IMG/VR virus record: IMGVR_UViG_3300024503_000485 | Coordinates: 62,001-126,000 of that record | Strand: one strand, 5' to 3' | DNA length: 64,000 nt | Shown: piece after piece, positions 1 through 64,000 of the stretch | Layout of the letters: every line of letters begins with the position of its first letter | Position numbering within the stretch: position 1 is the stretch's first letter | Position numbers and translations under genes: made by a program | The notes under the pieces: model-generated | What the model saw: only the letters and a program-made list of their open reading frames with translations | Told to the model about the DNA's origin: nothing | Databases searched by the model: none

Positions 1-557
1 CTTGTTTTTGCGATACGGAAATCTACACCGCGGAGGTAATCAGTTGGTAGTTCTTCCAACTCTGGGTCCATTAGTGCTGAACGAATGATTTGATAGATTT
101 GAGGACCGATGATGAATCTGCGAATTGGATTCTCTGGTGTTTTTTCTTCTTTGAGAGCATCTTCAACAACAAAGCCTTGGAAGATATATGAACGCTTTTT
201 CCAATATTTACGACCCATATCCTCTAATGATTTGTCTTTAAACCAACCACGCACTTCTGAAAGGATTGGACATACGGAACCATCGTTATACATTTCAACA
301 CAGGGAACCTGTACTTGAACTTTACGTGAATCGGTTTCGCCTTTAATTCCTGCGAATTCCAATTTGATCATTGCACGTTCAACCCAGAAAAATGTGTTGT
401 TAGAATTGCCATCTGGTAGGAAACGAACTACGGCTTCCTTGCCTTCTTGCATGTTCCAATGTGGGTAAATTGCGTTGTCGCCGCCGCTTGATGTTTGTCC
501 TGTGGACTTTGATTGTGCTTCTTGAAGTTTAGCACGAATTTCTGCTAATGTTGCCAT
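1..557 (-). CDS. gp32: Single-stranded DNA-binding protein, T4 gp32-like (5' part; runs off the window start; missing from ORF track)
   Basis: Manual translation from ATG at 557: MATLAEIRAKLQ...AVVRFLPDGNSNNTFFW...VPCVEMY...CPILSEVRGWFKD...RKYWKKRSYIFQGFVVED..PENPIRRFIIGPQIYQII; gp32-type motifs; AGGAGG SD upstream. Confidence 0.9.
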   Translation of the reverse strand, partial: MATLAEIRAKLQEAQSKSTGQTSSGGDNAIYPHWNMQEGKEAVVRFLPDGNSNNTFFWVERAMIKLEFAGIKGETDSRKVQVQVPCVEMYNDGSVCPILSEVRGWFKDKSLEDMGRKYWKKRSYIFQGFVVEDALKEEKTPENPIRRFIIGPQIYQIIRSALMDPELEELPTDYLRGVDFRIAKT

Positions 558-614
558 TTTATAGCCTCCTTATGCCTTTAATGTAAATGACTTTATGCCT
601 ATCGCATAACAACT

Positions 615-643
615 ATTATGCGCTTTTTATTTAGCAAGATCAA
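615..643 (-). promoter_or_regulatory. Sigma70-like promoter TTGATC-N17-CATAAT with an embedded late-type TAAATA, upstream of gp32
   Basis: Minus strand TTGATC (643-638), 17 nt, CATAAT (620-615); TAAATA at 633-628. Confidence 0.55.
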
Positions 644-682
644 GTCCTTTCTAAAAATTTATTTCACCAAAAAAAATCCACT

Positions 683-1087
683 CTATGAGTGGATTTGGTG
701 ATAACGAATCATAGCCGCTGTTCTTGCTAAAAATAATTTCCACCGGATTTCTTCAGTAATTAAACCTTCAGGATCATCCGGTGTTGGGTCTGTTTGAATT
801 CTTTGTAGATCTTTTCTTCGATAAGATGTAATGATATCGTCAACTTCAATAATGTTATCTTCGCTGTCATCTGCAAATAAAACAATTTTGTGAGGATTGC
901 CTGTAAAAATTTTAGGTTTTTGTATTTTGATAGATCTTGCAAGGACCGGTCCTTTTTTGATCGCAATCTGAGCTGGTGACTCTATAGTTGTAGGTCTCCC
1001 AAAGAGTTCTTTCCCATTGAGACTCGTATTTGCCTGGCTTGTCCCAATTAAACTCATCGCAGCTAAGATTACTGCTAACCTTTTCAT
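683..1087 (-). CDS. Hypothetical protein with N-terminal signal peptide
   Basis: MKRLAVILAAMSLIGTSQA signal-like N-terminus; GAGGA SD upstream. Confidence 0.7.
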   Translation of the reverse strand: MKRLAVILAAMSLIGTSQANTSLNGKELFGRPTTIESPAQIAIKKGPVLARSIKIQKPKIFTGNPHKIVLFADDSEDNIIEVDDIITSYRRKDLQRIQTDPTPDDPEGLITEEIRWKLFLARTAAMIRYHQIHS

Positions 1088-1105
1088 TTCTAGTCCTCAT
1101 TAACA

Positions 1106-1402
1106 TTATTGACAAGTCCTTGTAAGTGTTACACTACCGTCTGGATTGCGCACTTCAGTCCAAGGACTACATACTTGTTGTTGCGTATAAACGGGCGGTT
1201 GTTGAATAACCGCTGGCGGTTGTTGAACAACTACAGGACGAGTTGCGGCATATACCACAGCACCTCCAACTACAGCTGGAACTACCCAATTCCAACCTCT
1301 CCCATGATGCATATGGTGTCCGCCATGATAGCCATGATGTGGACCTGCTTGCGCACCAAAAGCAGATAAACCAATTAAACCTGCAATTAAGAGTTTTTTC
1401 AT
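1106..1402 (-). CDS. Small secreted/membrane His-Gly-rich, Pro/Val/Gln-rich protein
   Basis: Start reassigned to MKKLLIAG (ATG 1402, AAGGAGG SD); signal peptide ending AQA, HHGYHGGHH tract, hydrophobic segment, C-terminal Cys pair. Confidence 0.75.
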   Translation of the reverse strand: MKKLLIAGLIGLSAFGAQAGPHHGYHGGHHMHHGRGWNWVVPAVVGGAVVYAATRPVVVQQPPAVIQQPPVYTQQQVCSPWTEVRNPDGSVTLTRTCQ

Positions 1403-1424
1403 AAAACCCTCCTTGATATTATAG

Positions 1425-1452
1425 TAACGCCCCAATGCCAACTTTCGTTGAC
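1425..1452 (-). promoter_or_regulatory. ECF-sigma-like promoter motif GTCAACG-N15-GCGTTA (copy 1), overlapping a GAAA-loop hairpin
   Basis: Identical motif and spacing to the copy at 1691-1718. Confidence 0.5.
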
Positions 1453-1467
1453 AAGGGGCAACTAAAA

Positions 1468-1641
1468 TTACTTCTTAGCTTCTTCTTTCTTAGCAGGAGC
1501 TTTTGGAGCTTCCTTAGCAGCAGGTGCTGGCGCAGATGCAGCTGGTTTGGCTTCTGCTTTCTTTTCTTCTTTCTTAGGTGCATCTGCAGCGAAAGCGGAT
1601 ACTGCAAATAATGATGCTACTAAAGTTGCTACTAGTTTCAT
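1468..1641 (-). CDS. Small secreted Lys/Ala/Pro-rich low-complexity protein (57 aa)
   Basis: Start at MKLVATL (ATG 1641, AAGGA SD); signal peptide ending AFA, then a KEAP/AAK-rich tail. Confidence 0.75.
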   Translation of the reverse strand: MKLVATLVASLFAVSAFAADAPKKEEKKAEAKPAASAPAPAAKEAPKAPAKKEEAKK

Positions 1642-1690
1642 AGTAATTTCCTTTTTAAAAGCACAGACAATCAGTGCCTGTGTAATATTA

Positions 1691-1718
1691 TAACGCATTA
1701 ATAGGACCGAACGTTGAC
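1691..1718 (-). promoter_or_regulatory. ECF-sigma-like promoter motif GTCAACG-N15-GCGTTA (copy 2)
   Basis: Same bipartite motif and 15-nt spacer as 1425-1452. Confidence 0.5.
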
Positions 1719-1742
1719 TAAAAAGTTTAAATTATTTTGCCC

Positions 1743-1767
1743 AAAAGAAAGGGCACCTAAGTGCCCT
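1743..1767 (-). terminator. Intrinsic terminator
   Basis: AGGGCAC-loop-GTGCCCT hairpin followed by TTCTTTT on minus strand, just after stop at 1789. Confidence 0.8.
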
Positions 1768-1788
1768 AACTATTGTATTTTCTTTTTA

Positions 1789-3504
1789 TTATAGGCCTGC
1801 TAATTCTCTAACTCTTGCCAATTCTGCTAATTCAGGATTTTGTTCTGTTGATTGTTGTGGTGCCATTCTTTCTACAAATTTACGAGCAACTTGTTCTGCC
1901 TGCTCACCAAACTTCTTGCCTACCATTGTGCAAACACCCTCTGGGCCTTTAGGGAATGTATTAGATTCCTTATCATAGAAACTTGTGATAAACTCTGCAA
2001 GTTCTTGAACATTAATTGCTGTACGCTCTTTTCCTTGCTCATTGTCGTCACTGGCCATTTGAGGTTCGTCTTCGGGTGCTTCTTCGCCTCCTGCTTCGGG
2101 TTCTTCTTCTGAGTAGTCACCAAAATCTAATTGGCCGACTACATCTGGTGCGTTTTGTTCTAACCAATCTTTAACCAACCCTCTGCAACATGCCTCTGGA
2201 TCTTCTTTTGCCTTATCTTTAATGGCTTGGTCAAGTTTAGGATCTTCAATGATGCCTTTTAAACTTTCAATGGCATTGCTACCATCTACACCTGCTGGAA
2301 AATGTTGTCCAACTAATTCTTGTAATTCTTTAATCGCTGCGTCTTTTTGATCGGGATCTTGAATAGGGCTTGCTTCACCTAATTGATAAACCCAGTTTTC
2401 AAATTTTTCAAATGGATCATAATTTTCCATTTCAAATGTTTCTTCTTCGACAGCGGCATTGTTGGTCATTGCGACTATGTCGTCGTAGCCTATCGTGTTT
2501 CCTTCTTTCATTAGTCTATATAAGACCGGAAATACATTAGCAATGTCTTCTTTAAAATTTCTAACGGTAAATTTTTCTTTAAAATCTTCTACAACGTCTT
2601 GTGGTATTTCTTCACTATCGTATGCCTGGAAATTTTCTCTATATGCTTCGTAATGACTTTGTTTAGATAGTGCCTTAATTTGTTCACGTAGTCTATTTAG
2701 AGCCTCTCCGCTTCTTTCAACAATATTGTTTGTATCTGAATTCATTAAATCATTACGAACAACATAGTTGCTAAAACTTTTTAGTTGAGCAATTTCTTCG
2801 CTCATTTGTACAATTGATTTACCAATATCGTCGTATGGTACACCGCCATTAGCCACGTGACGTTGCATAGCACGAGCTCCTGCTAAATGAATGAAAGGAT
2901 ATTTAAATCTTTCACCGTCTTGGTTTTCAACAAATAATGCTGAAATATTACGTGTTCTAGCACCTGGTGCTTGATCGTCTGTTAATGCTTGACTATGTTT
3001 AATAATCAAACGTGTATCCATTAGTTTTTGATAGCTTACGGTCTTAGATCCGTACATTGTGCTTTCAGTAACATTCATTGTGCTTTCTCCGACTGGTGTT
3101 GGTTGTGTTGTAACCGCAGGTTCTGGTGAATTATGGCGGCTTAAAAATGCATAATCTCGTTTATCTAAATTGTCTTTAGTAATGTCACGAGTATCAAACG
3201 CCATTAACCTACGTTTAGCAAATAATCTTAATTCTCTTAAAAATCCAAACCAATTCTTCTTTTGAAGATCGTTCATTGATTCAGTAATTCCTGTACTGAA
3301 ATATACCTTCATAGAGTTTGGTTCAGCTAGGCTGATGCTAACATGGCCTACAGGTGTTTCACCTTCCATGTAATCAAAATCAAAAAATCTTGCTTCTTCT
3401 GGGTTTATTGTAATTTCGCTGGTTTCTGAACCTAGCTTTAACCCTTTAAAGCGGCTTCTAATTTTATAAAATAAATCTGTAGCAATATTGTTTGTAGCGT
3501 CCAT
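1789..3504 (-). CDS. Hypothetical protein, probable internal head/core protein (acidic C-terminal part)
   Basis: Long ORF; start reassigned to MDATNN (TAAATA 4 nt upstream); ends ELARVRELAGL like the scaffold C-terminus. Confidence 0.7.
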   Translation of the reverse strand: MDATNNIATDLFYKIRSRFKGLKLGSETSEITINPEEARFFDFDYMEGETPVGHVSISLAEPNSMKVYFSTGITESMNDLQKKNWFGFLRELRLFAKRRLMAFDTRDITKDNLDKRDYAFLSRHNSPEPAVTTQPTPVGESTMNVTESTMYGSKTVSYQKLMDTRLIIKHSQALTDDQAPGARTRNISALFVENQDGERFKYPFIHLAGARAMQRHVANGGVPYDDIGKSIVQMSEEIAQLKSFSNYVVRNDLMNSDTNNIVERSGEALNRLREQIKALSKQSHYEAYRENFQAYDSEEIPQDVVEDFKEKFTVRNFKEDIANVFPVLYRLMKEGNTIGYDDIVAMTNNAAVEEETFEMENYDPFEKFENWVYQLGEASPIQDPDQKDAAIKELQELVGQHFPAGVDGSNAIESLKGIIEDPKLDQAIKDKAKEDPEACCRGLVKDWLEQNAPDVVGQLDFGDYSEEEPEAGGEEAPEDEPQMASDDNEQGKERTAINVQELAEFITSFYDKESNTFPKGPEGVCTMVGKKFGEQAEQVARKFVERMAPQQSTEQNPELAELARVRELAGL

Positions 3505-3514
3505 TCTGTATTTA

Positions 3515-5101
3515 TCACATAAAGCCCGATACAAAGATCGGCATAGGCATTTGGTCTTCTGATAATTTATCAGTCATTTTTTCGTATACTTTAGGGTCCC
3601 AGTCCGCTAGTATGCTAGACATGCGAATTATTAACAATAATGCAGCCACTAAGTCGTCGTGTTCCCCAGATTTAGCTTTAAATCCAATTCCAGTAGCAAC
3701 GAATGTTTTTAACTCTGAAATTAAAGGTTTTGAACATAACTTCATTTTATGAGTTTCAATCATGTGTTTAAGTTGGCTACATGCAGAAATTTTTGTCTTA
3801 TGTGTAGTATTAAACCCTTTGCGGAATTTACGCACATGTCCTTTACGTATAGGCTCACTCAAGAATAATCCGGGGAAATTTTCCTCGCCAATATTTTGAA
3901 TACAAATTAAAGCAGCTTCACCTAAAGTGTTATTTTCAACACTATAATAAATTTGAGGATGACCGCCTTTTAATTCTCCCTGATCCTGGATATAAGAACA
4001 AATTTCTCTTAATATTTTTACTTGACTTTGTACTGGAGTTAAATTATGATACCATTCTGCTACTTGATCCATATGGGGCATTTCAAATACTTGAATAGCA
4101 CCATTGTCACCGCCTGTTCCTAAACTAGGATCTAATGCTACAAGATATGTTGCTTGCGGATTAATCTCTTTGTACCATCGTGTTTGTCCCATAGATAACA
4201 TAGGCTCAGTACCTTTTAATTCAGCAAGTTTAACTGAGTTAATTAACGTTTCGTCAAAGATCAAGAATTCACATTCAAATTCACGACGGAAACGTTCTTC
4301 TCCAATTTTTGCACGTTCTAATCTTGCCCATTCGTCATCTCGGTCTGGATGTTCGCTCCAGTGGGCAAAATAACTATGAAATCCGTTAACTCCTAATTTT
4401 TGTTCATTGCCAAATTCGTCAAATCTTTTGTTTGCTTCGGTCCAAATTAACGCAAACTGATCTTCGTCTGAGTTAGGTGTTGATGTAATGATACACTTAC
4501 CGCCTGTTGCTAGTGTAGGCGATAGGGCAGTCCAGAATTCTTTAGCTTTCTCGGGAGGTTGCACAAACGCAAACTCATCACAATAAATCAATGATAGAGA
4601 TTTACCACGACCAGTATTTTCTGTAGTTGTGGTTGCTTGTATACGAGCACCGTTATCGTATTCGATTGTATTTCTATTGTATGAATAAACACCTGCACGT
4701 ATAAAATCTGGAAGGTTTTCGTAACCATAACGGTAACGATCCATAATATCTTTTGCACCTTCGTATTTGTGTGCGGCAATAAGAACTTGACAATCAGGTA
4801 CAAACATTGTGTACCAGAGTAAGTAAGCAACGGCACATGTGGTCTTACCCATCTGACGAGGCAACATAGCAATACATTGTTTGTTGCCGTGATAGGCTTC
4901 AATTAACCGTTCTTGGTATTCGTACGGTTCAAAGGGAATACTACCTCGAACAGGATGTTGAATTTTAATAAAATTTTTAGCGAAATAAAGAGGACCTGTA
5001 ACAGGATCCATACACGCTTCGAGATGTTTAACTTCTTCAAGTGTGTATCGTTGCTGTTTATGCGCCTTCTTAATTAATACGCCATCTAATGATTTTGCCA
5101 T
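3515..5101 (-). CDS. gp17: Terminase large subunit (T4 gp17-like)
   Basis: YQ adenine-binding motif, Walker A PRQMGKT, Walker B LIYCDE, ITSTP motif III, nuclease ALD...HDDLV. Confidence 0.95.
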   Translation of the reverse strand: MAKSLDGVLIKKAHKQQRYTLEEVKHLEACMDPVTGPLYFAKNFIKIQHPVRGSIPFEPYEYQERLIEAYHGNKQCIAMLPRQMGKTTCAVAYLLWYTMFVPDCQVLIAAHKYEGAKDIMDRYRYGYENLPDFIRAGVYSYNRNTIEYDNGARIQATTTTENTGRGKSLSLIYCDEFAFVQPPEKAKEFWTALSPTLATGGKCIITSTPNSDEDQFALIWTEANKRFDEFGNEQKLGVNGFHSYFAHWSEHPDRDDEWARLERAKIGEERFRREFECEFLIFDETLINSVKLAELKGTEPMLSMGQTRWYKEINPQATYLVALDPSLGTGGDNGAIQVFEMPHMDQVAEWYHNLTPVQSQVKILREICSYIQDQGELKGGHPQIYYSVENNTLGEAALICIQNIGEENFPGLFLSEPIRKGHVRKFRKGFNTTHKTKISACSQLKHMIETHKMKLCSKPLISELKTFVATGIGFKAKSGEHDDLVAALLLIIRMSSILADWDPKVYEKMTDKLSEDQMPMPIFVSGFM

Positions 5102-5115
5102 ACTATTATTTACTG

Positions 5116-5143
5116 AAAAAAATAGGGCCTTGCGGCCCTATTT
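5116..5143 (-). terminator. Intrinsic terminator
   Basis: AAATAGGGCC-GCAA-GGCCCTATTT hairpin plus U tract on minus strand. Confidence 0.85.
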
Positions 5144-5158
5144 GACTATATTTGTAGA

Positions 5159-5515
5159 TTAAGCAACGGTAAAACTTGTACCTAATGTAACGTCAGTTCC
5201 ACGAACATCGACGCCGTTTGCACCTACTGAAGAACCCAAATTACGAATTCTAGTTTGTAGTTCGCTAGCATCGTTGATGTTTTTATCCATTACAACATAA
5301 ATTAACCCTGTAGCAGCATCTACGGTAAAGTAAGCCATAGGATTTAATTCTTTAACAATAACTTCTACTACTTCGTCAACTGCGTCATCTTCTGCGCGAA
5401 GATCAATGTTAGAGTTGCTGTTATTTTGAACTTGAATCTTAAACAAGTTGCAATTAGGAGAATACAATGTACCTACGGTTGCCTGTAAGCCATTAGTTCT
5501 TGTTACGCTTGCCAT
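5159..5515 (-). CDS. Hypothetical protein, possibly virion/head-associated
   Basis: 118 aa ORF coupled by TAATG overlap, followed by strong terminator. Confidence 0.6.
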   Translation of the reverse strand: MASVTRTNGLQATVGTLYSPNCNLFKIQVQNNSNSNIDLRAEDDAVDEVVEVIVKELNPMAYFTVDAATGLIYVVMDKNINDASELQTRIRNLGSSVGANGVDVRGTDVTLGTSFTVA

Positions 5516-6255
5516 TATTTCGCTCCTTTAGCTTCTGCTAATCGTTGCATTAGTTCTGCACGAATTTGAGATCTTAAATCGCCCTCAAATTTTTGTTTTT
5601 GCATTGGGTTATCGCCACCAGCAACTTTAGGATATGTTCCTTTTGATTTGTTTAAATCGTTGCCGTCGTGTGTTGAAAATGATGCATCTTTAGTTTCTGG
5701 CTCTGAACTTCCAACTGAATTACCAAATGCCTCATCTTCTTTATCTTCGTCGTCGTCTTTTTCTTCTTTGTCGTCCATTTCTTCTGGTTCAGGTTTTTCG
5801 CCTTCTGGACCTTCATGTTCAGGACTACCGTCTGGGCCGGGACCTTCTTTTTCTTTATCACCGTCAATATCGATATCGATAACTTTTGGTTCGTCACCAC
5901 CGCCGCCAAGGCCAGGTAATCCCGGAGGATTCATTTTGTCATCACCTGGTTTATCAAAGTCAGGTAACATTTTTAGTGGGGGTAATTCTGGTTTAATGCT
6001 AGCGATAGAAGGACCTGGAGGTGTTAAAGATGGTAAAGTTGGATCTGATTTAATTGTATCAGGATTGACTTTAGTAATTAACTTTAATAAGTCCTCAATA
6101 TTATCCATGCCTTGAGCATTTAGGTTAACACTCATGCTTGGAGGTGTCGTTGGAGGAGTTTGCATTGCTGGAGCAGGCATGTTCATTGGCTCACCGCACT
6201 CTTCAACTGGCCTGTCTAATTCTTGCATTTTTGTTAGCAATTCATGAAAATTCAT
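5515..6255 (-). CDS. Acidic Pro-rich disordered protein, possible prohead core/internal protein
   Basis: D/E/P-rich low complexity; located between TerS and TerL. Confidence 0.55.
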   Translation of the reverse strand: MNFHELLTKMQELDRPVEECGEPMNMPAPAMQTPPTTPPSMSVNLNAQGMDNIEDLLKLITKVNPDTIKSDPTLPSLTPPGPSIASIKPELPPLKMLPDFDKPGDDKMNPPGLPGLGGGGDEPKVIDIDIDGDKEKEGPGPDGSPEHEGPEGEKPEPEEMDDKEEKDDDEDKEDEAFGNSVGSSEPETKDASFSTHDGNDLNKSKGTYPKVAGGDNPMQKQKFEGDLRSQIRAELMQRLAEAKGAK

Positions 6256-6258
6256 TTT

Positions 6259-6843
6259 TTATCCTTTGACTGGGTTAGGGTTATCAACTTTACTCATAGG
6301 TGAGCTTGCACCCGCCTTGTCTTGTTTAAATTTAGGTAATTTGTATTCGACCTGTGTGCCGTTTTCTTTCTTTCTAGTCTTTGATGTTTTTTCTAGATCT
6401 TTTAAAAATCCTTTATTAAAATCATCACCGAAATAATCTTTAACCTTAATCTTGTCGTTTGACAATACTGGTTCTTCTAAAACAGCTTTACCACTTGGCT
6501 CAGAGTCAACAAATACTATGTCTGCTTCGTGAGAATCACCGCCGTTTCTAATACGGAAATGGCTCTCCGGTACAAAGTACTTGACATGTTCTGCAATTTC
6601 TGGTGCAGTAATAGGATATTCACAAACAACTTCAAATGTATGAACTTCCACATTACTTAATTCTGGAAAATCAATGGGTGATGCTTGTATAGGAGTTTTT
6701 GATTTTTCTACAATAGTAGGATTTGTTGCTCCCAAGCATTCTTTGAAATTTTTCTCAAAATTTTCAGGCAGTTCGCCAGCTACCCTTACTTTAAAAGGGT
6801 ACGATTTTTTGCTTTCAGCAAGGTATTCTCTAAAAGTCTTCAT
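6259..6843 (-). CDS. Hypothetical protein with capsid-targeting-like N-terminus
   Basis: N-terminus MKTFREYLAE resembles T4 internal protein CTS MKTYQEFIAE. Confidence 0.6.
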   Translation of the reverse strand: MKTFREYLAESKKSYPFKVRVAGELPENFEKNFKECLGATNPTIVEKSKTPIQASPIDFPELSNVEVHTFEVVCEYPITAPEIAEHVKYFVPESHFRIRNGGDSHEADIVFVDSEPSGKAVLEEPVLSNDKIKVKDYFGDDFNKGFLKDLEKTSKTRKKENGTQVEYKLPKFKQDKAGASSPMSKVDNPNPVKG

Positions 6844-6851
6844 AACTATAT

Positions 6852-7334
6852 TTATTCCTTTTGACCCAATTTCTTAAGAAGATCGTTGCGGTCTGTAATG
6901 ATGTAGCCCTGGCCTTGTAACACATCGTTTGGATCTTCGTTATTATCTTTATCAATCTTATACTTCTTAAGTTGAAGATCAATTGCTTTTAATTTTTTAT
7001 CAATTTTAGCAGTTTTAGCGTTAATAGCATTGCCCATCATGCTTGCTGCTACTTCAAAAATACGGCCGCTGTATCGTACTTCTACATTCATGCCCAAATC
7101 CATTAAATCGTCGTAGGCATCTTCTGCTTTCTTTGCTAGATTGTCAAGTTCTTTATCGTCTAATTCTTCTAACTCTTTGATAACAGGTAACCCTTTGGTT
7201 ATTTCTGCTACTGCTTTATAGCTATCTTCAAGAGAATTAACTTGTTCGTGCGAAACAACAGGAGCAGATTCTTCTGTTTTTTTCTCTGGTTCGGCAGAGT
7301 CTAAATTAAAAAGTTCTTCAAGTTTTTTGGTCAT
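6852..7334 (-). CDS. gp16: Terminase small subunit (T4 gp16-like)
   Basis: 160 aa helical protein with gp16-like RIFEVAASMM..AINAK segment and C-terminal RNDLLKKL; near TerL. Confidence 0.65.
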   Translation of the reverse strand: MTKKLEELFNLDSAEPEKKTEESAPVVSHEQVNSLEDSYKAVAEITKGLPVIKELEELDDKELDNLAKKAEDAYDDLMDLGMNVEVRYSGRIFEVAASMMGNAINAKTAKIDKKLKAIDLQLKKYKIDKDNNEDPNDVLQGQGYIITDRNDLLKKLGQKE

Positions 7335-7341
7335 ATATTAC

Positions 7342-7782
7342 TTATCTACGTTTTTTACCTTGATGAAAAATATCGCCTTCGTTTACAATACGAAATCTTA
7401 CACCTTGCTGTTTACACCACTTACTAGCAGCTTCCCATTTGGCCATATTTTTTACATATTGTTCCTGGTTATAAAGACTTTTTCCAACACTTTCTAATTT
7501 AGTTTGACTTTCCGGTTTTACTTCTACAACTTCTGCATGTTTATTTCCGTTCTTATCAACATAGACAATAAAAAAATCTGGGACATACACGGTATATTTT
7601 CCTGTTAAAGGATCTCGATAAGGTATTTGTATACTTTCGCTAGCCCAATTTTGAACGCCCTGATGTTCATCAAGCATTCTCATAAAAATAAATTCCCAGC
7701 TACTACGAGCTAACGGTGTTTTTTTCCCAACGTATTTGTCGGGATTTTTCATCTCAAACCTTCCTGATGCAAATTTAGGCAT
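7342..7782 (-). CDS. gp4: Head completion nuclease (T4 gp4-like, TnsA-type PD-(D/E)xK)
   Basis: KNPDKYVG, RSSWE, WASE, YVPDF, VEVKP, KWEAA motifs. Confidence 0.9.
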   Translation of the reverse strand: MPKFASGRFEMKNPDKYVGKKTPLARSSWEFIFMRMLDEHQGVQNWASESIQIPYRDPLTGKYTVYVPDFFIVYVDKNGNKHAEVVEVKPESQTKLESVGKSLYNQEQYVKNMAKWEAASKWCKQQGVRFRIVNEGDIFHQGKKRR

Positions 7783-8150
7783 TACGGTGATATATTTCTA
7801 AGAATTTCGGCTTTACTAATAGATAATGATCTATAGCCTAGTGTAGATGTTGATCGTCTATTATTATTCAATATTTCGCTTACGACAGCACTTAGCTCAA
7901 CACCATCAAAAGTTTTTAATGTATCTAATAATTTAAAAACAGAAACTCCATCTATTTTAGCTTGGTTTAATAATGTGTATGCTGTGGCGGTGCCCGCTTG
8001 GCCAGAAAATCCTTTTGACTCAAAAAAACCAATTGCTGCTGATACTTCGTTTGCAGAAAATTCTAAAGGACTGATTCCATACTGATCAAAAAATAATTTA
8101 GTAGCTTCTGCGCTATCTTCGATTATAGGTGCTGGTAGATTAGTTGACAT
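7782..8150 (-). CDS. Hypothetical protein (tail/baseplate region)
   Basis: 122 aa ORF with TAATG overlaps on both sides. Confidence 0.6.
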   Translation of the reverse strand: MSTNLPAPIIEDSAEATKLFFDQYGISPLEFSANEVSAAIGFFESKGFSGQAGTATAYTLLNQAKIDGVSVFKLLDTLKTFDGVELSAVVSEILNNNRRSTSTLGYRSLSISKAEILRNISP

Positions 8151-9241
8151 TATACTATGTTATCCCCGCCGGCCATTATTTTAGGGCTTGCTATTGTGGT
8201 ATCTGTATTGTTTGAATTCTTTGGAAATGTTGCTCCAACAATACCGCCAACGGTATTGATTGCTCCACGAATTGTTGCAGGACTACTTAAAATATTAATT
8301 GCTTCTTGTTTAAGTCCGTCTTTACTTAAACCTTTGATATTTTTAACGGTATTTGCAGCAGCAATGGCAGTTCCTAAGAAGCCGCCGATACTACCAAATG
8401 CAGTACCATCACCTACAGCACCAAACACTGATTCAAGACCGTCTAGAACACCTCCAGGTCCTGTTAATGTTGCAACACCTCCACCGGCAACACTTAATGG
8501 ACTTGGTGTGGTATCGTAGTGTAATGTAGCGAATCCCTTAGGACTTCCAATGGCTACTTGTCCTGAACTATATCTAACAGATTCATATTGAAAACTCATT
8601 GTGTTTTCTAATGCCTCACTGCTTGCCGAGTAATCAACATTACCGTGACTCCAGGATGTTATTTTTGGATTAATATATGTGTATCCGTTAAATCTTCTAC
8701 GACTCATAGTATACACAGAAATACTTTTAATAAAATCTGGGCCTCTGTTATTGTCAAATCCGTATTGGAAGTTGTCTAATCCTGTCTCAGTCTGTCTATA
8801 GTTTGTTTTAGAAAATGCCTGATCAGGAAGATTTCGATCAGCAATATAATATCCCATATACAATGCCCATAGTGCATTGATAATTCCTGCGCTGTCATCG
8901 TAGAATGTTAGATTAACAGGATCGTAAGTATAGTTTTTGTAAATTATTTTTTTACGATTATATTGATTTTTAGTAACAGATTCGATTGTGTACTTAGGCA
9001 AGTCGGTAGATTTTACTAAGAATCCAATTTCGTCGGCATGTCTATTTGTAAATTGAGGTGCTTTAATTGCAGTCTTATCTAATTCAAATCGAACATAAAA
9101 TAAGAACTTGGTTCTCGGAGCCAACCTCATTGTATCGTCTATATACAGACGAGTTGCGTGTTGCCAATTCCCCCAAACACCTTTTGGATTTGTTAGACCT
9201 TGACCGACACCTGTAAGGAAACGAGTAAATTTATTTGCCAT
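8150..9241 (-). CDS. Tail tube initiator/tube-fold baseplate protein (gp54/gp48-like)
   Basis: Tube-fold motifs VKSTDLPKY..E...NQYNRK..Y..YDPVNLTFYDD and TMSFQYE; adjacent to tube gene. Confidence 0.65.
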   Translation of the reverse strand: MANKFTRFLTGVGQGLTNPKGVWGNWQHATRLYIDDTMRLAPRTKFLFYVRFELDKTAIKAPQFTNRHADEIGFLVKSTDLPKYTIESVTKNQYNRKKIIYKNYTYDPVNLTFYDDSAGIINALWALYMGYYIADRNLPDQAFSKTNYRQTETGLDNFQYGFDNNRGPDFIKSISVYTMSRRRFNGYTYINPKITSWSHGNVDYSASSEALENTMSFQYESVRYSSGQVAIGSPKGFATLHYDTTPSPLSVAGGGVATLTGPGGVLDGLESVFGAVGDGTAFGSIGGFLGTAIAAANTVKNIKGLSKDGLKQEAINILSSPATIRGAINTVGGIVGATFPKNSNNTDTTIASPKIMAGGDNIV

Positions 9242-9258
9242 ACAAATATTTATGCCAC

Positions 9259-9289
9259 AAAAAAACCCGGAATATTTCCGGGCTCTTTT
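9259..9289 (-). terminator. Intrinsic terminator after tail tube gene
   Basis: CCCGGAA-loop-TTCCGGG hairpin with U7 on minus strand. Confidence 0.8.
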
Positions 9290-9304
9290 GACTCAAATGA
9301 GTTA

Positions 9305-9946
9305 TTATTGTGCGCCTGAACGTCCAGTAACAGCTTCGCCAATTGTACGACCAACAACTGCGCCAATACCACGATCTGTTCCGGAGCCGTTTGCTCCTGC
9401 AAACTGAATTGCGTTATCGAAACGAATTGTTAATGCCACGGTAGCATGTTCGTTAGTACCGTAGGCTAACTCGCCGTAGTCTGCATTTTGAACAAAGCAA
9501 CCATACATTTCAAATTTTTCAAGAACGTTTGCTTCGCTAGCACCGTTACCGCCGTCAAGTACTTCAACGTTAGTTTGGAACTTGTAGTCGATACCAGAAC
9601 GTGCAGATGCCTGTTCCATAAAGTCAAATTGTTTCTGAATTTGTTGACCAACAAGTTTTTGTACAAAACCAGATGCATCATCACGTAGTGTTAATGTAAC
9701 GGTTTCGAATGAGTACTTACCTGCTAGGTATACTTTTGAGTTGTAAACATCTAGTGTCATTTCTTCAAAAGATACTTTAGGTCTTGTAACGTCTTGAACC
9801 TGCTTAGTTAATTCTACGCTAGATTCAACACCGAAACCAAGTAATGTTACTCTAAAGCGATACTTTAGTTTTGGCATTAGCAACGCTGTGTTGCTGTTTG
9901 CACCTGATGGTGGAATAGAAAATCTATTCAGTGATGATAGTGCCAT
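9305..9946 (-). CDS. gp19: Tail tube protein (gp19-like)
   Basis: PKLKYRFRV, VTRPKVSFE, YLAGKYSFETVTLTLRDD, YGCF...TIRFDNA; directly downstream of sheath. Confidence 0.9.
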   Translation of the reverse strand: MALSSLNRFSIPPSGANSNTALLMPKLKYRFRVTLLGFGVESSVELTKQVQDVTRPKVSFEEMTLDVYNSKVYLAGKYSFETVTLTLRDDASGFVQKLVGQQIQKQFDFMEQASARSGIDYKFQTNVEVLDGGNGASEANVLEKFEMYGCFVQNADYGELAYGTNEHATVALTIRFDNAIQFAGANGSGTDRGIGAVVGRTIGEAVTGRSGAQ

Positions 9947-9948
9947 TT

Positions 9949-12900
9949 TTAAATCTCTCCTGTGTTCTTAACACGCAATGGAATGTAAATGAACTCAACT
10001 GCTTTCACTGGTTCAATTGCGATATCAACATAAAGTTCGTTACGATCGATTCTTGATGGTGTGTTATTACTTTCATCACAAACCACCGCAAAGTCGTATA
10101 GTGCTCTTAAGCCTACTAATTCAAGCAATAAACTTTCTACTGCGCCTTTAATTTCGTCTCTAGTGATTTTATCATTAGGTTCAAAAATGTATGGACGAGC
10201 TAGTTTGTTTAATTGGCTTCTCAGGTATACAACTAAACGTGCTACGTTAATTCTATCTAGTGCAGAAGCATTCTTTGCTCTTGTTTTTTGACCAAATGCT
10301 ACGTGTCCTACGCCAACAAAGAATGGAATTGGATTAATCTTTAGGTCATAAAGAACATCTCTCATACCTTCGTTTAGGAATACGGTTTGGAATTCTCCTG
10401 ATACAGAATCAATGTAACCAACTGATGTTGCATTAGTAATACCGCCACGTCTTGTACCTGCTGGTGCAAACCATGGATAAGAAACTTGATCGCTTAGTGC
10501 AATTGTCTTAAGCATCATGTGTGTTGCAGGAACAACTGCATTAACACCACTTAAGTCTGTTGTAAATCCATTTGGATACCACATTGCAGAATATTCATCA
10601 TAAGTTACAACACCTGCATCACCGTTGTCGGTTACTGCGTTTGCGTTTGTACCCCAATTAATAAGTTCTGTTGCGTTGCTCTTTAAGCGGAATGGAGTAT
10701 CTGCAAGAACAAATGCTGTCATGCCACGATCAATGTTTAGGTTAACTAGGTTGCTGTACACTTCTGAATATCCAGGTGCAGCAATTAAGTTAAAGTTTCT
10801 GCGCTCTTCATCGCGGATTTCTGAACTTGTATCAATTACACTCTTAAGTGCTTGAACAACAACTTTACGTTGTGCCTTGCGACCAAATGTACCAGAACCG
10901 TCTTCGTTATTACCAGATGCTGTTGTCCAACGATCTGTTACGTATAGTTCCATGCTTACATTGCCCATGCGTCCGTTGTCTGCTGTGACATCGATGTAAC
11001 TATTTCTATATTGTTTTACGTTACCGCCAGAACGACGTAGGTTCCATAGCAACATGCCTTTTGGATATAGTGCTGGATCTGGAGCGTCAAAGTCTAAGAA
11101 GTCACTGCTTAATAAATCAACAATTGTTGATGCTGCAAGAGTTGGACTTACAGATGTGTCGCCGCCGCTAGTTGCCCAACGTGCATCAGCAAATACAATT
11201 CCTTCTTCTGAAACTTGATCAGTCTTGTCAACTAAAACCCACTTATCGGTAATACCGCCTTGAATGTCATCATTAAAGCGATAAATTGTTGGGAAGTTTT
11301 CCATATCAGCTGTGCTGATCCACAAATCGTTAGTTACAAGAGATGTTACACCGTCTTGTTGTGTTGTTGGCATACTTGCACCTACATACGGACCTGCTGG
11401 ATCTGTTGAAGCAAATACGTTTTTGTAACCTTTCCATGTAGAACCATTGTGAACCATGATGTCAACATCGCTATAAACGTTGTTAAACCATAATTGGCCG
11501 TCTTCTGCTTCATTTAATGGAGCATCGCCACTTGCTGTAAATCCAGCAGTTGCTAGTGGTTGCCAGTAAGTTGCTAGATAACCGTCAGCTGCGCCAGGTG
11601 CTGCTGAGCTTAAATCTAACACATAAGCAGATGCACTGAATAATGTTGCAAATGCTGTGCTTGATGTATCTTTAAATCTAATTTCGCCGCCAGCTTTGTG
11701 TTTGATTACTAACTGGTTGTCTGCTGAAACACTTGCTTCAACATTGTTTGTAATTTCAACTAAGCCAGTTGAGTCATAAAATGTTAATGCGTTAATTGCT
11801 GCTGCAATTGTTTCTGCATCAGTGCTGTCGCCTGCTGCTGTAAATGTAACGGTAGCTGCTGTACTTAGAGCTGCATCACCTACAACAGATTGTTTAATTG
11901 TAAATGTCTTAGCACCACTTAGTGTTCCATTAGTAATTACTTTAGAAGTAATTGTTGTTGCACCTTTAACAGCACGTCTCCAAATTTTAAATTTAGAAGT
12001 TTCTAATGTAGTGTCAGTTGACGGAGTACCGTTTGGTGTTGAATAACTAAATTCTTCGTCGCTGTTAAATTGAACAAATAAAGAATCTTTGTCAATTGCT
12101 AAACCGCCATTTGAGCGATCTAAATAATAATCTGCGGAATGTGTTGTTCCATAGATTGGAGCAGAAATTGCTGTCCATGCTTGTGTAGCTGAACTATATT
12201 TCTTAACTCTCCAACGAGCACCATTTCCTGGCTCTGTAGTTTTAATCCATACAGAACCTGTTGGATATCCTTGTTTTGTTGAAGGATTATCTGTTCTCTT
12301 AAATGTTGGAACAGAAGTGTGTGGAGCGTGAACTAGTTTTGGTTGTAGGTATGTACCTGTTGCAATTCCTAGATCAGTTAGAACGGTTCCCGAACCTGTT
12401 GCAATTACAATAGCACCACTTAGTGTTGAATCGCCTGCTGTATCTGTAGAACCATCTGAGTATAGATATAATCTGCTGTTTGCTACTTTAGCACTCACAC
12501 CAGTAATGCCTAAGCCGTTAATATAACTTGCTGTTGCTGATAATCTTGCACTTACGCTGCCGCCTGATTGAACTGCAACTGATGTTCCATTGATTAAGAA
12601 TGTATCTGCTGCTGTTAACGCTGTCACGGCGCCACCGCTAACGGTTGGCCAACTTGCTGCCCAGTCATTGCTGCCTACTAAAACCCAGCTACCGGCTGTT
12701 ACACCAGCACCGCTGTTTCCAGGAGTCTTAAAGTATACTGCTGCTGGACCTGTTGATACTGCAACTACGGCATAATCTCCAATAGAACCAACTGATGCTA
12801 AAGGAACATCTGAACCGTCTAATTTTGATGTATCGTCATCGGATAAAACAATTGGAGTTTTTGCGGCAAACTTTTGTCCACCGTTTGGAACGGTTGCGCT

Positions 12901-13350
12901 GTTCCATTCTTGAATACCCCATGTTGTATTTTGTGTGTCTAGCCACCATGCGCCGTCTGTTGGATTTGCTCCCGGGGCGTCTGCTGTTGCTTCTAGTTGA
13001 TCAAGATCTATGTCTGCTCTTACAATGAAAGCTGCGTTCGATGCGCTTAGATAGCTATATGCTGCTAGTAGACCGTATTCGTTACGCTCTCCGCCATGGA
13101 TTGGTGATCCACTGGCTGTCTTTTCAAAGAACGGAACACCAAATGTATCTACCAAATCTTTCTGGCTTGTCATCTTATAAGCCTTACCAGCATTTGCTTT
13201 TAATGTTCCAGCAGCGGTGCCTGTGCCTGCTGCATTTGTTTTATTCTGTCCTGTGGCCACAACGATAAGCGGAGTTGTACCTGGTTCTGCAGGTGTGTAA
13301 AAACTCTCGTCAATTACCGTTACTTGTACGCCTGGTGATGTTAGTGCCAT
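9949..13350 (-). CDS. gp18: Contractile tail sheath protein (gp18-like), enlarged (1133 aa)
   Basis: SPGVQVTVIDES N-terminus; PWFAPAGTRRG, LYDLKINPI, GQKT, DRINVARL, FEPND, CDESNNTP...VEFIYIP C-terminus. Confidence 0.95.
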   Translation of the reverse strand: MALTSPGVQVTVIDESFYTPAEPGTTPLIVVATGQNKTNAAGTGTAAGTLKANAGKAYKMTSQKDLVDTFGVPFFEKTASGSPIHGGERNEYGLLAAYSYLSASNAAFIVRADIDLDQLEATADAPGANPTDGAWWLDTQNTTWGIQEWNSATVPNGGQKFAAKTPIVLSDDDTSKLDGSDVPLASVGSIGDYAVVAVSTGPAAVYFKTPGNSGAGVTAGSWVLVGSNDWAASWPTVSGGAVTALTAADTFLINGTSVAVQSGGSVSARLSATASYINGLGITGVSAKVANSRLYLYSDGSTDTAGDSTLSGAIVIATGSGTVLTDLGIATGTYLQPKLVHAPHTSVPTFKRTDNPSTKQGYPTGSVWIKTTEPGNGARWRVKKYSSATQAWTAISAPIYGTTHSADYYLDRSNGGLAIDKDSLFVQFNSDEEFSYSTPNGTPSTDTTLETSKFKIWRRAVKGATTITSKVITNGTLSGAKTFTIKQSVVGDAALSTAATVTFTAAGDSTDAETIAAAINALTFYDSTGLVEITNNVEASVSADNQLVIKHKAGGEIRFKDTSSTAFATLFSASAYVLDLSSAAPGAADGYLATYWQPLATAGFTASGDAPLNEAEDGQLWFNNVYSDVDIMVHNGSTWKGYKNVFASTDPAGPYVGASMPTTQQDGVTSLVTNDLWISTADMENFPTIYRFNDDIQGGITDKWVLVDKTDQVSEEGIVFADARWATSGGDTSVSPTLAASTIVDLLSSDFLDFDAPDPALYPKGMLLWNLRRSGGNVKQYRNSYIDVTADNGRMGNVSMELYVTDRWTTASGNNEDGSGTFGRKAQRKVVVQALKSVIDTSSEIRDEERRNFNLIAAPGYSEVYSNLVNLNIDRGMTAFVLADTPFRLKSNATELINWGTNANAVTDNGDAGVVTYDEYSAMWYPNGFTTDLSGVNAVVPATHMMLKTIALSDQVSYPWFAPAGTRRGGITNATSVGYIDSVSGEFQTVFLNEGMRDVLYDLKINPIPFFVGVGHVAFGQKTRAKNASALDRINVARLVVYLRSQLNKLARPYIFEPNDKITRDEIKGAVESLLLELVGLRALYDFAVVCDESNNTPSRIDRNELYVDIAIEPVKAVEFIYIPLRVKNTGEI

Positions 13351-13456
13351 TCCCTATTCTCCTGGTAATAGTTTTACTCAAAGTATTTAGCGGTAAAAGG
13401 TAAAAATACCTTCTTATAACATCAGAAAAAGGGGAAGAAAAGGTGTAAATATTTTT

Positions 13457-13795
13457 ATGAGACCACTTTGTAAGGCCTGTAATGAACGGCCTAGAGCATT
13501 AAATTATTATAAAGGTAAAAAACCTTATTATAGAACGCTCTGCGAAGCGTGTCTAGCTCACGGGTCTAAAGCACATATACCTCGTTGGAAACGTGCTGGA
13601 TACAAAATGAAATCGCAATGCGAAAAATGCGGATTTAAAAGTCCGCATTCTGAAGTATTTAGAGTATTTCACGTAGACGGCAATTTAGATAACTGCCGTC
13701 CTAGTAATCTAAAAACAATATGTTGTAATTGTTCTCAAGTTTTAAGCAAAGAGGGCATTACTTGGCGTCAAGGAGATTTGGTCTCTGACTACTAA
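13457..13795 (+). CDS. Zn-finger HNH-like protein (HNH motif degenerate)
   Basis: Four CxxC pairs; FHVDGNLDNCRPSNLKTICCNC; TAAATA 5 nt before ATG. Confidence 0.7.
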   Translation: MRPLCKACNERPRALNYYKGKKPYYRTLCEACLAHGSKAHIPRWKRAGYKMKSQCEKCGFKSPHSEVFRVFHVDGNLDNCRPSNLKTICCNCSQVLSKEGITWRQGDLVSDY

Positions 13796-14395
13796 TTCTG
13801 TCTGCTTAAATAGATCATCGATAGTTCCGTTATTATCTATAAAATGATCAAATTCTGTTCCTACCCATGCAGTTTCACTAGCATGAATTTTACGCATTTT
13901 TAATTCTTGGAACGCCCAGTTATGTCCTTGATTAGCGGCTAACGCTATATCATACCATTCGGGAAGTTCTCCTCTGCGTACCCATACAATTTTACCACCC
14001 GCATTTCTAATACTGCTAATTTCGTTGGGGAAACGACAATCTGAAATTACTACATTATCCTTAGAATTACGAAGTTTATTTTCTAATGATGCTATCCAAA
14101 TATCATCATGGAAGCCTTTGCGGCATACCTCTGTGCCCCAATATTGAAGTACCCACCTTGGAGTAAGTGTAGGCATTGCAAGTCTTTCTGCCCACCAAGG
14201 ATCAACTTGTTCGCGCCACTCTCTTGCTTCTTTGGTTCGACCTTCTAACATAGTTCGATCCCAACCAAACACAGAGCTTACTGCGTCTTTTAATGTATTA
14301 GCAAAAGACTCTCGTCTAAATTCGTGGAAATTAACTAGATAATCGGCAATAGTATCTTTGCCCGATCCAATAAACCCGCATACACCTATAATCAT
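13742..14395 (-). CDS. gp1: Deoxynucleoside monophosphate kinase (T4 gp1-like)
   Basis: GFIGSGKDT P-loop, SFANTLKD, TPRWVLQYWGTE, VVISDCRFPNE, HASE, NNGTIDDL. Confidence 0.92.
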   Translation of the reverse strand: MIIGVCGFIGSGKDTIADYLVNFHEFRRESFANTLKDAVSSVFGWDRTMLEGRTKEAREWREQVDPWWAERLAMPTLTPRWVLQYWGTEVCRKGFHDDIWIASLENKLRNSKDNVVISDCRFPNEISSIRNAGGKIVWVRRGELPEWYDIALAANQGHNWAFQELKMRKIHASETAWVGTEFDHFIDNNGTIDDLFKQTELVVRDQISLTPSNALFA

Positions 14396-14416
14396 AATAT
14401 CCTCCAGTTAAAGGAT

Positions 14417-14445
14417 ATTATACGTGAAATTTATTTGAAGGTCAA
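14417..14445 (-). promoter_or_regulatory. Sigma70 consensus-like (early) promoter of dNMP kinase
   Basis: TTGACC (14445-14440), 17 nt, TATAAT (14422-14417); GGAGG SD downstream. Confidence 0.8.
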
Positions 14446-15200
14446 CCAGTTATCCAGGTATAACCGGAGCCGCCTGGCACCAATTTCATTAGATCTTCAG
14501 TTAACTTATCAATTTCGGCTTGCCCTTCTGTTTTGAGTGCTGCTCCGTTTAATGAGCTTCCGCCGCCAGGACCGGCAATTTGAGCAAATTTTTCACGAGC
14601 TTGTCCTAGCATCATTTTGCAGTTAGCTAAAGCATAATCTTTAATCCATTGCCCAGAATAGGTATCGGTTATGATAGAGCTATCTGGTTTTGTGTTATAG
14701 ATTTGTAACATAACTGACTCATCAGTTCTTGGTCTTTGATGAATTATTAACTTTTTACTCTGCGGATGCCAAGTAAAATTAATAAATGCTCCAAACATTT
14801 TTCCTACAAGCTCTTGATATTGCGAAAAGAGTTCATAGGTTAACAAACCGCCCATATTTGTCGAGCTTAACAAATATGTATTAGTATAGGCTAAATTAAA
14901 AGGTTCAAATACCGTACCTCCGGTACCGCCTCCAGTTCTTGAACCAACGCTTCTTCTAAAAATTTGCCTAACCTGTTGTACTTCCTTAGGCAAAATATAT
15001 TCGTTAACATCGGTTTTTAGCACTAAAAAGGCATAGCTTTCTTCTACAGCATTATCTGAACGCTGACGGAAAACCGCTAGGGCACGATTAAGGGCTGTTT
15101 CGTAGTGGATTGGGTCTAACTCTACATCAACCATGCCGTCGCCTAGCATAGCTTTGCAGTAGTTATAAACCTCTTGTTTTACTTGATCAGTTGAGCTCAT
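14442..15200 (-). CDS. gp13: Neck/head-tail adaptor (T4 gp13-like)
   Basis: LGDGMVDVELD N-terminus; WIKDYALANCK.MLGQAREKF...GG.SLNG C-terminus. Confidence 0.88.
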   Translation of the reverse strand: MSSTDQVKQEVYNYCKAMLGDGMVDVELDPIHYETALNRALAVFRQRSDNAVEESYAFLVLKTDVNEYILPKEVQQVRQIFRRSVGSRTGGGTGGTVFEPFNLAYTNTYLLSSTNMGGLLTYELFSQYQELVGKMFGAFINFTWHPQSKKLIIHQRPRTDESVMLQIYNTKPDSSIITDTYSGQWIKDYALANCKMMLGQAREKFAQIAGPGGGSSLNGAALKTEGQAEIDKLTEDLMKLVPGGSGYTWITG

Positions 15201-15205
15201 GCTTG

Positions 15206-15226
15206 TATTTATCGTAGCGGTAAATA
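15206..15226. promoter_or_regulatory. Back-to-back late promoters (TAAATA on both strands) for divergent gp13 and gp14
   Basis: tattta 15206-15211 and taaata 15221-15226 in a 27-bp intergenic gap. Confidence 0.7.
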
Positions 15227-15227
15227 T

Positions 15228-16496
15228 ATGACTATGCCAAGACTTTCGCTATATCGTCCCGAAAAGGGCAACGACTACAAATTCATTGATAAAACCGTCT
15301 GGGAAATGTTCCAAGTTGGCGGTACAGATGTGCTTGTTCACAAGTATTTAGGGCCCGGTAGTTCTGTACAAGGAGATAATCCTAGTACTCCTACTTACGG
15401 AACCGATTCTGTGTCAAATATTCAAGATCTTTTATTTTTAGAAAATCGTGACCGAAAATATGATCCTGATGTTTATATTTTAAGAGGCGTATATAACCTG
15501 CAAGACATTGATTTTAATCTAAGTCAATTTGGTTTGTTCTTGCAAAATGATACAATTTTTATAACGTTTCATATTAATGATACCGTAGAAAAACTTGGTA
15601 GAAAAATTATATCAGGCGATGTGTTAGAATTGCCTCATTTAAAAGACGAATATGCACTTAACGATTTTAACTTTGCGTTAAAACGTTTTTATGTTATTGA
15701 AGAAGTTAGTCGTGCTGCGGAAGGTTTTTCAGTAACTTGGTATCCACATTTATATCGTGCTAAATGCAAACCTCTAGTAGATAGTCAAGAGTTTAAACAA
15801 ATTCTTGACGGCGTTGCAGGTGAAGGTACAAACCAAACATTACGCGACATTATGTCAACTTATGAAAAAGAAATGCAGATTACACAAGCAGTTCTTGACC
15901 AAGCTGAAGCAGATGCACCAAAGAGCGGATATGACACAAGCAAGTTTTATACTTTGCAGAAAAATTTAACTACAGGCGAAACTGAGCTAGTTACATCGGA
16001 TAACACACAATTAAATGTTTCTTTTGAAACTCAAGCCACTGATGAGACTGGAGATCCGTTGTTTGACGAGAACGGAGATCCAATTTATGTAGGTGCAACT
16101 GCTTCAACAATTTATAAGACTCCGGAATGGGAAGACTATGGCGGTTATATCACCGGTGACGGAATTCCTCCGAACGGAACACCGTTCTCAAGTGGTATTG
16201 CGTTTCCTTTAAATCCTGCAGAAGGACAATTTCATTTACGTACTGATTATTTTCCAAATAGATTGTTTAGATTTAACGGAGCACGATGGGTTAAATTTGA
16301 GGATAATATACGCATGACTATGAGCAATCTAGGTCCTTCCGATACAGAAATTGGCGCTACATTTGAAGGCAAGGATGATCGCAAGACGCAGAAGACTGGA
16401 TTTATTAATAATGAAACGGTTAATAAGATCAATAATAAAATGATCAAAGAAAGACAGAGTTTAAGTAAAGCTCTAAGACCAAAGGCGGATGAATAA
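15228..16496 (+). CDS. gp14: Neck/head closure protein (T4 gp14-like) with C-terminal extension
   Basis: DLLFLENRDRKY, LSQFGLFL.ND..FITFH, GDVLELPHL motifs; start may be ATG 15234. Confidence 0.75.
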   Translation: MTMPRLSLYRPEKGNDYKFIDKTVWEMFQVGGTDVLVHKYLGPGSSVQGDNPSTPTYGTDSVSNIQDLLFLENRDRKYDPDVYILRGVYNLQDIDFNLSQFGLFLQNDTIFITFHINDTVEKLGRKIISGDVLELPHLKDEYALNDFNFALKRFYVIEEVSRAAEGFSVTWYPHLYRAKCKPLVDSQEFKQILDGVAGEGTNQTLRDIMSTYEKEMQITQAVLDQAEADAPKSGYDTSKFYTLQKNLTTGETELVTSDNTQLNVSFETQATDETGDPLFDENGDPIYVGATASTIYKTPEWEDYGGYITGDGIPPNGTPFSSGIAFPLNPAEGQFHLRTDYFPNRLFRFNGARWVKFEDNIRMTMSNLGPSDTEIGATFEGKDDRKTQKTGFINNETVNKINNKMIKERQSLSKALRPKADE

Positions 16497-18004
16497 TGGA
16501 CTTCTTTTATGATGGGCAGATAAGACGCTATGTGACTCAGTTCATGCGCTTTTTTATTGGATTCAAGTATAAGGCCGGTGACGGCGAAGAACGCCATGTG
16601 CCAGTAATGTACGGTGATTTAACACGTCAAGTAGCTTCTATTATTAGAGATAACTCTGAAAATAAAATGCCTACCGTACCAAGAATTGCTTGTTATATTA
16701 CAGGTCTAGAGCTTGACATGACTAGACTAAGCGATGCTACCTTTGTAAGTAAAATCAATATTAGAGAAAGAAAATATTCAGACTTTGATGAAGCAGGTGA
16801 TCCTATATATGAAAGTACTCAAGGTGGTCATTATACTATAGAACGTTTAATGCCAACTCCGTATAAGTTAAGCATGAAAGCAGATATATGGACTTCAAAC
16901 ACTGATCAAAAATTGCAATTGTTAGAACAAATTCTTGTTTTCTTTAATCCAAGTTTCGAAATTCAAACCACTGATAACTTTGTTGATTGGACTAGTCTTA
17001 GTGTTGTAAATTTAAAAAATTTAACGTTTAGTTCTAGAACAATTCCGCAAGCAGCAGAAAGCGATATTGATATTTGTAGTATAGAATTTGATATGCCTAT
17101 CTTTATTACAGCTCCTGCTAAAGTTAAAAAACTTGGAGTTGTTAAAAACATTGTTACTAATATCTTTACTGAAGACGGTGATGTGCTAGGACTTGAAGAC
17201 TTAACAATGGACCTTGGAAAAGCCGGTACTCAGTTATTTAGAACCTATGATCAATACGGTGTCTTGTTATTAAAAAGTAATAACGGTCAATCCAATGACT
17301 ACGATTTATCTATTTTAGACGTTTATGAAGCCGTTCAGGCTGCAGGCCTTGATGTTCCAGTAAAATATGGAGATAGATTAGATTGGAATCTTGTGTTAGA
17401 ACATCACGGTGGTTATACTCCGGGATTAAGTATGGTCTACTTCTTACAGCCTAACGGTAATGAAATTCGAGGAACATTTACAATTAATCAGATAGATCCA
17501 ACATATCTTGTTGTAACAATTGAAGATAAACCTTCAAATACATCGATTCCCGGACCAGCAAGATCAAATAATAGTTGGACAACAATAGATGCAATTATCG
17601 ATCCTTATAAATTTAATCCAATCGAAGTGTTTGGTTCTGCATCGTTAATAACTCCTGGTATTAGATATTTGATGCTAGAAGATGTAAACCCTAGTGAAAA
17701 TAGAGGCGGAGTAATGCAATATGGCCAAAGTCCTGCAGACGGAAGCAGCGGAGATCCTTACGACGGTCCAGATGGATGGAAAGATGTAAACGGATATGAC
17801 CTATATCTTAAAGCAAATTCTATTATTGAATGGGATGGTACTACATGGGTAACCGTTTTTGATCCAGCTGCGGCTACTGAACTAACATATGTTACCAATT
17901 TAAAAACAGGTATTCAATATAAATGGGATTTAGAGCAGTGGCTCAAATCATTCGAAGGCGAATATGCTGCCGGAACGTGGAGATTTAACCTCGACGGAGA
18001 ATAA
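16496..18004 (+). CDS. gp15: Tail sheath stabiliser/terminator (T4 gp15-like) with C-terminal extension
   Basis: FFYDGQIRRY, VPVMYG, PTPYKL, QLLEQILVFFNPS motifs. Confidence 0.85.
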   Translation: MDFFYDGQIRRYVTQFMRFFIGFKYKAGDGEERHVPVMYGDLTRQVASIIRDNSENKMPTVPRIACYITGLELDMTRLSDATFVSKINIRERKYSDFDEAGDPIYESTQGGHYTIERLMPTPYKLSMKADIWTSNTDQKLQLLEQILVFFNPSFEIQTTDNFVDWTSLSVVNLKNLTFSSRTIPQAAESDIDICSIEFDMPIFITAPAKVKKLGVVKNIVTNIFTEDGDVLGLEDLTMDLGKAGTQLFRTYDQYGVLLLKSNNGQSNDYDLSILDVYEAVQAAGLDVPVKYGDRLDWNLVLEHHGGYTPGLSMVYFLQPNGNEIRGTFTINQIDPTYLVVTIEDKPSNTSIPGPARSNNSWTTIDAIIDPYKFNPIEVFGSASLITPGIRYLMLEDVNPSENRGGVMQYGQSPADGSSGDPYDGPDGWKDVNGYDLYLKANSIIEWDGTTWVTVFDPAAATELTYVTNLKTGIQYKWDLEQWLKSFEGEYAAGTWRFNLDGE

Positions 18005-18012
18005 GTAAAGGT

Positions 18013-18402
18013 ATGCAACAGCGTGCCGGACTACTATTTCTTGCCAAAAAAACAGAACGGATTTTGTTAATCTTAGAAGATTACAAATGGACCGTTCCTA
18101 CTTTTCCAAGACAAAATACTTTATTAGAAGATGCCCAGGGTCTTTTAAGAGATTATTCTCAGGGTAGAATATTACCTATTGAATTATATCTTAGCGAAGA
18201 TAAGGGGTTTGAATACGGCACTTATGTTTGTTTAGTTGAAGAAGAATTTTTAACAAGGGCTAGCCCAACAATATGTTGGAGCAGCATCGAATACTTGCCT
18301 AAAAATCTTCATAATGGTTTAAAAACCACACTAAATAATCAGCTTATTAAAACAAAAATTGAAACTATATTGGTCTTAGAAAATGATGAAAATACAAAAT
18401 AG
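18013..18402 (+). CDS. Nudix-fold-like protein lacking a canonical Nudix box
   Basis: AGLLFLA..RILLI..WTVP N-terminus and W...LP.NLH.GL C-terminus; no GX5EX7REUXEE. Confidence 0.45.
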   Translation: MQQRAGLLFLAKKTERILLILEDYKWTVPTFPRQNTLLEDAQGLLRDYSQGRILPIELYLSEDKGFEYGTYVCLVEEEFLTRASPTICWSSIEYLPKNLHNGLKTTLNNQLIKTKIETILVLENDENTK

Positions 18403-18679
18403 CGAACGCTTCAAACAGGAATATCAAAAATTTCAAGAAAGAATTTCTTTGGTAACTGATTCTGATCTACAGAAAAAAATGATCGACATGCTATTGACGA
18501 TCAAATCTAGAGTTCAAGCACTTGATCAACAGCATGATCATGTCTTTTTAACAGGCAAGGTTCCTAATGACATTACTGAAACTAGAAACGATCTAACCCA
18601 AGTAAGACGTGAGTTAGATCGTATGTTGACTAGTTGGGAATCTTCGATTAAGCCTGTGCCTCACCCCAACGAAGAATAA
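18383..18679 (+). CDS. Hypothetical helical protein
   Basis: 98 aa ORF converging on and overlapping the end of the 2153-aa gene. Confidence 0.55.
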   Translation: MMKIQNSERFKQEYQKFQERISLVTDSDLQKKMIDMLLTIKSRVQALDQQHDHVFLTGKVPNDITETRNDLTQVRRELDRMLTSWESSIKPVPHPNEE

Positions 18680-21600
18680 TTGATCCTGGCGTTGCGGTTC
18701 CTGTAACCTTATACACGTTAATAGCTAGTACGTCTGGCCCGTTCGGGAACGCACCTCTACCACCAATAGCTGTAGTTGTTAATTCTTTAAGTTCAGTTAA
18801 TGATATAGCTGTAGTGTTTCCTGGGTTAGCAACGAACGAGAATACCTGTTCACCCGGTAGCGCATACTGCGGATCACCAAACTGGAATGTAACCGTACCT
18901 GCTGCACTAATAGTTGCACTAGAAGTTTGTGTAAATGTAACACGCTGTACAATTGTTGTTCCTAATTGTCTTGATGTTACTGAACCTACAGAAGTACCAG
19001 CTGGGAATTGTGTATAGCTGGTTGCAATACGAGTTCCTACCGATGCACTTGATGCATTCCAAGTTGCTGATGTAAAGAACAAATAGTTAGTATTTGAGTA
19101 AGATGCTGCTGTACCTGCTGCCTGCACCGTTGTTGTTATGTTAGTGTTACCGGGAGATAAAGCATTACCATTGGCACTCATAACAATACGAGTATAAGCA
19201 GTTCCTGCAATAGTTACATATGAAGTAGTAACACTTGCTACGGTTTGACTACTAATAACATAAGTTGTAGCACTTAAAATATCACCAACTTGAAGTTTTG
19301 ATGCGGTATAATCTGCATTGGTTATTAAGAAATCGTTTCTAGCATTACTAAATGCACTAGCATAAGAAATAGATGCTGCGCTAGAAACGGTTATTGATAT
19401 ATTAGAACTTGCCGGACTGGTTGCGTTTGCACCAGAACTCATATCAATCCTAGTATAAATTGTTCCTAAATATCCTCTAGTAATACCGGATATAGATTGG
19501 CCACCGGTAATGTATGTTGCCGCTGCTAGTCGATCGCCAACACGTAATGGTGTTGTAGATAATAATGCATCATATGCAGTATTAAGAATATAGAACGTAA
19601 TGTTTCCTAACTGCAACGCATTAGCATATCCTGAAATTCCTGCAGGATTAGCAATAGCAGTAATTGTATTCGATACGGTAGTAAATCCTCTAGCACTAAT
19701 TGTTGTAGTTAATGCTCCTTGAACGGTAGCTGTTGTTGTAAACGGTGCAACACCACCCCAGTTAATAGAACCACCAAGTGCAATTTGTGCGAAGCTTGGT
19801 TGTCCACCAGATGCAGCACTGGATAAACCAGTCCAGGTAATCTTGGTAGGATCTGTTGGATAATTTCTTGGGTTTAAAATACCTTCAACAACAATAGCAC
19901 CCGTACCAGAGTCAGCAGTTAACGCAATTTCATTTAAGAGTAACTGCGCTCTGTTTAGCAGATCGCGTTCACCTAAATCTCCAACAATAGCGTTAGAAAC
20001 TGAAGGCGCTAGTCGAATCATAAATGCTGTTTGTTTTGATGTTGTAAAACTCAAACCAGTTGACGCATAGTTAAAAATGTAACCGCGGTCTGTATCAAAC
20101 ATACCGTCAGTTAGTAAAGCTGAACCCCAGTGACTAATTGTTGGGGTTGTTGTACAACTAATTAATTGAACTCCTGCATTTACTAAATGTGCTGCGGCTG
20201 TTCCTGCCGAGAAAGTTCTGTTTTGGCCTGCTGTAAAGGCTAAGAAAGAAGCATTTCTTGTACATCCTAGTAGTCTATTTCCAGATTTTCCAGAGTAAGA
20301 AATTAATTCGTTATCAACATATACGGTTCCAGTTGTTGGGAATCTTGATGCATCTGTAAGATCCATATAGTTTTGACCGGAATTCATAGCTGCTGATAAT
20401 TTGCTAACTGCTGATCTATTTTCAACTTCGTAGCGCACAGGCAAGTTAGCAGTACGCATATACGCTTCGGTATTTACGTTAGAGTTTCTTACCTTATGTA
20501 AGAATACAAATCTACCATCAGCTCCACGAAGCATCCATTCTACAAAACCAGCAGCATACCATGAGTATTGCATACCTAACATCTGCATACGCCATGGTAA
20601 CATTTCGTAACCACTTGGTCCTGTTCCGTCAATAGGATCAATGTTCCAGTCACGTTGAGGAATATACAATTCTGTAGTTACACAGACTCTTGCTCCTGTA
20701 ATAGAGTTTGCGCCGCGCCAGTCTGGAGCCATAGTCATTGATGTTTGACTTGCTATACTTGTTACAATATGGCTCATCCCACGAATAACAATTTTGTCTC
20801 CAACTTTTAATTGATCTTGGAACCTAGTATTTGTACCAGTTACGGTATTGCTGTCTAGTGTAATTGAAACGGTTCCTGTTAATTGGTTTGTACTTGATCG
20901 ACGAACCAACGCCATTTCTTGACCATCGTATTGATAGAATAAACCGTTTTGCTCATCAAATGCACCAATACGAACGGTTGATCCGTGCCAGCGTTTTAAA
21001 AGAACTTTGGCATCAGGTCCTAGTGTACCTGTGGTTGATGACAATGGTGCATTTGATCTAACACGGAATCTACGTGCATCAACAATACTTTCAACGGTAT
21101 AGTCACCATTAAATTCAAAATCTACCATACCAATAACTTCAATTTCTGCACCTGGTTGTAGTCCGTGGTCGTTGTCGTCACAGGTAAATGTAATATAACT
21201 ATTAATTACCGTGTCAGCTGCTGTAGCAGAGGCAAGTGTATAACTTGGTGCAAACAAACCACCGGTGGTATACATAATACCTTTACCAGATTGGTAACGA
21301 ATGTATTTTTTACTTTGACGAATTGCCTGTGCACCGTGACTTGGATTACCAGTACCTAGCTGAACACCGCCGTCAAATGGTCTATGTGTAAAGAAAGTAT
21401 CTGGACGAGCGTATAATACTCCGGTTAGTGCAGATGCTGAGGTATCGATTGTACCTGTTGTTCTAGCAGGAAATCTAATTTGAGTTGGTGTTGGAACTTG
21501 TGTTACTACATGAGGACCAGTTGCTAGTTGATGATTAGCTGATAACAAATCAATACTCATGGCGCTTGTACCGTTACCTACTACGGCAAATCTACCAATA

Positions 21601-24600
21601 CCTAAATATGTGGTATAGGCAATTTCTTCCCAAGTTGCTGTTCCTGTTGTAGTTCTTTCAGTAAATGAACCAGTTTCACCTGTAAATGATGTAAGTGCGC
21701 TGGTAGCACCGTCTGCAATAACAACAAAGTTGCTGTCACCGTAGGTACAATTATTCCAGTTTGCTCCAGAAGGTAATGTAACCGAAGTCCATGTTGTTCC
21801 AGTTGTTGAATAAGCTGCGGTTGCTGATCCTCTTGCTACTGCAAAGAATCTATTGTATCCGTAAGTTATTGAGCTCCATGTTGCTGAAGCAGGCAATGCT
21901 CCTGTAGCTGTCCATGTTAGTCCGTTATCAGCGGAATATGCTGCGGCTGTGCCGCCTGAAGCAATTGCCACAAAGTATGCTGACGATCCAATTAATCCTG
22001 CAGATACATCAGTCCATGTTGTCGAACTTGGTAATGCACCACCTGCTATCCAAGTTGCACCGTCTATCGAATATGCGGTTGCTGTGCCACCTGAAACAAT
22101 TGCTACAAAATATCCTCCATAGAATGATACTGATGACCAAGATCCGGAAGATGGCATTGTTGCAGCAGTCCATGTTGTGCCGCCGTTAGTAGAAAATGCT
22201 GCGGCTGTGCCTCCACTGGCAATTGCTACAAATACATCATTTGCACCAATGGTTCCTGCGGCTGTTGCAACCCAATTTCCGCTCGAAGGCAACGCTCCGC
22301 CTGCGCTCCATGATTGTCCATCTGTTGATCTTGCGGTGTTTGCAGAAGAACTACCTGTTGCAATGAACACGCCATTAAGAGCTGAAGTGCTTGACCATGT
22401 AATTGAAGTTGGTAACGTTCTTGCTGTAGCAGTAAATCCCGGTGCTGGCTGTGATGAAATACTTGTTAAAATTGTAGTGCCTGGCAATAATCCGTGATTA
22501 CTTGCAAAATCAACCTGAACGGTTGCAATAGCACCAACACTTAATGTTGTTCCGTCTGGAATTGCGCCAGTTAATGCTTCACTGATTGTTAATGTTGGAT
22601 AAACAGAAACCGTATCTCCTGCATAAGGAGTACCTGATGCAGATACTGCGCCAATTGTTCCTCCACCAGCCGAGGTAACGGTTAATATACAATCATTAGT
22701 AGTCGACGATCCATCTAAACTTGAACCAGAAATTAAAATTCTATTTCCTACATTATAACCTGATCCACCTGCACCTACACCAGCACTAACTACCGCTGAA
22801 TAAACACCATCTGTTCTTGTAACATCAAATATTGCGCCTACGCCTGATACAAGTTCATTTGTAGCTGAAGTAATGTTATAACTAGCATCGCCTGTTGCAC
22901 CAACGGGTGTTCCAATAAGTGTGTAGTCAACAATGCCGCCGGCAGTGACTCCATCTACACTAATTGTAATATCGTTATCTGGGCTTACACCGCCTAGGTC
23001 TGTTCCTGCCCATGTTACAAAATCTCCTTGAGCGTAATTATTACCCGGTGTTGAGAGAGTAATCTGATAAGCACCAGTACCACCTGTTCTTACAACATTA
23101 ATTTGAGCACCATTACCTGCGCCAGTTGTTGAAGATTGATTAATTGCAGTATATGTACCGCCGCCTGATATTCCTGTTCCAGAATATGTAAATCCAGTAA
23201 CACCTCCCTGACTATCTACACTAGATACGGTAACAATAATATCGTTGTCTGGGCTTGTGCCGCCTAGCGATGTTCCGAGAATTACAATTCTGTCTCCAAC
23301 AACATATCCGTCTCCGTTAATTGTACTATCGCCTAAGTCAGTTACGGTATAGACACCACCGGATCTTGAAACAGCAAAATGAGCATTTGCTCCTGTGCTT
23401 TGAATATTTGTTCCGGTAACTGCAAGGTTAGATCCGTTAGCACCTAATTTAGTTAAGCCTAAGGCTGCGGATAAGTCTACTTGATTTCCGCCAATTGCAT
23501 TAATAACTAACGCTGCACCAGAACCACTTGAAATAACCATGCCCTGTTGAACGCCTGTTAAATCAACTAATTCAATTGATGTGTCTGCAGGAGTTGTACT
23601 TTCTTTATATCTTGCAGTAACCGTTCCAGAACCAATAACACCAGATACAGATGTACCCGCAGCAATATTTGGAGATCCTGAAATTGGTGATCCAATGGTT
23701 GGACTAGTTCCGTTGAACGCTATTTGATATGATCCAGATGCTGTTGTAAATTTTGAGCTTACACTTAGGGTTGATCCGTTGCTATACACAGAAAACGTTG
23801 GTTGTCCAATTGATGCTCCGGTATAAAAACCTGCTTGTCTAATCTGAGCAAAACTTGTAAACAGACTTTCTCCGTTAGTTGTTCCTACTTTAGCACTTGC
23901 ATAATATGTAAATGACACAGAACTCGGTACACTATAAACTAAGAATGAACCTTCTGCACGAGCAAAACCGCTAACATTCGAACTAAGACCTTTTACCGTA
24001 ATAGGTTGTTGTACGCTAAAACCGTGAGCTCCGGTTGTTGTTACCGTAATTAAAGAAGAACCAAAATAACCAGTATTAATTGATGCATCTGTGGTTATAG
24101 CTGAAACACTTAGGTCAGTTCCAGGCACTTCGTAAATAGAAGGATACATTCGAATTAAACCTAGTGCCTGCCATTTAGTAGGTTGTAATCCGTACTCAAA
24201 GTCAGCGTCAAGCATGGCCTGCGGAGCAGCAACACGCATACGTTCAATAGCATCTGTACCAAATTGCCAAGGTCTAATTGTTTGGTATTCTTCTTCAACA
24301 AATATTTGTAGATTTGCCGATGATGTTAAATTTGATGTATCGTGAGACAAATAAATTGTAGTGATAGTATCAGTTGTTTGAAACCATGTTCTAAAATCAA
24401 CATCACTTAATAAGTTACCGTCACCGCTAGAACGTCCTTGTTTATATTCTACAGATAATGTTTCTGTGGCGTCGGCAAAATTATAGATAATTTCACCGTC
24501 GTCTACATTAGTAATTAACAATAATTCATCTGGTGTAAATTTTCCTAATAGTCTAATAGAACTTACACCTGGAATCTTCGATGGCATTGCAGGAATACCG

Positions 24601-25109
24601 TCCTCGATAACCGAGCTGAATACATTCCATAATGCTGTATTGGCAGAATCTGCTCCTTCTTCGGCAGGTGCAGAAGGATATTTAATTTGAACGGTTACAT
24701 TACCATATGATGGTGCAACCGTTTGATTTGTAAAAATATAATCATTAATAACATCTCTTAGATATTGTTGACCTGTTATCTCTGGGCTAACATCGCCTCG
24801 AATTTGAGGTTCGCCGTTAATCCAAAAATAATCTGCAACTTGACGACATTTAACATTCCCGCCATATCTTAAATCGTGTATTATCGAATCAATAAAATAT
24901 CCAACGTCTCTAAAACATTTGTCTGATGCATAAGAGTAACCAGAGTAAGGTGCAATATTATTAGTAATTTGATTATTAATAAACGCAACTACTTGATTTT
25001 GTAAAAATGTTTTATTTGCTGTTAGTAATGCTACCGCATTAGGAAACAGGTTATCATTTTTACTAATCCCCGGTTCAAAAATATATTTTTTTATCTGTCG
25101 TTTTGCCAT
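18648..25109 (-). CDS. Large virion structural/fibre protein (2153 aa) with beta-propeller-type repeats
   Basis: S/T/G-rich; DADFEYGLQPTKW and YIRYQSGKG blocks; repeated W..(V/I)..G...FVA....AAYS.DG.TW. Confidence 0.75.
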   Translation of the reverse strand: MAKRQIKKYIFEPGISKNDNLFPNAVALLTANKTFLQNQVVAFINNQITNNIAPYSGYSYASDKCFRDVGYFIDSIIHDLRYGGNVKCRQVADYFWINGEPQIRGDVSPEITGQQYLRDVINDYIFTNQTVAPSYGNVTVQIKYPSAPAEEGADSANTALWNVFSSVIEDGIPAMPSKIPGVSSIRLLGKFTPDELLLITNVDDGEIIYNFADATETLSVEYKQGRSSGDGNLLSDVDFRTWFQTTDTITTIYLSHDTSNLTSSANLQIFVEEEYQTIRPWQFGTDAIERMRVAAPQAMLDADFEYGLQPTKWQALGLIRMYPSIYEVPGTDLSVSAITTDASINTGYFGSSLITVTTTGAHGFSVQQPITVKGLSSNVSGFARAEGSFLVYSVPSSVSFTYYASAKVGTTNGESLFTSFAQIRQAGFYTGASIGQPTFSVYSNGSTLSVSSKFTTASGSYQIAFNGTSPTIGSPISGSPNIAAGTSVSGVIGSGTVTARYKESTTPADTSIELVDLTGVQQGMVISSGSGAALVINAIGGNQVDLSAALGLTKLGANGSNLAVTGTNIQSTGANAHFAVSRSGGVYTVTDLGDSTINGDGYVVGDRIVILGTSLGGTSPDNDIIVTVSSVDSQGGVTGFTYSGTGISGGGTYTAINQSSTTGAGNGAQINVVRTGGTGAYQITLSTPGNNYAQGDFVTWAGTDLGGVSPDNDITISVDGVTAGGIVDYTLIGTPVGATGDASYNITSATNELVSGVGAIFDVTRTDGVYSAVVSAGVGAGGSGYNVGNRILISGSSLDGSSTTNDCILTVTSAGGGTIGAVSASGTPYAGDTVSVYPTLTISEALTGAIPDGTTLSVGAIATVQVDFASNHGLLPGTTILTSISSQPAPGFTATARTLPTSITWSSTSALNGVFIATGSSSANTARSTDGQSWSAGGALPSSGNWVATAAGTIGANDVFVAIASGGTAAAFSTNGGTTWTAATMPSSGSWSSVSFYGGYFVAIVSGGTATAYSIDGATWIAGGALPSSTTWTDVSAGLIGSSAYFVAIASGGTAAAYSADNGLTWTATGALPASATWSSITYGYNRFFAVARGSATAAYSTTGTTWTSVTLPSGANWNNCTYGDSNFVVIADGATSALTSFTGETGSFTERTTTGTATWEEIAYTTYLGIGRFAVVGNGTSAMSIDLLSANHQLATGPHVVTQVPTPTQIRFPARTTGTIDTSASALTGVLYARPDTFFTHRPFDGGVQLGTGNPSHGAQAIRQSKKYIRYQSGKGIMYTTGGLFAPSYTLASATAADTVINSYITFTCDDNDHGLQPGAEIEVIGMVDFEFNGDYTVESIVDARRFRVRSNAPLSSTTGTLGPDAKVLLKRWHGSTVRIGAFDEQNGLFYQYDGQEMALVRRSSTNQLTGTVSITLDSNTVTGTNTRFQDQLKVGDKIVIRGMSHIVTSIASQTSMTMAPDWRGANSITGARVCVTTELYIPQRDWNIDPIDGTGPSGYEMLPWRMQMLGMQYSWYAAGFVEWMLRGADGRFVFLHKVRNSNVNTEAYMRTANLPVRYEVENRSAVSKLSAAMNSGQNYMDLTDASRFPTTGTVYVDNELISYSGKSGNRLLGCTRNASFLAFTAGQNRTFSAGTAAAHLVNAGVQLISCTTTPTISHWGSALLTDGMFDTDRGYIFNYASTGLSFTTSKQTAFMIRLAPSVSNAIVGDLGERDLLNRAQLLLNEIALTADSGTGAIVVEGILNPRNYPTDPTKITWTGLSSAASGGQPSFAQIALGGSINWGGVAPFTTTATVQGALTTTISARGFTTVSNTITAIANPAGISGYANALQLGNITFYILNTAYDALLSTTPLRVGDRLAAATYITGGQSISGITRGYLGTIYTRIDMSSGANATSPASSNISITVSSAASISYASAFSNARNDFLITNADYTASKLQVGDILSATTYVISSQTVASVTTSYVTIAGTAYTRIVMSANGNALSPGNTNITTTVQAAGTAASYSNTNYLFFTSATWNASSASVGTRIATSYTQFPAGTSVGSVTSRQLGTTIVQRVTFTQTSSATISAAGTVTFQFGDPQYALPGEQVFSFVANPGNTTAISLTELKELTTTAIGGRGAFPNGPDVLAINVYKVTGTATPGSIILRWGEAQA

Positions 25110-25119
25110 TTAATTTTCC

Positions 25120-25713
25120 TTATGCTCCAAATGCAATTGCAAAAGCAGTTACACGAGAGTCTACGTAATCTTTTCTTGTTGCATGATTATTTGCAGTAGG
25201 AGATGCACCCAATGTTACTACTCCTGTTATAGCAGTAGTTCCAGATACTTCTAAATCTTCTACGCTTGCTATACCCTGCACGGTTAGTTCTCCGGAACTA
25301 TCTCCGGGACCAATGTTTACTGATTTAAAATTTGCGTCGGCTGGTTCTCTTAACCCAATATCAATATTGTCTATTGAGCCAACATCATTGGCACTTTGTA
25401 TAAAAACGTTTCCGTTAACAATATTGATATAAGGAGTTGATCCTTGTGCGACCGTAAAATCGCCGTCAATATTTAAAAATTCAAGTGTTCCTACACGAGT
25501 TAGATAGCTGTATCTAATAATTTCAGAAAGAGAAATTGTTGAGTCAGATGCATCAATAACTGGGATTCCGTTAATTTCAAAATCACCGGTTGTACTAATG
25601 TTTCCAGATACGGTAATTGAGCCGGTTACGATTAGGTCCCCCAGTTCATTGACTAGAAAACCCGGGCTTTTAAAGCCGCTTTTTGATTCAAATGGTATGT
25701 AAGTTACTGACAT
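25120..25713 (-). CDS. Tail fibre-associated structural protein
   Basis: Beta-helix-like G/V/T repeats; HATRKDYVD motif; ends AFAIAFGA; perfect TATAAATA at 25768-25761. Confidence 0.65.
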   Translation of the reverse strand: MSVTYIPFESKSGFKSPGFLVNELGDLIVTGSITVSGNISTTGDFEINGIPVIDASDSTISLSEIIRYSYLTRVGTLEFLNIDGDFTVAQGSTPYINIVNGNVFIQSANDVGSIDNIDIGLREPADANFKSVNIGPGDSSGELTVQGIASVEDLEVSGTTAITGVVTLGASPTANNHATRKDYVDSRVTAFAIAFGA

Positions 25714-25778
25714 AAAGCCCTCGCTATCCCCCCGACTTCAACTGCTACAAAGACTATGTGTATTTATACGCAGCTTGA

Positions 25779-26216
25779 TTAAACTCTTGTAAGGTCGTTT
25801 AGGCTGTAAAAATAAGTGGCACTAAAAATCAACTTACCGCCTAATAAAAGGCTGGAATTGTCGTAAGTAGAACCGTCTGGACTAGACGCTGGCTGCGCCT
25901 TTAACTGAAGTTTTGACTCTGAAATTGTAGCTGTAATTTCCACTAAATTTTCGTTGATATTAGTTCTGCCGTAGATTGTAATATCTGCTTTACCCGATCC
26001 TGCAACCACCAAACATTTAATCATTTCTTTTCTAATATTGCTAACATCAACAACAATAGTGTACTCTGCCGCGGCAAAATCCCCAACATACCATTCGTCA
26101 ATTAGGGTATCTGACGTAACTGGTATCCAAGGTCCTTTGTAGGAGAAATTAACTCCGTTTTGTAATCTTAGAGTATTTTTTAAACCACGTAGAAAGTATT
26201 TTGCAAAATTTAGCAT
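25779..26216 (-). CDS. Hypothetical virion protein
   Basis: 145 aa beta-rich; resembles the C-terminal domain of 51537-52424 (ITIYG vs VTAYG). Confidence 0.55.
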   Translation of the reverse strand: MLNFAKYFLRGLKNTLRLQNGVNFSYKGPWIPVTSDTLIDEWYVGDFAAAEYTIVVDVSNIRKEMIKCLVVAGSGKADITIYGRTNINENLVEITATISESKLQLKAQPASSPDGSTYDNSSLLLGGKLIFSATYFYSLNDLTRV

Positions 26217-26238
26217 AGTAGTGTATTTATCAGATAGT

Positions 26239-26261
26239 AAAAAAGCCCCTTTCGGGGCTTT
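26239..26261 (-). terminator. Intrinsic terminator after carbamoyltransferase
   Basis: AAAGCCCC-GAAA-GGGGCTTT plus U tract. Confidence 0.85.
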
Positions 26262-26263
26262 GT

Positions 26264-28090
26264 TTATTTGTTAGCAATTTTAACTAGTTTGCCATATTCT
26301 GGCAAATATAGATACTCAATTTCGGACTGCTGTAAGGTCCACAAAGCATCTTCTAGTGTTTCGACTAACGGTTCACCGCCCAAGTTAAAGCTAGTATTGA
26401 ATAAAATAGGAATTCCTGTTTCTTCTTTAAATGCTTTAATTAGATTATAATAGTGTGTATTTTGCTCTTCTGTAACCGTTTGGATTCGACAAGTTCCGTC
26501 TACGTGAATAATACTTGGAATCTTTTCAGCAACTCCCGGTTGACAATTTACAGCATACATCATAAATGGGCTATCTTTCATCCCTCGAAGATCAAACCAC
26601 TCGTGTACATCATCTTGTAAAATTGTACCAGCAAATGGTCGGAAATATTCACGACGCTTAACCGTATTGACAAAATCCTTACCATCTTCAAATGTTGGAT
26701 CAAAGAGTACTGAACGATTTCCTAGGGCACGTGGACCGTTTTCCGAGCGTCCTTGGAAAATTGTAACAATATTTTTGTCACGTAACAGCTTAACAATATC
26801 TTTGTGTGTAGCGTCAGTAAGTTCTCCACCAAAATCTTCAACTTGTTTTTTAATTTCTTCGTTGGTGTAAGATTGTGGTGGTCCGAGATAAAGTGTTGTA
26901 CCTGGACGAATAGTTTCGTCATCTTGCATACCGTACCAGAACATGAGTGCTGCACCGATAGCAGTTCCAGCATCATTACTAATTGGTTCTACATAAATTT
27001 CAATACCGTCATTTTTTAGTGCTTCTAGGTAATGATAATTTGCTACACAATTAAGACCATATCCGCCGCTGATCACAACACGATTTTTTCCGCTTTTTTC
27101 AACAGCTTTTCTAATTAATTTTACTACTTGTTCTTGAGTTTGTGTTTGAACAGCATATGCTAAGTCTCGACGACTTTGCAGATACGTAACATCATCGGTT
27201 GGGTCTGCTGGGTACTCGTCAAGTTCGTCAAATAGTTGAGCATTAACCATTCCACTCATTGGATATTTTGGAACAATCACGTTTCTGTCTGTCAATGGAA
27301 TCCGTGATCTTTCATCAAATAATGGAGGAATTTTATCATTTGGTTTACCATACGGGAACAATCCCATGGTTTTGCCTGCTTCAATTGCAGAAAATCCACA
27401 ATACTCAGTTACTGCTTCATAGGCCTTAACAATACCTGCATGATCAGTAATCCATGCTTCATGGGTATCACCGTCTTCTCCTATTGCATTACTTGGAAAT
27501 TCTGGCGCATAATTAGCGGCTACTGCATCTCTTGCACCATAATGCTTATACAATGTTTTAAAATTTGCAGGATAATCGCAATCAACAATAGATTCGACTT
27601 CCCAAACCCAAATTCCGTTATCCCCGTAACTCATTGGATAAAATGTTCCTGCACCGTCAACAACTAACGAAACGGCATCTTTCCAACCCGAACGATAAAA
27701 TGCGCAGGCTGCGTGTAGTTTGTGGTGCATAAAACTTAGGTCAATAACCTGAGGATGGCGATGCAGGTCGGGAACTTTACGATTAATCAAACCTAATTTT
27801 CTTGCTAGGCCTGTATAAACGTCATCGCCTGTATAATCAACTTTACCTGCTGTTTCATACAAGTTCTGAGTATGTGCAATAATCAAATAATCTAACTTAT
27901 CTGTGTATTCTAAAATCTTTACCATTGAAGCAAACGGACCGCCATCGTATTTTTGACGACTTAGACGTTCTTCTTCAATGCTAAAAACAATTTCTCCATC
28001 TTTTAAAAGACACACTCCTGAGTTATGTCCTCGTGCAATAGCAGCAATCCAAACTGGTTTATCTGATTTACTAATTGATTTTACGGTCAT
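26264..28090 (-). CDS. O-carbamoyltransferase, CmcH/NodU/TobZ family
   Basis: EEERLSRQK, HHKLHA, VVDGAG, GKTMGL.PYG, SGGYGLNCVAN, DAGTAIGAA, GPRALGNRS, KRREYFRPFA, HVDGTCRIQTV, NTSFNLGGEPLV. Confidence 0.93.
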   Translation of the reverse strand: MTVKSISKSDKPVWIAAIARGHNSGVCLLKDGEIVFSIEEERLSRQKYDGGPFASMVKILEYTDKLDYLIIAHTQNLYETAGKVDYTGDDVYTGLARKLGLINRKVPDLHRHPQVIDLSFMHHKLHAACAFYRSGWKDAVSLVVDGAGTFYPMSYGDNGIWVWEVESIVDCDYPANFKTLYKHYGARDAVAANYAPEFPSNAIGEDGDTHEAWITDHAGIVKAYEAVTEYCGFSAIEAGKTMGLFPYGKPNDKIPPLFDERSRIPLTDRNVIVPKYPMSGMVNAQLFDELDEYPADPTDDVTYLQSRRDLAYAVQTQTQEQVVKLIRKAVEKSGKNRVVISGGYGLNCVANYHYLEALKNDGIEIYVEPISNDAGTAIGAALMFWYGMQDDETIRPGTTLYLGPPQSYTNEEIKKQVEDFGGELTDATHKDIVKLLRDKNIVTIFQGRSENGPRALGNRSVLFDPTFEDGKDFVNTVKRREYFRPFAGTILQDDVHEWFDLRGMKDSPFMMYAVNCQPGVAEKIPSIIHVDGTCRIQTVTEEQNTHYYNLIKAFKEETGIPILFNTSFNLGGEPLVETLEDALWTLQQSEIEYLYLPEYGKLVKIANK

Positions 28091-29022
28091 TCTTTTTTCC
28101 CTAATACGTGATTTACTACTAGTGTAGTTATGTCTTCGTTCATAGACATAATGTTTTCGTTTGATCTATTAATTCTTTCATCTGGGAAGATTCTAATAGG
28201 ATCGTATTCTCTGTTTACTTCTCCCATATCTAAAATATCAAAGTCAGGGCAGTTAGGGAACGATACGTTAATAGGGAAAGTCCCGCCAGTTACTACAACT
28301 GCTTCTTTATTCATAGAATATGCTAAATGCTGGCCCAAGCTATCGCAACCTAAAAACTTATCTGCATATTTGATAACTGCGGCCCACACTCTAATGTTTA
28401 CATTTTCTGGTACAGCAACTTCGTCTTTAAGTTTTGCATCAGAAAAATCAACTTTAAATTCGCTCATCATAATAACACCAAAGTCATTATTTTGCAATTT
28501 TTTAACAATTGATTTAACATCACGTAATTCAAAACTTCTTGAAGTTCTGTCAATTAGTGTTTCGTCGATGTATTCAATACCACGACCAAAAGGTTGAAAC
28601 ACAACTACTTTTTCTTTTTTAAGTTTTTTCTTAACATCACTGACCATTTGTCGGCCATATAGCATTTCTTCTTTGCTTAGACGCAGGGTTGGTCTAGGAA
28701 GATCTCTAATACCTTTATTGTTAACTTGAATGTCAAACGCTTGTGCAATTGAACATTGTTGATTGTAATATTCCCAAATTCTATATGGTTCTGTGGTAAC
28801 AATTTCGCGATCTTTTAAATAATCTTTAAAAAGATTTTTATGCCATACATCGTATGTTCTATTATCAAGGGTAGGATGACCCTTAAAAATATCTGTTCCA
28901 CCTTCGCAGACAATAATAAAATCTTTATCGTCTGATTCTTTTTCATATAGTTCAAAAGCAGGAATAGATGCAATCATTCTACCTGCTCCACCGTTAATAA
29001 AAAATGCTTTGGATCTGCTCAT
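28087..29022 (-). CDS. GT9 (heptosyltransferase)-like GT-B glycosyltransferase
   Basis: NGGAGR.IASIPA N-terminus, VVFQPFG, and AAVIKYADKFLGCDSLGQHLA...VVVTG GT9 signature. Confidence 0.75.
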   Translation of the reverse strand: MSRSKAFFINGGAGRMIASIPAFELYEKESDDKDFIIVCEGGTDIFKGHPTLDNRTYDVWHKNLFKDYLKDREIVTTEPYRIWEYYNQQCSIAQAFDIQVNNKGIRDLPRPTLRLSKEEMLYGRQMVSDVKKKLKKEKVVVFQPFGRGIEYIDETLIDRTSRSFELRDVKSIVKKLQNNDFGVIMMSEFKVDFSDAKLKDEVAVPENVNIRVWAAVIKYADKFLGCDSLGQHLAYSMNKEAVVVTGGTFPINVSFPNCPDFDILDMGEVNREYDPIRIFPDERINRSNENIMSMNEDITTLVVNHVLGKKE

Positions 29023-29031
29023 TTAAACTCC

Positions 29032-29086
29032 AAAAAAATAGCCTTGTACTTCATTATATAGTCATATAACGAAAAGCACAAGGCTA
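29032..29086 (-). terminator. Long terminator hairpin with U7 tract containing a sigma70-like promoter
   Basis: TAGCCTTGTGCT..TCGTTATAT-GACT-ATATAATGA-AGTACAAGGCTA-T7; TTGTGC-N17-TATAAT inside. Confidence 0.7.
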
Positions 29087-29105
29087 ATCTTGGTTTAAAT
29101 TTTAA

Positions 29106-29750
29106 TTATAGAGCAGGTTGAATTGGATAAGGAATTTTCCAATGATCTACGCCAGCATACTTTGTTTCAATTGTTCTTAAAAACTCAGCATGTTGCTCAA
29201 TCTTTTCTAGCTGTTCTGGCAAATAGTTACCTGAACTTGCAGCTTCCTCAAAAGTTTTTAATTGAGACTTTTGAGATTCAAAGAACGAAGCTCTAGTGAT
29301 AGCATGGTTTCTATATCTTGGCATTATCCAAGAACTAGTTGCTGCATCCCATTTTGCATCGTTGGTGTAAAATGGTTGTGTGCAACAGCCGTGCTCGTCA
29401 TCATAATGATATTCGTACTTTTCACCTGTTGGAAGTGTTTCTACATAGTTTGGTACAGGACTTTGCTCATATTCGTGAGTAATATAAGATGCTAAAAATG
29501 GATTTTGATCAGCGTCGAGTACAACTTGAATATGACCCTCTGGGTCTAGATTCTCTTGAGCAATTTTCCATTTTTCTAATGCTTCTAAGGTTTCTTCACC
29601 TTCGTCCCAAGCAAACACAGCACCCGTAGCTTTTACTACTCTGATGAGCAGATATCTAGGGCCTGTATAAACACAATCAACCGTTCTGTTTAATTTTGTT
29701 GTGGTCTTGTATGGCTCATCTGGCAATACTGCTTTAAATGCTTTTCTCAT
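29106..29750 (-). CDS. Hypothetical protein, possible tail fibre assembly chaperone
   Basis: Start reassigned to MRKAFK (ATG 29750, AAGGA SD); C-terminus FLRTI...WKIPYPIQP resembles Tfa-type chaperone ends; follows adhesin-like genes. Confidence 0.5.
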   Translation of the reverse strand: MRKAFKAVLPDEPYKTTTKLNRTVDCVYTGPRYLLIRVVKATGAVFAWDEGEETLEALEKWKIAQENLDPEGHIQVVLDADQNPFLASYITHEYEQSPVPNYVETLPTGEKYEYHYDDEHGCCTQPFYTNDAKWDAATSSWIMPRYRNHAITRASFFESQKSQLKTFEEAASSGNYLPEQLEKIEQHAEFLRTIETKYAGVDHWKIPYPIQPAL

Positions 29751-29754
29751 GTTT

Positions 29755-30747
29755 TTAATCCTTAGGTATAAAGTTAATTCTAACTGCACCCATGCCGCCT
29801 CTCCAACCGTTATCTCTAACGTCACCGCATGGTGTTGCTGGATGTCCGCCTATGCCAATTGGCCAAAATGGTTGACAACCTTGTACATCGTAGCATCCGC
29901 ACGATCTAATTGTAGTATAACAAGTAGTCCATGGAATACCTCTAACTGGGCTTCGACTCATGCCGTTAAGTGCATTAATAAACTGGTGATATCCCATTCC
30001 TGACCATTCAGAGAATCCATTATCACCTTCTGTTCCGTATGAAACAACGCCACCATCGCAGGCAAATAGTCCTGGAGGAACAGCTACGTGGTAATGAGTT
30101 GAACATGGGCAGTTACCATAACCAGTCCAGAATGTTACACAGCTAAATCCGCCGCGTTTATTAATATCTCCGCCGTAGGCTTCTGCACAACAGCTACCAG
30201 TTCCTGATCCATAATTACAAATAATACCACAACATCCGTTTGAATAGTTGGTATTACAGAAATTACCTGCTACAAAGCAACAGAACATAACGCCGGATGG
30301 GTTACAGAATGTTGTGCCTCCACGGCCGCCTTGTGTACAAATACATCCGTTAGTTGCTGCACCAGTTAATGGAACACGGCCAAACCAGCATAAGCAGGTT
30401 GCTTCTGAACAACCACGGAAACATAGTGTATCAGCATTGTTACAGCTCTTTCCAATGTATCCACAGACATAACAGCCTGCAACTACGCAGAAACATTTTC
30501 TTGCCCATGCTCCTGGATTTCCTGGAACACCGTGTCCACAGCAGCACATACGTGCTCCTGAACCACCAGCACCCCAAACGTCCATGATAACACGACCTGT
30601 TTGGCAGGCTACCCAGCAAAATCCGTTTACATAGTTATTGTATTCAGCTGACGGTGTATAAAACCAAATTTGTCCTTTTTCAAGATTTGATTCATCCCAT
30701 TCAATTTGGTTTAATTTATTTTCTACTAATGTTTTTAAGGTAGCCAT
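29755..30747 (-). CDS. Cysteine-rich glycine-rich-domain protein 3 (adhesin-like)
   Basis: DVWGAGGSGARMCCC...GGMGAVRI; 34 Cys in 330 aa by manual count; start MATLKT. Confidence 0.75.
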   Translation of the reverse strand: MATLKTLVENKLNQIEWDESNLEKGQIWFYTPSAEYNNYVNGFCWVACQTGRVIMDVWGAGGSGARMCCCGHGVPGNPGAWARKCFCVVAGCYVCGYIGKSCNNADTLCFRGCSEATCLCWFGRVPLTGAATNGCICTQGGRGGTTFCNPSGVMFCCFVAGNFCNTNYSNGCCGIICNYGSGTGSCCAEAYGGDINKRGGFSCVTFWTGYGNCPCSTHYHVAVPPGLFACDGGVVSYGTEGDNGFSEWSGMGYHQFINALNGMSRSPVRGIPWTTCYTTIRSCGCYDVQGCQPFWPIGIGGHPATPCGDVRDNGWRGGMGAVRINFIPKD

Positions 30748-30748
30748 A

Positions 30749-31978
30749 TTAGTACGCATTGCCTCCGTCAGTTGGAATGTATTTAATTCTTACCATACCC
30801 ATACCACCTCTCATAGCATGGTCACGAACACCCGGACATGGGTGAGGTGCTGCACCAGGTACTCCGTAAGGAACATAATGCATACATCCTTCCATTTCGT
30901 AGCATCCGCAAGCACGGTCTGAACGCCAGCAACGAATATTTACTAGGTGTCCAGGTTGTCTAGATAAACCAGTTAATCCGTTTAGGTGATGTGGTTTAGT
31001 GCTTCCTGACCAGTTAACCATTGGTGAATCATTTTCAGTTGTGTATGTATATGATCCGCCGTCGTTGGCAAAAATACCCGGAGATGTAGTAATGTGATAC
31101 TGGAACATACATGTACACATTGGTAAACATCCTTGCCAGCTTACACAGCTAAATCCGCCACAGCAGTTAATATCGCCGCCGTAGCCGCAGGCTTGGAATG
31201 AAGCTGAACTGGGCCAATCACTTGGATTCCAGTTACAGATCATACCGCAAGCAGAGCGAGAAATATCACACATATTGTGTTGTGTACTTAATTTTGTTCC
31301 GCACCATGCGTTGGTTATGTAGCAAGAGTATGGTGATTTATCATCAATACAATAACTAATACCACCACGACCACCCTGAGAACATAAACAGCCATTTGAT
31401 GCACCTGCTGCACAGCAAATACCCCAGTTAGCGCAGCCTTGGCCGCCATAACGTCCACATTGGCCGCCTTCAAATTGAATGCCGCCACCGGCATTGCCGT
31501 ACGGATCGCCTGCCATTGGGTTTCCGCCACCTTGGCCCCATCCCCACGGATTGTTGCCTCTAAATGATTCTTGTCTATTTGGTTCTTGTCCGCCTTCCCA
31601 TACAGGTTTAGGAGCACAACCAAACCAGCATACGCAGGTTGCTTCCGAACATCCTCTAAAACAAAGTGCTGAAGAGTTGTTGCATGAACGACCTACATAC
31701 CCGCAAACATAGTTTGAAGGACATACACAAATACATTTTTTTACATAGGCTGCTGGGTTTCCAGGTAATCCCACACCGCAGCAACACATTTGTGCGCCTG
31801 ATCCAGACGCACCCCAAATTTCAATAATTGCTTTACCGCATCCTGGTGGTTTCCAACAGAAACCATTACAGAATGATGTGTACATATTGCCGTCTGAGTA
31901 AACCCAGATACGACCTTTTTCTAAGTTATCTTCCCAGGCTAATTCACGATTACCTAATAATTGTGTTAATGTTGACAT
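30749..31978 (-). CDS. Cysteine-rich glycine-rich-domain protein 2 (adhesin-like, with Gly-rich insertion)
   Basis: EIWGASGSGAQMCCC...GGMGMVRI; 40 Cys in 409 aa; start MSTLTQ by TAATG overlap. Confidence 0.75.
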   Translation of the reverse strand: MSTLTQLLGNRELAWEDNLEKGRIWVYSDGNMYTSFCNGFCWKPPGCGKAIIEIWGASGSGAQMCCCGVGLPGNPAAYVKKCICVCPSNYVCGYVGRSCNNSSALCFRGCSEATCVCWFGCAPKPVWEGGQEPNRQESFRGNNPWGWGQGGGNPMAGDPYGNAGGGIQFEGGQCGRYGGQGCANWGICCAAGASNGCLCSQGGRGGISYCIDDKSPYSCYITNAWCGTKLSTQHNMCDISRSACGMICNWNPSDWPSSASFQACGYGGDINCCGGFSCVSWQGCLPMCTCMFQYHITTSPGIFANDGGSYTYTTENDSPMVNWSGSTKPHHLNGLTGLSRQPGHLVNIRCWRSDRACGCYEMEGCMHYVPYGVPGAAPHPCPGVRDHAMRGGMGMVRIKYIPTDGGNAY

Positions 31979-33006
31979 TAGTAACCGCCTCCTAGTCTTG
32001 AGCAATTCTGTTCATATATTCCAGAACCTCTATATGTTAATCTAATTGCACCGTGGCCGCCTCGTCTGCCGTGGTCACGAACGTCTGGACATGGAAACGG
32101 AGGTCCACCGGCTACACCATACGGCATATGAACTTGACAACCGTTTTGTTCATAACATCCACATGATTGAGTGCCTGAATAGCAAGTGTGCCATGGCATA
32201 CCGCCACTTGGCCATTTACCTACGTTGTTAATTGCATATTGTTGATTGTAGTTACCCATTCCTGACCATTCAGAATATTCTGGGTCTGCATCGTTAATAT
32301 ACGATAAGTAACCACCTTGTGTACTATACACGCCAGCAGCAAAAGGAATGTAAACTTCAGTTTGGCAAGGACATGATGGATAGCAACCTTTAAAGTGTAC
32401 ATATCCAACGCAACCGCAGCAGTTAATGTCGCCACCGTAGCCGCAGGCAATCCATGCGCCTGGACATTGGTTACACACAATTGCGCAGTTATCGCAACCT
32501 GTTGGAGAATTATAACGTGTTGTACAGAATGTACAATATAGATAACAGCAATAAGCAGATGTTGAAGTTGAGCATATAGCAATGCCTCCACGTCCGCCTT
32601 GAGCACACATACATCCGCCGGTATAACCGCAAAGGTCTCGAGCATTACCCCATCTTAGATATGACGGGTCGCTGCATCCTGAAAAACATAAGCTGTGAGA
32701 GTTACAAGACATTGATGGACAAGCACAAATATAGCTGCCACAAAAAACTGCAATAGTCTTTTTAGAATATGCCGGAGCATTTCCTGGAAGGCCAAAGCCA
32801 CAACAGCACATACGAGCGCCGCTGCCTGCTGCACCCCACATCTCAATAGTTAGTGTTCCACAACCAGGTGATGTCCAGCAGTACAACATGTCAGATCTAA
32901 TACATGAATACATGCCGGTGGGTGAGACCGTCCAGACCTTGCCTTTTTCAAGATTATCCTGATTGGCTGTAATCTCTCTTGTAGATAATAGGTCTGATAA
33001 TTTCAT
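31978..33006 (-). CDS. Cysteine-rich glycine-rich-domain protein 1 (adhesin-like)
   Basis: EMWGAAGSGARMCCC...GGHGAIRL; 37 Cys in 342 aa. Confidence 0.75.
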   Translation of the reverse strand: MKLSDLLSTREITANQDNLEKGKVWTVSPTGMYSCIRSDMLYCWTSPGCGTLTIEMWGAAGSGARMCCCGFGLPGNAPAYSKKTIAVFCGSYICACPSMSCNSHSLCFSGCSDPSYLRWGNARDLCGYTGGCMCAQGGRGGIAICSTSTSAYCCYLYCTFCTTRYNSPTGCDNCAIVCNQCPGAWIACGYGGDINCCGCVGYVHFKGCYPSCPCQTEVYIPFAAGVYSTQGGYLSYINDADPEYSEWSGMGNYNQQYAINNVGKWPSGGMPWHTCYSGTQSCGCYEQNGCQVHMPYGVAGGPPFPCPDVRDHGRRGGHGAIRLTYRGSGIYEQNCSRLGGGY

Positions 33007-33019
33007 TTGTTTTCCCTAA

Positions 33020-33346
33020 TTATGGTCCAATAAATACCCAACCAAATGTTGAGCCTGAATAAATCATTGTTACCGCAGCATTGTTAAGGTTTAAAACTAA
33101 ATCTTCTGATAAGTTTTGAATTTTATTACCATTTCTGCCAATGGTTACGTTGTTAGTAGCAAAGTTTCCTGCTACGTCAATAATTTGAATTGTATCACCT
33201 ACTGATGGTGATGCTGGTAAAGTAAGAGTAAAAGCTGTTGATGTTGCATCAGCAAAAATTCTTTCTCCAGAATTCAATGTTGTTGATGAAGTTAACGTTC
33301 TGTTAGTTACTGCATCTGTTCCGAAGGATGATACCTGTCTTCCCAT
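33020..33346 (-). CDS. Small tail-fibre domain protein
   Basis: TLTLPASPSVGD.IQIID..G.F..NNVTI.RNG..I....DL......GW module typical of T4-like fibre/baseplate proteins. Confidence 0.7.
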   Translation of the reverse strand: MGRQVSSFGTDAVTNRTLTSSTTLNSGERIFADATSTAFTLTLPASPSVGDTIQIIDVAGNFATNNVTIGRNGNKIQNLSEDLVLNLNNAAVTMIYSGSTFGWVFIGP

Positions 33347-33366
33347 TTTATGTTATCTCCTAATAA

Positions 33367-33687
33367 TTAAGTTGTAGATGTCTCAATACCAAACGCATTC
33401 ACTGATACGTTTGCATTGCTGGCATAAACAACTAAATTTTTACCAGCATTCATCATAATACCTGTTCTCTCTAGCACACCGTTTGCACCAACTTGCACAT
33501 CATATTCAATGTATTCTGCGTTTGTCGGAGTCGAAGTTGCAGCTAGAGCCATTCTAATACTCACTGCTGTTGTTCCTCTATTCAAAACGTTAATTGATAG
33601 TACGGTGAAATAACCAGTTGGAACGGTATAGACTACGGTATTGGTAGCTGATGCTAACGCTGATTGTCCTAATAATCCTGTTGCCAT
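33367..33687 (-). CDS. Small beta-rich virion protein (paralog family with 48863 and 52968)
   Basis: VYTVP...INVLN...YIEYD.......LERTGI pattern. Confidence 0.65.
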   Translation of the reverse strand: MATGLLGQSALASATNTVVYTVPTGYFTVLSINVLNRGTTAVSIRMALAATSTPTNAEYIEYDVQVGANGVLERTGIMMNAGKNLVVYASNANVSVNAFGIETSTT

Positions 33688-33701
33688 TTATAAATTCTCC
33701 A

Positions 33702-36700
33702 TTATTTGTTCAATAAAAAGTAGTTCAATACCAGTGGATCGCCAGCAATACCGCCTTTGAAATTCACCTTAGTATTTATGTTGATTTGAACATTCGTAGT
33801 AGTAGCGATGGTCTGACCAGCTATGTATACAACGCCCGCTGTTAGGGTGTTTACGTTCAAACTAGAACCGCCGCCACCAATTTGGCTTGTTATATATGCT
33901 TTAATAGCACGTTGAGTTGGAATAACAGAGTCCGAATCTTGTGTAAAGAACGGATCTGTTGAAAATTCAGAAATTGTTGCTCCTGAACCGCCCAATGCTA
34001 CAGAACCCAGCGAAAGTTCGTTCAACCCTGCAATATTAAATGCGTCAGCATTCAATGTTGCAACACCAGTTGATTGCTCAACGTTGAATAATCCACCAAC
34101 TCTAAAGTTACCGTCTTGGTCAGTACTTGTGTAGAACACACGACCGCCTTCTGAGCCAACGGTTTCGTTAGCAGGAACTGGATCTTGTAACGGCAAGTCT
34201 GGGTAATTTGTTTGTGTTTTATTACCTGTTCCCACGTCTAAGAAATCATGTCCTGTTAAACGAACCTGTGAATAACGTCTACGAATTGAAATTGCTGTTT
34301 CATGATCCGGTGCTTCGGCAGCTCCCAATGCTGGACTTAGTTGTAGAGTTGCATTGTAAGTACCGTCAGTATTTGGTATTAATCCAGTTACGGTAACTAG
34401 TCTATACCAAACATCGTTAATTCCTGCGATCTGAACGTTTGAACCTGCTCTTGGAACATCGGTTAGATTCTTAAATCCAACATATGAACTTACTTGATAG
34501 TTGTCAGCATATCCGTCGCCTGTTACGGTTGCAGATGCTGCGGTATAACCTGTTCCTCTATTGGTCCAAATTGGTTGACTTAATGCTCCATCTCCTACTC
34601 TAATTTCGACGGTTGCATCTGATCCTGTGTTATTAGGATCAGTGATAGTCATAGTTGGAGCACTTGAGTAACCACTACCTGGTTCGTGAATCCAAATTTC
34701 AGTAATTTGGTTATTTGTTACATAAGCTCTGGCTCTAGTCTTGGCGCCAGCAACTACGCCTTGTGCTTTTGGACTTGTTGGAGCAAGTACCATCCATTTT
34801 GGACTTCCAGAAATACTTCCTAATGCAGATGCTACGTATTCTTTAGCCACTACCGCTGTCATTGTTCCAGATGCCGCTGAAAGAACTAGGGCGGATCCGC
34901 CTTTAGATGTAGATACTGAGAATTGTGTAGTATTTGTAGATTCAACACTAATTACCCAATAGTATGTGTCATTTCTAACACCACCAAATGTAGTGCCTGT
35001 GAATCTTACACGATCATTTACACTAATATTTGCTGTTGTATCAGATGTTGTTATTAAATTTGTATTCAATACAAAATTAATGCTTGCAGCACCACTCGAT
35101 GCTGTAGTTGGAAGTGCTACATTTCTATTATTTCCATAGGCCGCAGCATTCCAGTTACGTGTTGCAGGTAGTGCTGGACCTTCTACCCATGTAATACCAT
35201 CTGTAGAATATGCTGTTCTTGTAGAGTTATAAGCAAAAGCTGTATAAGCTCCGCCACCATAAACAACTCTATACCAACGTGCTGCTGCACCCGGCATAGT
35301 TGCCGATGTCCATGATGTACCGTTTGATGAGTAAGCAGCCTTAGTTGAAGTTCCATTTGGTCCTCCAGCTACCGTTACAAACTTACCATTGCCATAAACT
35401 ACTGAACTCCAGTAGTCTGCACTTGGCAATGTATTACCTGCGGTCCAAGTAATACCGTCTGTAGAATAAGCACTTAATTGGCTAGTTGCTGTAATACCTG
35501 TTACTACAACATAATATGCTGTTGCTCCTGGCTGACCGTATGCAATACTTGTATATTCTGTTGAGCTAGCACTAATTGTGCCGTTTAACCATGTTACCCC
35601 ATCTGTTGAGTAAGCGGTTCTATTTTGTCCACCGCTAATTGCAACATATTTGCTGCCAGCATAGATCATATCTGACCACTGGCCTTGAGTTGGAATAGCG
35701 TTAGTAGTTCCTGTCCATGTTACTCCATCTGTAGATGTAGCAAGATGACGTGTATTTGCTATAACAGCAATATACTGATTAGAACCGTTATATGCAATTG
35801 CTGTATATTCCCATGAACTCGATGGTGTTGCTAGTGTAACAGATGTCCATGTTTCGCCGTCTGTACTTGAAGCAGCATATGGAGTTGCTACGTTATCGTG
35901 ACCAACTGCAACAAATTTGCTGCCTGTCCAGATAACATCTTGCCAATATGCACTTGCAGGCAATGTTCTTGCAGTATATGATCCAGGATTAGTATCTTTA
36001 GCTGTTGTTGAAATTGCTAGGCTAGCATGTGAACCGTCACGTAGTGTCCACGTTACACCATCTTCAGATGTTGCTGCGTAATCACCGTACGATGTTACGT
36101 AGAATACACCGCCGCCATAGTTAATAGAACTCCACTCATATATTCCTGGAAGTGTGCTGGCTGTCCATGTTGCGCCATCAAATGAGTAAGCTGCATTTCC
36201 AGAGCTGTCTGAAATTGCCACATAACGTCCGTTACCATAAGCAACGTCAATCCAATTTGATGTAGTTGAGTCATTGTTAGCTGGTAGGCTAGTTGCTCCA
36301 ACGGTCCATGTTGATCCATCTGTTGAATAAGCACTTGCTCTGCTGAAGCCGCCACCGATCATAACAAATCTATTATAACCGTATGTAACTGCTACTGCAT
36401 CAACGCTCTGTGTTGAAGTTGACCATGAAGTTCCTGTTGTACTTACAGAGTAATAAGCAGAACCAGATGTTCTAGAAACAGCAACAAACTTTTGATTACC
36501 GTAGGTAACATCTGACCATGAAGCTGATGTTCCTAAACTTGCGCTAGTCCAATTAATACCATCTGTTGAGTATGCAGCACTTGTGCCACCACTTGCTACT
36601 GCTACAAAGTAACTAACTCCTGTGCTAACTTGGCCGTAGGCAATAGCGGTCCATGTTGCAGATGCTGGTAAAGTCATTGCAGTCCATGTTGATCCGTCTG

Positions 36701-39700
36701 CGGAATAAGCACCACTGGCTGTTCCACTAGCTATGGCTACGTATTTTGGTGTTACAGCAGTACCAGATACTGACACGCTTGTAATTCCACCACTTACACC
36801 GGATACGGTTGACACGGTGATTGTTAAATTATTAGTTGGCGTGGTACCACCTAAACTTGCACCTAAAATTGTAACGGTATCACCAACTGCATATAATACA
36901 CCCGGCGAATTGATAGTTACACTATAAACTCCATTTCTTCTAGAAACATCAAATGTTGCTAGATTTCCTGAACCGCTTGTAGTTCCAGATAGTCCGGTGT
37001 AAGTTGAATAACCATCGCCAAATGCAATGTCTGTCCAGGTAGAACTTGCTGGAAGAGTTGATAATGATTTAGTAAATGCAGGTGCTGTAAATGATAGTCT
37101 TGGAGTAATAACATAAGTTGATGTTAAACTTAGCGAGCTAGCAATTGCAGTTCCTGGAACAACGTGATCCCAACCTGCTGTACCTGTTGATTCTTTATAA
37201 ACGGTAGCTACTTTTGAACCAGCGTTATAAGAATTAATATAACCGTATTGTCCTGCACCTGTACCTGCTGTAATATAAACAGCCATTCCAACGTATGCAG
37301 AACTTGTTGCTGTATCTGCTGCGGCAAGTGTAATTTGAGTTGTGTTTCCTGCCTGAGCTTGGTTAGAAGCAGTGACATAACCAGTGCCGCCTGTTCCGGA
37401 GCTATCGCCTGGATCAGTTAATCTAACTTGGAACACTCCGTTATCGCGGAATTCTCCCATTCTAGTTGCTGCACTATAGCCTGCACCGGATATTGAATAC
37501 GACCCTGTATGATAATCGCTACCAGCGTTTCCATATTCTAATAATAAAATATTGTTACCGTCAGTAATAACGTTTCTAATATCTGCTTCTGTTGAACGGT
37601 TATTGATTAAACCGGTAATTGGTGTTTCAGTAACATCAACGCCTTCTGCTACAGCACCATAGTCGCCGTAAGAGTTGTTACCGTTTGTTCCGCGAATTTT
37701 ACCGCCGTTTTCTGCTAGATAGCCAACGTGTGCATAGTAAGTAAAGATCGAAACAAGTTCTGCACGACCTAAGTTAGTTACCCATGCGCCAATTCCATCG
37801 CTAATAACTTGAGTAAAGTCATTAGACACCATCGAATCAACACCGCCATTGTGTAATGAGCCGTCAATCTTCTGACCAACAGCCGCTGTACCAAAGGTTG
37901 TAACGTTTTGTGTATATGTTGATTTGTTAGTTACCCACACGCGGTCATCGTTTGGTCCCCAACCATAGTCTAGAGAAACATAAGAACCTGCTAATGGACG
38001 TTGTGTACCAAATTCGTTTGCTGGTAATAGGCCTGTTGCGCTTACTGGGTTAGCTCCAGGTGTTGTTCCGTCTGAGCTTCCGTCAAGGCCTAGTAATGTT
38101 TGATTTCTAACTCCACAACCGTTTCTAACTAGATACATATCTTCTAGTTTTGAACCAGTTAATGCGTTTCTGTAATAACGAGCTGCTAATGCAGATTTGT
38201 AGTTTCCTGTATATTTTAAATCGTAAGCTAGTGCTTCAACGTAATTTCTAATATCGTTTTGGCAGTAAGAGCTTAGATAGTAGAATGTCATAGTCATTGA
38301 TCCAGAGGCTGCTGATAAATCAAGAGCTCCTGTCAATGATTCTGAAGTACTGATCTTAAATTGTGTTGCACTTATAATGCTATAAATGTAATATGTTGTT
38401 CCTGTTGAAACACCACCAAATGTAGTACCAGTAAATCTTACAGCATCTCCGACTTGCATCCATGCTGTGCTTGAGCAAGTTAGTTTATCATCTGAAGTTG
38501 TTGCTGTTACGGTTGCTTTGTAAGTGTTGTTGATATAAGCTGTTGCTTCTGCGGCTAAAAATTCTTTGTTTAGTAGTAGAATTTCTGCAGCATTTAACAC
38601 ATCTAAATCTTTTGTTGGAACATTTGTTCCAGTAACAATTGGAAGTGCTCCTGAATTTGCATATCCGATGATGTTTGAAAGTAAAATTTCTACTTGAGAA
38701 ACTGCATCGCCGGCAGCAACTAGCGCAGAACGAACTCCAATAAAGTCAATAATTCTACTAGTTGCTTCTAACTGGCTAGCAAGAACAACACCAGTTGAAG
38801 AAAGGCCTCTTTGATATGCCATTCCGTTTTGAATCGATAAGAAGTTTGATCCAAACATCATATCGTAGCCTAGTGCATCTACAATATACCCAACGTCTCG
38901 TGAACATAATGTTTCGTCAAAGTCTAATGTTGCAAATTCTCTCTTAATATGTTGAACCGCATCAGTTTGAATAGATGTTTTAGCTGCTTGTAATGTTGTA
39001 TTAGCGGCAGAAAGTGTTGCACTTACCCATGTTGTTTCTGGGGCAACACTAGATGGTGTTGTGCCAGTATTGATAGTGTCACGTATTTCTGTTAAACGTG
39101 TTGCTGCATAAGTACCAGCTGTTGAACTTCCTGCTGTGCCTGTTGTATCTTGAGTAGCAGCATTTCCTGTTGTCTTTGTCCAGCTACCTGTATTACCTTG
39201 TGCAATGTAAGTAATAATTGCAATTAAACGATTTTGCACAGCAATAGCAGCAGTTTTCTCGGATGAAGGTTCAACAAATGTTCCATTACTATAATATGAA
39301 CGTGCAGCAATAACGGTTGCTAGGTTACCACCATACATTAAATCATAATACAATGCTTCAACAATATATCCAATGTCTCTTGTACATGCTGTTTGTCCAG
39401 ATACTCCTAAACTAGTCCATAAAGAACTATAGTTTAAAACCATATATGCTGTAACTTCAGCTTGTAAAAATGATTTGTTAGCAAGAATTAATCTTGCGGC
39501 ATTGTAATAACCTGAAGTATAACCATAAGTTCCGCCGGTTGGTGTTGGACGAACATAAGAATCTGCATAAGCAAGACCGTTGTTAAGAACATCTTTAATT
39601 TCTCTTGCATTGTTTACAATAGAAAGTGCAGAAGTAGATAGTCTTAATTGTTCTTGAACTTTAGCAAAGATAAAATCTACGGTTGCTAAGGTTGGAGCAA

Positions 39701-42700
39701 GTTGGCTATTTAAAACAACCTGTGTTGATGTGATTCCTCTTCTATATGAACTTGCGGTTTTAATAGACATATAATTAGAACCAAACAAGAAGTCATAGTA
39801 TAATGCATCAATAATATATCCTGTATCTCTCTTACATAGAGTTTCATCATATGATAGAGTTGGGAAATATTCGTTAATATATTCGATTGTTTCTGTTTGA
39901 ATATATGATTTTGCAGCAAGAATTTTAGCACCAGCAGTTAACAAACCTGCGGCTGGCCATGTAATATCTGGAGCAACGGTTGTTGGTGCTGTTCCAGTGT
40001 TGATTGTGTCATAAATTTCTTGAACACGAGTCTGTGCAGTTGTCGCTGCACCTGCTGAGCCAGCTGTACCTGAAGTATCTTGTGTAGATGTGTTTCCTGT
40101 AGACTTAGTCCATCCGCCAGTATTACCAGTTGCAATATTGTCAATAATGTCTTTGATTCTATTAACGGTGGCTAATAGTGCTGTTTTTTGACCTGCTGGT
40201 TCTACTAATACTCCGTTACTATAATAAGCACGAGCGGCAATTACGGTTTGTAGATTACCGCCGTATGTTAAATCGTATACAAGAGCGTCTACAATGTAGC
40301 CCATATCACGAGTACATTTTGCTTTATCTCCTGCGCTTAATGCTGTCCAAACAGCATTATAGTTTGTATTCATATATGCTGAAACTTCGTCTTGAATAAA
40401 AGACTTGTTAGCAAGAATTAAACGAGCCGCATTTAGATAGCCTGCATCTGAAGCATTGTTAGATCCGCCTGTTGGAGTTGGATATACAAATGCTGATGCA
40501 TACGAATCTCCAAGTTCAATTACTTTCTTCATTTCTAAGATATTACTATCTGTGAATAAAGTAGCTGCTCCGGTGCCTGTGCCTGCTCTTTGTCCTGTTG
40601 TATTCTGTGTTTCGCTGTTTCCTGTTGTAGGTGTCACAGCAGTATTTGTAATAATATCATCAACAATAGATTGAATACGTTGAAGAGCTGATATAGATTT
40701 AGTTTTTTCATTAGCTGAAATTACACTTGGTGATGCTTCAGTTCTTGTTCCACGTAATTCATCTCCAACCACTGCGGTATTTGCAGGTACGATAATTGGT
40801 AATGTTTCATAATAATGGCCGGTTTTAACAAAAATTGTAAAGTGTGGAATTTCTTCTGCTGGAAGAGAATCTGTATCTCCGGCTGTGATTGCATCTGTTA
40901 CTATAGAAACTAAAGACGAAACTAAGTCTGATGCATCGGTTTCGGCTGTATAGTTTGTGTCAATTACCTGTTTAATTCTGTTTCCTACAGAAATACCATT
41001 CAATGTTTGATAATTTGCAGCAGGTGCAGCATTAGATAAAATGCTATCCATCAAACTTACACCGTAATTAATTGCAGCAACGGTCTGAGCTTCTTGTCCG
41101 CTAATATAGCTTGCGCCTAATGTTGTAAAATAGGCTTGAGCAGCTTCTATAGTTTTACCATTTCCTGTATGAGAAATATCATAGACAATAGCATCTACTA
41201 ATAGACCCATATCTCTTTGGCAAATAGTTTTATCATATGAGAAACCTGACCAAATTCCTGTGCCTGCGGTAATTTGATAATCAACCCATTCAACAATTTC
41301 TTTCTGAATAAATGTTCTGTTGATAGAAAGTAGATATTTTGCATTTGGGTATTCAGTACCTGCTTCAACTTGTTGAGCAGCATATCTTACACTTGCCCAT
41401 GGTTGGTCAATGGTTAGACCAAATGTTGGAGCAGGAGTGTTTGTTCCGTGAGGGGCAACATAATAAACTTTTGATACACGACCAAAGTATGCCCATGCTG
41501 GATAACCACCATCTACTGAAAGTACCTGACCTTCGTCGCCTATTGGTAATCTTGTTGGGCCAGATCCTGAATAATAAACTAAGTCGCCAGCAGTAGTAAG
41601 TACGCTTTCTTCGTTACCTGCTGTTAATAAATTCCAATAAGTTCCAAGAGTGTCGTTATCTGGACGGCTTGGTGTTGATGCTGTGTGGGCTTGAACACAA
41701 ATATAAGAATTTGGTCCATACTTAACTGCGTCGCCTAAAATATAAGCCGTTGAAGTTACCCATGTGCTTCTCCACTTGATACCTTCGTTTAATAAACTCC
41801 AATACGATGCGTTTGGCGGTCTTTGGTTTGAATTATCGGCTGTGGCAACATAGGTAAAACCGCCGTTACGAACAATTTCGCCAACTTTATAAGATGCACC
41901 AGACGACCAATCGCCAGCAAGTCTAAATCCTGTTGTAAACAAATCCCAATCTGTTGAATTAGTTGACGGTGCAAATCCGCCAGCAGATACATGATCTGTT
42001 TTTGCAATATAAGTATTTCCACCGTAGCGAACAATATCGCCGGGTTGATATGTTGTACCTGAAGTCCAATCGCTTTCAAATTCAACACCTTCAACAAATT
42101 GATTCCATTTAGCAACATCGGTTACAAAACTTGCTGCTGCTGTGTGGTCAGTAATACAAATATAAACGCCACCGCCATTTTTAACTAGGTCGTTGACCTT
42201 GTATCTTGTTGCTGTAGTCCATGCACCTTTGTATTCAACGCCTTGATTAAAATAATCCCACTTGCTTTGATCAGCTTCTAATCCAAGAGCAACGGTAGCA
42301 GCTGATGTATGATATTCGTTACATACATATGTTGTACCGCCGTACTTGATAACATCGCCTAGTTTATATCTAGTAGATGATGTCCATGCACCTTTCCAAT
42401 CAAGTCCTTTAGAAAATAAATCCCACTTGCTTTGATCAGCTTCTAATCCAAGAGCATTTGTACCTGCGGCAGTATGTGCGGTGTTACATAGGTAGGTGTA
42501 ACCACCGTACTTAACAATATCATTTACTTTATATGTTGTTCCAGCGACCCATGCACTCTTCCAATCAAAACTTTCTGCAAATAAATCCCAATCGCTTTGA
42601 TTATCTTCTAATGTCGAATCACTAGTATGTCCATTATTACAAATATAAACATAACCACCGTACTTAACGATGTCGTTTTCTTTGTAAAGTGTTGTTGCAG

Positions 42701-42917
42701 TCCAATCACCTTTCCAAACTTGACCGTCTGCAAACAAATTCCATTTAGTTGGAATATTATCTAAGTCTGTATAGAAATCAGCTGCTGCTGTGTGACCGAC
42801 TACGCAAAGATATGTACGTCCGCCATATGCAATAATGTCGTCTTTATAGTATGTAGTACCGGTTGTCCAGTCATCTTTCCATACAAATCTAATTCTACCT
42901 AATTTAAACTCTGCCAT
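33702..42917 (-). CDS. Giant tail fibre/virion protein (3071 aa)
   Basis: N-terminal ~50-aa W.G.W...Y..GD.V.YGG..Y.C...H repeats (CBM5/12-like), helical C.RD.GY repeats, beta-helix-like region, many AYS.DG.TW propeller repeats, conserved GRVFYTSTDQDGNFRVG C-terminus. Confidence 0.8.
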   Translation of the reverse strand: MAEFKLGRIRFVWKDDWTTGTTYYKDDIIAYGGRTYLCVVGHTAAADFYTDLDNIPTKWNLFADGQVWKGDWTATTLYKENDIVKYGGYVYICNNGHTSDSTLEDNQSDWDLFAESFDWKSAWVAGTTYKVNDIVKYGGYTYLCNTAHTAAGTNALGLEADQSKWDLFSKGLDWKGAWTSSTRYKLGDVIKYGGTTYVCNEYHTSAATVALGLEADQSKWDYFNQGVEYKGAWTTATRYKVNDLVKNGGGVYICITDHTAAASFVTDVAKWNQFVEGVEFESDWTSGTTYQPGDIVRYGGNTYIAKTDHVSAGGFAPSTNSTDWDLFTTGFRLAGDWSSGASYKVGEIVRNGGFTYVATADNSNQRPPNASYWSLLNEGIKWRSTWVTSTAYILGDAVKYGPNSYICVQAHTASTPSRPDNDTLGTYWNLLTAGNEESVLTTAGDLVYYSGSGPTRLPIGDEGQVLSVDGGYPAWAYFGRVSKVYYVAPHGTNTPAPTFGLTIDQPWASVRYAAQQVEAGTEYPNAKYLLSINRTFIQKEIVEWVDYQITAGTGIWSGFSYDKTICQRDMGLLVDAIVYDISHTGNGKTIEAAQAYFTTLGASYISGQEAQTVAAINYGVSLMDSILSNAAPAANYQTLNGISVGNRIKQVIDTNYTAETDASDLVSSLVSIVTDAITAGDTDSLPAEEIPHFTIFVKTGHYYETLPIIVPANTAVVGDELRGTRTEASPSVISANEKTKSISALQRIQSIVDDIITNTAVTPTTGNSETQNTTGQRAGTGTGAATLFTDSNILEMKKVIELGDSYASAFVYPTPTGGSNNASDAGYLNAARLILANKSFIQDEVSAYMNTNYNAVWTALSAGDKAKCTRDMGYIVDALVYDLTYGGNLQTVIAARAYYSNGVLVEPAGQKTALLATVNRIKDIIDNIATGNTGGWTKSTGNTSTQDTSGTAGSAGAATTAQTRVQEIYDTINTGTAPTTVAPDITWPAAGLLTAGAKILAAKSYIQTETIEYINEYFPTLSYDETLCKRDTGYIIDALYYDFLFGSNYMSIKTASSYRRGITSTQVVLNSQLAPTLATVDFIFAKVQEQLRLSTSALSIVNNAREIKDVLNNGLAYADSYVRPTPTGGTYGYTSGYYNAARLILANKSFLQAEVTAYMVLNYSSLWTSLGVSGQTACTRDIGYIVEALYYDLMYGGNLATVIAARSYYSNGTFVEPSSEKTAAIAVQNRLIAIITYIAQGNTGSWTKTTGNAATQDTTGTAGSSTAGTYAATRLTEIRDTINTGTTPSSVAPETTWVSATLSAANTTLQAAKTSIQTDAVQHIKREFATLDFDETLCSRDVGYIVDALGYDMMFGSNFLSIQNGMAYQRGLSSTGVVLASQLEATSRIIDFIGVRSALVAAGDAVSQVEILLSNIIGYANSGALPIVTGTNVPTKDLDVLNAAEILLLNKEFLAAEATAYINNTYKATVTATTSDDKLTCSSTAWMQVGDAVRFTGTTFGGVSTGTTYYIYSIISATQFKISTSESLTGALDLSAASGSMTMTFYYLSSYCQNDIRNYVEALAYDLKYTGNYKSALAARYYRNALTGSKLEDMYLVRNGCGVRNQTLLGLDGSSDGTTPGANPVSATGLLPANEFGTQRPLAGSYVSLDYGWGPNDDRVWVTNKSTYTQNVTTFGTAAVGQKIDGSLHNGGVDSMVSNDFTQVISDGIGAWVTNLGRAELVSIFTYYAHVGYLAENGGKIRGTNGNNSYGDYGAVAEGVDVTETPITGLINNRSTEADIRNVITDGNNILLLEYGNAGSDYHTGSYSISGAGYSAATRMGEFRDNGVFQVRLTDPGDSSGTGGTGYVTASNQAQAGNTTQITLAAADTATSSAYVGMAVYITAGTGAGQYGYINSYNAGSKVATVYKESTGTAGWDHVVPGTAIASSLSLTSTYVITPRLSFTAPAFTKSLSTLPASSTWTDIAFGDGYSTYTGLSGTTSGSGNLATFDVSRRNGVYSVTINSPGVLYAVGDTVTILGASLGGTTPTNNLTITVSTVSGVSGGITSVSVSGTAVTPKYVAIASGTASGAYSADGSTWTAMTLPASATWTAIAYGQVSTGVSYFVAVASGGTSAAYSTDGINWTSASLGTSASWSDVTYGNQKFVAVSRTSGSAYYSVSTTGTSWSTSTQSVDAVAVTYGYNRFVMIGGGFSRASAYSTDGSTWTVGATSLPANNDSTTSNWIDVAYGNGRYVAISDSSGNAAYSFDGATWTASTLPGIYEWSSINYGGGVFYVTSYGDYAATSEDGVTWTLRDGSHASLAISTTAKDTNPGSYTARTLPASAYWQDVIWTGSKFVAVGHDNVATPYAASSTDGETWTSVTLATPSSSWEYTAIAYNGSNQYIAVIANTRHLATSTDGVTWTGTTNAIPTQGQWSDMIYAGSKYVAISGGQNRTAYSTDGVTWLNGTISASSTEYTSIAYGQPGATAYYVVVTGITATSQLSAYSTDGITWTAGNTLPSADYWSSVVYGNGKFVTVAGGPNGTSTKAAYSSNGTSWTSATMPGAAARWYRVVYGGGAYTAFAYNSTRTAYSTDGITWVEGPALPATRNWNAAAYGNNRNVALPTTASSGAASINFVLNTNLITTSDTTANISVNDRVRFTGTTFGGVRNDTYYWVISVESTNTTQFSVSTSKGGSALVLSAASGTMTAVVAKEYVASALGSISGSPKWMVLAPTSPKAQGVVAGAKTRARAYVTNNQITEIWIHEPGSGYSSAPTMTITDPNNTGSDATVEIRVGDGALSQPIWTNRGTGYTAASATVTGDGYADNYQVSSYVGFKNLTDVPRAGSNVQIAGINDVWYRLVTVTGLIPNTDGTYNATLQLSPALGAAEAPDHETAISIRRRYSQVRLTGHDFLDVGTGNKTQTNYPDLPLQDPVPANETVGSEGGRVFYTSTDQDGNFRVGGLFNVEQSTGVATLNADAFNIAGLNELSLGSVALGGSGATISEFSTDPFFTQDSDSVIPTQRAIKAYITSQIGGGGSSLNVNTLTAGVVYIAGQTIATTTNVQININTKVNFKGGIAGDPLVLNYFLLNK
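34094..34145. repeat. 52-nt exact repeat, copy A (copy B at 43365-43416)
   Basis: caccaactctaaagttaccgtcttggtcagtacttgtgtagaacacacgacc identical in both paralogs. Confidence 0.9.
42254..42456. repeat. 38-nt exact direct repeat, 165 nt apart (42254-42291 and 42419-42456)
   Basis: aatcccacttgctttgatcagcttctaatccaagagca twice; encodes ALGLEADQSKWD. Confidence 0.9.
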
Positions 42918-42972
42918 TTATAGCTCCGTTATGCAAGTATTAATATTTATTCAATCCGTAAATGCTAGGTTT

Positions 42973-45900
42973 TTAAGTTCCTGATAAGAACTTAGATGCC
43001 ACTAACATAGTTCCGTCTATTCCTCGTTTAAAGTTTACTTTTGATGTAAAAATTAACTCATCCCCTGTAGTTGTGCCAAGTGCCTGTGGTCCAACTTGAA
43101 CAATACCAGCAACAAGTTGGGCTGTAACTGCGTCTGCACCACCTCCAGAAACACGTCTTTGAATATACGCTTTAATTGCTCTCTGTGTTGGTACAACATT
43201 GTTTGAATCTGCTGTAAACGTTATGTCTGTTGAAAATTCTCTAACGACAACGCCTGATCCACCAACGGTAACACCACCCAACCTCAATTCTTCTAGACCT
43301 TGTAGTTCAAAGAATTGAGCATTTAATGTAACCGTGCCCGTTGCCTGTTCAACTGAGAATAATTCACCAACTCTAAAGTTACCGTCTTGGTCAGTACTTG
43401 TGTAGAACACACGACCTCCATCGCGTTCTCTAACTTCATCTTCTGGAGCAAGAACGGTTCCGTTTGGATTTAATGTATCCGGGTAGTTAGTTGAATAGAA
43501 TCCTCCAAGACCGATATCTAAAAAGTCATGTCCAGTTAAACGAACCTGCGAATATTGCTGACGAATTTCAACCGATGTTCCGTGTTCTGGGCTTTCTTCT
43601 CTTCCTAGATCTTTAGCAATGGTTAATCTTGCGGTATAGTTTCCAATTGATCCGCTTAAGATTGTTGCTGTTAATAATTTATAAGTGTAATCGTCAATTC
43701 CAGCAATGTTTAAGTTATCGCCCGGTCCTGGAATTCTAGTCAAGTTATTAACAACTAAAGAGTCTCCAATTTGATATTGATCTTTATACCCGTCTCCTGA
43801 TACGGTTAATACGGTACTAGAAGTTTCGTAACCTGTACCTGCATTAATAATTGTAGGATTACCTAAAACTCCATTACCAATTCTAACTGCTGTAGAAACA
43901 TCTGAGCTGTTACTTGGATCTGTAATGGTCATTGCTGGTGCTGATGTGTATCCGCTACCAGGTTCCCAAATATTAATACTAGAAATTCTTCCTGCAACAA
44001 CTCTTGCTCTTGCCTGTGCTTGTACACCAGTGCTGATTAATCTACCAACATTGCTGTTAGTCGAGAATCCTGCAATTGCTAAGAATTTTCCTGGTTTCAT
44101 TGGGTTTCCAAAACATACTGCTGCCCAAGGTGCTGTTGTGCTTATCGATTGATAAGTCCAATTATAACCATCTTTTGATATTGCTATAGTATTTGTACCG
44201 GTTGCAACGGCAACAAACAGACCTTGACCATAAGTTACCTGTTGCCAGTTAGCCGCAGTTAGTGTTGATTCATACCATGTTGAACCGTTAAAACTAATTG
44301 AAACTTCGGTAGCACCTGCATAACCGCCTGATAGTGCTACCCAGCGATTGTTACCAAAGGCTAGGCTAATTGCACCTTGTGGTATGCTTGTGGCTGTCCA
44401 CGCTGTTCCATTTGTTGAATATGCAACCGCAGCACCTGCTGTTGAAGAATCACTAGCGGCTACTATAACAAATTTTCCCGAACCGTATTCGATAGCGTTC
44501 CAGTCAGCACCTTCTGGTAACGAAGATGTAGTCCATGTTGTTAGATCCAATGATGTAGCAACAATATTTTTGCTTCCAGAAATTGCTACCCATGTAGAAT
44601 TTCCATATGATACATCTCTCCAGTCTGTTGATCCCGGAATAGTCACCGATGACCAAGATGTGCCGTTAGTTGATTTTGCTACATAACCTCCTGTAGCAAA
44701 AGCTAATAATACTCCTCCAGTATATTTTATTTTTGTCCATAGTGCGGTTACTGGAAGTGTGCCGTTAGTCCAGGTTACCCCGTCGGCTGAATAAGCAGCA
44801 ACGTTGCTGTCAATAGCTACCGCTACCCAATATGTTCCATTGAATGCCAAACTACTCCATTGTCTGCTGTTTGGTAATGTAGTTGATGCTGACGTAAATC
44901 CCGGACTAGTAAATGTAATTCGTGGTTCAATTGCATAATTTGCTGTTGTGTTCAACGATGTTTGTATAGGAGTACCCTCAACAAGATGTTCCCACCCTGC
45001 TGCATGTAATAAGAATGAACCTGTAGCGTTAATTAGACCATATACTGAACCGCCTGACGATGTGCTAACTTTAATTTTGTTGTTTAATGAATCAATAGTA
45101 TGAACAAAATAAACAACATAATTAGCAATGTTTCCTATAGTTGTTCCAGAAAATACCACTGGTTGATTTACACTTAATGTTGTGGTGTCTAAAAGTGTAA
45201 TCCAGTTTCCTGATGAAGATGTTGCCGAACATGATATTGGGCTTGTAGATTCTTTAGCTACATAAACAACTTTTCCTGTTGCATCATAATCGGCAATATA
45301 TCCATATTGGCCAACACCTTGACCAGATGGAATTAAAATTCTCATTGTTTTATAAGTTGCAGCATCGTTTTCGTCTGATCCTGCAATTACAAATGTATAT
45401 GCATCAGTTGTACCTTGGCCGGCGTTGGTTGTAAACACATATCCAGAACCTCCTTCTGCAGACGAATCGCCTCTATTTGTAATTCTTACTTCGTAAACTC
45501 CACCATCTCTAATTTCATTACCTGAAACTTGTGCATTAATTCCAGAACCAACAATAGAGTATGAAGCACTAGAATAACCGTTACCGGCATGAGAATAAAA
45601 GACCTTCATTAATCCTTGGTCGTCGTTAACCATAGTCTGATACACATCTGCATCATAGTATCTATTGTTTACGGTGCAGGTAATTGGATCTTCTGTGGTA
45701 TTATATTTTTCAGATACAGCACCATAGGTTCCGTAAGAGCAGTTTCCGTTGGTTCCTCGGATCTTACCACCGTTTGTACATAGATAACCAATGTGGCAAT
45801 AATATGTAAAGATCGAAACACATTCTGTTCGGCCTTCACCGTTGGCCCATACACCAATACCGTCACTTAAAATTTGTGTGAAGTCGTTAGCAACCATTGT

Positions 45901-48471
45901 TTGATTGCCACCGGCATGAAGGTCTCCATCAATCTTAAATCCAACACAGCCTGTACCAAACGTAGTGCAGTTAACTACGAACGGTGACTTAGTTCCTACC
46001 CATACACTAGTATCAGTTGGTCCCCATCCCGGATCTAGAGAAGCATAAGCCCCCGCAGACGGTCTTCTTGTTCCGTATTCATTAATTTCACCGAGTGTTC
46101 CTTCGAGCCCAATTAATGTTGCATTTCTTAAACCGGTTCCGTCTTGTAACAAGAACATGTTTGAAGTTTTGTTCATTTCTGCATTGTTGCCGTTGATAAA
46201 AAAGTTTGCAGCATTAATGGTATAGAAATTTCCAGGATATCCTATATCGTGAATCAATGCTTCAACAATCCTAGTAACATCTTGCGTCCATCTAGCAGGA
46301 AGTTCTGCTAGAGTAGAATCAACAAAATTTGCTTCAATGTATGATGTTGTTTCACTAATAATAAACTCTTTATTATTAACTAGCTGATTATATGCATTTA
46401 ATCTTGCAGAAATTGCTGTTAATGTGTTTGTTCCAGAAAAAGTTACTGGGTTATAACTTTCAACTCTATTTTTAAATTGAGTTACTAAAGAGGTAATTGC
46501 TAACACTTCGTCGTCACCGCCAGGTGAACCACTGAAGTCTTGTGGAAGATGGCCATATACTCTAGTACCGAATGCTGGACTTTCTTCGTCAGTATCTCCT
46601 ATTACATCTTCTTTTACTATCAATGATGCAATAATTCCTATGTAATCAACAGCATCTAAAATTCTACTAATATAATCATTGCTGAATATATTTTCAGCAG
46701 GCTTAATAATAGTTCCACGAAGTTCGTCACCGACAATGGCTACAAATGCAGGAATTCTAATAGGTAAAATTTCTTCAAATACGCCTGTTCTTGCAAAAAT
46801 TGTTGCATAGCCTGTAACATTTTCTGTTGCATATCTAAGTGTTTTCCAAGGTTTTTGTGGAGATGTACCAGAACTTGCATCATCAGATCCGTGAGGTGCA
46901 ACATAATAAACCTTGTTTGATTCGAACATATTTTTCCAAGTTGGAAGGCCGTTCTCAACTTGTAAAACTTGTCCCTGTTCGCCAACTGGCAATCTAGTGT
47001 ATCCAACGGTACTGCCATCTTCTGTTGGGCCAAACATTCTTATGTCGCCTAGATTTTTTAATCGATTGTTTTTATTTCCGTCGGTAATTTTTTCCCAATA
47101 ACGGCCGTGTAAGGTACTTCCATCCTCAGCATCGTCGTCCGGTCTGTTTGTTTGATCGGATTCGTGATTGTCTAAGCATCTGTAAGAGCTAGAAACCCAA
47201 ACTACCGTATCACCTGCACGATAAAAAATGTTCGGAGTCCATACACCAACCCAACGAGAGCCGGGAATAACTAAATCCCAATATGCAGAATTTGTTGAGC
47301 TTCCGTCATTAAGAATATCAGGATCTTGGCCAATGCTATCTGAAAATGCTAGATATAAATTTCCGCCTCTTCGAACAACATCTCCAATTTTATATTGAAT
47401 AAATGCATCCCATGTTCCGGCAATTCTTGTGCTTTGAAATAATAATTGCCATGCTGTTGTCTGTGTTGATGGGTTTTGTCCGACTACGCTACTGCTCAAT
47501 GCAACATATAAGTTTCCACCGTATCTAACAATATCGCCTTGTTGATAATTTGTTGTTGATGACCAATTTACATCGTATTCTGCTCCAGGGCAAAATATAG
47601 ACCAATTACTAATATCAAAATTTGTAGCAGATAAATGAAATGTTGTGCAATAGTACAGATAAGAACCGTATTTTACTACATCATTAAGTTTATAGGTAAC
47701 GCTATCTTCCCATGTACCGACATATTCGTATCCGTTATGTAAAATACTCCATTTACCGTAATCAGCATTTAACCCTAGTGTATCAGAACCTGCTGCTTTA
47801 TGACCAACGGTACATTTGTAAGTAACACCACCATATTTGACAACATCATTTACTTTATATCGTGTGTTAATAGTCCAAGTTCCTTGCCAATCTAGAGAAT
47901 CATTAACTACGTCCCAAAAACTTTGACTATTTTCTAAACCAGATTCAAATGATCCGGCTGACAGGTGTGAGGAATTACAACGATAAGCAATACCACCATA
48001 ACGAACTACATCGTTTAATTTATAATATGTTGATGGTGCCCAATCTTCTGCCCAATTTTTTGAAGTGATTTGAATTGTCCATTTATCAGCATCTGCTGAA
48101 AAATATGAATCTAAAGTTGCAGAAGTTGGATTTTCAGGATCTGGGGCAGAAGAAGTATGACCTTCTACGCATAGATAAGTTGTTCCGCCAAACTTAACAA
48201 GGTCACCAACTTTATAATATGTATCGGTTTCCCAGTCTCCTAACCAGCTGACACCGTCTGCTACCAATTCCCATCTTGGAACTAATAATGGAGGAATATC
48301 ATTATTATAAAATTCTAAGTCAGCATAAAAATCAAAATTTGAAACGTGTGTTGTTAAACAGGTGAAAGATTTTCCACCGTAACTTACAATGTCATCAGGA
48401 TTATATCTTGTTGCAGGAGCCCATTCGCCCTGCCAAGTATATCTAAATCTACTTAATTTAAAATCTGCCAT
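42973..48471 (-). CDS. Large tail fibre/virion protein (1832 aa), paralog of the 3071-aa protein
   Basis: MADFKLSRFRYTW vs MAEFKLGRIRFVW; same N-terminal repeats, KVYYVAPHG, YSQVRLTGHDFLD, VPTQRAIKAYI. Confidence 0.8.
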   Translation of the reverse strand: MADFKLSRFRYTWQGEWAPATRYNPDDIVSYGGKSFTCLTTHVSNFDFYADLEFYNNDIPPLLVPRWELVADGVSWLGDWETDTYYKVGDLVKFGGTTYLCVEGHTSSAPDPENPTSATLDSYFSADADKWTIQITSKNWAEDWAPSTYYKLNDVVRYGGIAYRCNSSHLSAGSFESGLENSQSFWDVVNDSLDWQGTWTINTRYKVNDVVKYGGVTYKCTVGHKAAGSDTLGLNADYGKWSILHNGYEYVGTWEDSVTYKLNDVVKYGSYLYYCTTFHLSATNFDISNWSIFCPGAEYDVNWSSTTNYQQGDIVRYGGNLYVALSSSVVGQNPSTQTTAWQLLFQSTRIAGTWDAFIQYKIGDVVRRGGNLYLAFSDSIGQDPDILNDGSSTNSAYWDLVIPGSRWVGVWTPNIFYRAGDTVVWVSSSYRCLDNHESDQTNRPDDDAEDGSTLHGRYWEKITDGNKNNRLKNLGDIRMFGPTEDGSTVGYTRLPVGEQGQVLQVENGLPTWKNMFESNKVYYVAPHGSDDASSGTSPQKPWKTLRYATENVTGYATIFARTGVFEEILPIRIPAFVAIVGDELRGTIIKPAENIFSNDYISRILDAVDYIGIIASLIVKEDVIGDTDEESPAFGTRVYGHLPQDFSGSPGGDDEVLAITSLVTQFKNRVESYNPVTFSGTNTLTAISARLNAYNQLVNNKEFIISETTSYIEANFVDSTLAELPARWTQDVTRIVEALIHDIGYPGNFYTINAANFFINGNNAEMNKTSNMFLLQDGTGLRNATLIGLEGTLGEINEYGTRRPSAGAYASLDPGWGPTDTSVWVGTKSPFVVNCTTFGTGCVGFKIDGDLHAGGNQTMVANDFTQILSDGIGVWANGEGRTECVSIFTYYCHIGYLCTNGGKIRGTNGNCSYGTYGAVSEKYNTTEDPITCTVNNRYYDADVYQTMVNDDQGLMKVFYSHAGNGYSSASYSIVGSGINAQVSGNEIRDGGVYEVRITNRGDSSAEGGSGYVFTTNAGQGTTDAYTFVIAGSDENDAATYKTMRILIPSGQGVGQYGYIADYDATGKVVYVAKESTSPISCSATSSSGNWITLLDTTTLSVNQPVVFSGTTIGNIANYVVYFVHTIDSLNNKIKVSTSSGGSVYGLINATGSFLLHAAGWEHLVEGTPIQTSLNTTANYAIEPRITFTSPGFTSASTTLPNSRQWSSLAFNGTYWVAVAIDSNVAAYSADGVTWTNGTLPVTALWTKIKYTGGVLLAFATGGYVAKSTNGTSWSSVTIPGSTDWRDVSYGNSTWVAISGSKNIVATSLDLTTWTTSSLPEGADWNAIEYGSGKFVIVAASDSSTAGAAVAYSTNGTAWTATSIPQGAISLAFGNNRWVALSGGYAGATEVSISFNGSTWYESTLTAANWQQVTYGQGLFVAVATGTNTIAISKDGYNWTYQSISTTAPWAAVCFGNPMKPGKFLAIAGFSTNSNVGRLISTGVQAQARARVVAGRISSINIWEPGSGYTSAPAMTITDPSNSSDVSTAVRIGNGVLGNPTIINAGTGYETSSTVLTVSGDGYKDQYQIGDSLVVNNLTRIPGPGDNLNIAGIDDYTYKLLTATILSGSIGNYTARLTIAKDLGREESPEHGTSVEIRQQYSQVRLTGHDFLDIGLGGFYSTNYPDTLNPNGTVLAPEDEVRERDGGRVFYTSTDQDGNFRVGELFSVEQATGTVTLNAQFFELQGLEELRLGGVTVGGSGVVVREFSTDITFTADSNNVVPTQRAIKAYIQRRVSGGGADAVTAQLVAGIVQVGPQALGTTTGDELIFTSKVNFKRGIDGTMLVASKFLSGT
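43365..43416. repeat. 52-nt exact repeat, copy B
   Basis: Identical to 34094-34145. Confidence 0.9.
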
Positions 48472-48477
48472 TTATTA

Positions 48478-48852
48478 TTATTCCTCTGATGATCCGTTAT
48501 CATAGACATAACCTTCATTAACACGAACAACTAATTCACCTTCTTCATTAATATAATAGAACATTGGACGATCGTCCCATCTATACTGAGTATAGTTTAA
48601 ATTTTCGTAAACAGGGTTATGGTTAACATCTATGCCTTCAAAAAAATCTACACCAGTTTCAAAATCTGTGTAATTATTTTCTTCTAAACCTGGATTATTA
48701 ATTGTAATAATTCCTTTATCTTTAACTTGGTCAACCCTAGCTAAAAATAAACTTCCATTTTCATTTTTTCTTAGTCCGTAGAAAAATCTAGGAGTGTCGC
48801 CTAGGCGTGATACCGGATCATCGCCTAAATAATAATTATTTCCGCCTGCCAT
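48478..48852 (-). CDS. Hypothetical virion protein
   Basis: 124 aa; FFYGLR...QYRWDD..FYYINEEGELVVR; GGAG SD. Confidence 0.65.
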   Translation of the reverse strand: MAGGNNYYLGDDPVSRLGDTPRFFYGLRKNENGSLFLARVDQVKDKGIITINNPGLEENNYTDFETGVDFFEGIDVNHNPVYENLNYTQYRWDDRPMFYYINEEGELVVRVNEGYVYDNGSSEE

Positions 48853-48862
48853 CTTCTACTCC

Positions 48863-49195
48863 TTATGATATCTCAACGTAACTTACTACTGCGTCAACGC
48901 TTGTTTCGGTATCGCTGACAATTCTTAATCCTGCTGTTTCTGGTAATATTAATTTTTCTCCGTTAGTAATTAACTTTACCGATGAGTTTGGAGGTATTGG
49001 TAGTCCTTTGATATAGACTGCTTCAACACTATCCTCACTAACTACATAAACGTCAACAACGCAAACATCGTAGTCAGTTGTGTTTGCTAGATTACATCCG
49101 ATCACGGTAATTCTATAACCGATAGGGGTTTGTAATACGTCAACTGGTGATGTTCCTATTCCTGTGTTAACTGCATGTTTAAACGTGGTTGGCAT
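48863..49195 (-). CDS. Small beta-rich virion protein (paralog family)
   Basis: TVIGCNLAN...IPPNSS....GEKLIL......DAVVSYVEI. Confidence 0.7.
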   Translation of the reverse strand: MPTTFKHAVNTGIGTSPVDVLQTPIGYRITVIGCNLANTTDYDVCVVDVYVVSEDSVEAVYIKGLPIPPNSSVKLITNGEKLILPETAGLRIVSDTETSVDAVVSYVEIS

Positions 49196-49202
49196 TTTAT
49201 TC

Positions 49203-50258
49203 TTATCCTAATGTCAATGCATATTTGATTGCAATGTCGTTTGCTGTACCTTCAGAAACAGCACCAATGGTACCTGCCGGACTGGCCCAAACTAATCCGT
49301 CCCAAATTTCTAAAGCCTTGGAGTCAGTATTATAACGAGTCATACCAACTTCTAGATAAGGTGCTACTGGTCTTTGTCCAGAAGTTCCTTTAGGTGGAAC
49401 AAACGCATTTGTTCCTGTGATTTTAAAATACCCTGCACCAGATTGTACAAATTCAGTAACAGAATTTGAAACCGTATTTGTAATTACATTATCTCTAATA
49501 GAAAAATTACCAACTCTTAACGCACCAGAGCCGTTTGGATCTAAAATTAAATCTTGCCCTGATGTTGTGGTGATTGTATTATCAAATATTGTTATGCTTC
49601 CAACATCAAAAGTGTTTAAATTTAAAGTATTAGCATAAAAATTATTAGCATAGATATCTTTCCATCTATTTCCTGATGAACCGATATCATAAGTATTATC
49701 TGTTTCTGGTACTAGGTCGCTTTTAATACTAGCGTTAATTGTAACGGTATCGAATAAACTATCACCGATTACTAAATTGCCGCCAATTGTAACATTTCCT
49801 GTAGCATTTATGTTTCCGCCAATTGTAACATTTCCTGTAATGTTTGCAGAACTTTGAATGTCAACTATTCCTGTTCCGTTAGGGCGTAATTCTAAATTTG
49901 AATTAGAAACGGTTGTTGAAATAGTGTTATTATTAAGTTCTAGATCATTAACAATTAGTCTAGAATGGTATGCTGTTGCCTCACCGCCTGATGCGGTAAA
50001 GCTAATAGTTGGAAGTGTGCTGTTGATTGTGTTACCAGAAATGGTAAAGTTACCAATATCAAATTGATTAGTAACTTCTAAATCTGTTGTTCTGGTTGTA
50101 CCTACTACGTCTAGGGCGAATTGTGGATCAGCAGAGTTTATGCCAATCTTGGAGTTGACTACATCAAGATACAGAAGGTCGGTCTCAAAAGCCAAATTCA
50201 CACCATCTCTAATGAGATTGGCTTTTAAGAGCGGCCCGGAAATACGACCAATCGCCAT
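49203..50258 (-). CDS. Tail fibre-like structural protein
   Basis: Start MAIGRISG (ATG 50258, GGGGAG SD); LLYLDV.N.KIGIN, L.L.PNG.G repeats, P.GT..QRP..GM.RYNTD; ends YALTLG. Confidence 0.75.
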   Translation of the reverse strand: MAIGRISGPLLKANLIRDGVNLAFETDLLYLDVVNSKIGINSADPQFALDVVGTTRTTDLEVTNQFDIGNFTISGNTINSTLPTISFTASGGEATAYHSRLIVNDLELNNNTISTTVSNSNLELRPNGTGIVDIQSSANITGNVTIGGNINATGNVTIGGNLVIGDSLFDTVTINASIKSDLVPETDNTYDIGSSGNRWKDIYANNFYANTLNLNTFDVGSITIFDNTITTTSGQDLILDPNGSGALRVGNFSIRDNVITNTVSNSVTEFVQSGAGYFKITGTNAFVPPKGTSGQRPVAPYLEVGMTRYNTDSKALEIWDGLVWASPAGTIGAVSEGTANDIAIKYALTLG

Positions 50259-50370
50259 ACGCTCTCCCCTAGACACCGTGTTTCACGGATAACCACTTTT
50301 TCAGCTGTTCGCTCTATGCGGGTTTACCACAGGTTAATTTTACAAGAAAATTGGTCTTCTCTTGCAATTA
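50259..50370 (-). promoter_or_regulatory. Structured ~110-nt 5' leader (candidate cis-regulatory RNA) after late promoter TAAATA at 50380-50375
   Basis: Stems TTGCAAGAGAA/TTTTCTTGTAA, TAACC/GGTTA enclosing TGTGG/CCGCA, and CCGTG-AAA-CACGG before the SD. Confidence 0.5.
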
Positions 50371-50394
50371 GTAGTATTTAGTCGTATAGGAAAA

Positions 50395-51534
50395 TTAACC
50401 CACTACAAGGGCCCAAAGATTAGTAAGCTCTTCCATGATAGGTAATGTAACTACAACGCCACCACCAGTGGCTACGGTATAAACATTACCATCAAAACAC
50501 TCTAAATAACCTTTTTCGGTATTCCAGCGAGTGTCACCTTCTTCAATGTATGGACGCTGAGAATTATTACCTACAGGAACAACTACACCAGTATCTGTAT
50601 TAAATTTTGTCCATCCAGCGGCAGTTTGTGTAATAGTAATTGGGGTATTTTCTAAGTTTGTTATAACACCAGCGTTTATATTAATCTTTTCTAATGTTAT
50701 ATTCCCAGATGCTGAGTCAAGTACAAGATCGTCGTTGCTTTGAATTGTTGATATTGTATGTCCTGTTATTAGTGTTTGCCCACTAATAATTAAATTTGTT
50801 GTATTAATGCTTGTAACGCCCGGATCGTCATAAAACCAAAATTCTGCCCAGCGTTTGTTTGGTTTTCCAAGATCGTACAGGTTGTTATCTCCAGGAATAA
50901 TACTTTGTGTAAAGTCCGGAGATACAACAACGGTATCAACAGCGTTATCGCCAATGGTTAGTGTACCGTTAAATTGTAAATTACCTGCGGCACTGATATT
51001 TCCTCCTACAGACAAATTATTATTAATATTAACACTTGACTGAAAATCAACTATTCCTGTTCCGTGAGGATCTAATATTAAACTTGTATTTGTAGTTGTA
51101 ACATTAATGTAATTGTCTTTTAATTCTAATTTAGGATTTGTAACTTTTCCATATTCAACATACGGATTACTACCTTGAGGTTCAATAATAATAGGACCCA
51201 CGGTAGAAGTTATTGAGCCTGTAGAATTAAAAACAATATTATCAAATGTAGCTGTGGTTCCGCTGGCTATAAAATTATCTGAAACTTTAGTTTTTCCAAT
51301 AACTTCAAGTGCAAAATTTGGATTTTCTTTGTTAATACCAATCCTATTGTTATTAACATCAATATATAAAAGATCAGGATCGGTTGATGTATTTCTAAAT
51401 GTAAGATCTACACCGTTTCTTAAAAGATTTTCTTTTAATAATTTTCCACTAATTCGCCCTAGGGCAGAGGCAGGATTATATTCATCGCCACCAAACCCTT
51501 CGCTAAATCCACCATCTGAAATAATATCTGACAT
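50395..51534 (-). CDS. Tail fibre-like structural protein, paralog of 49203-50258
   Basis: LGRISGKLLKENLLRNGVDL, LLYIDVNNNRIGIN, QRP..EGDTRWNT. Confidence 0.75.
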   Translation of the reverse strand: MSDIISDGGFSEGFGGDEYNPASALGRISGKLLKENLLRNGVDLTFRNTSTDPDLLYIDVNNNRIGINKENPNFALEVIGKTKVSDNFIASGTTATFDNIVFNSTGSITSTVGPIIIEPQGSNPYVEYGKVTNPKLELKDNYINVTTTNTSLILDPHGTGIVDFQSSVNINNNLSVGGNISAAGNLQFNGTLTIGDNAVDTVVVSPDFTQSIIPGDNNLYDLGKPNKRWAEFWFYDDPGVTSINTTNLIISGQTLITGHTISTIQSNDDLVLDSASGNITLEKININAGVITNLENTPITITQTAAGWTKFNTDTGVVVPVGNNSQRPYIEEGDTRWNTEKGYLECFDGNVYTVATGGGVVVTLPIMEELTNLWALVVG

Positions 51535-51536
51535 AA

Positions 51537-52424
51537 TTAATCAGTTCCAAACATTTCTAATACATTAACTCGAACATTAGCATTAACCGTTGATGTTATT
51601 GTAATTTCTATACTTCCAGCAACATAATTTCCATCAAATGTTGCCAACGGGGTTGCTCCAGTATAAATTAATCCATAAGCCGTTACATAAACATTACCAC
51701 TTAACTGATCGTAGATAGCCAATAAATCATTTGCTTGCGAGGCATATGGACTAAAAGATTCAACAAATACTACTAATTTAACTGCTCGAATGTATCTTCC
51801 ATTGCTGCTGTATATACTAGTTTCAATTCCAGAATTTACCGTTTGATATTCGCTAGAGATACTAATTGAGGAATCTAAATTTAATCTTCCAGAGGTATCT
51901 AATGCAAACGTATGTCCGTTGTTTGCAAGCTCTACACTTTGTCCTGAGCTAGAAATTGTAATAGAGTCTGAAACAGCATTAGTTGTTATACTAACTCCGG
52001 TTCCGGCTATTAAAGTTAATGTATCGGTTGAGCTGTCAGCAGAAACGGTGGATTGTCCTGATACTGCTATGTATTTGAAGCTGTCAGTGGTGCTGCCCCC
52101 GCCACCGACAAGATAACTTTCTGCAAGGCTTGACGGAAATGTCACTGAAACATTTTTGCCGCCTACTGGAAAATTAACTAAAGAATTATTGTTAGATGAA
52201 GATACAATCGTATCTCGTGTTAGACTAGAAGTGATTGTAAAATAAGTACCGCGACCTACTTCCCAATTACCTGCATTATCTATAATAAGATAATAAGTTT
52301 CGTTTCCGTCACCGATAGCATCATTAAAACTCTGAAAACCAGGATAAGTTGTGGTCAAGATGAAATCACCCGTTCCTGTGCTATGTGAACGAACTTTAAC
52401 TCTATCTGCTAAAACAAAAGCCAT
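51537..52424 (-). CDS. Virion structural protein (fibre-related)
   Basis: LADRVKV...GTG N-terminal module, WEVGRG, V.ADS.TDTLTL.AG.G..ITT segment. Confidence 0.65.
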   Translation of the reverse strand: MAFVLADRVKVRSHSTGTGDFILTTTYPGFQSFNDAIGDGNETYYLIIDNAGNWEVGRGTYFTITSSLTRDTIVSSSNNNSLVNFPVGGKNVSVTFPSSLAESYLVGGGGSTTDSFKYIAVSGQSTVSADSSTDTLTLIAGTGVSITTNAVSDSITISSSGQSVELANNGHTFALDTSGRLNLDSSISISSEYQTVNSGIETSIYSSNGRYIRAVKLVVFVESFSPYASQANDLLAIYDQLSGNVYVTAYGLIYTGATPLATFDGNYVAGSIEITITSTVNANVRVNVLEMFGTD

Positions 52425-52470
52425 TTACGTATCTCCGCTCCATTGATACGTATATTTAACCGTTTTAATA

Positions 52471-52971
52471 TTAGTTTGCGAAACCGAAATATATGGTTAT
52501 TGACTTATCTAATGGTACTGCACTAGTAAACACAATATAAGCATCTCCTGAACCCAAGTGATTATAGGATATATTGTAGTTTGTTACCGAAATTTGAATT
52601 ACGTTTTCAACTAGGACAATAATATTATCATCGGCTGCAGGAATAGAATACAGCGGGCCAAATGTTGTTTCAATATCGTCGCCTGGTCCTAACGTTTGTT
52701 TGTATATTGATGTTGCGCCCGGCGCTCTAACTACTTCCCAAACGCCGCTAATTAATGCTTCTATAGAATTTGTGTCTGTGTTATATCTAATAAATCCGTC
52801 AGCTCCTTCCGGATTTCTTACACTAGATGTTTGCGGTCTTTGAGCTTCTGTTCCTTTAGGAAGTCTAAGACCACCGGTTAGATCCATAACTGCACGACCA
52901 TAGTGATTAGTAAACAAAGTGTTATCACTAGGACTATATTTGCTAATAGTTTTTTGTTTAAGAAATCTCAT
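52471..52971 (-). CDS. Virion structural protein
   Basis: LRLPKGTEAQRP...GFIRYNTD motif; IVLVENVIQ module. Confidence 0.65.
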   Translation of the reverse strand: MRFLKQKTISKYSPSDNTLFTNHYGRAVMDLTGGLRLPKGTEAQRPQTSSVRNPEGADGFIRYNTDTNSIEALISGVWEVVRAPGATSIYKQTLGPGDDIETTFGPLYSIPAADDNIIVLVENVIQISVTNYNISYNHLGSGDAYIVFTSAVPLDKSITIYFGFAN

Positions 52972-53336
52972 ACTGCCAATGTGCTCACGGTTATACTTAA
53001 TAGATTTGCTGCGCTTGCAGTCATTCTAATTGTATCTCCTGCATCTAGAACAATTTTTTCATCGCTGAAAAATACGGTTTCTCCTGCAGGTATAATTAAA
53101 TTTTTAACAATTGTATTAGTATCAGAAGCACTACCGCCACCTGCACATAAATTAATTGTTATTGTAGAACTATTGACGGTTTCGTCTGTTAAATTTGGAG
53201 TCCCTGTGTTGCAGATGATAATCGATGTAACTGCATTTTCTTGTCCTAATACAGGACCTGCAATTGGAGCCCCAGTTGTACTACTGGTGTATACTAGTGT
53301 ATCGCTAGTTGTTGTTAGTCTGGTGCTATATATCAT
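52968..53336 (-). CDS. Small beta-rich virion protein (paralog family)
   Basis: AVTSIIICN...IPAGET....EKIVLDAGD. Confidence 0.65.
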   Translation of the reverse strand: MIYSTRLTTTSDTLVYTSSTTGAPIAGPVLGQENAVTSIIICNTGTPNLTDETVNSSTITINLCAGGGSASDTNTIVKNLIIPAGETVFFSDEKIVLDAGDTIRMTASAANLLSITVSTLAV

Positions 53337-53349
53337 GTTTTTCTATCTC

Positions 53350-54366
53350 TTAAAATATTACGCTGTATAAAAAGGCTTTTCTTTTACTTATTAATTCGTC
53401 TGTGGTAGATGTATTAACAAAATATAAACCTGTTTTACCTGTTCCAATTGTTCCGCCGTATAGCAATGTAGCATTATCAACCGAAGCTGGTGTTACTCCG
53501 TTGTCGTCTAATTGCAACGCATAGGTAATTTCAACTTTACCTGTGCTGTTTGTTTCTAATTTAATATTACCACTTGAACTTGTAGTTTGAATAACAGCGG
53601 CATCTGCTGTACCAAATGGTGCTCCCGGGGCGGCGTCTTCAGTAAAGAAATTTAAACCCGCAAAGCGAATTTGTGATCTAGAAAATGCTGCAACTTCAAA
53701 ATCGTCTACTAAAATAGAAACTAAACTTTCGCTCGGCTGTGAAATATAAGGTCCGATAGAATTTGATAATGATAAAGAAGGTATCAACGGATCATTAGCA
53801 TCAAATGCTACAACACGAGTATCATCTCTTCTTAATTGATATGTTGGATTATTCAAAATTGCATAATCAACATAATCTTTATTTGGAATGTCATCTGGAT
53901 CGGTAACTTGTAAACGATAGTTGTCAGTACCTAATACTTTAACAACTCCTGTTCCAAATCCAATTAATGTTAAATCGCCATCATCAGTGTCAGCGTTAGT
54001 TAAAACTTCTTTAAGTCTTAACCTGCTATCATTGTAATCATATCCACTTTCGGGTGTTCCGTTACCAATGTTCCAGGTATCATCATTTTCGTCATAGATA
54101 ATAGCAGTTTTGTTTTCTGTACCTCTATCAACTTCCATGCCTGAATAGCGCAGGGTCACCCCTGCGCCAGTTTCACCATAGTTTAATGTGATCAAATTAT
54201 CCTGAACCTGCAAGTTTTCTGCAGATACGGTTAATGTATCTCCGTCTACTACTAGGTTTCCAGTGACCCTAACTTCTCCCACACCCGGTCCGGTATTTAA
54301 AGTTACCTTCCCACCAGTTTTGGTTTTTATATTATAGTCACCGTTGACTTGGATATATTGACCCAT
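53350..54366 (-). CDS. Virion structural protein (fibre/baseplate-related)
   Basis: GNLVVDG...VQDNLITLN.GE...SGMEVDRG; PNKDYVD; ends KAFLYSVIF. Confidence 0.65.
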   Translation of the reverse strand: MGQYIQVNGDYNIKTKTGGKVTLNTGPGVGEVRVTGNLVVDGDTLTVSAENLQVQDNLITLNYGETGAGVTLRYSGMEVDRGTENKTAIIYDENDDTWNIGNGTPESGYDYNDSRLRLKEVLTNADTDDGDLTLIGFGTGVVKVLGTDNYRLQVTDPDDIPNKDYVDYAILNNPTYQLRRDDTRVVAFDANDPLIPSLSLSNSIGPYISQPSESLVSILVDDFEVAAFSRSQIRFAGLNFFTEDAAPGAPFGTADAAVIQTTSSSGNIKLETNSTGKVEITYALQLDDNGVTPASVDNATLLYGGTIGTGKTGLYFVNTSTTDELISKRKAFLYSVIF

Positions 54367-54382
54367 GAATACTTCCTAAAAA

Positions 54383-54766
54383 TTAAACTGCTGTTAGAAC
54401 AATATAATCTGCAGATGAATCAGACTCTAAGTACCATGTATAACGATTGCCGCTAAAGTCTGTAAAAATACGCTTAGTAATTTTTGCGCAATTTACTAGG
54501 TTAGCATCTAACATTCCAGATGTTGAACCAGTGATTTGCATTTCACCGCCTGCACTTGGTGTTCCGTTTGTTAAAACACAAGTATAGATAGTTGTTGGGG
54601 AACCTCTTCTAGCAACAACAAAAGTTTTTGCACCACGTTGTTTAATGATGATTCCGTCTGTTCTTAATGAGCTACCGTCATGAAATTTTACGGTAATACC
54701 AGTATCGCTAACTGGTGTGTTAATTACGTCAGTACCTCTGACATCTTTTCTTAATGGACGTCCCAT
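54383..54766 (-). CDS. Hypothetical protein, possible head decoration/fibre protein
   Basis: MGRPL start, IIKQRG..TFV; strong AAAGGAG SD; near MCP. Confidence 0.6.
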   Translation of the reverse strand: MGRPLRKDVRGTDVINTPVSDTGITVKFHDGSSLRTDGIIIKQRGAKTFVVARRGSPTTIYTCVLTNGTPSAGGEMQITGSTSGMLDANLVNCAKITKRIFTDFSGNRYTWYLESDSSADYIVLTAV

Positions 54767-54833
54767 TTGTTTTCTCCTTTGAATGACGTTCTGGGTCTAC
54801 GCGGTGGGTACCGCATAAATCATTACGATACTT
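54767..54833 (-). promoter_or_regulatory. Structured 5' leader after late promoter TAAATA (54839-54834)
   Basis: AATGAT/GTCATT outer stem and TTATGCGGT-ACCC-ACCGCGTAG inner hairpin immediately upstream of the SD. Confidence 0.5.
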
Positions 54834-54839
54834 TATTTA

Positions 54840-55106
54840 TCAGCGACCAAGTAATGCCATTAGCTCTAATTTTTCTACTAATTCGATTACTCTGTTAATT
54901 TCGTCTATTTCTGCTTGCGCTCTTTCTAAATATTGTCTTTGATGCGTTTGTCTATAGTGTACTCCAGCAATTGCAAAATTTTGTATGTGATTTTCTATAA
55001 TTTGTTCGATTCGATTAACATCATGAGTAAACATAGGAAAACGACTACGCCATGCTTGAATATGCTTGCGTAGTAAAGAAAAATCTTTTTCTCCTTCAAT
55101 TCGCAT
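54840..55106 (-). CDS. Hypothetical helical protein
   Basis: Start reassigned to MRIEGE (ATG 55106; TAAATA 5 nt upstream; the track start lies in the terminator). Confidence 0.6.
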   Translation of the reverse strand: MRIEGEKDFSLLRKHIQAWRSRFPMFTHDVNRIEQIIENHIQNFAIAGVHYRQTHQRQYLERAQAEIDEINRVIELVEKLELMALLGR

Positions 55107-55124
55107 ACCAATATTTAAGTCAAA

Positions 55125-55150
55125 CAAAAAGCCCCTTGCGGGGCTTTTTG
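55125..55150 (-). terminator. Intrinsic terminator after major capsid gene
   Basis: CAAAAAGCCCC-GCAA-GGGGCTTTTTG. Confidence 0.9.
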
Positions 55151-55174
55151 AATTTCGCTTATGAAATTTACTAA

Positions 55175-56344
55175 TTAAGCAAACTTCAAGTTAGCTGTTG
55201 TAACAGCAACTTTAGCTAGGTAGTCAGCTGCATTACCTAGAGAAGAAGCTGTGTTAGTTAGTTCTACATAACCATAACGTGTCATGAAGCTAACTACTGG
55301 TTCAAATGTTGATGGATCCAATACAACACCGCTGCTCATCAATGGAATGTATGGGCAGTAGAATGCTGGAGCATCAGATTCGCTAGAACCTTTGTAACCA
55401 ATTAGAACGTCATCGCTTGTAGCGTATGTGTTAACAAACACTCTCATTGCGCCGTTCAATGTACCAACAAACTTAGTGTTTGTAGGTGCTTCGAATGTAC
55501 CTTCTGTTGTTCTTGCGAAAGCAGAAGTTGTAGCACTTTGTAGAAGTGTCAATGTTGTTGGGCTAACAACTGCATAGTTACCAGCACCACGACGTGTACG
55601 CTGAGCGATTAGGTTAGAAGCACGGTTGATTTGAACAGCTAGAGCAGCGTGTTCGTCACCAACGAATGTAGCAGTACCAGAAACGCTGTTTTGATCGTAT
55701 GTTAATACGGTACCAGCTAGGCTGTTTAAGCTACCAATAACTTCTTGATCAATCTCAGCAGTAATTTCTTGTGCCAATGCGGCCATGATTTCTGCTTCGA
55801 TATCAATACCTTGTTGAGCTTGTGCATCTTGTGCAGCTTCGAAAGTCCAGCGAGCTGATAACTTACGAGTTTTAGCTTCAACGGTTTGTTTCAAGATTTG
55901 AATGCTTAGTCTGTTACCAGCTACGCCTTCAAGAGCTGCTGTAGAAGCTGCCTTGTCGTTAGCTGCACCAGAATAGCCTTCAGCAATCTTGAATGGGCTT
56001 AGTGCTTCGTCACCGGCTGTAATATCAGTACCACTTGTGCTGTTAAAGCTATCTGCATAGCGAACACGCAATGTGTGGATCTGACCAACTGGTCCAGTCA
56101 TAGGCTGTACGCCTACCAACTCGTTAGCAATAACGGTTGGCATAACACGTCTGATTACTGGAAGAATGACGCGATTTAGTGTTGCAACGTTACCGGCGGA
56201 AGTAGCACCAGCTGTAGCACTTTCTGCTAGATACTTGCGAGTATTTTCTAGAGTAGTTGCCATAACGGTACGCTTGTTACCTTGTAGGCCTTCTAATAGT
56301 GCCTCTTTGGTTTCCGACCAGCGTGACTCGAGTAGTTGTGACAT
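55175..56344 (-). CDS. gp23: Major capsid protein (T4 gp23-like)
   Basis: GVQPMTGPVG, VEAKTRKLSARW, LAQEITAEIDQE, IAQRTRRGAGN, FYCPYIPL, FMTRYG. Confidence 0.97.
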   Translation of the reverse strand: MSQLLESRWSETKEALLEGLQGNKRTVMATTLENTRKYLAESATAGATSAGNVATLNRVILPVIRRVMPTVIANELVGVQPMTGPVGQIHTLRVRYADSFNSTSGTDITAGDEALSPFKIAEGYSGAANDKAASTAALEGVAGNRLSIQILKQTVEAKTRKLSARWTFEAAQDAQAQQGIDIEAEIMAALAQEITAEIDQEVIGSLNSLAGTVLTYDQNSVSGTATFVGDEHAALAVQINRASNLIAQRTRRGAGNYAVVSPTTLTLLQSATTSAFARTTEGTFEAPTNTKFVGTLNGAMRVFVNTYATSDDVLIGYKGSSESDAPAFYCPYIPLMSSGVVLDPSTFEPVVSFMTRYGYVELTNTASSLGNAADYLAKVAVTTANLKFA

Positions 56345-56354
56345 ATAGTTCTCC

Positions 56355-57452
56355 TTAAACTTTTAGTCCCGCAAGCCTGCGGATGTCAAATATTTCAGCG
56401 GTTTTCTCTTCGCTTCCGCTGATTGATTGTGCCTTTTCTTTATTGCCTGTAACTTCTTTAGCCTCTGTGAGTGCTTTCTTCGCCGGTGCTCCACCATCCA
56501 TAACGGCTGGTAGATACTTGTCGAAAGCTCCATGTAATTTCTCAGTTTGAACTGATTCTAGTAGTTCGCGCATAACTTCTCGCTTATCACCTGATAATGG
56601 GCCAAGCAATTCGCTCATAACGTCCTTGCGTTTAGCTTCATTAACGATTTTAGCAATTTGTGCTTCTTTGCTCTCTACTAGTTTTTGTGATTCTGCAACA
56701 ACTTTAGCTGCTTCTTCAACTTCTTTAGTTTTTTGTTCAACAACTTTTAGAAGTTTAGCTGTCTCTGATTTCTCATTGAGATAGCTCGTTGCAAATTCGC
56801 TAGCAAAACTTTCAAAAATTCTGCGACCAAAGTCATTCTTGCGGGCTGCTTCGATGTCTTCACGTAACTGAGTCATTTCAGAACGTAGGCCTTTGCTTAC
56901 GGTTTCTTCAATGATTTTAGCTGAACGTGCAATAAATTCCTTGCGAACTTGTTCAAACTTAGCCTTGCTTTCGCGGACTAGTTTAACTTTAGTTTCTGCA
57001 AGATCTTTCTTATCTTGATGGAATTCTGCAATTTCCTTTGCTAGAGCATCAACGATAAATGATTCTAATTTAGAGACATTTTCTGCAACTGACTTGCGAT
57101 CTGCGTGTAGTTCTGACACTTCCTTTTGTAGATTGTTAAAAATAAATGACTCAAATGCTTTCGCATCAGTAGTCATTTTCTTAACGTACTTGGCTTTAGC
57201 TTCAATCAATCCTTGACGATCTTCTGCAAGTTCTGATAACTCAGCTTGTAAACGATCAACTAACATCGATTCAACGGCTTCAACCATTGCGGACTTGTCA
57301 TGCTCATATTTTTGAGCAAACTCTTCACGTAGTGCAGCAGTGACTTGTTCACGGTTTTCTTGAATTCTGCTATCCCAAGCAGCTTCAATTTCCGATTTAA
57401 TTTCTTCGGAAATCACATTGTTCTCAAACAATTGTTTTACGATATCTAGCAT
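56355..57452 (-). CDS. gp22: Prohead scaffold/core protein (gp22-like)
   Basis: Coiled-coil, E/K-rich; FGRRIFESF motif; between protease and MCP. Confidence 0.85.
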   Translation of the reverse strand: MLDIVKQLFENNVISEEIKSEIEAAWDSRIQENREQVTAALREEFAQKYEHDKSAMVEAVESMLVDRLQAELSELAEDRQGLIEAKAKYVKKMTTDAKAFESFIFNNLQKEVSELHADRKSVAENVSKLESFIVDALAKEIAEFHQDKKDLAETKVKLVRESKAKFEQVRKEFIARSAKIIEETVSKGLRSEMTQLREDIEAARKNDFGRRIFESFASEFATSYLNEKSETAKLLKVVEQKTKEVEEAAKVVAESQKLVESKEAQIAKIVNEAKRKDVMSELLGPLSGDKREVMRELLESVQTEKLHGAFDKYLPAVMDGGAPAKKALTEAKEVTGNKEKAQSISGSEEKTAEIFDIRRLAGLKV

Positions 57453-57468
57453 GTGATTCTCCTACTGG

Positions 57469-58095
57469 TTATTTGAGCCTTGCGATTATTCGCTTTAGGC
57501 TCTCTGCTAAGTATTTCTGTGCCTTTGGGTCGCCTTTAACTTCTTGTGCTATTCTATAAGCCTGATATCCACCTGTATTGTTCATCAAGTGTTCATAAAC
57601 TGGTGTTGGATAAGCGCCTGGTGCGCTTGGTTGTGCTACTACATCAACCGTAATAATTTCAAATCCTTGAACGTTTCCGCTGTTATCAACTTCTCCAGAT
57701 CCACGACTTGAAACTCCAAGTTTAACTCCCGACTCCAACATAGTCTTAACTAATTGACCCATTGGAGTAGGAAGAATTTTTAGTTTTCCGTAGCCGTTAG
57801 GGCCGTCCATCCACATTTTAGTAATCATGTGTGATACACGGTCGAGGTTGATACGTAAATCCTGAGGATGATCAACTTCCCCTAGCACGGAGTATCCGCC
57901 AGAGATTTGTTCGTTGAGCGTCTTGACAGCCCTGCCAATTTCTTGAGAAGAATAAACACGCTGATTTGCATTTCGGATATCGCCCTGGATGCAAATCCCG
58001 TTTAGGAAGAGCGACTTTTTGTCGCCCTCACCTTCGCTCTCTAAGACAATCTTAGCCTGGTCAAAACTCAGATGTTCTGCTAAGGTAGTTTTCAC
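57469..58095 (-). CDS. gp21: Prohead protease (gp21-like)
   Basis: GICIQGDIRNANQRVY, GEVDHP, VSH, LPTPMG, GVSSRGSG, DVVAQPSAPGA; GTG start. Confidence 0.95.
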   Translation of the reverse strand: MKTTLAEHLSFDQAKIVLESEGEGDKKSLFLNGICIQGDIRNANQRVYSSQEIGRAVKTLNEQISGGYSVLGEVDHPQDLRINLDRVSHMITKMWMDGPNGYGKLKILPTPMGQLVKTMLESGVKLGVSSRGSGEVDNSGNVQGFEIITVDVVAQPSAPGAYPTPVYEHLMNNTGGYQAYRIAQEVKGDPKAQKYLAESLKRIIARLK

Positions 58096-58109
58096 CTATT
58101 TGTCCTCAA

Positions 58110-59000
58110 TTATCTACGACCACGGAAAAGGCTTTGCTTGTTATCGGCGCTTTCGCCGGAACCTTTTTTCTCAGCACCATGACCTGGTTCTTTTGATTTG
58201 AAACCAGTTTTACCAGCGTTACCGCCTGGTACATTCACGTTGCCTTTAGCATCTGGATTGTCGCTTACCTTACCTTTTTCAAGACCATTGCCTTTTAATG
58301 CGCCTTGGTTAGCGTAAGTAGCTGCATCTTCTTTAGAAGAAAGGATGTTAGCAGTTGTACCGCCCATATCATTCTTCATGTTGTCGATTGTAGACTTTGT
58401 GTTGTCAGATTTTTCAGCAGCACCTTTCTTTTCAGCACCGTGACCTGCTGGAACTTTTTCTACATATTCACGAACGGTTTCTAAATCAAAACCTTCTTCT
58501 TCAGGCATATCGTCACTGCCTTCTTCGTCACCAAACTCGCCTTGGGCTTCTTCTTCGCCTTTTAGCTGCGCAAATTTAGCTTGTAGTTCGTCAACAATAG
58601 ACTCTAAATCTTGCATAATTTCTTCTTCAGATTGCTCGCCGCCTTCTTCGTCACCCATTTCTAGGTCACCTTCTAGGTCGTCTGTTGGATCACCGCCCAT
58701 TTCAGGCTCGTCGCCACCTTCAAAAGCAACATCTTCGAAGTTTTCATCTAGATCATCTTCGTCGCTATCTTCTTCGGAAGCTTCGTCAACTTTGTCTTCT
58801 TCTGCATCATCATCTTGTGCAGCTTCGTCCATGTCTTCGTCTTCTTTATCTTCTTCTTCTGCGATTTCAGATTCAATTAAATTTTCGTAGATTTCGCGTG
58901 ATGCTTGTACTACGTATTCGTGGAAAAGCTCATCAGCTTTTGCTTGATCGTCGTTAACCAAATGCTCTAGCATTTGGCTTAATAAATTCTTATCTGCCAT
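58110..59000 (-). CDS. Highly acidic prohead core protein (gp67/gp68 position)
   Basis: D/E-rich disordered; position between portal and protease; TAAATA at 59044-59039 and AAGGAG SD. Confidence 0.65.
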   Translation of the reverse strand: MADKNLLSQMLEHLVNDDQAKADELFHEYVVQASREIYENLIESEIAEEEDKEDEDMDEAAQDDDAEEDKVDEASEEDSDEDDLDENFEDVAFEGGDEPEMGGDPTDDLEGDLEMGDEEGGEQSEEEIMQDLESIVDELQAKFAQLKGEEEAQGEFGDEEGSDDMPEEEGFDLETVREYVEKVPAGHGAEKKGAAEKSDNTKSTIDNMKNDMGGTTANILSSKEDAATYANQGALKGNGLEKGKVSDNPDAKGNVNVPGGNAGKTGFKSKEPGHGAEKKGSGESADNKQSLFRGRR

Positions 59001-59066
59001 GTTAAATTCTCCTTCAAGGTATGGTTAGGCTGTGTTTTTATTTACTGCGTAGATTAAAAAAAGGGG

Positions 59067-59765
59067 TTAAATGACGTTTTTTTGATTCGTTTGGTCAGAA
59101 TATATAGTTCCGGGGAACTTTTTTTCAAATTCTTCAAAACTTATATGTTTTAAATTTGGTAATGTAGGGCCAAGTTTTTCTGGAATAAATGATCCCGATT
59201 CTACTACTCTGTAAAACTGATTACCTCTCCAATCTCTAATCGTTTTTTCTGTTTGACTTAGCCAATTACCGTGGTAAGTGGGCGGTTCAAAACTCTTTTT
59301 ATAGTTATATGTATCGGCATAAACATTGTTAAATTTACCTTCTATGCCTTCATAATCAAATCCAAAAATATATATGTCTTTGTGGCCGCAATCGCAAGCA
59401 AAATAAAGAGCTGTTGGACCGCTACTCCATCCCCTATGCGGATGGAAAAAGTTAACTCCGGACTTAGTATTAACTCCTTTGTTTGGATTTGTCCATACAG
59501 AATGTGTTCTGTGATACCCGCTGGCTATAATTTCGTTGACCATTTTTACGTCAACTGCAATTAAAAAATCGGGTTCAAATTCTCTGTAAAGTGCGTTACA
59601 ACCAAATGTAGTGCCGTATTCTGGCAGGGCAGCATGATTTAATCTTAGTCTGCTACGCCCATTACCAAGTACGAAAGCTGGTTCATTCCGCGGGTTGCTG
59701 TGCTTCAACTGGAGTACCGTACATCTGTTGTATAAACGAACGCTCTGATTGTTCTTCCATTTCAT
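59067..59765 (-). CDS. Maf/DUF115-like (sialyltransferase-fold) putative glycosyltransferase
   Basis: AFVLGNGRSR, TFGCNALYR..PDFLIAVD, SSGPTAL..A...G.KDIYIFGFD; true start uncertain (possibly TTG 59708). Confidence 0.6.
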   Translation of the reverse strand: MKWKNNQSVRLYNRCTVLQLKHSNPRNEPAFVLGNGRSRLRLNHAALPEYGTTFGCNALYREFEPDFLIAVDVKMVNEIIASGYHRTHSVWTNPNKGVNTKSGVNFFHPHRGWSSGPTALYFACDCGHKDIYIFGFDYEGIEGKFNNVYADTYNYKKSFEPPTYHGNWLSQTEKTIRDWRGNQFYRVVESGSFIPEKLGPTLPNLKHISFEEFEKKFPGTIYSDQTNQKNVI

Positions 59766-59931
59766 GAGCTTCGCTTTGTTGGCGCAGTTGGTTGATTTGT
59801 CGTAAAGTTAATCGAATTTTACGAGTATCTGATTTTTTTAAGACAGAACTATCTCTGGAAGCGTCATATCTTTGATCGTTTCCAAAGTCGTTTGTATTGT
59901 CGTTAAAATAGAAAAATTCACGTAGAAGCAT
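59683..59931 (-). CDS. Small hypothetical head-module protein
   Basis: MLLREF start; DTRK.RLTLRQINQLR; TAAATA 5 nt before ATG. Confidence 0.7.
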   Translation of the reverse strand: MLLREFFYFNDNTNDFGNDQRYDASRDSSVLKKSDTRKIRLTLRQINQLRQQSEAHEMEEQSERSFIQQMYGTPVEAQQPAE

Positions 59932-59948
59932 AATAATATTTACCTAAG

Positions 59949-61646
59949 TTAGGCTGCTGGAGCAGCTTCAGGTTCAGCCCCTGGTTCAGCTGCTTGTGCT
60001 GCTAAATCGTCGGGTGCTTCTGCGTCTTGTCCACCCGCTTCTGCCGCCATACCTCCCGGTGTTACGCCAGCCGATCTTAAGTCTCCAGCAGCATCATCCG
60101 TAGGTGTTAGGTTAGAACCATTTTCTTCGCGCCATAATGATTCATTTTCTTTAATTTCTTCTTCAGTTAATCCTAAGAAGCGTTTTAGTGCAAAACGTTT
60201 GCTTAGATGAGGAATTTGTGAAACTTGTGAATATGTTGCTGCTCTTGCTGTGTCAAGTTCTGATTGACGATAAGCAGCAAAGTTTTGTGGAGTATTAAAT
60301 TTTAATTCAAATAAACTATTGTCAATGTTTACGCCCTGCGCAGCCATCCAAAGTTTAAATTCAACATCAAATGTTTGCGCTATCATTGATTGTAAACGTT
60401 TGCAATATTCATTAAATCGTAATTCTTGAATATATGCCGTTCCAACTTTTCCGTCGGCAATAGTATTACTTGCTTCTTCAATACCTGTTGGCAAGTATGC
60501 TGCTGGTATTCTTAAAGCACGGAAAAGTTTGTTTGTAAAGAATCGTAAATCTGTAATTTCACCTAGATTAGTACCACCCGGTAGTGTTTCAACTTTAGAA
60601 CCACGACCTTCAGCAGTTTGTGGGAAGAAGTAATCTTCGTTTACACTTAGTGGATTATAACTAGCGTCAACTAAATTATTGCCACCACCGCTGGCGCTAG
60701 GAATACGTCTTTGTTGGATTTCGTTTTTAACACGTTCAACAAAGCTCATAGCCATGTGTGCTGGCATATTTCCAACGTCTACATAGAAAATACGTCTTTC
60801 TGGAGCACGTTGTATACGATAGATAATAATAGCATCTTCAAGCAATTCTTTTTGCTTGTAGACTTTGAATACAGATTCTAAAATTGAATTGCCAAAAGGA
60901 TAATTGTTGTCTAATCCTTCGCTTAAACTAATATGCACAACATTTTTTGCATCAACCGTTATTTCGTTTACTTGATTGTGAAATCTAGTGCCAGGAGGTC
61001 TTGCTGCATCCCCAACAAATCCTCTACCAAATCCACCGCCCGATACGGTATAACTACCAGTACCACTAGGTTGTGTATTTGATGTAGCATGAGGAGTTGT
61101 TGCAATTAGATTTGCAAAGTTAAAATTAATATCTTTTAAAACATATTGCTCGGGAATTTTTCCTTCGCTTTCGTTAACGATAATTTTTGTAACCTTAGCA
61201 GGATCAACATACAACCATTTTTTAGTTTCTGGATCTCTAACAAAGAAACAATCTCCGTATTTGAAAGAATTTCGAACTATACGAAAAATTCTTGTGTCAA
61301 ATTGATTTTGTTTTGCCCACTTCTGTAGGCTTTCTTTAATTAACTTAACTTCGGTTCCGGTTGGTTTGCCTTTAAATGATAGTTGAAACGCTGTTCCATT
61401 TTCTCTATCTTTTTGTGTACAAAATTCAGCTAAGATATCTAGAGCTGCGTTAACTTCGCTGTCCATATCCATAGTGTCATATTGCATATATCGTTCGACA
61501 CGATTTGGATTACCTGCATATACGTCAGGCAAGAATGATGAATAATTAGTTCTTGCAGGTCCTGGTCGCCCTCTACTGCCAATAGGACTCATTGTTCCTT
61601 GTTGGTTATCGATGTTGACAGGAGTAAAATATTTTTTCCAACTCAT
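59949..61646 (-). CDS. gp20: Portal protein (gp20-like)
   Basis: EDAIIIYRIQRAPERRIFYVDVGNMP, EDYFFP..EGRGS.VETLPGG.NLGEI.D, ELRF motifs. Confidence 0.96.
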   Translation of the reverse strand: MSWKKYFTPVNIDNQQGTMSPIGSRGRPGPARTNYSSFLPDVYAGNPNRVERYMQYDTMDMDSEVNAALDILAEFCTQKDRENGTAFQLSFKGKPTGTEVKLIKESLQKWAKQNQFDTRIFRIVRNSFKYGDCFFVRDPETKKWLYVDPAKVTKIIVNESEGKIPEQYVLKDINFNFANLIATTPHATSNTQPSGTGSYTVSGGGFGRGFVGDAARPPGTRFHNQVNEITVDAKNVVHISLSEGLDNNYPFGNSILESVFKVYKQKELLEDAIIIYRIQRAPERRIFYVDVGNMPAHMAMSFVERVKNEIQQRRIPSASGGGNNLVDASYNPLSVNEDYFFPQTAEGRGSKVETLPGGTNLGEITDLRFFTNKLFRALRIPAAYLPTGIEEASNTIADGKVGTAYIQELRFNEYCKRLQSMIAQTFDVEFKLWMAAQGVNIDNSLFELKFNTPQNFAAYRQSELDTARAATYSQVSQIPHLSKRFALKRFLGLTEEEIKENESLWREENGSNLTPTDDAAGDLRSAGVTPGGMAAEAGGQDAEAPDDLAAQAAEPGAEPEAAPAA

Positions 61647-61660
61647 TTAATTAATGATCC

Positions 61661-64000
61661 TTAAGCAGAATATACATTGCCCGTCATAGACTTTTGTGTA
61701 GTAAGCTGCTTGTCGTTAACTTCTAATAATTTTCGATTTATCATAACTAATAGATCCATCTTAGTATTTAATAGCGATAACTGCGATTCAGCTGTTTCTT
61801 GAGTTGCCTTAGCGGGTGTAGGTGTTGTTGCACCAGTTCTTGGTTGAGCAGTTGCTGCCGCTGGTGCTGGCGCTGCTGGTTGTTGTGATACACTAGTTTG
61901 AGCTGTTGAGGTCGATGGAGTTACGCTGCCACCTTTGGCAAATTGTCCAGAATAAGAATTTACTTTTCCTAAAATTTCTTCTCCAATTGCGCCTTTTCGT
62001 CTTATGTCTCCACCGGCAATTTGGCTTGTTGCTAACAAGTTTGCTTGTTCTTGAGATAATCCAGAAGTGCCCATACCAAGTTTGCTAGCCATTCCGGCTT
62101 GACCTTTTTTCATATACCAAGCACTAACTTCCGCAGCAACCTGTGGATCGTTAACTAAATCTGGATTTTTAACTAATCTATCATCACCGTAGATGGCTTT
62201 TGATGCAGCGGCATAATTATTTTTACCAGTTAACTGAATAAAACCTCTGCCTCTATATTTCCATCCATCTCCGGGTTCCGTATTCCCCATTTGACGACCC
62301 ATTGCTGTGCCGGAACCATACATCATTTCGCCCATTTTTTGCTGGTCGCCTTTGATAGCATTTAGTTCTGCATCGGATTTTCCAGCAGCCCTACTACCAA
62401 ATATTTTTCTAATACGATCGTTAGATGTATTAGCATAATTCATATTTTCAGAAATACTCTTACCGCCAGTTTCTTTCATTATGTTGCCTTTGACAGCAGC
62501 AACATAAGCAGGATCAGTAATTCCTTGTTTTTTAAGAGCTGCTTCAACTAGAGCCATGTTTTTCTGTTGATCTTGATTTAACGGTCCAGCAGCTCCTGGG
62601 GCCGGTCCTCCTGTTGGTGCAGCGGGTGCAGTAGCAGGTGTGGCAGGTGAAGGAGCTCCTCCTCCCATAGTTTTTCTTTCTTTAAAGGCTTTAAATGTTT
62701 CTTCAGGACTTGTGTAATTAATTTTCTTCTGTGCTTCTACTTGAGCTTCTGTTGTTTTAGTTGCCTCTTGAGCCGCAGCGGTAGCAGCTTGTGTTGTTTT
62801 AGTATGTTCTTGAGTAGCTTTCTTATCTTCCTCGTAAGTTCCACGTTCTATTGCTTTTTGTTTTCTCTTATCGTCTCTATCTTTTTCTTTAGCGTCAAGT
62901 TCTTTACGTTGGTCATCCCTTAAGGCTCTACGTCTATCAGCTTCTGCTTTACTAATACCACCAATTGCATTTGGTATTTTCTCTAATAAAGAATCCATCC
63001 AATCTTGCAAAGTCATCCATAAACGTTGGAAATTATCTTTTAAAGCATCAATAATTGTTCCAAATGTCCAACCACTATCATATAATTTCTTAAAGAGATA
63101 AACAACACCTGCAACCGCTGCCGCTACTGCAATAAATGGCGCTGCGGCCGCTAGTACAGGAGCTACGGTTGCCCATACTGCTGATGCCAGTGCTGTTAAA
63201 CCTAAAACATTAACTGCTTGAACTAAATTTGCAGCAGCAGTAATGGCGCTTGAAACTACTATAAGTCCACCTAGTATTCCCATTCCTATAGCTACTTCTT
63301 TTGCATGGTCTGCCACCCAAGTCAATCCTTCAATTAATATAGGAGTTAGTTCTTCTATGGCCGCTGTAAATGACTGCAACATTTTATCTAACAACGGACT
63401 ATTAGCCAATGCTGCCATAAATTTATTTGAAAGGTCAGCTAACTTTTCCATGTTACTTTTCATTTTAGCAGGATCAAGACCTTTGGCGCCTTCTGTTAAT
63501 TGTTTTTGTCTGTCTAATTCTTGTTGTGCCGCTTGTGCTCTTAGACTTCCGTTATCTTTTTCTGCCCTGTTGGCTCGATCTAAATTAGAAACAATACCCT
63601 TGCCCCATTTTTCAGCATCATACGTGGCCAACGTTACTTGAGCAGCATTTTTTTGACTAGCAATAGCACCAGCATTGAATGCTTCGTCAATCTTAAATGC
63701 TCCTTCTCTAGTCATTGTTCCTGATTGTCTAATATCACGAGAAGCCTGTAGCAATGCTTTTGCGGCCTGCGGATTTGTAATCATTAATTGCTGAGCTGCT
63801 TCGCTGTTTAATGATCCTGTGGCTAAAATAGTTTGTGCTGCTTGTTTTTCAGATTCACTCATGCTATCCATTAGCATGTTTAAATTTTTAGCACCTTCTT
63901 TTCCAACTTTAGCCTGTAATATTCTAAACTGCGCATCGGCTTGTCTTGCTTCTTGTTCTCTTTGAAGTATTTCTTTATTCTTACCAGTAAGTTTTGAAAC
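61661..64000 (-). CDS. Tape-measure-like protein with GH19 (chitinase/lysozyme-like) domain; 5' end outside window
   Basis: Frame open to 64000; helical region, hydrophobic TM-like segments, then KETGG...GDGWKYRGRGFIQLTGKNNY...NPDLV GH19 motifs. Confidence 0.8.
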   Translation of the reverse strand, partial: VSKLTGKNKEILQREQEARQADAQFRILQAKVGKEGAKNLNMLMDSMSESEKQAAQTILATGSLNSEAAQQLMITNPQAAKALLQASRDIRQSGTMTREGAFKIDEAFNAGAIASQKNAAQVTLATYDAEKWGKGIVSNLDRANRAEKDNGSLRAQAAQQELDRQKQLTEGAKGLDPAKMKSNMEKLADLSNKFMAALANSPLLDKMLQSFTAAIEELTPILIEGLTWVADHAKEVAIGMGILGGLIVVSSAITAAANLVQAVNVLGLTALASAVWATVAPVLAAAAPFIAVAAAVAGVVYLFKKLYDSGWTFGTIIDALKDNFQRLWMTLQDWMDSLLEKIPNAIGGISKAEADRRRALRDDQRKELDAKEKDRDDKRKQKAIERGTYEEDKKATQEHTKTTQAATAAAQEATKTTEAQVEAQKKINYTSPEETFKAFKERKTMGGGAPSPATPATAPAAPTGGPAPGAAGPLNQDQQKNMALVEAALKKQGITDPAYVAAVKGNIMKETGGKSISENMNYANTSNDRIRKIFGSRAAGKSDAELNAIKGDQQKMGEMMYGSGTAMGRQMGNTEPGDGWKYRGRGFIQLTGKNNYAAASKAIYGDDRLVKNPDLVNDPQVAAEVSAWYMKKGQAGMASKLGMGTSGLSQEQANLLATSQIAGGDIRRKGAIGEEILGKVNSYSGQFAKGGSVTPSTSTAQTSVSQQPAAPAPAAATAQPRTGATTPTPAKATQETAESQLSLLNTKMDLLVMINRKLLEVNDKQLTTQKSMTGNVYSA

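Follow-up and report, generated by a model that had tools for sequence, protein, structure and literature searches.

Phages of aquatic habitats carry sugar-modifying enzymes that have long been regarded as host "LPS genes", and the locus studied here raises the question of what such enzymes act on when they lie directly beside genes for tail-fibre tips. In a stretch of 64,000 nucleotides of viral DNA (hereafter the window), three cysteine-packed proteins with the predicted fold of fibre tips and their chaperone are encoded next to a heptosyltransferase-like enzyme and a carbamoyltransferase. To investigate whether this neighborhood reflects a functional connection, we first re-examined each gene and then asked how often the genes occur together in other phages. 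The recurrence of the pairing suggests that the enzymes could decorate the phage's own fibres, although the acceptor, the sugar, and the role of the cysteines are inferred.

Genes and predicted folds of the cassette

All genes listed by the first-pass annotation exist, and its observation was confirmed. The cassette consists of the following features on the minus strand.

33773..33779 (-): ATAAATA late-promoter-like motif, 86 nt upstream of the first small fibre gene.
33367..33687 (-): small fibre-associated protein (106 aa, 0 Cys), the first gene of the module.
33020..33346 (-): small fibre-associated protein (108 aa, 0 Cys) resembling the N-terminal parts of tail fibre and tailspike proteins.
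31978..33006 (-): Cys-rich protein of the predicted glycine-rich-domain fibre-tip type, paralog 1 (342 aa, 37 Cys).
30749..31978 (-): Cys-rich paralog 2 (409 aa from the ATG, 40 Cys), with an insertion of about 80 aa rich in Gly, Trp and Pro.
29755..30759 (-): Cys-rich paralog 3 (334 aa, 34 Cys).
29106..29750 (-): Tfa-type tail-fibre assembly chaperone (214 aa from the ATG).
29021..29100 (-): stable hairpin followed by U7, a candidate attenuator or terminator, the outer stem of which covers the ribosome-binding site and start codon of the following gene.
28087..29022 (-): glycosyltransferase (GT) of predicted GT-B fold, GT9-like, a putative heptosyltransferase (311 aa).
26264..28090 (-): O-carbamoyltransferase (CT) of the TobZ/NodU/CmcH family (608 aa), overlapping the GT gene by ATGA.
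26242..26261 (-): intrinsic terminator closing the cassette (8-bp GC-rich stem plus T-run), followed by a new ATAAATA motif at 26224.

The Cys counts were recomputed exactly as 37/342, 40/409-418 and 34/334, corresponding to 9.6-10.8%, whereas the flanking proteins contain 0-1.6% Cys. This enrichment is not a matter of chance. Among 2473 distinct ORFs of at least 150 aa in all fetched loci, the Cys content was bimodal, with 2114 ORFs below 5%, 352 at 7% or more, and almost none between. The motifs NLEKG, (E/D)xWGAxGSGAxMCCC, QGGRGG, YGGDIN, CGCY and GGxGx(V/I)R(I/L) are present in all three paralogs. Two gene starts needed correction. Paralog 2 begins at the ATG at 31978, in a TAATG overlap with the stop of paralog 1 and preceded by AGGAGG, giving 409 aa rather than starting at the TTG, and the chaperone begins at the ATG at 29750.

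The small proteins at the head of the module gave PHROG tail-fibre hits; the 108-aa protein hit 16 PHROG families, mostly tail proteins, with a best E of 1.2e-21. The 106-aa protein is present upstream of the Cys-rich genes in nearly all loci described below, and the position of the 108-aa protein is likewise conserved. Paralog 1 matched phrog_4205 (E 5.9e-9). None of the three window paralogs reached any Pfam threshold, but their homologs in S-CAM3 and S-SSM7 passed that of PF21722 Gly_rich_2. An AlphaFold model of paralog 3 (pLDDT 90.1, pTM 0.86) was matched by Foldseek to the cyanophage Pam3 fibre gp24 (PDB 7ypx, 7yfw), the Bxb1 tail tip (9d93) and the ALK/LTK glycine-rich domain, as well as to about 126 BFVD proteins, many of them named "glycine-rich domain-containing". 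The framework motifs WGAGGxG...GGxGxVRI are shared. The Cys-rich proteins are thus predicted to have the glycine-rich-domain fold of phage fibre and receptor-binding proteins, as the first-pass annotation had proposed.

Neither the chaperone nor the GT was detectable in the window proteins by Pfam alone, but both identities were supported at the family level, and that of the GT also at the fold level. The chaperone matched phrog_9740, 6 of 37 homologs hit PF16778 Phage_tail_APC (best E 2.5e-10), and a C-terminal (V/I)DxWK(I/V)P(F/Y)P motif is conserved. For the GT, 40 of 55 homologs hit PF01075 (best E 2.7e-8). In the Foldseek search with its AlphaFold model (pLDDT 91.7), the 31 best PDB hits, including 3tov, WaaF, TibC and WaaC, were all GT9 enzymes apart from one chain of an NDH-PSI supercomplex (9grx) at rank 14. 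The hhalign comparison against WaaC/F/Q/U gave 94.7% probability and aligned D227 and H232 to D261 and H266 of WaaC, indicating a conserved C-terminal donor-binding signature. However, the N-terminal domain could not be aligned, and the loop where WaaC carries its catalytic Asp reads NGGAGR in the phage enzyme, a mapping made by analogy, and therefore its chemistry may differ. The CT is of the NodU/TobZ type, with Pfam Carbam_trans_C (E 3.5e-58), Carbam_trans_N (E 3e-28), the PHROG family "Nol-like carbamoyltransferase" (E 1.8e-170), and PDB sequence matches including 7xb6 (E 7e-57), NovN, GdmN and TobZ.

The window contains 10 copies of ATAAATA against 26 expected, and 8 of the 9 minus-strand copies lie just 5' of gene starts, although the promoter function is inferred. 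The cassette lies between structural genes on the same strand, and no such motif occurs between 33773 and 26224. On the other hand, the hairpin between the chaperone and the GT, which the first-pass annotation did not report, is strongly terminator-like (-32.6 kcal/mol, z = -8.2), and a comparably stable structure (z of -4 or lower) occurs in about 40 of 58 distinct loci, including S-CAM3. Its inferred function allows separate regulation of the enzymes and weakens the argument for a single late operon.

Linkage between Cys-rich proteins and the two enzymes

Next, we were interested in whether the Cys-rich proteins and the enzymes co-occur in other genomes, the criterion by which the first-pass annotation had proposed its idea could fail. 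In about 170 loci from viral and genome collections, the outcome was strongly in favor of the linkage. Of 80 loci seeded on the GT, all with enough DNA have the order small proteins, two to three Cys-rich proteins, chaperone, GT and CT. Of 80 loci seeded on the Cys-rich protein, 62 have both enzymes, 14 run off the contig end, and 4 apparent orphans remain; for the one orphan contig that was followed, the cassette lies 22 kb downstream. Apart from these apparent orphans, no genome with the Cys-rich proteins but without the enzymes was found. The isolates S-CAM3, S-SSM7 and P-SSM2 carry the same cassette.

The linkage persisted at deep divergence. At 36-37% GT identity (the two loci L362 and L363), the GT and CT still overlap by 4 nt and still follow Cys-rich proteins of 670 aa with 68 Cys, 249 aa with 22 Cys, and 598 aa with 52 Cys, and a Tfa-like protein is also present in L362. 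In Aeromonas phage HJ05, at 25% GT identity, the GT sits inside the tail module directly after a 559-aa protein with 23 Cys. Conversely, in Syn9, where no GT or CT was found in the fibre region examined, the glycine-rich-domain proteins are Cys-poor (0.8-2.5%).

One could argue that the adjacency is merely historical, originating from a mobile accessory island that landed once beside the fibre genes. Many sampled loci are indeed related to one another, mostly coming from related aquatic phages, so that part of the synteny is shared ancestry. In three loci, the enzyme block is inverted as a unit and thus behaves as a separable module, and this variable region of cyanomyovirus genomes also collects other enzymes such as halogenases and 2OG oxygenases. 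However, the linkage survives inversion, insertion of extra genes (an SGNH-like gene, a second GT, a second CT), replacement of the Cys-rich protein family, and transfer between phage lineages with different capsid genes. We therefore consider hitch-hiking very unlikely. The window itself is not clearly derived from a T4-like cyanophage, as its capsid protein is closest to jumbo myoviruses.

Possible acceptors of the enzymes and roles of the cysteines

The first-pass annotation suggested that many Cys lie in CxCxC strand positions and differ between paralogs, fitting surface acceptor or metal sites better than fixed disulfides, and that the receptor-binding tips may be decorated with (carbamoylated) sugars, possibly S-linked, or be metal-loaded. 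This interpretation was only partly supported. CxCxC occurs only once, the actual pattern being CxC with 5-6 per protein, and most Cys do not differ between paralogs: 22 Cys columns are shared by all three, and 22 of the 34 Cys of paralog 3 are at least 70% conserved across 251 distinct family members. The remaining variable positions alternate with Thr, Ser or Ala.

We speculated on several scenarios. In the one we favor, with moderate confidence, the region is a conserved fibre-tip module of an aquatic myovirus, in which three old, non-redundant paralogs encode small fibre or adhesin proteins with an N-terminal docking helix followed by a beta-rich glycine-rich domain of the Pam3 gp24/ALK type. 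About two thirds of the roughly 35 cysteines would be framework positions, probably disulfide or metal staples, and about one third variable. A Tfa-type chaperone would fold the adhesins, and a leaky terminator would lower the dosage of the two enzymes, which would be translationally coupled. The GT would most likely transfer a heptose from ADP-heptose onto the Cys-rich proteins, or a neighboring fibre protein, in the cytoplasm before assembly, and the CT would then O-carbamoylate this sugar, so that the receptor-binding tips carry carbamoyl-heptose. Our analysis established the gene identities, the folds and the genomic linkage across deep divergence, whereas the protein acceptor, the heptose donor, the carbamoylation of the sugar and the structural role of the Cys are inferred; no direct evidence shows that any virion protein is glycosylated. 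In about 15 of the GT-seeded loci and in the isolates, the CT is followed by a five-gene sugar-nucleotide module (pfkB kinase, nucleotidyltransferase, HAD phosphatase, cupin and epimerase), which annotators relate to ADP-heptose synthesis. However, the 64 kb of the window contain no sugar-nucleotide genes. The three paralogs are presumably maintained as distinct proteins, because array position is phylogenetically conserved, with 18 label changes on the tree against 49.5 for shuffled labels, and paralog 1 forms a position-specific clade.

Alternatively, the enzymes could remodel the envelope of the infected cell, for example for superinfection exclusion or to block adsorption of progeny to debris, as the published work reads these genes (PMC1079782, PMC3037559, PMC12801897), and would merely sit next to the fibre genes. 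GT9 enzymes are mostly LPS heptosyltransferases, WapO carbamoylates an LPS heptose, the hairpin separates the enzymes from the structural genes, and the sugar-nucleotide module also occurs without a nearby CT in 52 of 80 loci within 6 kb. Yet the GT remains attached to Cys-rich fibre-module proteins down to 25-37% identity, in different phage types and in a phage of a different host, a position that a host-directed enzyme has no reason to keep, and the enzymes lie inside the structural gene block on the same strand, between fibre genes. Moreover, marine picocyanobacterial LPS is not known to contain the Kdo-heptose inner core used by WaaC-type enzymes. We thus regard this explanation as unlikely.

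It is also conceivable, though doubtful, that the cysteines are purely structural or metal-binding, making disulfide-stapled or Zn/Fe-loaded adhesins hardened for life in seawater, and that the enzymes act on another fibre protein or a small molecule. The Cys framework is conserved, one group of four Cys (C139, C287, C289, C295) is gained and lost together, Pam3 virions carry functional disulfides (PMC9942802), and Cys-rich beta-solenoid proteins with internal disulfides exist. This view does not explain why a GT9-like gene follows Cys-rich proteins of different families in distant phages. Besides, half of the 251 family members have an odd number of Cys, so not all can be in intrachain disulfides. 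For the framework Cys, this reading is compatible with the favored model and hence only partly a rival.

Finally, the cysteines themselves could be the acceptors, either of S-linked heptose added by the GT or of S-carbamoylation of protein thiols by the CT, as HypF performs on HypE, which would protect or tune the many thiols of proteins made in a reducing cytoplasm and released into oxic water. The odd Cys counts and the variable positions would agree with this, as would the fact that Cys-richness, rather than sequence family, tracks the GT at deep divergence: the L362 proteins are missed by the family HMM and have no Pfam glycine-rich-domain hit. The CT also gives a weak, below-threshold hit to the HypF Kae1-like subdomain, and the GT lacks an acidic residue where, by analogy, WaaC has its catalytic base. 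Nevertheless, the CT is far closer to O-carbamoyltransferases of sugars and polyketides (E 1e-42 to 7e-57), no GT9 enzyme is known to make S-glycosides, and 22 of 34 Cys are conserved framework positions, typical of structural Cys. We consider such chemistry highly unlikely.

Comparison with described systems

The best structural match of paralog 3, Pam3 gp24 with its chaperone gp25 (PMC9942802, PMC9608196), is likewise a small protein (250-340 aa for both) with an N-terminal helix followed by beta-rich TNF-like and glycine-rich parts, and in both cases the chaperone gene lies directly downstream. The match is at the fold level only, with 11% identity and TM 0.40-0.51. The window proteins contain about 10% Cys and only 15-16.5% Gly, come as three maintained paralogs, and are preceded by two small proteins and followed by two sugar-modifying enzymes that Pam3 is not reported to have. 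Their Cys content is four- to ten-fold higher than in the Cys-poor glycine-rich-domain proteins of Syn9. Glycine-rich-domain tail-fibre proteins also occur in giant viruses.

Among GT9 enzymes, TibC/AAH provide the precedent of a cytoplasmic enzyme decorating a beta-rich adhesin, by protein O-heptosylation of autotransporters, whereas WaaC and WaaF act on the LPS core. The phage GT shares only about 10% identity with these enzymes and, at 311 aa against about 400 for TibC, has no room for the extra iron-binding and oligomerisation parts of TibC; no autotransporter and no LPS genes lie nearby. The proposed product has a precedent in WapO (PA5005), a NodU-family carbamoyltransferase that, paired with GT9 heptosyltransferases, puts a 7-O-carbamoyl group on heptose II of the Pseudomonas LPS core (PMC8005017), where the acceptor is LPS and the genes belong to a cellular cluster, while the pair described here sits in a phage fibre module.

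The "LPS gene clusters" and "Nol-like carbamoyltransferase" auxiliary genes of the cyanomyoviruses P-SSM2, S-SSM7 and S-SM2 (T4-GC 302/303; PMC1079782, PMC3037559) belong to the same gene families, and the P-SSM2, S-SSM7 and S-CAM3 genes are homologs in the same order. These papers treat the genes as host-surface genes or as "stuffer" DNA and do not mention the Cys-rich proteins or the chaperone upstream. In mycobacteriophages, phage-encoded glycosyltransferases placed beside structural genes glycosylate virion proteins (Freeman et al. 2023, cited in PMC12801897 and PMC12619734), but they modify capsid and tail-tube C-termini and belong to other GT families, with no carbamoyltransferase, Cys-rich acceptor or fibre-tip target involved.

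Gene content and predicted identities of the cassette

All genes of the cassette lie on the minus strand and, read in the direction of transcription, they follow one another in tight succession.

Elements of the cassette region, in the direction of transcription (minus strand)
33702-42917, fibre protein of 3071 aa, upstream of the module
33367-33687, small protein of 106 aa, 0 Cys
33020-33346, small protein of 108 aa, 0 Cys
31978-33006, Cys-rich paralog 1, 342 aa, 37 Cys
30749-31978, Cys-rich paralog 2, 409 aa, 40 Cys
29755-30759, Cys-rich paralog 3, 334 aa, 34 Cys
29106-29750, chaperone-like protein of 214 aa
gap of 83 nt, holding a hairpin (29021-29100)
28087-29022, GT-like protein of 311 aa
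26264-28090, carbamoyltransferase of 608 aa
26242-26261, terminator

Further fibre-like and structural genes of 145, 197 and 2153 aa follow. Paralog 2 starts in a TAATG overlap with paralog 1 behind an AGGAGG, and the GT and carbamoyltransferase genes overlap by ATGA. What the first-pass annotation had observed in this region is confirmed: the Cys counts of 37, 40 and 34 are exact, and the motifs it listed as shared by the paralogs, NLEKG, (E/D)xWGAxGSGAxMCCC, QGGRGG, YGGDIN, CGCY and GGxGx(V/I)R(I/L), are all present. The high Cys content is not a compositional accident. Among 2473 distinct ORFs of at least 150 aa from all loci fetched, Cys content is bimodal, with 2114 ORFs below 5%, 352 at 7% or more, and almost none between. 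Paralog 2 additionally carries an insertion of about 80 residues (residues about 120-200) rich in Gly, Trp, Pro and Asn, which is absent from paralogs 1 and 3, and its orthologs in related phages are similarly long (394-428 aa).

The carbamoyltransferase is unambiguous. Both Pfam domains of the NodU/CmcH/TobZ O-carbamoyltransferases, Carbam_trans_C (YrdC-like) and Carbam_trans_N (Kae1-like), are far above threshold, with 196.4 bits against a cutoff of 27 and 99.7 bits against a cutoff of 24, and the sequence matches in the PDB, including 7xb6, NovN, GdmN and TobZ, run from E 7e-57 to 1e-41. The metal-binding His motif of the Kae1-like domain is visible as HHKLHAACAF followed by VVDGAG, also in the distant homolog of locus L362, a phage contig binned into a MAG. 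A HypF-type protein S-carbamoyltransferase is not supported by sequence, because the only HypF hit is a below-threshold one to HypF_C_2 (22.4 bits against a cutoff of 27) and the closest solved relatives are all O-carbamoyltransferases.

The GT-like protein has no hit of its own to the GT9 family (Pfam PF01075), even at E of 10 or below, and single-sequence and small-profile searches of the PDB gave only noise. However, 40 of 55 aligned homologs hit PF01075 at E of 0.1 or below, with a best E of 2.7e-8. A confident AlphaFold model (pLDDT 91.7) has a GT-B two-Rossmann fold, of which the 31 best Foldseek matches in the PDB are GT9 enzymes (3tov, 1psw, 4rap/4rb4, 2h1h, 2gt1 and 6dfe, including WaaF, TibC and WaaC), apart from one chain of an NDH-PSI supercomplex (9grx) at rank 14, with E from 4e-10 to 4e-6. 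A profile-profile comparison (hhalign) of the 55 phage sequences with E. coli WaaC/F/Q/U gave 94.7% probability and E 6e-8 over the C-terminal nucleotide-sugar-binding signature, aligning the invariant D227 and H232 to WaaC D261 and H266. The N-terminal domain, where WaaC carries its catalytic Asp (D13) at the start of helix 1, was left unaligned, and the loop after strand 1 reads NGGAGR without an acidic residue. Thus, the term GT9-like is justified, whereas heptosyltransferase activity remains an inference. Membership in the BAHT protein heptosyltransferases (TibC, AAH) is not supported. These enzymes have extra iron-binding and oligomerisation elements on the GT9 core (about 400 aa) and an autotransporter acceptor encoded nearby, but the fold of the phage protein matches TibC no better than WaaC or WaaF, the protein has 311 aa with only three conserved Cys (C39, C90 and C226), and no autotransporter is found in the neighbourhood.

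The protein following the paralogs has no Pfam hit at E of 1 or below in the window copy. Six of 37 aligned homologs hit the tail-fibre assembly chaperone family PF16778 (Phage_tail_APC), with a best E of 2.5e-10. Its position directly after the fibre-tip genes and the C-terminal (V/I)DxWK(I/V)P(F/Y)P motif shared by the family fit a Tfa-like chaperone.

None of the three Cys-rich paralogs has a Pfam hit and they hit only an uncharacterised PHROG, but their homologs in the isolates S-CAM3 (33.9 bits) and S-SSM7 (24.9 bits) pass the 24.3-bit cutoff of Gly_rich_2 (PF21722). The model of paralog 3 (pLDDT 90.1, pTM 0.86) shows a helix at residues 8-22 followed by strands, in agreement with an N-terminal helix followed by TNF-like and glycine-rich beta-rich domains. 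Its best matches in the PDB are the cyanophage Pam3 fibre gp24, Bxb1 tail-tip chains and the ALK/LTK glycine-rich domain, and it also matches more than 100 viral glycine-rich-domain proteins in BFVD, including Syn9 gp38. Pam3 gp24 is folded by a chaperone encoded next to it (PMC9942802; PMC9608196). That the window proteins form a trimeric, receptor-binding fibre on the virion is inferred only from the Pam3 analogy (PMC9608196) and from their position in the fibre gene block. A relation to the T-even/S16 gp38-type adhesins is not supported, as no S16 gp38 entry is among the 50 listed PDB matches and the connection is only indirect, through the comparison made in the Pam3 paper. Direct comparison of the Cys-rich family with Syn9 gp38 by hhalign was weak (17% probability), so the sequence-level link to Cys-poor glycine-rich-domain proteins rests on the Pfam hits of relatives and on the predicted fold. 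Likewise, megablast of the region and tblastn of paralog 3 against 50,697 phage records found nothing, although homologs exist there. The family is too divergent or too compositionally odd for BLAST, and we therefore used HMMs built from the loci. The interpretation in the first-pass annotation was thus only partly supported: its four gene assignments (adhesin-like paralogs, chaperone, GT9-like enzyme and carbamoyltransferase) are supported at the family and fold level, while its views on the cysteines fared less well, as described below.

Linkage of the cysteine-rich proteins with the two enzymes

We next examined whether the enzymes co-occur with the Cys-rich proteins in relatives, a criterion that had been set beforehand as one that could refute the proposed coupling. 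The GT has homologs in the isolates S-CAM3, S-SSM7 and P-SSM2, and in all three the order is fibre, small proteins, two or three proteins with 8-11.6% Cys, chaperone-like protein, GT and carbamoyltransferase. Of the 80 IMG/VR loci listed when seeding on the GT, at 56-100% identity, every one with enough flanking DNA shows the same module, and in three of them the enzyme block is inverted but still adjacent. In one sub-lineage (loci L055, 10939-11799; L072, 10963-11781; L074, 10993-11913; L077, 10955-11881), a gene of about 290 aa is inserted between the GT and the carbamoyltransferase. Its N-terminus reads FGCSFT..WP.WAD and resembles an SGNH/GDSL esterase or acyltransferase, although it has no Pfam hit. 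Other loci carry a second GT paralog after the carbamoyltransferase (L056, L062, L066) or a second carbamoyltransferase (S-SSM7, L067, L069, L080).

The reverse search was seeded on a narrower alignment of the Cys-rich protein, as the broad alignment lacked a conserved stretch. Of the 80 loci listed, 62 contain both enzymes, 14 run off the contig end, and four looked like orphans, each with a single Cys-rich gene. These first appeared to be counter-examples. However, the orphans belong to the same phage lineage as the window, their capsid protein being 83% identical to the window's, and the orphan gene sits in a second, head-proximal small-fibre set. The window has the same set just downstream of its capsid gene (51537-54366, minus strand), consisting of a 338-aa protein, a 122-aa relative of the 106-aa small protein, a 166-aa protein and, in the fourth position, a 295-aa protein with 0 Cys, where the sister phages have a member of the Cys-rich family. 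This difference suggests swappable tip modules. Walking along one orphan contig revealed the full cassette 22 kb downstream, with two Cys-rich genes, chaperone, GT and carbamoyltransferase, and several orphan contigs are the same contigs that carry the cassette. Genomes therefore carry either 0+3 or 1+2 Cys-rich paralogs, and no counter-example remained. The contig of a distant family member (P0235) was too short to show its downstream genes. A tree of 99 family members indicated that array position is conserved phylogenetically, with 18 label changes against 49.5 for shuffled labels and 0 of 200 shuffles as low. The three paralogs are old and maintained rather than recent duplicates.

The most distant cases are the most telling. 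A search for cellular relatives of the GT in a genome collection returned only 13 contigs (L352-L364), binned into MAGs of mutually inconsistent taxa, including Neomarinimicrobiota, Methanobacteriota, Chitinophagales and Woesearchaeota. They are phage-like in content, those long enough to judge carry phage fibre modules, and they look like mis-binned phage contigs that give no clue to the host. Two of them, L362 and L363, have GT homologs at only 36-37% identity, yet they keep the 4-nt overlap of GT and carbamoyltransferase. Directly upstream they carry Cys-rich proteins that the family HMM does not recognise, of 670 aa with 68 Cys, 249 aa with 22 Cys and 598 aa with 52 Cys. L362 also has a Tfa-like protein between them and the GT, and a GmhB-like phosphatase after the carbamoyltransferase. 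In Aeromonas phage HJ05 (L164, 6303-9507), a GT9-like gene at 25% identity and without a carbamoyltransferase sits in the tail module between a 559-aa protein with 23 Cys, which has a weak Gly_rich_2 hit, and a 189-aa protein, just before the tail sheath and tube genes. It may be a simpler, cultivable version of the same pairing. Conversely, in Syn9, where no GT or carbamoyltransferase was found in the fibre region examined, the glycine-rich-domain proteins are Gly-rich (22-35%) and Cys-poor (0.8-2.5%). Thus, what travels with the GT is a cysteine-rich fibre-module protein rather than a particular sequence family. In Syn9 (L165, 7932-23145), the glycine-rich fibre proteins gp36, gp38 and gp39 are instead followed by two tryptophan halogenases and an array of 2OG-Fe(II) oxygenases, so the slot after the fibre-tip genes holds different protein- or small-molecule-modifying enzymes in different cyanomyoviruses.

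Cysteines, putative regulatory elements and the sugar module

Across 251 distinct family members, Cys makes up 7.3-11.9% of residues, or 21-48 per protein, and exactly half of the members have an odd count. Of the 34 Cys of paralog 3, 22 are at least 70% conserved, while about ten are variable (2-37% conserved) and replaced mainly by Thr, Ser, Ala, Asn or Gly. Among the three window paralogs, 22 Cys columns are shared by all three, 11 by two, and 23 are private. The first-pass annotation had held that many Cys lie in CxCxC strand positions and differ between paralogs. That most of them differ is not borne out, and CxCxC occurs only once, whereas CxC occurs 5-6 times per protein. Mapped onto the predicted strands, the CxC pairs at 89/91, 122/124 and 139/141 lie in strands and are the more variable ones. 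The loop Cys are the conserved ones, namely the CCC at 72-74, then 106, 113, 117, 152, 160/161, 168, 177, 181, 217/219 and 280-311. One group (139, 287, 289, 295) is gained and lost together. We read this pattern, from sequence and predicted strands alone, as a conserved disulfide or metal framework plus a variable, probably surface, Cys/Thr/Ser set.

The late-promoter-like motif ATAAATA is strongly depleted in the window, with 10 copies against 26 expected (for example at 42944, 33773, 26224, 25761, 15206, 9247 and 6849). Eight of its nine minus-strand copies sit immediately 5' of gene starts, as expected of a T4-type late promoter, and the only full TATAAATA is at 25761-25768. One copy precedes the 3071-aa fibre gene, one precedes the first small protein (33773), the next follows the terminator (26224), and none lies inside the cassette. 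The gap before the GT folds into a very stable predicted hairpin followed by U7 (29021-29100, minus strand; -32.6 kcal/mol, z = -8.2). Its outer stem pairs with the GT ribosome-binding site and start codon, and its loop holds a TATAAT. A comparably stable structure is present in about 40 of 58 distinct loci, including S-CAM3. This fits an attenuator that would let only a fraction of fibre transcripts continue into the enzyme genes, but it also allows independent control, so co-transcription remains a possibility only.

In the isolates and in about 15 of the GT-seeded loci, the carbamoyltransferase is followed by a five-gene module of nucleotidyltransferase, pfkB kinase, HAD phosphatase, cupin and NDP-sugar epimerase, which annotators link to ADP-heptose. 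Two database annotations in this module of S-CAM3, S-SSM7 and P-SSM2 look wrong (L001, 12930-13587; L002, 17708-18422; L003, 13027-13708; alignment A7). The "phosphoheptose isomerase" carries a DxDGT HAD-phosphatase motif, and the "cysteine dioxygenase" has only a Cupin_2 hit and may be the missing isomerase of a heptose pathway. We had considered the latter as a Cys-directed enzyme but set it aside, given its single Cupin_2 hit and its place in the sugar-nucleotide module. We infer that the five activities match the five steps of ADP-L-glycero-D-manno-heptose synthesis if the cupin is the isomerase. The module is absent from the 64-kb window. When seeded on the phosphatase, it lies within 6 kb of a carbamoyltransferase in 28 of the 80 loci listed. 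Carbamoyl-heptose made by GT9 enzymes plus a NodU-type enzyme has a precedent in the Pseudomonas LPS core (WapO; PMC8005017).

Possible role of the cassette and its genomic setting

The papers on P-SSM2 and on 16 genomes call these genes "LPS genes" of uncertain function and list the carbamoyltransferase among cyanophage-enriched genes, and a 2025 cyanophage paper still reads such genes as host-surface modification. Full-text searches, which did not extend to subscription journals, found no paper linking the GT9-like gene or the carbamoyltransferase to the upstream Cys-rich proteins or to fibre modification. Our analysis supports the gene identifications at the family and fold level and shows a co-occurrence about as strong as genomic context can make it. 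What the enzymes do is a matter of inference from linkage and analogy, and this applies to the sugar donor and the acceptor as well. With no more than middling confidence, we favour the explanation that the enzymes decorate fibre-tip proteins with a carbamoylated heptose. Glycine-rich-domain fibres and virion glycosylation are each known already. The present case involves abundant genes whose role has been misfiled or unknown. An unlikely but not excluded possibility is that cysteine is the point of the design, in which phages would have a dedicated post-translational system for their receptor-binding tips. The GT9-derived enzyme and the carbamoyltransferase would then modify the thiols themselves, by S-heptosylation or S-carbamoylation, or residues interleaved with them, as a new class of virion modification that tunes adsorption, stability in oxic water or evasion of host defences. 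Metal loading of the cysteines likewise remains a hypothesis.

The GT family is abundant, with 2711 clusters at 90% identity in public metagenomes, whereas the Cys-rich family is narrow, with 254 clusters among 1.84 billion representatives. Together with the "Nol-like carbamoyltransferase", the GT9-like gene has been listed for twenty years as an auxiliary LPS gene of marine cyanophages with no known role. If these enzymes decorate the phage's own fibre tips, a widespread set of "host metabolism" genes becomes part of virion construction, and the host-range determinants of abundant aquatic phages would include a glycan, which sequence-based predictions of receptor binding miss. It would be a case of protein glycosylation on a glycine-rich-domain fold in a tractable system, as the cultured isolates S-CAM3, S-SSM7 and P-SSM2 carry the cassette and E. 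coli makes ADP-heptose natively. A glycine-rich domain with 10% Cys is a structural curiosity whatever the enzymes do.

The window is the structural block of a myovirus, with portal, capsid, fibres, sheath, tube and terminase, and related contigs reach 200-360 kb. Its capsid protein (gene at 55175-56344) is closest to those of the jumbo myoviruses Sinorhizobium phage Phosso (72%), Vibrio phage 2.275.O (69%), Pectobacterium phage CBB (67%) and Pseudomonas phage PA5oct (66.5%), and cyanophage matches are not among the best listed. The cassette, however, is shared between this lineage and Kyanoviridae cyanophages, which suggests module exchange between lineages.

What the first reader, a model, noticed from the sequence alone, without database searches (positions are those of the whole stretch)
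28960..29022. GT9-like enzyme has Arg where the catalytic Asp normally sits
Seen: the N-terminal loop reads NGGAGRMIASIPA while the C-terminal nucleotide-sugar motif (DSLGQHLA) is intact. Established: GT9 enzymes such as WaaC/WaaF use the Asp of the G-(L/I/M)-G-D motif as general base. Inference: losing the base fits a more acidic acceptor such as a Cys thiol or phosphate, supporting the S-glycosylation idea; alternatively it is a pseudo-enzyme.
Basis: partly seen in the sequence, partly recalled or inferred. Interest (0 to 1): 0.6.

Follow-up and report, generated by a model that had tools for sequence, protein, structure and literature searches.

The report
Phage heptosyltransferase-like enzyme with Arg–Glu pair
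A marine cyanophage gene next to its tail-fibre genes encodes a sugar-transferase of the heptosyltransferase (GT9) fold in which the usual catalytic aspartate is replaced, across hundreds of phage relatives, by an arginine that always travels with a conserved glutamate, so it looks like a working enzyme with a rebuilt active site, not a dead one or a proven cysteine glycosylase.

Summary
ORF 28087..29022 (-) encodes 311 aa. It starts ...FFINGGAGRMIASIPA and keeps DSLGQHLA at residues 227-234. The AlphaFold2 model (pLDDT 97) matches solved GT9 enzymes at Z 19-23, against 11.7 or less for other GT-B folds. Profile alignments put R15 on WaaC Asp13, R162 on Lys192 and D227 on Asp261.

The Arg is a family trait. 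In 317 distinct relatives position 15 is R in 299 and K in 16. The family is almost only viral.

- R15 never occurs without E78 (E-P-Y motif). Every sequence that lacks E78 also lacks R15. Further invariant acids exist (E119, D158). So a general base is not clearly missing.
- The Arg is equally invariant in the 23 of 39 well-flanked loci that have no Cys-rich neighbour.
- About half of the neighbours' cysteines sit in conserved columns, and their model resembles the Pam3 tail-fibre protein.

A pseudo-enzyme is unlikely, because the donor site is conserved and many relatives sit beside ADP-heptose pathway genes and a NodU-like carbamoyltransferase. In this window the carbamoyltransferase start overlaps the GT stop.

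Best reading: an active, phage-specific GT9-like heptosyltransferase in a tail-fibre module, with an Arg-Glu pair replacing the Asp base. The acceptor is unknown. It is a new variant of a known kind.

The parts
28087..29022 (-). GT9-like (GT-B fold) glycosyltransferase, 311 aa, PHROG 8954
28978..28992 (-). Gly-rich beta1-alpha1 loop G11-G12-A13-G14-R15. R15 (28978..28980) sits at the position of WaaC Asp13.
28783..28791 (-). E78-P79-Y80 motif just after N-domain strand 4. P79 and Y80 are invariant. E78 co-occurs with R15 and is the candidate relocated base or salt-bridge partner.
28534..28551 (-). D158...R162-S163. R162 aligns with WaaC Lys192. D158 is a family-specific invariant acid.
28666..28668 (-). 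E119, a family-specific conserved acid at the start of the linker helix. It is lost together with D158 in the Lys15 sub-clade.
28321..28344 (-). Donor motif D227-S-L-G-Q-H232-L-A. D227 aligns with WaaC Asp261.
26264..28090 (-). NodU/NolO-like carbamoyltransferase, 608 aa. Its ATG overlaps the GT stop codon (ATGA).
29106..29825 (-). 239-aa protein upstream of the GT (phrog_9740). Proteins at this position in related loci match the S-SSM7 protein, which carries a Phage_tail_APC domain.
29755..33006 (-). Three paralogous Cys/Gly-rich proteins (29755..30759, 30749..32005, 31978..33006). They are fibre- or adhesin-like.
25120..26216 (-). Two small ORFs (145 and 197 aa) that follow the carbamoyltransferase in many related loci.

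Best explanation
The gene encodes a catalytically competent member of a large, essentially phage-only clade related to family GT9 heptosyltransferases.

Shown:
- GT-B fold closest to WaaF, WaaC and TibC.
- A C-terminal nucleotide-sugar site that is conserved (R162 for Lys192, D227 for Asp261, S228, H232).
- The classical base (Asp13) is replaced by R15 inside a Gly-rich loop (G-G-x-G-R).
- R15 always co-occurs with E78 of an invariant E-P-Y motif that follows N-domain strand 4.

Inferred:
- R15 and E78 form a pair across the ends of strands 1 and 4. This is the same geometry as the His-Asp dyad of GT1 UGTs (from my own knowledge).
- Glu78, or one of the other family-specific acids E119 and D158, takes the proton from an ordinary hydroxyl acceptor. 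Arg15 orients the acid and helps hold the substrate.
- The donor is most likely ADP-L-glycero-beta-D-manno-heptose.
- The transferred sugar is then O-carbamoylated by the NodU-like enzyme, whose start codon overlaps the GT stop.
- Because the gene sits in tail-fibre or virion modules in unrelated phages, the acceptor is most likely a virion (fibre or adhesin) protein or a glycan on it. The acceptor is the weakest step.
For: Fold and family:
- Fold.
- Remote homology to GT9: 34 of 76 relatives hit PF01075. The profile hits WaaF and WaaC. hhalign probability is 95-97%.
- R15 on Asp13.
- Role of WaaC residues: D13A, D261A and K192A cut activity 4688-, 2027- and 926-fold (PMC5713226). TibC Asp110 is its base (PMC4358343).

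Conservation:
- R15 in 71 of 76 sequences; E78 72, D158 75, R162 75, D227 75, H232 75 of 76.
- 299 R/E pairs of 317, and no R without E.
- Secondary structure puts R15 in the first turn of helix 1 (13-29) and E78 two residues after strand 73-76.

Donor:
- In P-SSM2, S-SSM7 and S-CAM3 the gene is followed by genes whose best NCBIfam hits are heptose-7-P kinase (3e-43), heptose-1-P adenylyltransferase (1e-30), a HAD phosphatase and ADP-heptose 6-epimerase (5e-62).
- 16 of 39 well-flanked IMG/VR loci carry at least 2 such genes, and 19 of 39 carry the carbamoyltransferase.

Virion context:
- Tail-fibre genes, a tail-assembly-chaperone-like neighbour and fibre-like Cys/Gly-rich proteins.
- Between gp15 and gp16/gp17 in a T4-like contig.
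- Beside terminase and long fibre-like genes in the Lys15 sub-clade.

Viral restriction: at least 593 IMG/VR stretches, against 13 loci, all on MAG contigs, in 185,579 species genomes.
Against: - No biochemical data exist.
- I could not read the model's coordinates, so the R15-E78 contact rests on fold topology and co-occurrence only.
- A tree-aware test finds only 3-5 independent changes. All go in the same direction, but the sign test is not significant.
- An Arg next to a Glu lowers its pKa, which is not ideal for a base.
- The window's own record has no PfkB kinase and no SIS isomerase. It has only one cytidylyltransferase-like ORF elsewhere. ADP-heptose would therefore have to come from the host or from the missing part of the record, which CheckV rates 62% complete.
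- The window protein itself does not reach any Pfam threshold.
- No acceptor was identified. Gene position in a structural module is weak evidence for a virion target.
Confidence: 0.5

Rival explanations
1. One reading: the enzyme is an S-glycosyltransferase that puts a sugar on cysteine thiols of the neighbouring Cys-rich proteins. Arg15 stabilises a thiolate, so no base is needed.
For: - Arg at the base position, at the N-terminus of a helix, could lower a thiol pKa (chemical reasoning).
- Cys/Gly-rich proteins (8-13% Cys) lie a few genes upstream in this window and in S-CAM3, S-SSM7 and P-SSM2, and in 16 of 39 well-flanked loci.
- Roughly half of their Cys are not in conserved columns.
Against: - R15 is equally invariant in 23 of 39 loci without any Cys-rich ORF, and in contigs whose neighbouring proteins hold 2.7% Cys or less.
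- Cys-rich ORFs correlate with the carbamoyltransferase, not with the GT.
- The conserved Cys columns and the Pam3-fibre / ALK glycine-rich-domain-like fold point to structural Cys.
- Invariant acids E78, E119 and D158 would disfavour a thiolate if they line the same pocket (inference).
- From my own knowledge: known S-glycosyltransferases (SunS, ThuS) are GT-A enzymes, and the GT-B S-glucosyltransferase UGT74B1 keeps its His base.
Confidence: 0.08
2. Arg15 and the Gly-rich loop bind an anionic group of the acceptor: a phosphate, a pyrophosphate-lipid, or a carboxylate such as an acidic sugar. The target would be a host envelope precursor or glycolipid rather than a virion protein. The anionic group is either the nucleophile or assists catalysis.
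For: - G-G-x-G-R at a helix N-terminus is a typical anion-binding arrangement.
- It resembles the G-loop of MurG, which is thought to bind the lipid I diphosphate (from memory, not tested here).
- GT9 enzymes normally act on lipid A-Kdo.
- Cyanophage 'LPS gene' clusters have been proposed to alter the host surface (PMC3037559).
Against: - The gene sits in fibre or virion modules in unrelated phages.
- The family-specific residues are mostly acidic.
- No membrane-association feature was looked for or seen.
- From my own knowledge: marine Synechococcus LPS is reported to lack Kdo and heptose.
Confidence: 0.15
3. It is a non-catalytic GT9-fold protein: a nucleotide-sugar-binding or assembly factor, or a structural subunit, like the GT9-fold subunit of plant NDH.
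For: - The canonical base is absent.
- GT9-fold subunits of chloroplast NDH are among the structural hits (Z 18-19), which I take for non-enzymatic subunits (own knowledge).
- The window's record lacks a full heptose pathway.
Against: - Near-invariance of the donor-site residues R162, D227, S228 and H232, and of about 20 other positions, over sequences down to 24% identity.
- Repeated linkage to ADP-heptose synthesis genes and a sugar carbamoyltransferase.
- The start of the carbamoyltransferase overlaps the GT stop.
Confidence: 0.1
4. The clade has changed chemistry: a retaining (front-face) transfer that needs no base. The Gly-rich loop plus Arg/Lys would hold the donor's distal phosphate, as in GT4, GT5 and GT20 enzymes.
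For: - Loss of Asp together with gain of G-G and a basic residue in the beta1-alpha1 loop.
- K can replace R (16 of 317).
- Retaining GT-B enzymes have Gly-rich loops at this place (from memory).
Against: - The rest of the site (D227, and R162 for Lys192) is that of the inverting GT9 enzymes.
- The strict R15-E78 link is not explained.
- There is no direct evidence.
Confidence: 0.07
5. It glycosylates phage DNA, by analogy with the T4 glucosyltransferases, with Arg15 contacting the backbone.
For: T4 alpha- and beta-glucosyltransferases are GT-B enzymes. Phages often place NDP-sugar genes next to DNA glycosyltransferases (own knowledge).
Against: - No thymidylate-synthase-like hydroxymethylase in the record, although the record is incomplete.
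- The gene's position is among fibre and virion genes.
- The closest folds are GT9, not the T4 enzymes.
Confidence: 0.03

Closest known systems
LPS heptosyltransferases WaaC (HepI) and WaaF (HepII), CAZy GT9, PDB 2H1H / 6DFE / 1PSW
   Same: - GT-B fold (Z 19-21).
- C-terminal D-[ST]-G-x-x-H motif, with D227 on Asp261.
- A basic residue at the Lys192 position (R162).
- The beta1-loop-alpha1 segment has the same register, including the I-P-A-L/F helix.
- Probable ADP-heptose donor, judged from neighbouring genes.
   Different: - Asp13 is replaced by Arg15.
- The loop is G-G-x-G-R instead of S-x-x-G-D.
- The model shows fewer N-domain strands (4) than I recall for WaaC.
- Invariant E-P-Y, E119 and D158 are specific to the family.
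- Phage-encoded, and below Pfam thresholds.
- No lipid A-Kdo acceptor is expected.
Bacterial autotransporter heptosyltransferases TibC / AAH (BAHT), PDB 4RAP / 4RB4
   Same: GT9-like fold (Z 20.0). ADP-heptose-dependent. A protein acceptor is the function I consider most likely here.
   Different: - TibC keeps the base (Asp110).
- TibC has about 90 extra N-terminal residues with an iron finger and forms a dodecamer.
- The phage protein aligns only to TibC residues 92-391 and has Arg at the base site.
GT1 plant UGTs with the His-Asp catalytic dyad (from my own knowledge)
   Same: A residue after N-domain strand 1 is paired with an acid after N-domain strand 4. These are the positions of R15 and E78. 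This is a 'works like' comparison only.
   Different: A different GT family. The pair is His-Asp, not Arg-Glu. In UGTs the strand-1 residue is the base, whereas here the acid would have to be.
Virion glycosylation in mycobacteriophages and chloroviruses (from my own knowledge)
   Same: Virus-encoded glycosyltransferases that decorate virion proteins.
   Different: Those enzymes belong to other GT families and use other sugars. No heptose or carbamoyl-sugar decoration of a phage virion is known to me.
GT9-fold subunit of chloroplast NDH (7WFF chain a, 7F9O chain 6)
   Same: GT9 fold (Z 18-19).
   Different: A plant complex subunit that I take to be non-enzymatic (own knowledge). No conservation link to sugar-nucleotide genes.

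Membership tests
CAZy GT9 / Pfam PF01075 heptosyltransferases | GT-B two-domain fold, closest to solved GT9 structures | tested here: met
   Model pLDDT 97. 3TOV Z 23.1, 1PSW 21.3, 4RB4 20.0, 2H1H 19.2, against 11.7 or less for other GT-B families.
CAZy GT9 / Pfam PF01075 heptosyltransferases | Sequence match to PF01075 above its gathering score | tested here: not met
   No hit for the window protein even at E 10. 34 of 76 relatives give hits at E 0.01 or better, best E 1e-9. Only profile-profile comparison links them (95-97%).
CAZy GT9 / Pfam PF01075 heptosyltransferases | C-terminal D-[ST]-G-x-x-H donor motif (WaaC Asp261) | tested here: met
   D227-S-L-G-Q-H232 aligns with V-D-T-G-L-S-H of WaaC and WaaF. 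D227 and H232 are each present in 75 of 76 sequences.
CAZy GT9 / Pfam PF01075 heptosyltransferases | Conserved Lys192 near the anomeric carbon | tested here: inconclusive
   The position is filled by R162 (75 of 76), a conservative change. Functional equivalence was not tested.
CAZy GT9 / Pfam PF01075 heptosyltransferases | N-terminal G-D catalytic Asp (WaaC Asp13, TibC Asp110), reported present in all heptosyltransferases (PMC5713226) | tested here: not met
   R15 is at that position. Position 15 is R in 299, K in 16, C in 1 and S in 1 of 317 relatives, and never D.
CAZy GT9 / Pfam PF01075 heptosyltransferases | ADP-heptose donor and inverting transfer | not testable with these tools
   Indirect evidence only: ADP-heptose pathway genes lie next to orthologs.
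BAHT (TibC / AAH) protein heptosyltransferases | N-terminal extension with iron finger, and a dodecameric ring | tested here: not met
   The 311-aa protein aligns to TibC residues 92-391 only. There is no extra N-terminal domain. Oligomer state was not tested.
BAHT (TibC / AAH) protein heptosyltransferases | Catalytic Asp110 | tested here: not met
   Arg is at the homologous base position.
Peptide S-glycosyltransferases (SunS / ThuS type) | GT-A (GT2) fold; Cys acceptor in a peptide | tested here: not met
   The fold is GT-B. Cys acceptor use was not testable.

The most novel reading that the evidence does not exclude
Marine T4-like phages decorate their tail-fibre adhesins with carbamoyl-heptose. 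They would do so with a phage-only GT9-derived clade whose rebuilt active site (Arg-Glu pair in a Gly-rich loop) makes an unusual linkage (S-, carboxyl- or phospho-linked) or uses a non-canonical, possibly retaining, mechanism. This would be a new glycosyltransferase family and a new kind of virion modification that bears on host range.
Probability: 0.15. Interest if true: 0.8.

Novelty: new variant of a known kind. Interest (0 to 1): 0.55.

Why it matters
- Cyanophage 'LPS genes' have been noted since 2005-2010 with no known role. PMC3037559 asks whether they are functional or 'stuffer DNA'.
- This analysis ties one of them to a large clade: 2711 protein clusters matched in the word search and at least 593 IMG/VR stretches.
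- The clade is nearly phage-only, sits in fibre or virion modules, is linked to ADP-heptose synthesis and a sugar carbamoyltransferase, and has a defined active-site change.
- That gives a directly testable hypothesis: virion or fibre heptosylation, with mass shifts of +192 and +235 Da.
- It also gives a natural experiment on how an inverting GT-B enzyme can work without its canonical Asp.
- If the acceptor is the adhesin, the modification could affect host recognition in some of the most abundant ocean viruses.

Tried and rejected
- Pfam, NCBIfam and single-sequence PDB searches of the window protein gave nothing usable. The only lead was a 16-bit heptosyltransferase III hit on the C-terminal motif.
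- The search for related loci with the 76-sequence alignment failed because no stretch was conserved enough. A 14-sequence sub-alignment worked.
- The local profile comparison aligned only the C-domain. Global and N-terminal-only runs were needed to place R15.
- D/N10 as an alternative base is rejected. It is D in 41, N in 23 and T/S/E/Q in the rest of the 76 sequences, and N in the window protein.
- The tree-aware test of R15/E78 coupling had too few independent events (3-5) to reach significance. I report the coupling as suggestive only.
- DNA glycosylation: no hydroxymethylase-like gene in the record.
- Literature searches for phage heptosyltransferases, cyanophage carbamoyltransferases and glycosylated fibres found no study of this family. 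A term search of the 2010 paper's held supplementary files for P-SSM2 and S-SSM7 gene tags found nothing. Its virion proteomes are from S-SM1 and two other genomes the passage does not name.
- Complex prediction was not run. I do not claim a specific binding pair, and gene neighbourhood alone is not reason enough.
- Reads tools were not used.
Full report
**What is there.** The finding lies in ORF 28087..29022 on the minus strand. The ORF encodes 311 aa, starts with ATG, and has GGAG 6 nt upstream. The window is part of a 219-kb virus record (G000:C1:62001-126000). Its closest named relatives for this gene are T4-like cyanophages: S-CAM1 and S-CAM3 at 54% identity, S-SSM7 at 50%, and P-SSM2 at 40%. 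The N-terminus reads K-A-F-F-I-N-G-G-A-G-R-M-I-A-S-I-P-A, so the Arg is residue 15 (codon 28978..28980). D-S-L-G-Q-H-L-A is residues 227-234.

**Is it GT9-like?** Direct scans do not show it.
- There is no Pfam hit even at E 10. PHROG 8954 has unknown function. The only lead is a 16-bit NCBIfam hit to heptosyltransferase III over residues 202-248.
- A single-sequence PDB search found nothing.

The link appears with more sensitive methods.
- The exhaustive representative search gave 412 relatives.
- I aligned 76 full-length relatives, 24-49% identical to the query, as alignment A1. Of these, 34 hit PF01075 at E 0.01 or better (best E 1e-9).
- The A1 profile hits WaaF (1PSW, E 0.005) and WaaC.
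- hhalign of A1 against E. coli WaaC/WaaF/WaaU gives 95% probability locally and 97% globally.
- AlphaFold2 on A1 gave a model with pLDDT 97 and pTM 0.94.
- Foldseek and VIA-align rank only GT9-fold chains at the top: Veillonella GT9 3TOV (Z 23.1, rmsd 3.5, 280 aligned), WaaF (21.3), TibC (20.0), WaaC (19.2) and the GT9-fold NDH subunit of plants (18-19). The next GT-B families, UDP-GlcNAc 2-epimerases and GT1 enzymes, reach 11.7 at most.

**Does Arg sit at the base position?** Yes, by three lines of evidence.
- The global profile alignment pairs residues 3-26 with WaaC 1-24, so G14-R15 falls on G12-D13.
- An alignment restricted to the first 60 residues gives the same register (E 1.5e-4).
- The structural alignment begins at model residue 3 = WaaC residue 1.

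The local alignment pairs R162 with Lys192 and D227 with Asp261. According to the HepI review, D13A, D261A and K192A lower activity 4688-, 2027- and 926-fold, and Asp13 is present in all heptosyltransferases (PMC5713226). TibC uses the homologous Asp110 (PMC4358343).

**The Arg is a family trait.**
- In A1, G11, G12 and G14 are each present in 75 of 76 sequences, and R15 in 71 of 76. The others are K (3), C (1) and S (1).
- S-CAM3, S-SSM7 and P-SSM2 have G-G-A-G-R. Aeromonas phage HJ05, 25% identical, has G-G-L-G-R.
- The 79 loci from IMG/VR in which the gene was called read [DNST]-G-G-[AS]-G-R wherever the N-terminus was called correctly.
- Pooling 317 distinct sequences, position 15 is R in 299, K in 16, C in 1 and S in 1, and never D.
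- The family is large and almost purely viral. The word search found 2711 clusters and the IMG/VR scan at least 593 stretches. In 185,579 species genomes there are 13 loci, all on MAG contigs.

**A partner residue.** The family has conserved acids of its own: E78 in an E-P-Y motif whose P79 and Y80 are invariant, plus E119 and D158.
- The four A1 sequences that lack E78 are all among the five that lack R15.
- I pulled relatives of these variants. That exposed a Lys15 sub-clade with D or N at position 78 and hydrophobic residues at 119 and 158.
- Over all 317 sequences the pairs are R/E 299, K/D 7, K/N 5, K/E 4, C/N 1 and S/K 1. R never occurs without E.
- On a tree built without these two columns there are 5 changes at each site and 3-5 independent contrasts. 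The partner site changes in the same direction in 2-3 of them and never in the opposite direction. The sign test cannot reach significance with so few events. I treat the coupling as suggestive.
- Topology supports a contact. R15 is in the first turn of helix 13-29, after strand 5-9. E78 lies two residues after strand 73-76. In Rossmann-like GT-B N-domains strands 1 and 4 are neighbours. The His-Asp dyad of GT1 UGTs uses these same two positions (established knowledge, not tested here).
- I could not read the model's coordinates, so no distance was measured.

**Surroundings.**
- The GT stop codon and the start of a 608-aa NodU-like carbamoyltransferase overlap as ATGA.
- Upstream lie a 239-aa protein, three paralogous Cys/Gly-rich proteins, two small ORFs and giant fibre-like ORFs.
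- The same order is found in S-CAM3, S-SSM7 and P-SSM2: tail fibre, two small genes, Cys/Gly-rich genes, a gene of about 240 aa, the GT, the carbamoyltransferase. There it continues into further genes.
- The best NCBIfam hits of those further genes are heptose-7-P kinase (3e-43), heptose-1-P adenylyltransferase (1e-30), a HAD phosphatase, and ADP-glyceromanno-heptose 6-epimerase (5e-62). There is also a cupin. This is essentially an ADP-heptose pathway.
- The S-SSM7 protein at the position just upstream of the GT carries a Phage_tail_APC domain.
- Among 39 IMG/VR loci with at least 6 kb on both sides, 19 have the carbamoyltransferase, 16 have at least 2 heptose-pathway genes, 16 have a Cys-rich ORF, and 9 have none of these.
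- In a T4-like contig the gene lies between gp15 and gp16/gp17. Members of the Lys15 sub-clade lie beside terminase and long fibre-like genes.
- The window's own record lacks a PfkB kinase and a SIS isomerase. It has one cytidylyltransferase-like ORF elsewhere. CheckV rates the record 62% complete.

**The Cys-rich neighbours.**
- Each has 24-40 Cys. Between 15 and 21 of them fall in columns shared by at least 6 of 11 proteins that are only about 21-23% identical.
- In a 43-sequence alignment eight Cys columns are nearly invariant.
- The AF2 model is only moderate (pLDDT 65). Its two hits at E 0.001 or better are the cyanophage Pam3 fibre protein. Weaker hits include the ALK glycine-rich domain and the Bxb1 tail tip.
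- These proteins therefore look like fibre or adhesin proteins with structural cysteines.
- Cys-rich ORFs go with the carbamoyltransferase (14/19 against 2/20). They do not go with the GT, whose Arg is unchanged in the 23 loci without them. The loci are related to each other, so these counts are not independent samples.

**Interpretation.**
- Most likely this is a working enzyme. The donor half is that of a GT9 heptosyltransferase, and the gene is repeatedly linked to ADP-heptose synthesis.
- What changed is the acceptor side. The Asp base is replaced by Arg in a Gly-rich loop, and the Arg is paired with an invariant Glu.
- I favour a relocated base (Glu78, or E119/D158) acting on a hydroxyl acceptor, with carbamoylation of the sugar afterwards and a virion fibre protein or its glycan as the target. 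Confidence is about 0.5 for the enzyme and mechanism frame, and much lower for the acceptor.
- The rivals are an anionic acceptor bound by Arg15 (0.15), a non-catalytic protein (0.10), Cys S-glycosylation (0.08), a retaining mechanism (0.07) and DNA glycosylation (0.03).

**Novelty.**
- No paper in the searchable library treats this family. Public annotations call it hypothetical or, automatically, 'ADP-heptose:LPS heptosyltransferase'.
- It fails two GT9 membership features: the Pfam threshold and the catalytic Asp. I therefore file it as a GT9-related, phage-specific variant, not as a GT9 member.
- Interest is moderate to good. The substitution is real, ancient and widespread, and it gives a concrete handle on the unexplained 'LPS genes' of cyanophages. 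The chemistry and the acceptor remain unproven.

Noticed in passing
window 28087-28090 (-): The GT stop codon and the carbamoyltransferase start codon overlap as ATGA. This suggests translational coupling of the two enzymes.
   Followed up: yes
window 29755-33006 (-): Three tandem paralogs with 10-11% Cys (34-40 Cys each) share E-x-W-G-A-G-G-S-G and M-C-C-C-G motifs. About half of their Cys are in conserved columns. The moderate AF2 model resembles the Pam3 fibre protein and the ALK glycine-rich domain. They are likely gp38-like adhesins with many disulfides or metal sites.
   Followed up: partly
L010-L089 (IMG/VR loci): Cys-rich ORFs, either several of about 250-330 aa or a single one of 600-1450 aa, co-occur with the NodU-like carbamoyltransferase (14/19 against 2/20 loci). 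The carbamoyltransferase also shows a weak HypF-type Kae1-like domain hit, and HypF carbamoylates a Cys thiol (from my own knowledge). Whether the phage enzyme acts on Cys or on a sugar is open.
   Followed up: partly
L001:6998-8137, L002:6989-8236, L003:6998-8110: The orthologs in S-CAM3, S-SSM7 and P-SSM2 are 370-415 aa. They carry a C-terminal extension of 60-100 aa, with no Pfam hit, that the 311-aa window protein and its closest relatives (311-313 aa) lack.
   Followed up: partly
L007:6548-7486 and L007:1726-2781: In a T4-like metagenomic contig the family member lies between gp15 and gp16/gp17. A protein of 43% Ser+Thr lies 4 kb upstream, next to fibre genes. It is a possible O-glycosylation target.
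   Followed up: no
L090-L102 (GTDB genome contigs): All 13 hits in 185,579 species genomes are on MAG contigs, including archaeal (Methanobacteriota, Woesearchaeota) and Marinimicrobia bins. These are probably viral contigs binned into MAGs.
   Followed up: no
model me28a66192692 against PDB 7WFF chain a, 7F9O chain 6, 9GRX chain 1: A subunit of the chloroplast NDH-PSI supercomplex has a GT9 fold (Z 18-19). It is a possible precedent for a non-enzymatic GT9-like protein.
   Followed up: no
window 29755-29825 (-): The 239-aa ORF called from GTG at 29825 overlaps the end of the first Cys-rich gene by 71 nt. The PHROG match starts at residue 24, so its true start is probably an internal ATG (residue 26).
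   Followed up: no
L003:11027-11371 and L001:10930-11250: Genes annotated 'phosphoheptose isomerase' in P-SSM2 and S-CAM3 start with a HAD-type D-x-D-G-T motif. The P-SSM2 gene, the one scanned, matches capsule-biosynthesis HAD phosphatases, not SIS isomerases. The isomerase step may be done by the adjacent cupin.
   Followed up: partly
G000:C1:56066-56353 (outside the window): This is the only cytidylyltransferase-like ORF in the record (267-aa frame). No PfkB kinase, SIS isomerase or thymidylate-synthase-like gene was found in the 219-kb record.
   Followed up: partly

What the first reader, a model, noticed from the sequence alone, without database searches (positions are those of the whole stretch)
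50259..50380. Multi-stem 110-nt leader upstream of a fibre gene: candidate novel cis-regulatory RNA
Seen: an unusually long non-coding gap for this dense genome, starting right after TAAATA. It has an 11-bp hairpin with GACCAA loop, a junction closed by TAACC/GGTTA containing TGTGG-TAAAC-CCGCA, and CCGTG-AAA-CACGG just before the SD. Two GTGGT copies could pair with the ACCA loop (pseudoknot or alternative fold). Inference: a riboswitch-like or protein-binding leader controlling the downstream fibre operon.
Basis: partly seen in the sequence, partly recalled or inferred. Interest (0 to 1): 0.6.

Follow-up and report, generated by a model that had tools for sequence, protein, structure and literature searches.

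The report
Conserved pseudoknotted leader of fibre gene
The roughly 110 bases between a T4-type late promoter and a tail-fibre-like gene of an uncultured river jumbo phage form a conserved, pseudoknotted RNA leader that recurs in over 100 related phage contigs, matches no known RNA family, and probably sets how much of that fibre protein is made.

Summary
All genes here are on the minus strand. The gap is 50259-50394 (136 nt). TAAATA (50380-50375) is not the upstream stop codon. It is an invariant T4-like late-promoter element, and the genome encodes a gp55-like late sigma factor.

From about 50369 the transcript folds into four parts:
- P1, an 11-bp hairpin near the 5' end.
- An H-type pseudoknot (P2 plus AACCC pairing with G.GGUU).
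- P3, an optional hairpin, usually GNRA-capped.
- P4 (CCGUG-AAA-CACGG), followed by the SD.

I found 107 distinct versions in at least 120 IMG/VR contigs. Each sits directly before the same MAIGRISG-type gene, with one strong copy per genome. On 79 non-redundant leaders, 91% of cells pair, 21 of 30 pairs show compensatory changes, and no shuffle reaches this.

The P1 loop GACCAAU more likely pairs with codons 3-5 (AUUGGUC) than with the GUGGU copies. There is no match in Rfam or in GenBank phages.

The function is inferred, not shown. The most likely role is cis control of translation or mRNA stability of a low-copy fibre protein. Riboswitch, protein-operator and antitermination readings remain open.

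The parts
50395..51534 (-). Upstream paralogous fibre-like gene (379 aa). It carries the same GRISG..LLK.NL motif at residues 26-38. Its stop TAA is at 50397-50395.
   Evidence: phrog_1325 weak hit
50375..50380 (-). TAAATA, a T4-type late-promoter -10-like element. It is invariant in all leaders.
   Evidence: Invariant columns and present in all 80 loci. 36% of the genome's TAAATA copies lie in the 6% of sequence that is intergenic. A gp55-like sigma factor is encoded in the genome.
50369..50369 (-). Predicted transcription start. Inferred from T4 geometry, where +1 lies 6 nt after the last A of the motif. Not shown.
   Evidence: Inference. RNA-library contigs could not define a 5' end.
50340..50367 (-). 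P1, an 11-bp hairpin near the 5' end: 50367-50357 pairs with 50350-50340, with loop GACCAA at 50356-50351. The stem sequence varies freely; the loop is conserved in most leaders.
   Evidence: All P1 pairs show compensatory changes, and there are many G.U pairs on this strand only.
50317..50331 (-). P2 (pseudoknot stem 1): UGU 50331-50329 pairs with GCA 50319-50317. The enclosed loop GGUAAACCC is nearly invariant.
   Evidence: UA to AU double change, plus UG to CG or UA.
50291..50324 (-). Pseudoknot stem 2: AACCC 50324-50320 pairs with G 50296 and GGUU 50294-50291. U 50295 is bulged.
   Evidence: 99.5% of cells paired; CG 47, AU 19, GC 7, GU 3, UA 2 at one pair; AU 72 and UA 5 at another; GGGC/GCCC in L020.
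50303..50313 (-). P3, a small optional hairpin in pseudoknot loop 3 (AGC-GAACA-GCU here). It is absent in 55 of 98 leaders. Elsewhere there are one or two hairpins, mostly capped by GNRA or UUCG.
   Evidence: 26 GNRA and 2 UUCG among 47 loops; stems vary fully.
50276..50288 (-). P4 hairpin CCGUG-AAA-CACGG. The apical sequence G-N-A-A-C is conserved. The flanking bases covary as A.G, U.U or U.G.
   Evidence: CG to GC swaps in 8 of 79 leaders; flanks.
50262..50269 (-). Shine-Dalgarno region GGGGAGAG. GGAG is invariant and the following AGC is conserved in most leaders.
50246..50252 (-). AUUGGUC (codons 3-5), the exact complement of P1 loop GACCAAU. Candidate long-range kissing site at +7 to +13.
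   Evidence: 88.9% of cells paired. Compensatory cases: L119/L159 (GUCCAA with UUGGAC), L043 (ACCUA with UAGGU), L080. Both sides are lost together in two clades. Synonymous recoding weakens the duplex.
50224..50234 (-). CCGCUCUUAAA (codons 9-12), conserved at synonymous sites despite using rare codons. It is complementary to the SD flank GAGAGCG and to AAGAGC in loop 3.
49203..50258 (-). Downstream fibre-like gene (351 aa, MAIGRISGPLLKANL...). It is followed by 110-aa and 124-aa genes and then by 1832-aa and 3071-aa tail-fibre genes.

Best explanation
The region is the 5' leader of a late mRNA. A T4-type late promoter (TAAATA, read by host RNA polymerase with the phage's gp55-like sigma factor) starts transcription about 6 nt downstream of the motif. 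The RNA then folds on its own into a compact structure:
- a hairpin (P1) 2-3 nt from the 5' end;
- an H-type pseudoknot with a nearly invariant core;
- an optional tetraloop-capped hairpin (P3);
- a conserved hairpin (P4) 8-15 nt before a strong SD.

I propose that the leader acts in cis on this one gene in two ways. P1 shields the 5' end from 5'-end-dependent decay. The initiation region is closed by two long-range contacts: the P1 loop GACCAAU with codons 3-5 (AUUGGUC), and the SD flank GAGAGC(G) with codons 9-11 ((C)GCUCUU). Ribosomes would then load mainly on nascent or transiently open transcripts, which keeps the output of this fibre-like protein low and fixed relative to other late proteins.

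Shown: the conservation, the covariation, the pseudoknot, the strict linkage to this gene, a single copy per genome, and presence of the region in RNA libraries.

Inferred: the transcription start, the two long-range contacts, and the direction of the effect on translation.
For: - Structure: on 79 leaders no more than 90% identical, 91.4% of cells pair, 21 of 30 pairs have compensatory changes, 0 of 500 shuffles reach this, and slid controls give 34-47% paired (the 27-leader set is).
- Strand: frequent G.U pairs in P1 fit only the minus-strand transcript.
- Optional P3 hairpins carry GNRA or UUCG loops.
- Linkage: the core pattern hit at least 120 IMG/VR contigs, once each. In the 80 loci examined, the 79 with downstream sequence all have SD plus ATG of an M-x-[IV]-GRI[ST]G gene directly after it.
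- Copy number: the covariance model finds one copy in the window's genome and one strong copy in each of five other 195-270 kb contigs.
- Distant homologues of the gene (L044, L057) have short leaders without the structure.
- Promoter: TAAATA is invariant and enriched about sixfold in intergenic DNA. A gp55-like sigma factor is present (phrog_12791, E = 1.8e-82).
- Loop-CDS contact: compensatory changes in L119/L159, L043 and L080, and joint loss in two clades. For the window's own sequence the duplex is -10.4 kcal/mol against -5.1 +/- 2.0 for synonymous recodings.
- Anti-SD contact: codons 9-12 keep CCG CUC (12% and 3.3% of their codon families in this genome), whereas the upstream paralogue encodes the same LLK as UUA UUA AAA. 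The native SD-CDS duplex is -10.45 against -7.5 kcal/mol for recodings.
- Expression: contigs from four river metatranscriptomes span the leader and the gene.
Against: - No transcription start, half-life or translation measurement exists.
- The RNA-library contigs run 70-200 nt upstream of TAAATA, so read-through transcripts or DNA carry-over are possible.
- The loop-CDS and SD-CDS contacts rest on few independent events. They are absent in the MAVGRITG clade and in the L012 group.
- RNAalifold predicts nothing for the initiation region alone.
- The per-sequence recoding tests are weak: median fraction 0.10-0.12.
- The near-invariant unpaired nucleotides of the pseudoknot core (GGUA; AA..UG.AA) suggest a specific partner, either a ligand or a protein, which simple structural throttling does not need.
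- GGU is a favoured Gly codon anyway.
Confidence: 0.45

Rival explanations
1. Operator for an RNA-binding protein. A phage or host protein, possibly the unassembled fibre protein itself, binds the invariant pseudoknot core or the P4 loop and represses or activates translation. T4 gp32, RegA and gp43 act on their targets in this way.
For: Some unpaired nucleotides are nearly invariant (ACUGUGGUAAACC, the P4 apex G-N-A-A-C) while the stems vary freely. There is one copy per genome, tied to one gene.
Against: No candidate protein was identified. T4 RegA has no tblastn match in the 62%-complete genome. The gene product looks like a structural fibre protein, not a nucleic-acid binder.
Confidence: 0.22
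2. Riboswitch. The pseudoknot is an aptamer for a small molecule. Binding shifts the anti-SD-like CGCUCUU between the SD flank and the AAGAGC of loop 3, making fibre synthesis conditional.
For: It has the hallmarks of aptamers: a compact H-type pseudoknot with an invariant core, variable and optional peripheral stems capped by GNRA loops, and a position directly before an SD. The MFE fold pairs loop-3 AGAGCG with CGCUCU, an alternative to the SD-flank pairing.
Against: No known class matches. 55 of 98 leaders lack the loop-3 AAGAGC, so that switch cannot be general. A structural gene is an unusual riboswitch target. No ligand clue comes from the gene context.
Confidence: 0.13
3. Processive antitermination signal (nut- or put-like). 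The promoter-proximal RNA, together with the boxA-like CGCUCUUAA at +26, modifies RNA polymerase so that it reads through the cluster downstream, which includes 5.5-kb and 9.2-kb fibre genes.
For: It lies directly after a promoter at the head of a cluster with 1832-aa and 3071-aa genes. CGCUCUUAA is conserved at synonymous sites and equals the lambda nutL boxA as I recall it (from memory, not tested). P4 can be drawn as a 4-bp stem with a G-N-A-A-C pentaloop closed by U-A, like boxB.
Against: The order and spacing differ from nut: the hairpin is about 60 nt upstream of the boxA-like word. The 3071-aa gene has its own TAAATA 27 nt before its start. The strict linkage to the first codons of one gene and the complementarity to its SD fit translation control better. 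No N-like protein is known here. No terminators were found to overcome.
Confidence: 0.08
4. Self-cleaving ribozyme or processing site that frees the fibre mRNA from read-through transcripts.
For: Pseudoknotted small RNAs with invariant cores next to phage genes have turned out to be ribozymes before (established knowledge: twister-sister, pistol, hatchet). Contigs in RNA libraries cross the promoter.
Against: No match to any ribozyme family in Rfam even at E up to 10. Contigs in four RNA libraries run uninterrupted through the leader.
Confidence: 0.04
5. There is no RNA function. The conservation reflects DNA-level constraints (a promoter, a recombination junction between fibre modules) or recent common descent.
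For: Leader and N-terminal coding sequence are conserved together while C-termini vary in length from 349 to over 500 aa, as at module borders.
Against: Compensatory double changes occur in four helices, G.U pairs occur on one strand only, and optional tetraloop-capped hairpins are present. The flanking proteins are only 58-73% identical.
Confidence: 0.03

Closest known systems
T4 gene 32 mRNA leader (pseudoknot translational operator)
   Same: The phage has a T4-like MCP (Gp23 family) and a gp55-like late sigma factor. An H-type pseudoknot sits in a 5' leader upstream of the ribosome-binding site. It acts in cis on one gene.
   Different: Gene 32 is not a late structural gene and encodes the protein that binds its own leader. 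There an unstructured A/U-rich tract links the pseudoknot to the RBS; here a conserved hairpin (P4) and a short spacer do. There is no sequence similarity.
5' leader of the maturation (A) protein gene of RNA phage MS2
   Same: A multi-stem leader and a long-range pairing cover the initiation region of a low-copy virion protein, so translation is limited to incompletely folded RNA. This is the working analogy for the proposed mechanism.
   Different: MS2 is an RNA genome with no promoter. In MS2 the partner of the SD lies upstream, whereas here the candidates lie in codons 3-5 and 9-11. Kinetic control has not been shown here.
H-type pseudoknot riboswitches (preQ1-I, SAM-II, SAM-V, guanidine-III)
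   Same: Small size (33 nt in the minimal form), H-type topology, an invariant core, a purine-rich loop 3, and a position before an SD.
   Different: No Rfam model matches even at E up to 10. The conserved nucleotides differ. The gene controlled is a virion protein, not a metabolic gene or transporter. Ligand binding is untested.
Lambda nut and HK022 put antitermination RNAs
   Same: Promoter-proximal structured RNA at the head of long transcription units. A boxA-like word and a boxB-like hairpin can be pointed out.
   Different: The order and spacing of the elements differ. The boxA-like word lies inside the coding sequence. There is no N homologue and no demonstrated terminators.
ompA-type 5'-terminal stabiliser hairpins
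   Same: A stable hairpin within a few nucleotides of the predicted 5' end.
   Different: Those need only a hairpin. Here the loop sequence and a further 70 nt of structure are also conserved.

Membership tests
Any Rfam 15 family | Score at or above the family's gathering threshold, or at least a credible E-value, against a covariance model | tested here: not met
   Permissive scans of 1101 nt and 165 nt around the leader gave only chance hits (E of 2.6 or more) that fall far below their gathering scores. Six other leader-bearing loci gave none at E up to 1. The whole window gave none at gathering thresholds.
Riboswitch (generic) | Conserved aptamer fold supported by covariation | tested here: met
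Riboswitch (generic) | Specific binding of a small-molecule ligand | not testable with these tools
   Needs in-line probing, ITC or similar.
Riboswitch (generic) | Expression platform with mutually exclusive pairings conserved across members | tested here: inconclusive
   CGCUCUU can pair with the SD flank or with loop-3 AAGAGC, but 55 of 98 leaders lack the loop-3 partner.
T4 gene-32-type autoregulatory leader | Pseudoknot followed by a long unstructured A/U-rich tract reaching the RBS | tested here: not met
   P4 hairpin and an 8-15 nt spacer lie between the pseudoknot and the SD.
T4 gene-32-type autoregulatory leader | The regulated gene encodes a single-strand nucleic-acid-binding protein | tested here: not met
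   The product matches tail-fibre-like families only.
Lambda-type nut site | boxA (CGCUCUUA) about 8 nt upstream of a boxB hairpin with a GNRA-like pentaloop | tested here: not met
   The boxA-like word is at 50233-50226, about 45-60 nt downstream of the only boxB-like hairpin (P4, 50288-50276). The consensus is recalled from memory.
T4-type late promoter | TATAAATA-like -10 element without a -35 element, used with a gp55-family sigma factor | tested here: met
   [ACT]TAAATA is invariant upstream of every leader and enriched in intergenic DNA. A gp55-like protein is present (phrog_12791 E = 1.8e-82; phrog_234 E = 6.5e-23). Use of this promoter in vivo is not shown.
Intrinsic terminator | G+C-rich hairpin followed by a U tract | tested here: not met
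   P1 is A/U-rich and followed by AAAAUUAACC. The scan lists no terminator inside the leader proper. The one listed site, 50413-50397, lies at the end of the upstream gene.

The most novel reading that the evidence does not exclude
The leader is a true sensor. Its invariant H-type pseudoknot would bind a small molecule or a host or phage factor and thereby decide whether the anti-SD-like CGCUCUU and the P1 loop close the initiation region. Synthesis of this fibre-like protein would then be conditional on the state of the infected cell. That would be a new riboswitch-like class, and I know of no other such switch that controls a virion structural gene of a jumbo phage.
Probability: 0.15. Interest if true: 0.85.

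Novelty: new variant of a known kind. Interest (0 to 1): 0.65.

Why it matters
Structured cis-regulatory RNAs are well known for bacterial metabolic genes and for a few early phage genes. Control of late structural genes is usually ascribed to promoters alone. Here one fibre-like gene, in a whole clade of uncultured freshwater jumbo phages, carries an elaborate, strongly conserved pseudoknotted leader, while many neighbouring late genes seem to have almost no leader at all. That points to post-transcriptional setting of fibre stoichiometry or timing.

The motif has over 100 natural variants with built-in compensatory mutations, so it is ready for reporter, probing and structural work, and for submission as a new RNA family. 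If it proves to sense a ligand or factor, it would link host-cell state to the make-up of the host-recognition apparatus.

Tried and rejected
Only 61% of cells pair and 75 of 79 leaders have an A.G mismatch. Rejected.
- **P1 loop ACCA pairing with either GUGGU copy.** 85-88% of cells pair, but both sides are almost invariant, and the loop variants GUCCAA and ACCUA do not fit these sites while they fit the CDS site. Kept only as a minor alternative.
- **GG/CC extension of P2 proposed by RNAalifold.** The pairs are invariant, so uninformative, and they compete with the covarying pseudoknot.
- **Extending the loop-CDS helix to the third base of the Arg codon.** No consistent covariation: 31 of 73 are Watson-Crick.
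- **RNAalifold on the initiation region alone.** No consensus structure.
- **Known families and cultured relatives.** Rfam, GenBank phages by megablast and blastn, and a literature search: nothing.
- **P1 as a terminator of the upstream gene.** No U tract.
- **T4 RegA, gp45 and gp44 homologues.** No tblastn hit, but the genome is only 62% complete.
- **Defining the 5' end from public RNA runs.** Only contigs are available. They cross the promoter and cannot show a start.
- **PA5oct transcriptome paper.** It reports sigma70-like motifs only and gives no help on late promoters.

The large protein searches, structure prediction and complex prediction were not used, because the question concerns an RNA.

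Full report
**Setting**

The window is part of a 219-kb IMG/VR virus record, estimated 62% complete. Its major capsid protein belongs to the Gp23 family. It is 66-72% identical to those of jumbo myoviruses such as PA5oct, GAP32, Phosso and Vibrio phage 2.275.O. Genes around the finding lie on the minus strand.

The gene after the gap (49203-50258, 351 aa, MAIGRISGPLLKANL...) gives weak matches to tail-fibre and virion families and to annotated fibre proteins of marine and freshwater phages. The gene before the gap (50395-51534) is a paralogue with the same N-terminal motif. Downstream follow two small genes and then 1832-aa and 3071-aa tail-fibre proteins (phrog_9851, E = 5.9e-189 and 4.1e-205).

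**Checking the observation**

The upstream gene, however, ends at TAA 50397-50395, so the gap is 136 nt (50259-50394). TAAATA at 50380-50375 is inside the gap rather than being the stop codon.

The single-sequence fold is only mildly better than shuffles: z = -2.06, and z = -1.86 with 45 nt of coding sequence added. On its own the sequence would not be convincing.

**The promoter**

- TAAATA, mostly as ATAAATA or CTAAATA, precedes every homologous leader.
- In the window's genome, 52 of 144 TAAATA copies lie in the 6% of sequence that is intergenic. Most of those are in sense orientation shortly before a start codon.
- The genome encodes a 282-aa protein matching the PHROG families for the T4 gp55 late sigma factor (E = 1.8e-82 and 6.5e-23). 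It lies next to a gp47/SbcD-like gene, as in T4.

From the established T4 rule (TATAAATA at -13 to -6) I infer a start near 50369. That puts the first paired base of P1 (50367) two nucleotides after it. This step is inference.

**Comparative evidence**

A search of IMG/VR with the fibre-like protein returned about 40 orthologous loci at 58-73% protein identity. Their upstream regions are plainly homologous and show visible compensatory changes.

I examined 80 of these loci, and 79 have sequence downstream of the hit. In all 79 the hit is followed by an SD and the start of an M-x-[IV]-GRI[ST]G-[PQ]-LLK gene. The products range from 349 to over 500 aa. In all there are 153 instances and 107 distinct leaders.

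On 27 leaders, 96.9% of cells pair and 17 of 22 pairs carry compensatory changes. On 79 leaders no more than 90% identical to each other, the results were:
- 91.4% of cells pair.
- 21 of 30 pairs carry compensatory changes.
- The covariation score is 0.280 against 0.120 for shuffles, and 0 of 500 shuffles reach it.
- Sliding the partners by 1-3 columns drops pairing to 34-47%.

Near-identical rows were collapsed. Loci without upstream sequence (L019, L032, L042) were left out.

**The structure**

- **P1.** A hairpin whose stem sequence changes freely: every pair has double changes, and there are many G.U pairs, which fit only the minus-strand RNA.
- **P2.** Three base pairs (UGU/GCA), with a UA-to-AU swap.
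- **Pseudoknot.** The P2 loop does not stay free. Its AACC-N pairs with N-x-GGUU 25-60 nt downstream. The N:N pair appears as CG 47, AU 19, GC 7, GU 3 and UA 2, with one mismatch. The neighbouring A:U becomes U:A in five leaders. One lineage has GGGC/GCCC. This is an H-type pseudoknot.
- **Loop 3 and P3.** Loop 3 is either 9 nt (55 of 98 leaders) or holds one or two hairpins with fully variable stems. Of their 47 loops, 26 are GNRA and 2 are UUCG.
- **P4.** It shows CG-to-GC swaps. Its flanking bases covary as A.G (77), U.U (21) and U.G (7).

**Specificity**

A covariance model built from the 79 leaders finds one copy in the window's genome (E = 2e-28) and nothing else at E up to 10. It finds one strong copy in each of five other 195-270 kb contigs. 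More distant homologues of the gene (36-41% identity; L044, L057) have short leaders of 12-25 nt after TAAATA and no structure. The leader is therefore an innovation of one clade, and it is tied to one gene.

**Long-range contacts (suggestive, not proven)**

*P1 loop and codons 3-5.* The P1 loop GACCAAU is the exact complement of AUUGGUC at codons 3-5 (50252-50246).
- Where the coding site is UUGGAC the loop is GUCCAA (L119, L159).
- Where it is UAGGU the loop is ACCUA (L043).
- Where it is UCGGU the loop is GCCGA (L080).
- In the L012 group (GGA AGA) and in the MAVGRITG clade (GUA GGU), the loop motif and the site are both gone.
- In the window's own sequence the duplex is -10.4 kcal/mol, against -5.1 +/- 2.0 for synonymous recodings. 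Over 77 leaders the means are -7.9 and -4.75.

*SD flank and codons 9-12.* Codons 9-12 are almost always CCG CUC UUA AAG. Yet CCG is 12% of Pro codons and CUC is 3.3% of Leu codons in this genome. The upstream paralogue writes the same Leu-Leu-Lys as UUA UUA AAA. CGCUCUU is complementary to the conserved SD flank GAGAGC(G), or to GGAGCG in another clade. The SD-CDS duplex is stronger than in recodings (-10.45 against -7.5 kcal/mol; control segment -6.0 against -4.8). The base after GAGAGC correlates loosely with the base before GCUCUU. The same word can also pair with AAGAGC of loop 3, and it equals the lambda boxA as I remember it. I could not decide between these readings.

**Expression**

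The phage comes from river samples. Six metatranscriptome runs hold 44-72% of the region's words. In four of these runs, contigs run through the fibre-like gene and the leader and end 70-200 nt upstream of TAAATA. Coverage over the upstream paralogue is patchy. Contigs cannot show starts or levels, and DNA carry-over is possible. This shows no more than presence in RNA libraries.

**Comparison with what is known**

No Rfam family matches the leader, six other leader-bearing loci, or the whole window. GenBank phages hold nothing similar, and a literature search found no description. Among 185,579 species genomes the pattern occurs once, on an 8.9-kb contig binned with a Crocinitomicaceae MAG.

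The nearest functional analogies are:
- the T4 gene 32 pseudoknot operator;
- the MS2 maturation-gene leader;
- small pseudoknot riboswitches;
- nut/put antitermination RNAs.

The leader fails the defining features of each family that could be tested (see the membership table).

**Verdict**

That a real, new, conserved pseudoknotted leader RNA exists is close to certain; I put it at about 0.95. What it does is inferred. I favour cis control of translation and stability of a low-copy fibre-like protein (0.45). After that come a protein operator (0.22), a riboswitch (0.13), antitermination (0.08), a ribozyme (0.04) and no RNA function (0.03).

Noticed in passing
window minus strand, e.g. 3509, 5107, 6849, 9247, 15206, 26224, 55112 (position of TAAATA): About 17 genes in the genome have their ATG only 5-8 nt after TAAATA and have no SD. 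If transcription starts about 6 nt after the motif, as in T4, these late mRNAs would be leaderless or nearly so. That is unusual for a phage with a T4-type late system, and it contrasts sharply with the 117-nt fibre leader.
   Followed up: partly
G000:C1:131028-131165 minus strand (L191:1229-1366), outside the window (would be window 69028-69165): There is a strong match to Rfam RF01718, Polynucleobacter-1 RNA (100 bits, E = 7.7e-22). It lies in a 946-nt stretch where my ATG-only ORF caller found no gene. By eye, that stretch also seems to read as a GIY-YIG-like homing endonuclease frame. This may hint at a freshwater betaproteobacterial host.
   Followed up: partly
G000:C1:135206-136054 minus strand (L188:1207-2055): The gp55-like late sigma factor is 282 aa, about 100 aa longer than T4 gp55 (185 aa). 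The T4-like part lies at residues 150-257. The gene sits next to a gp47/SbcD-like gene, as in T4.
   Followed up: partly
window 50224-50234 minus strand: CCGCUCUUAAA in codons 9-12 of the fibre-like gene is conserved at synonymous sites despite using the rarest Leu codon. It equals the lambda boxA word as I recall it, and it is also an anti-SD. Its role is unresolved.
   Followed up: partly
window 55107-55174 minus strand: A textbook intrinsic terminator (GCCCCGCAAGGGGC followed by a T run) lies directly after the major capsid gene. It is followed within 10 nt by TAAATA and a start codon 6 nt later.
   Followed up: no
L190 (JBDNIA010000328.1, 8.9 kb), 7492-7539 minus strand: This is the only occurrence of the leader core among GTDB species genomes. 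It lies on a short contig binned into a Crocinitomicaceae (Bacteroidota) MAG and is probably a phage fragment. As a host clue it conflicts with the frequent SD sequences in the phage and with the Polynucleobacter-1 hit.
   Followed up: no
window 50381-50394 minus strand and homologous positions in L002-L186: By eye, a short conserved word (UUCCAA or UCCAAW) lies 6-10 nt upstream of TAAATA in most leaders, between the upstream stop codon and the promoter. It may be an upstream promoter element or part of the end of the upstream gene's mRNA.
   Followed up: no
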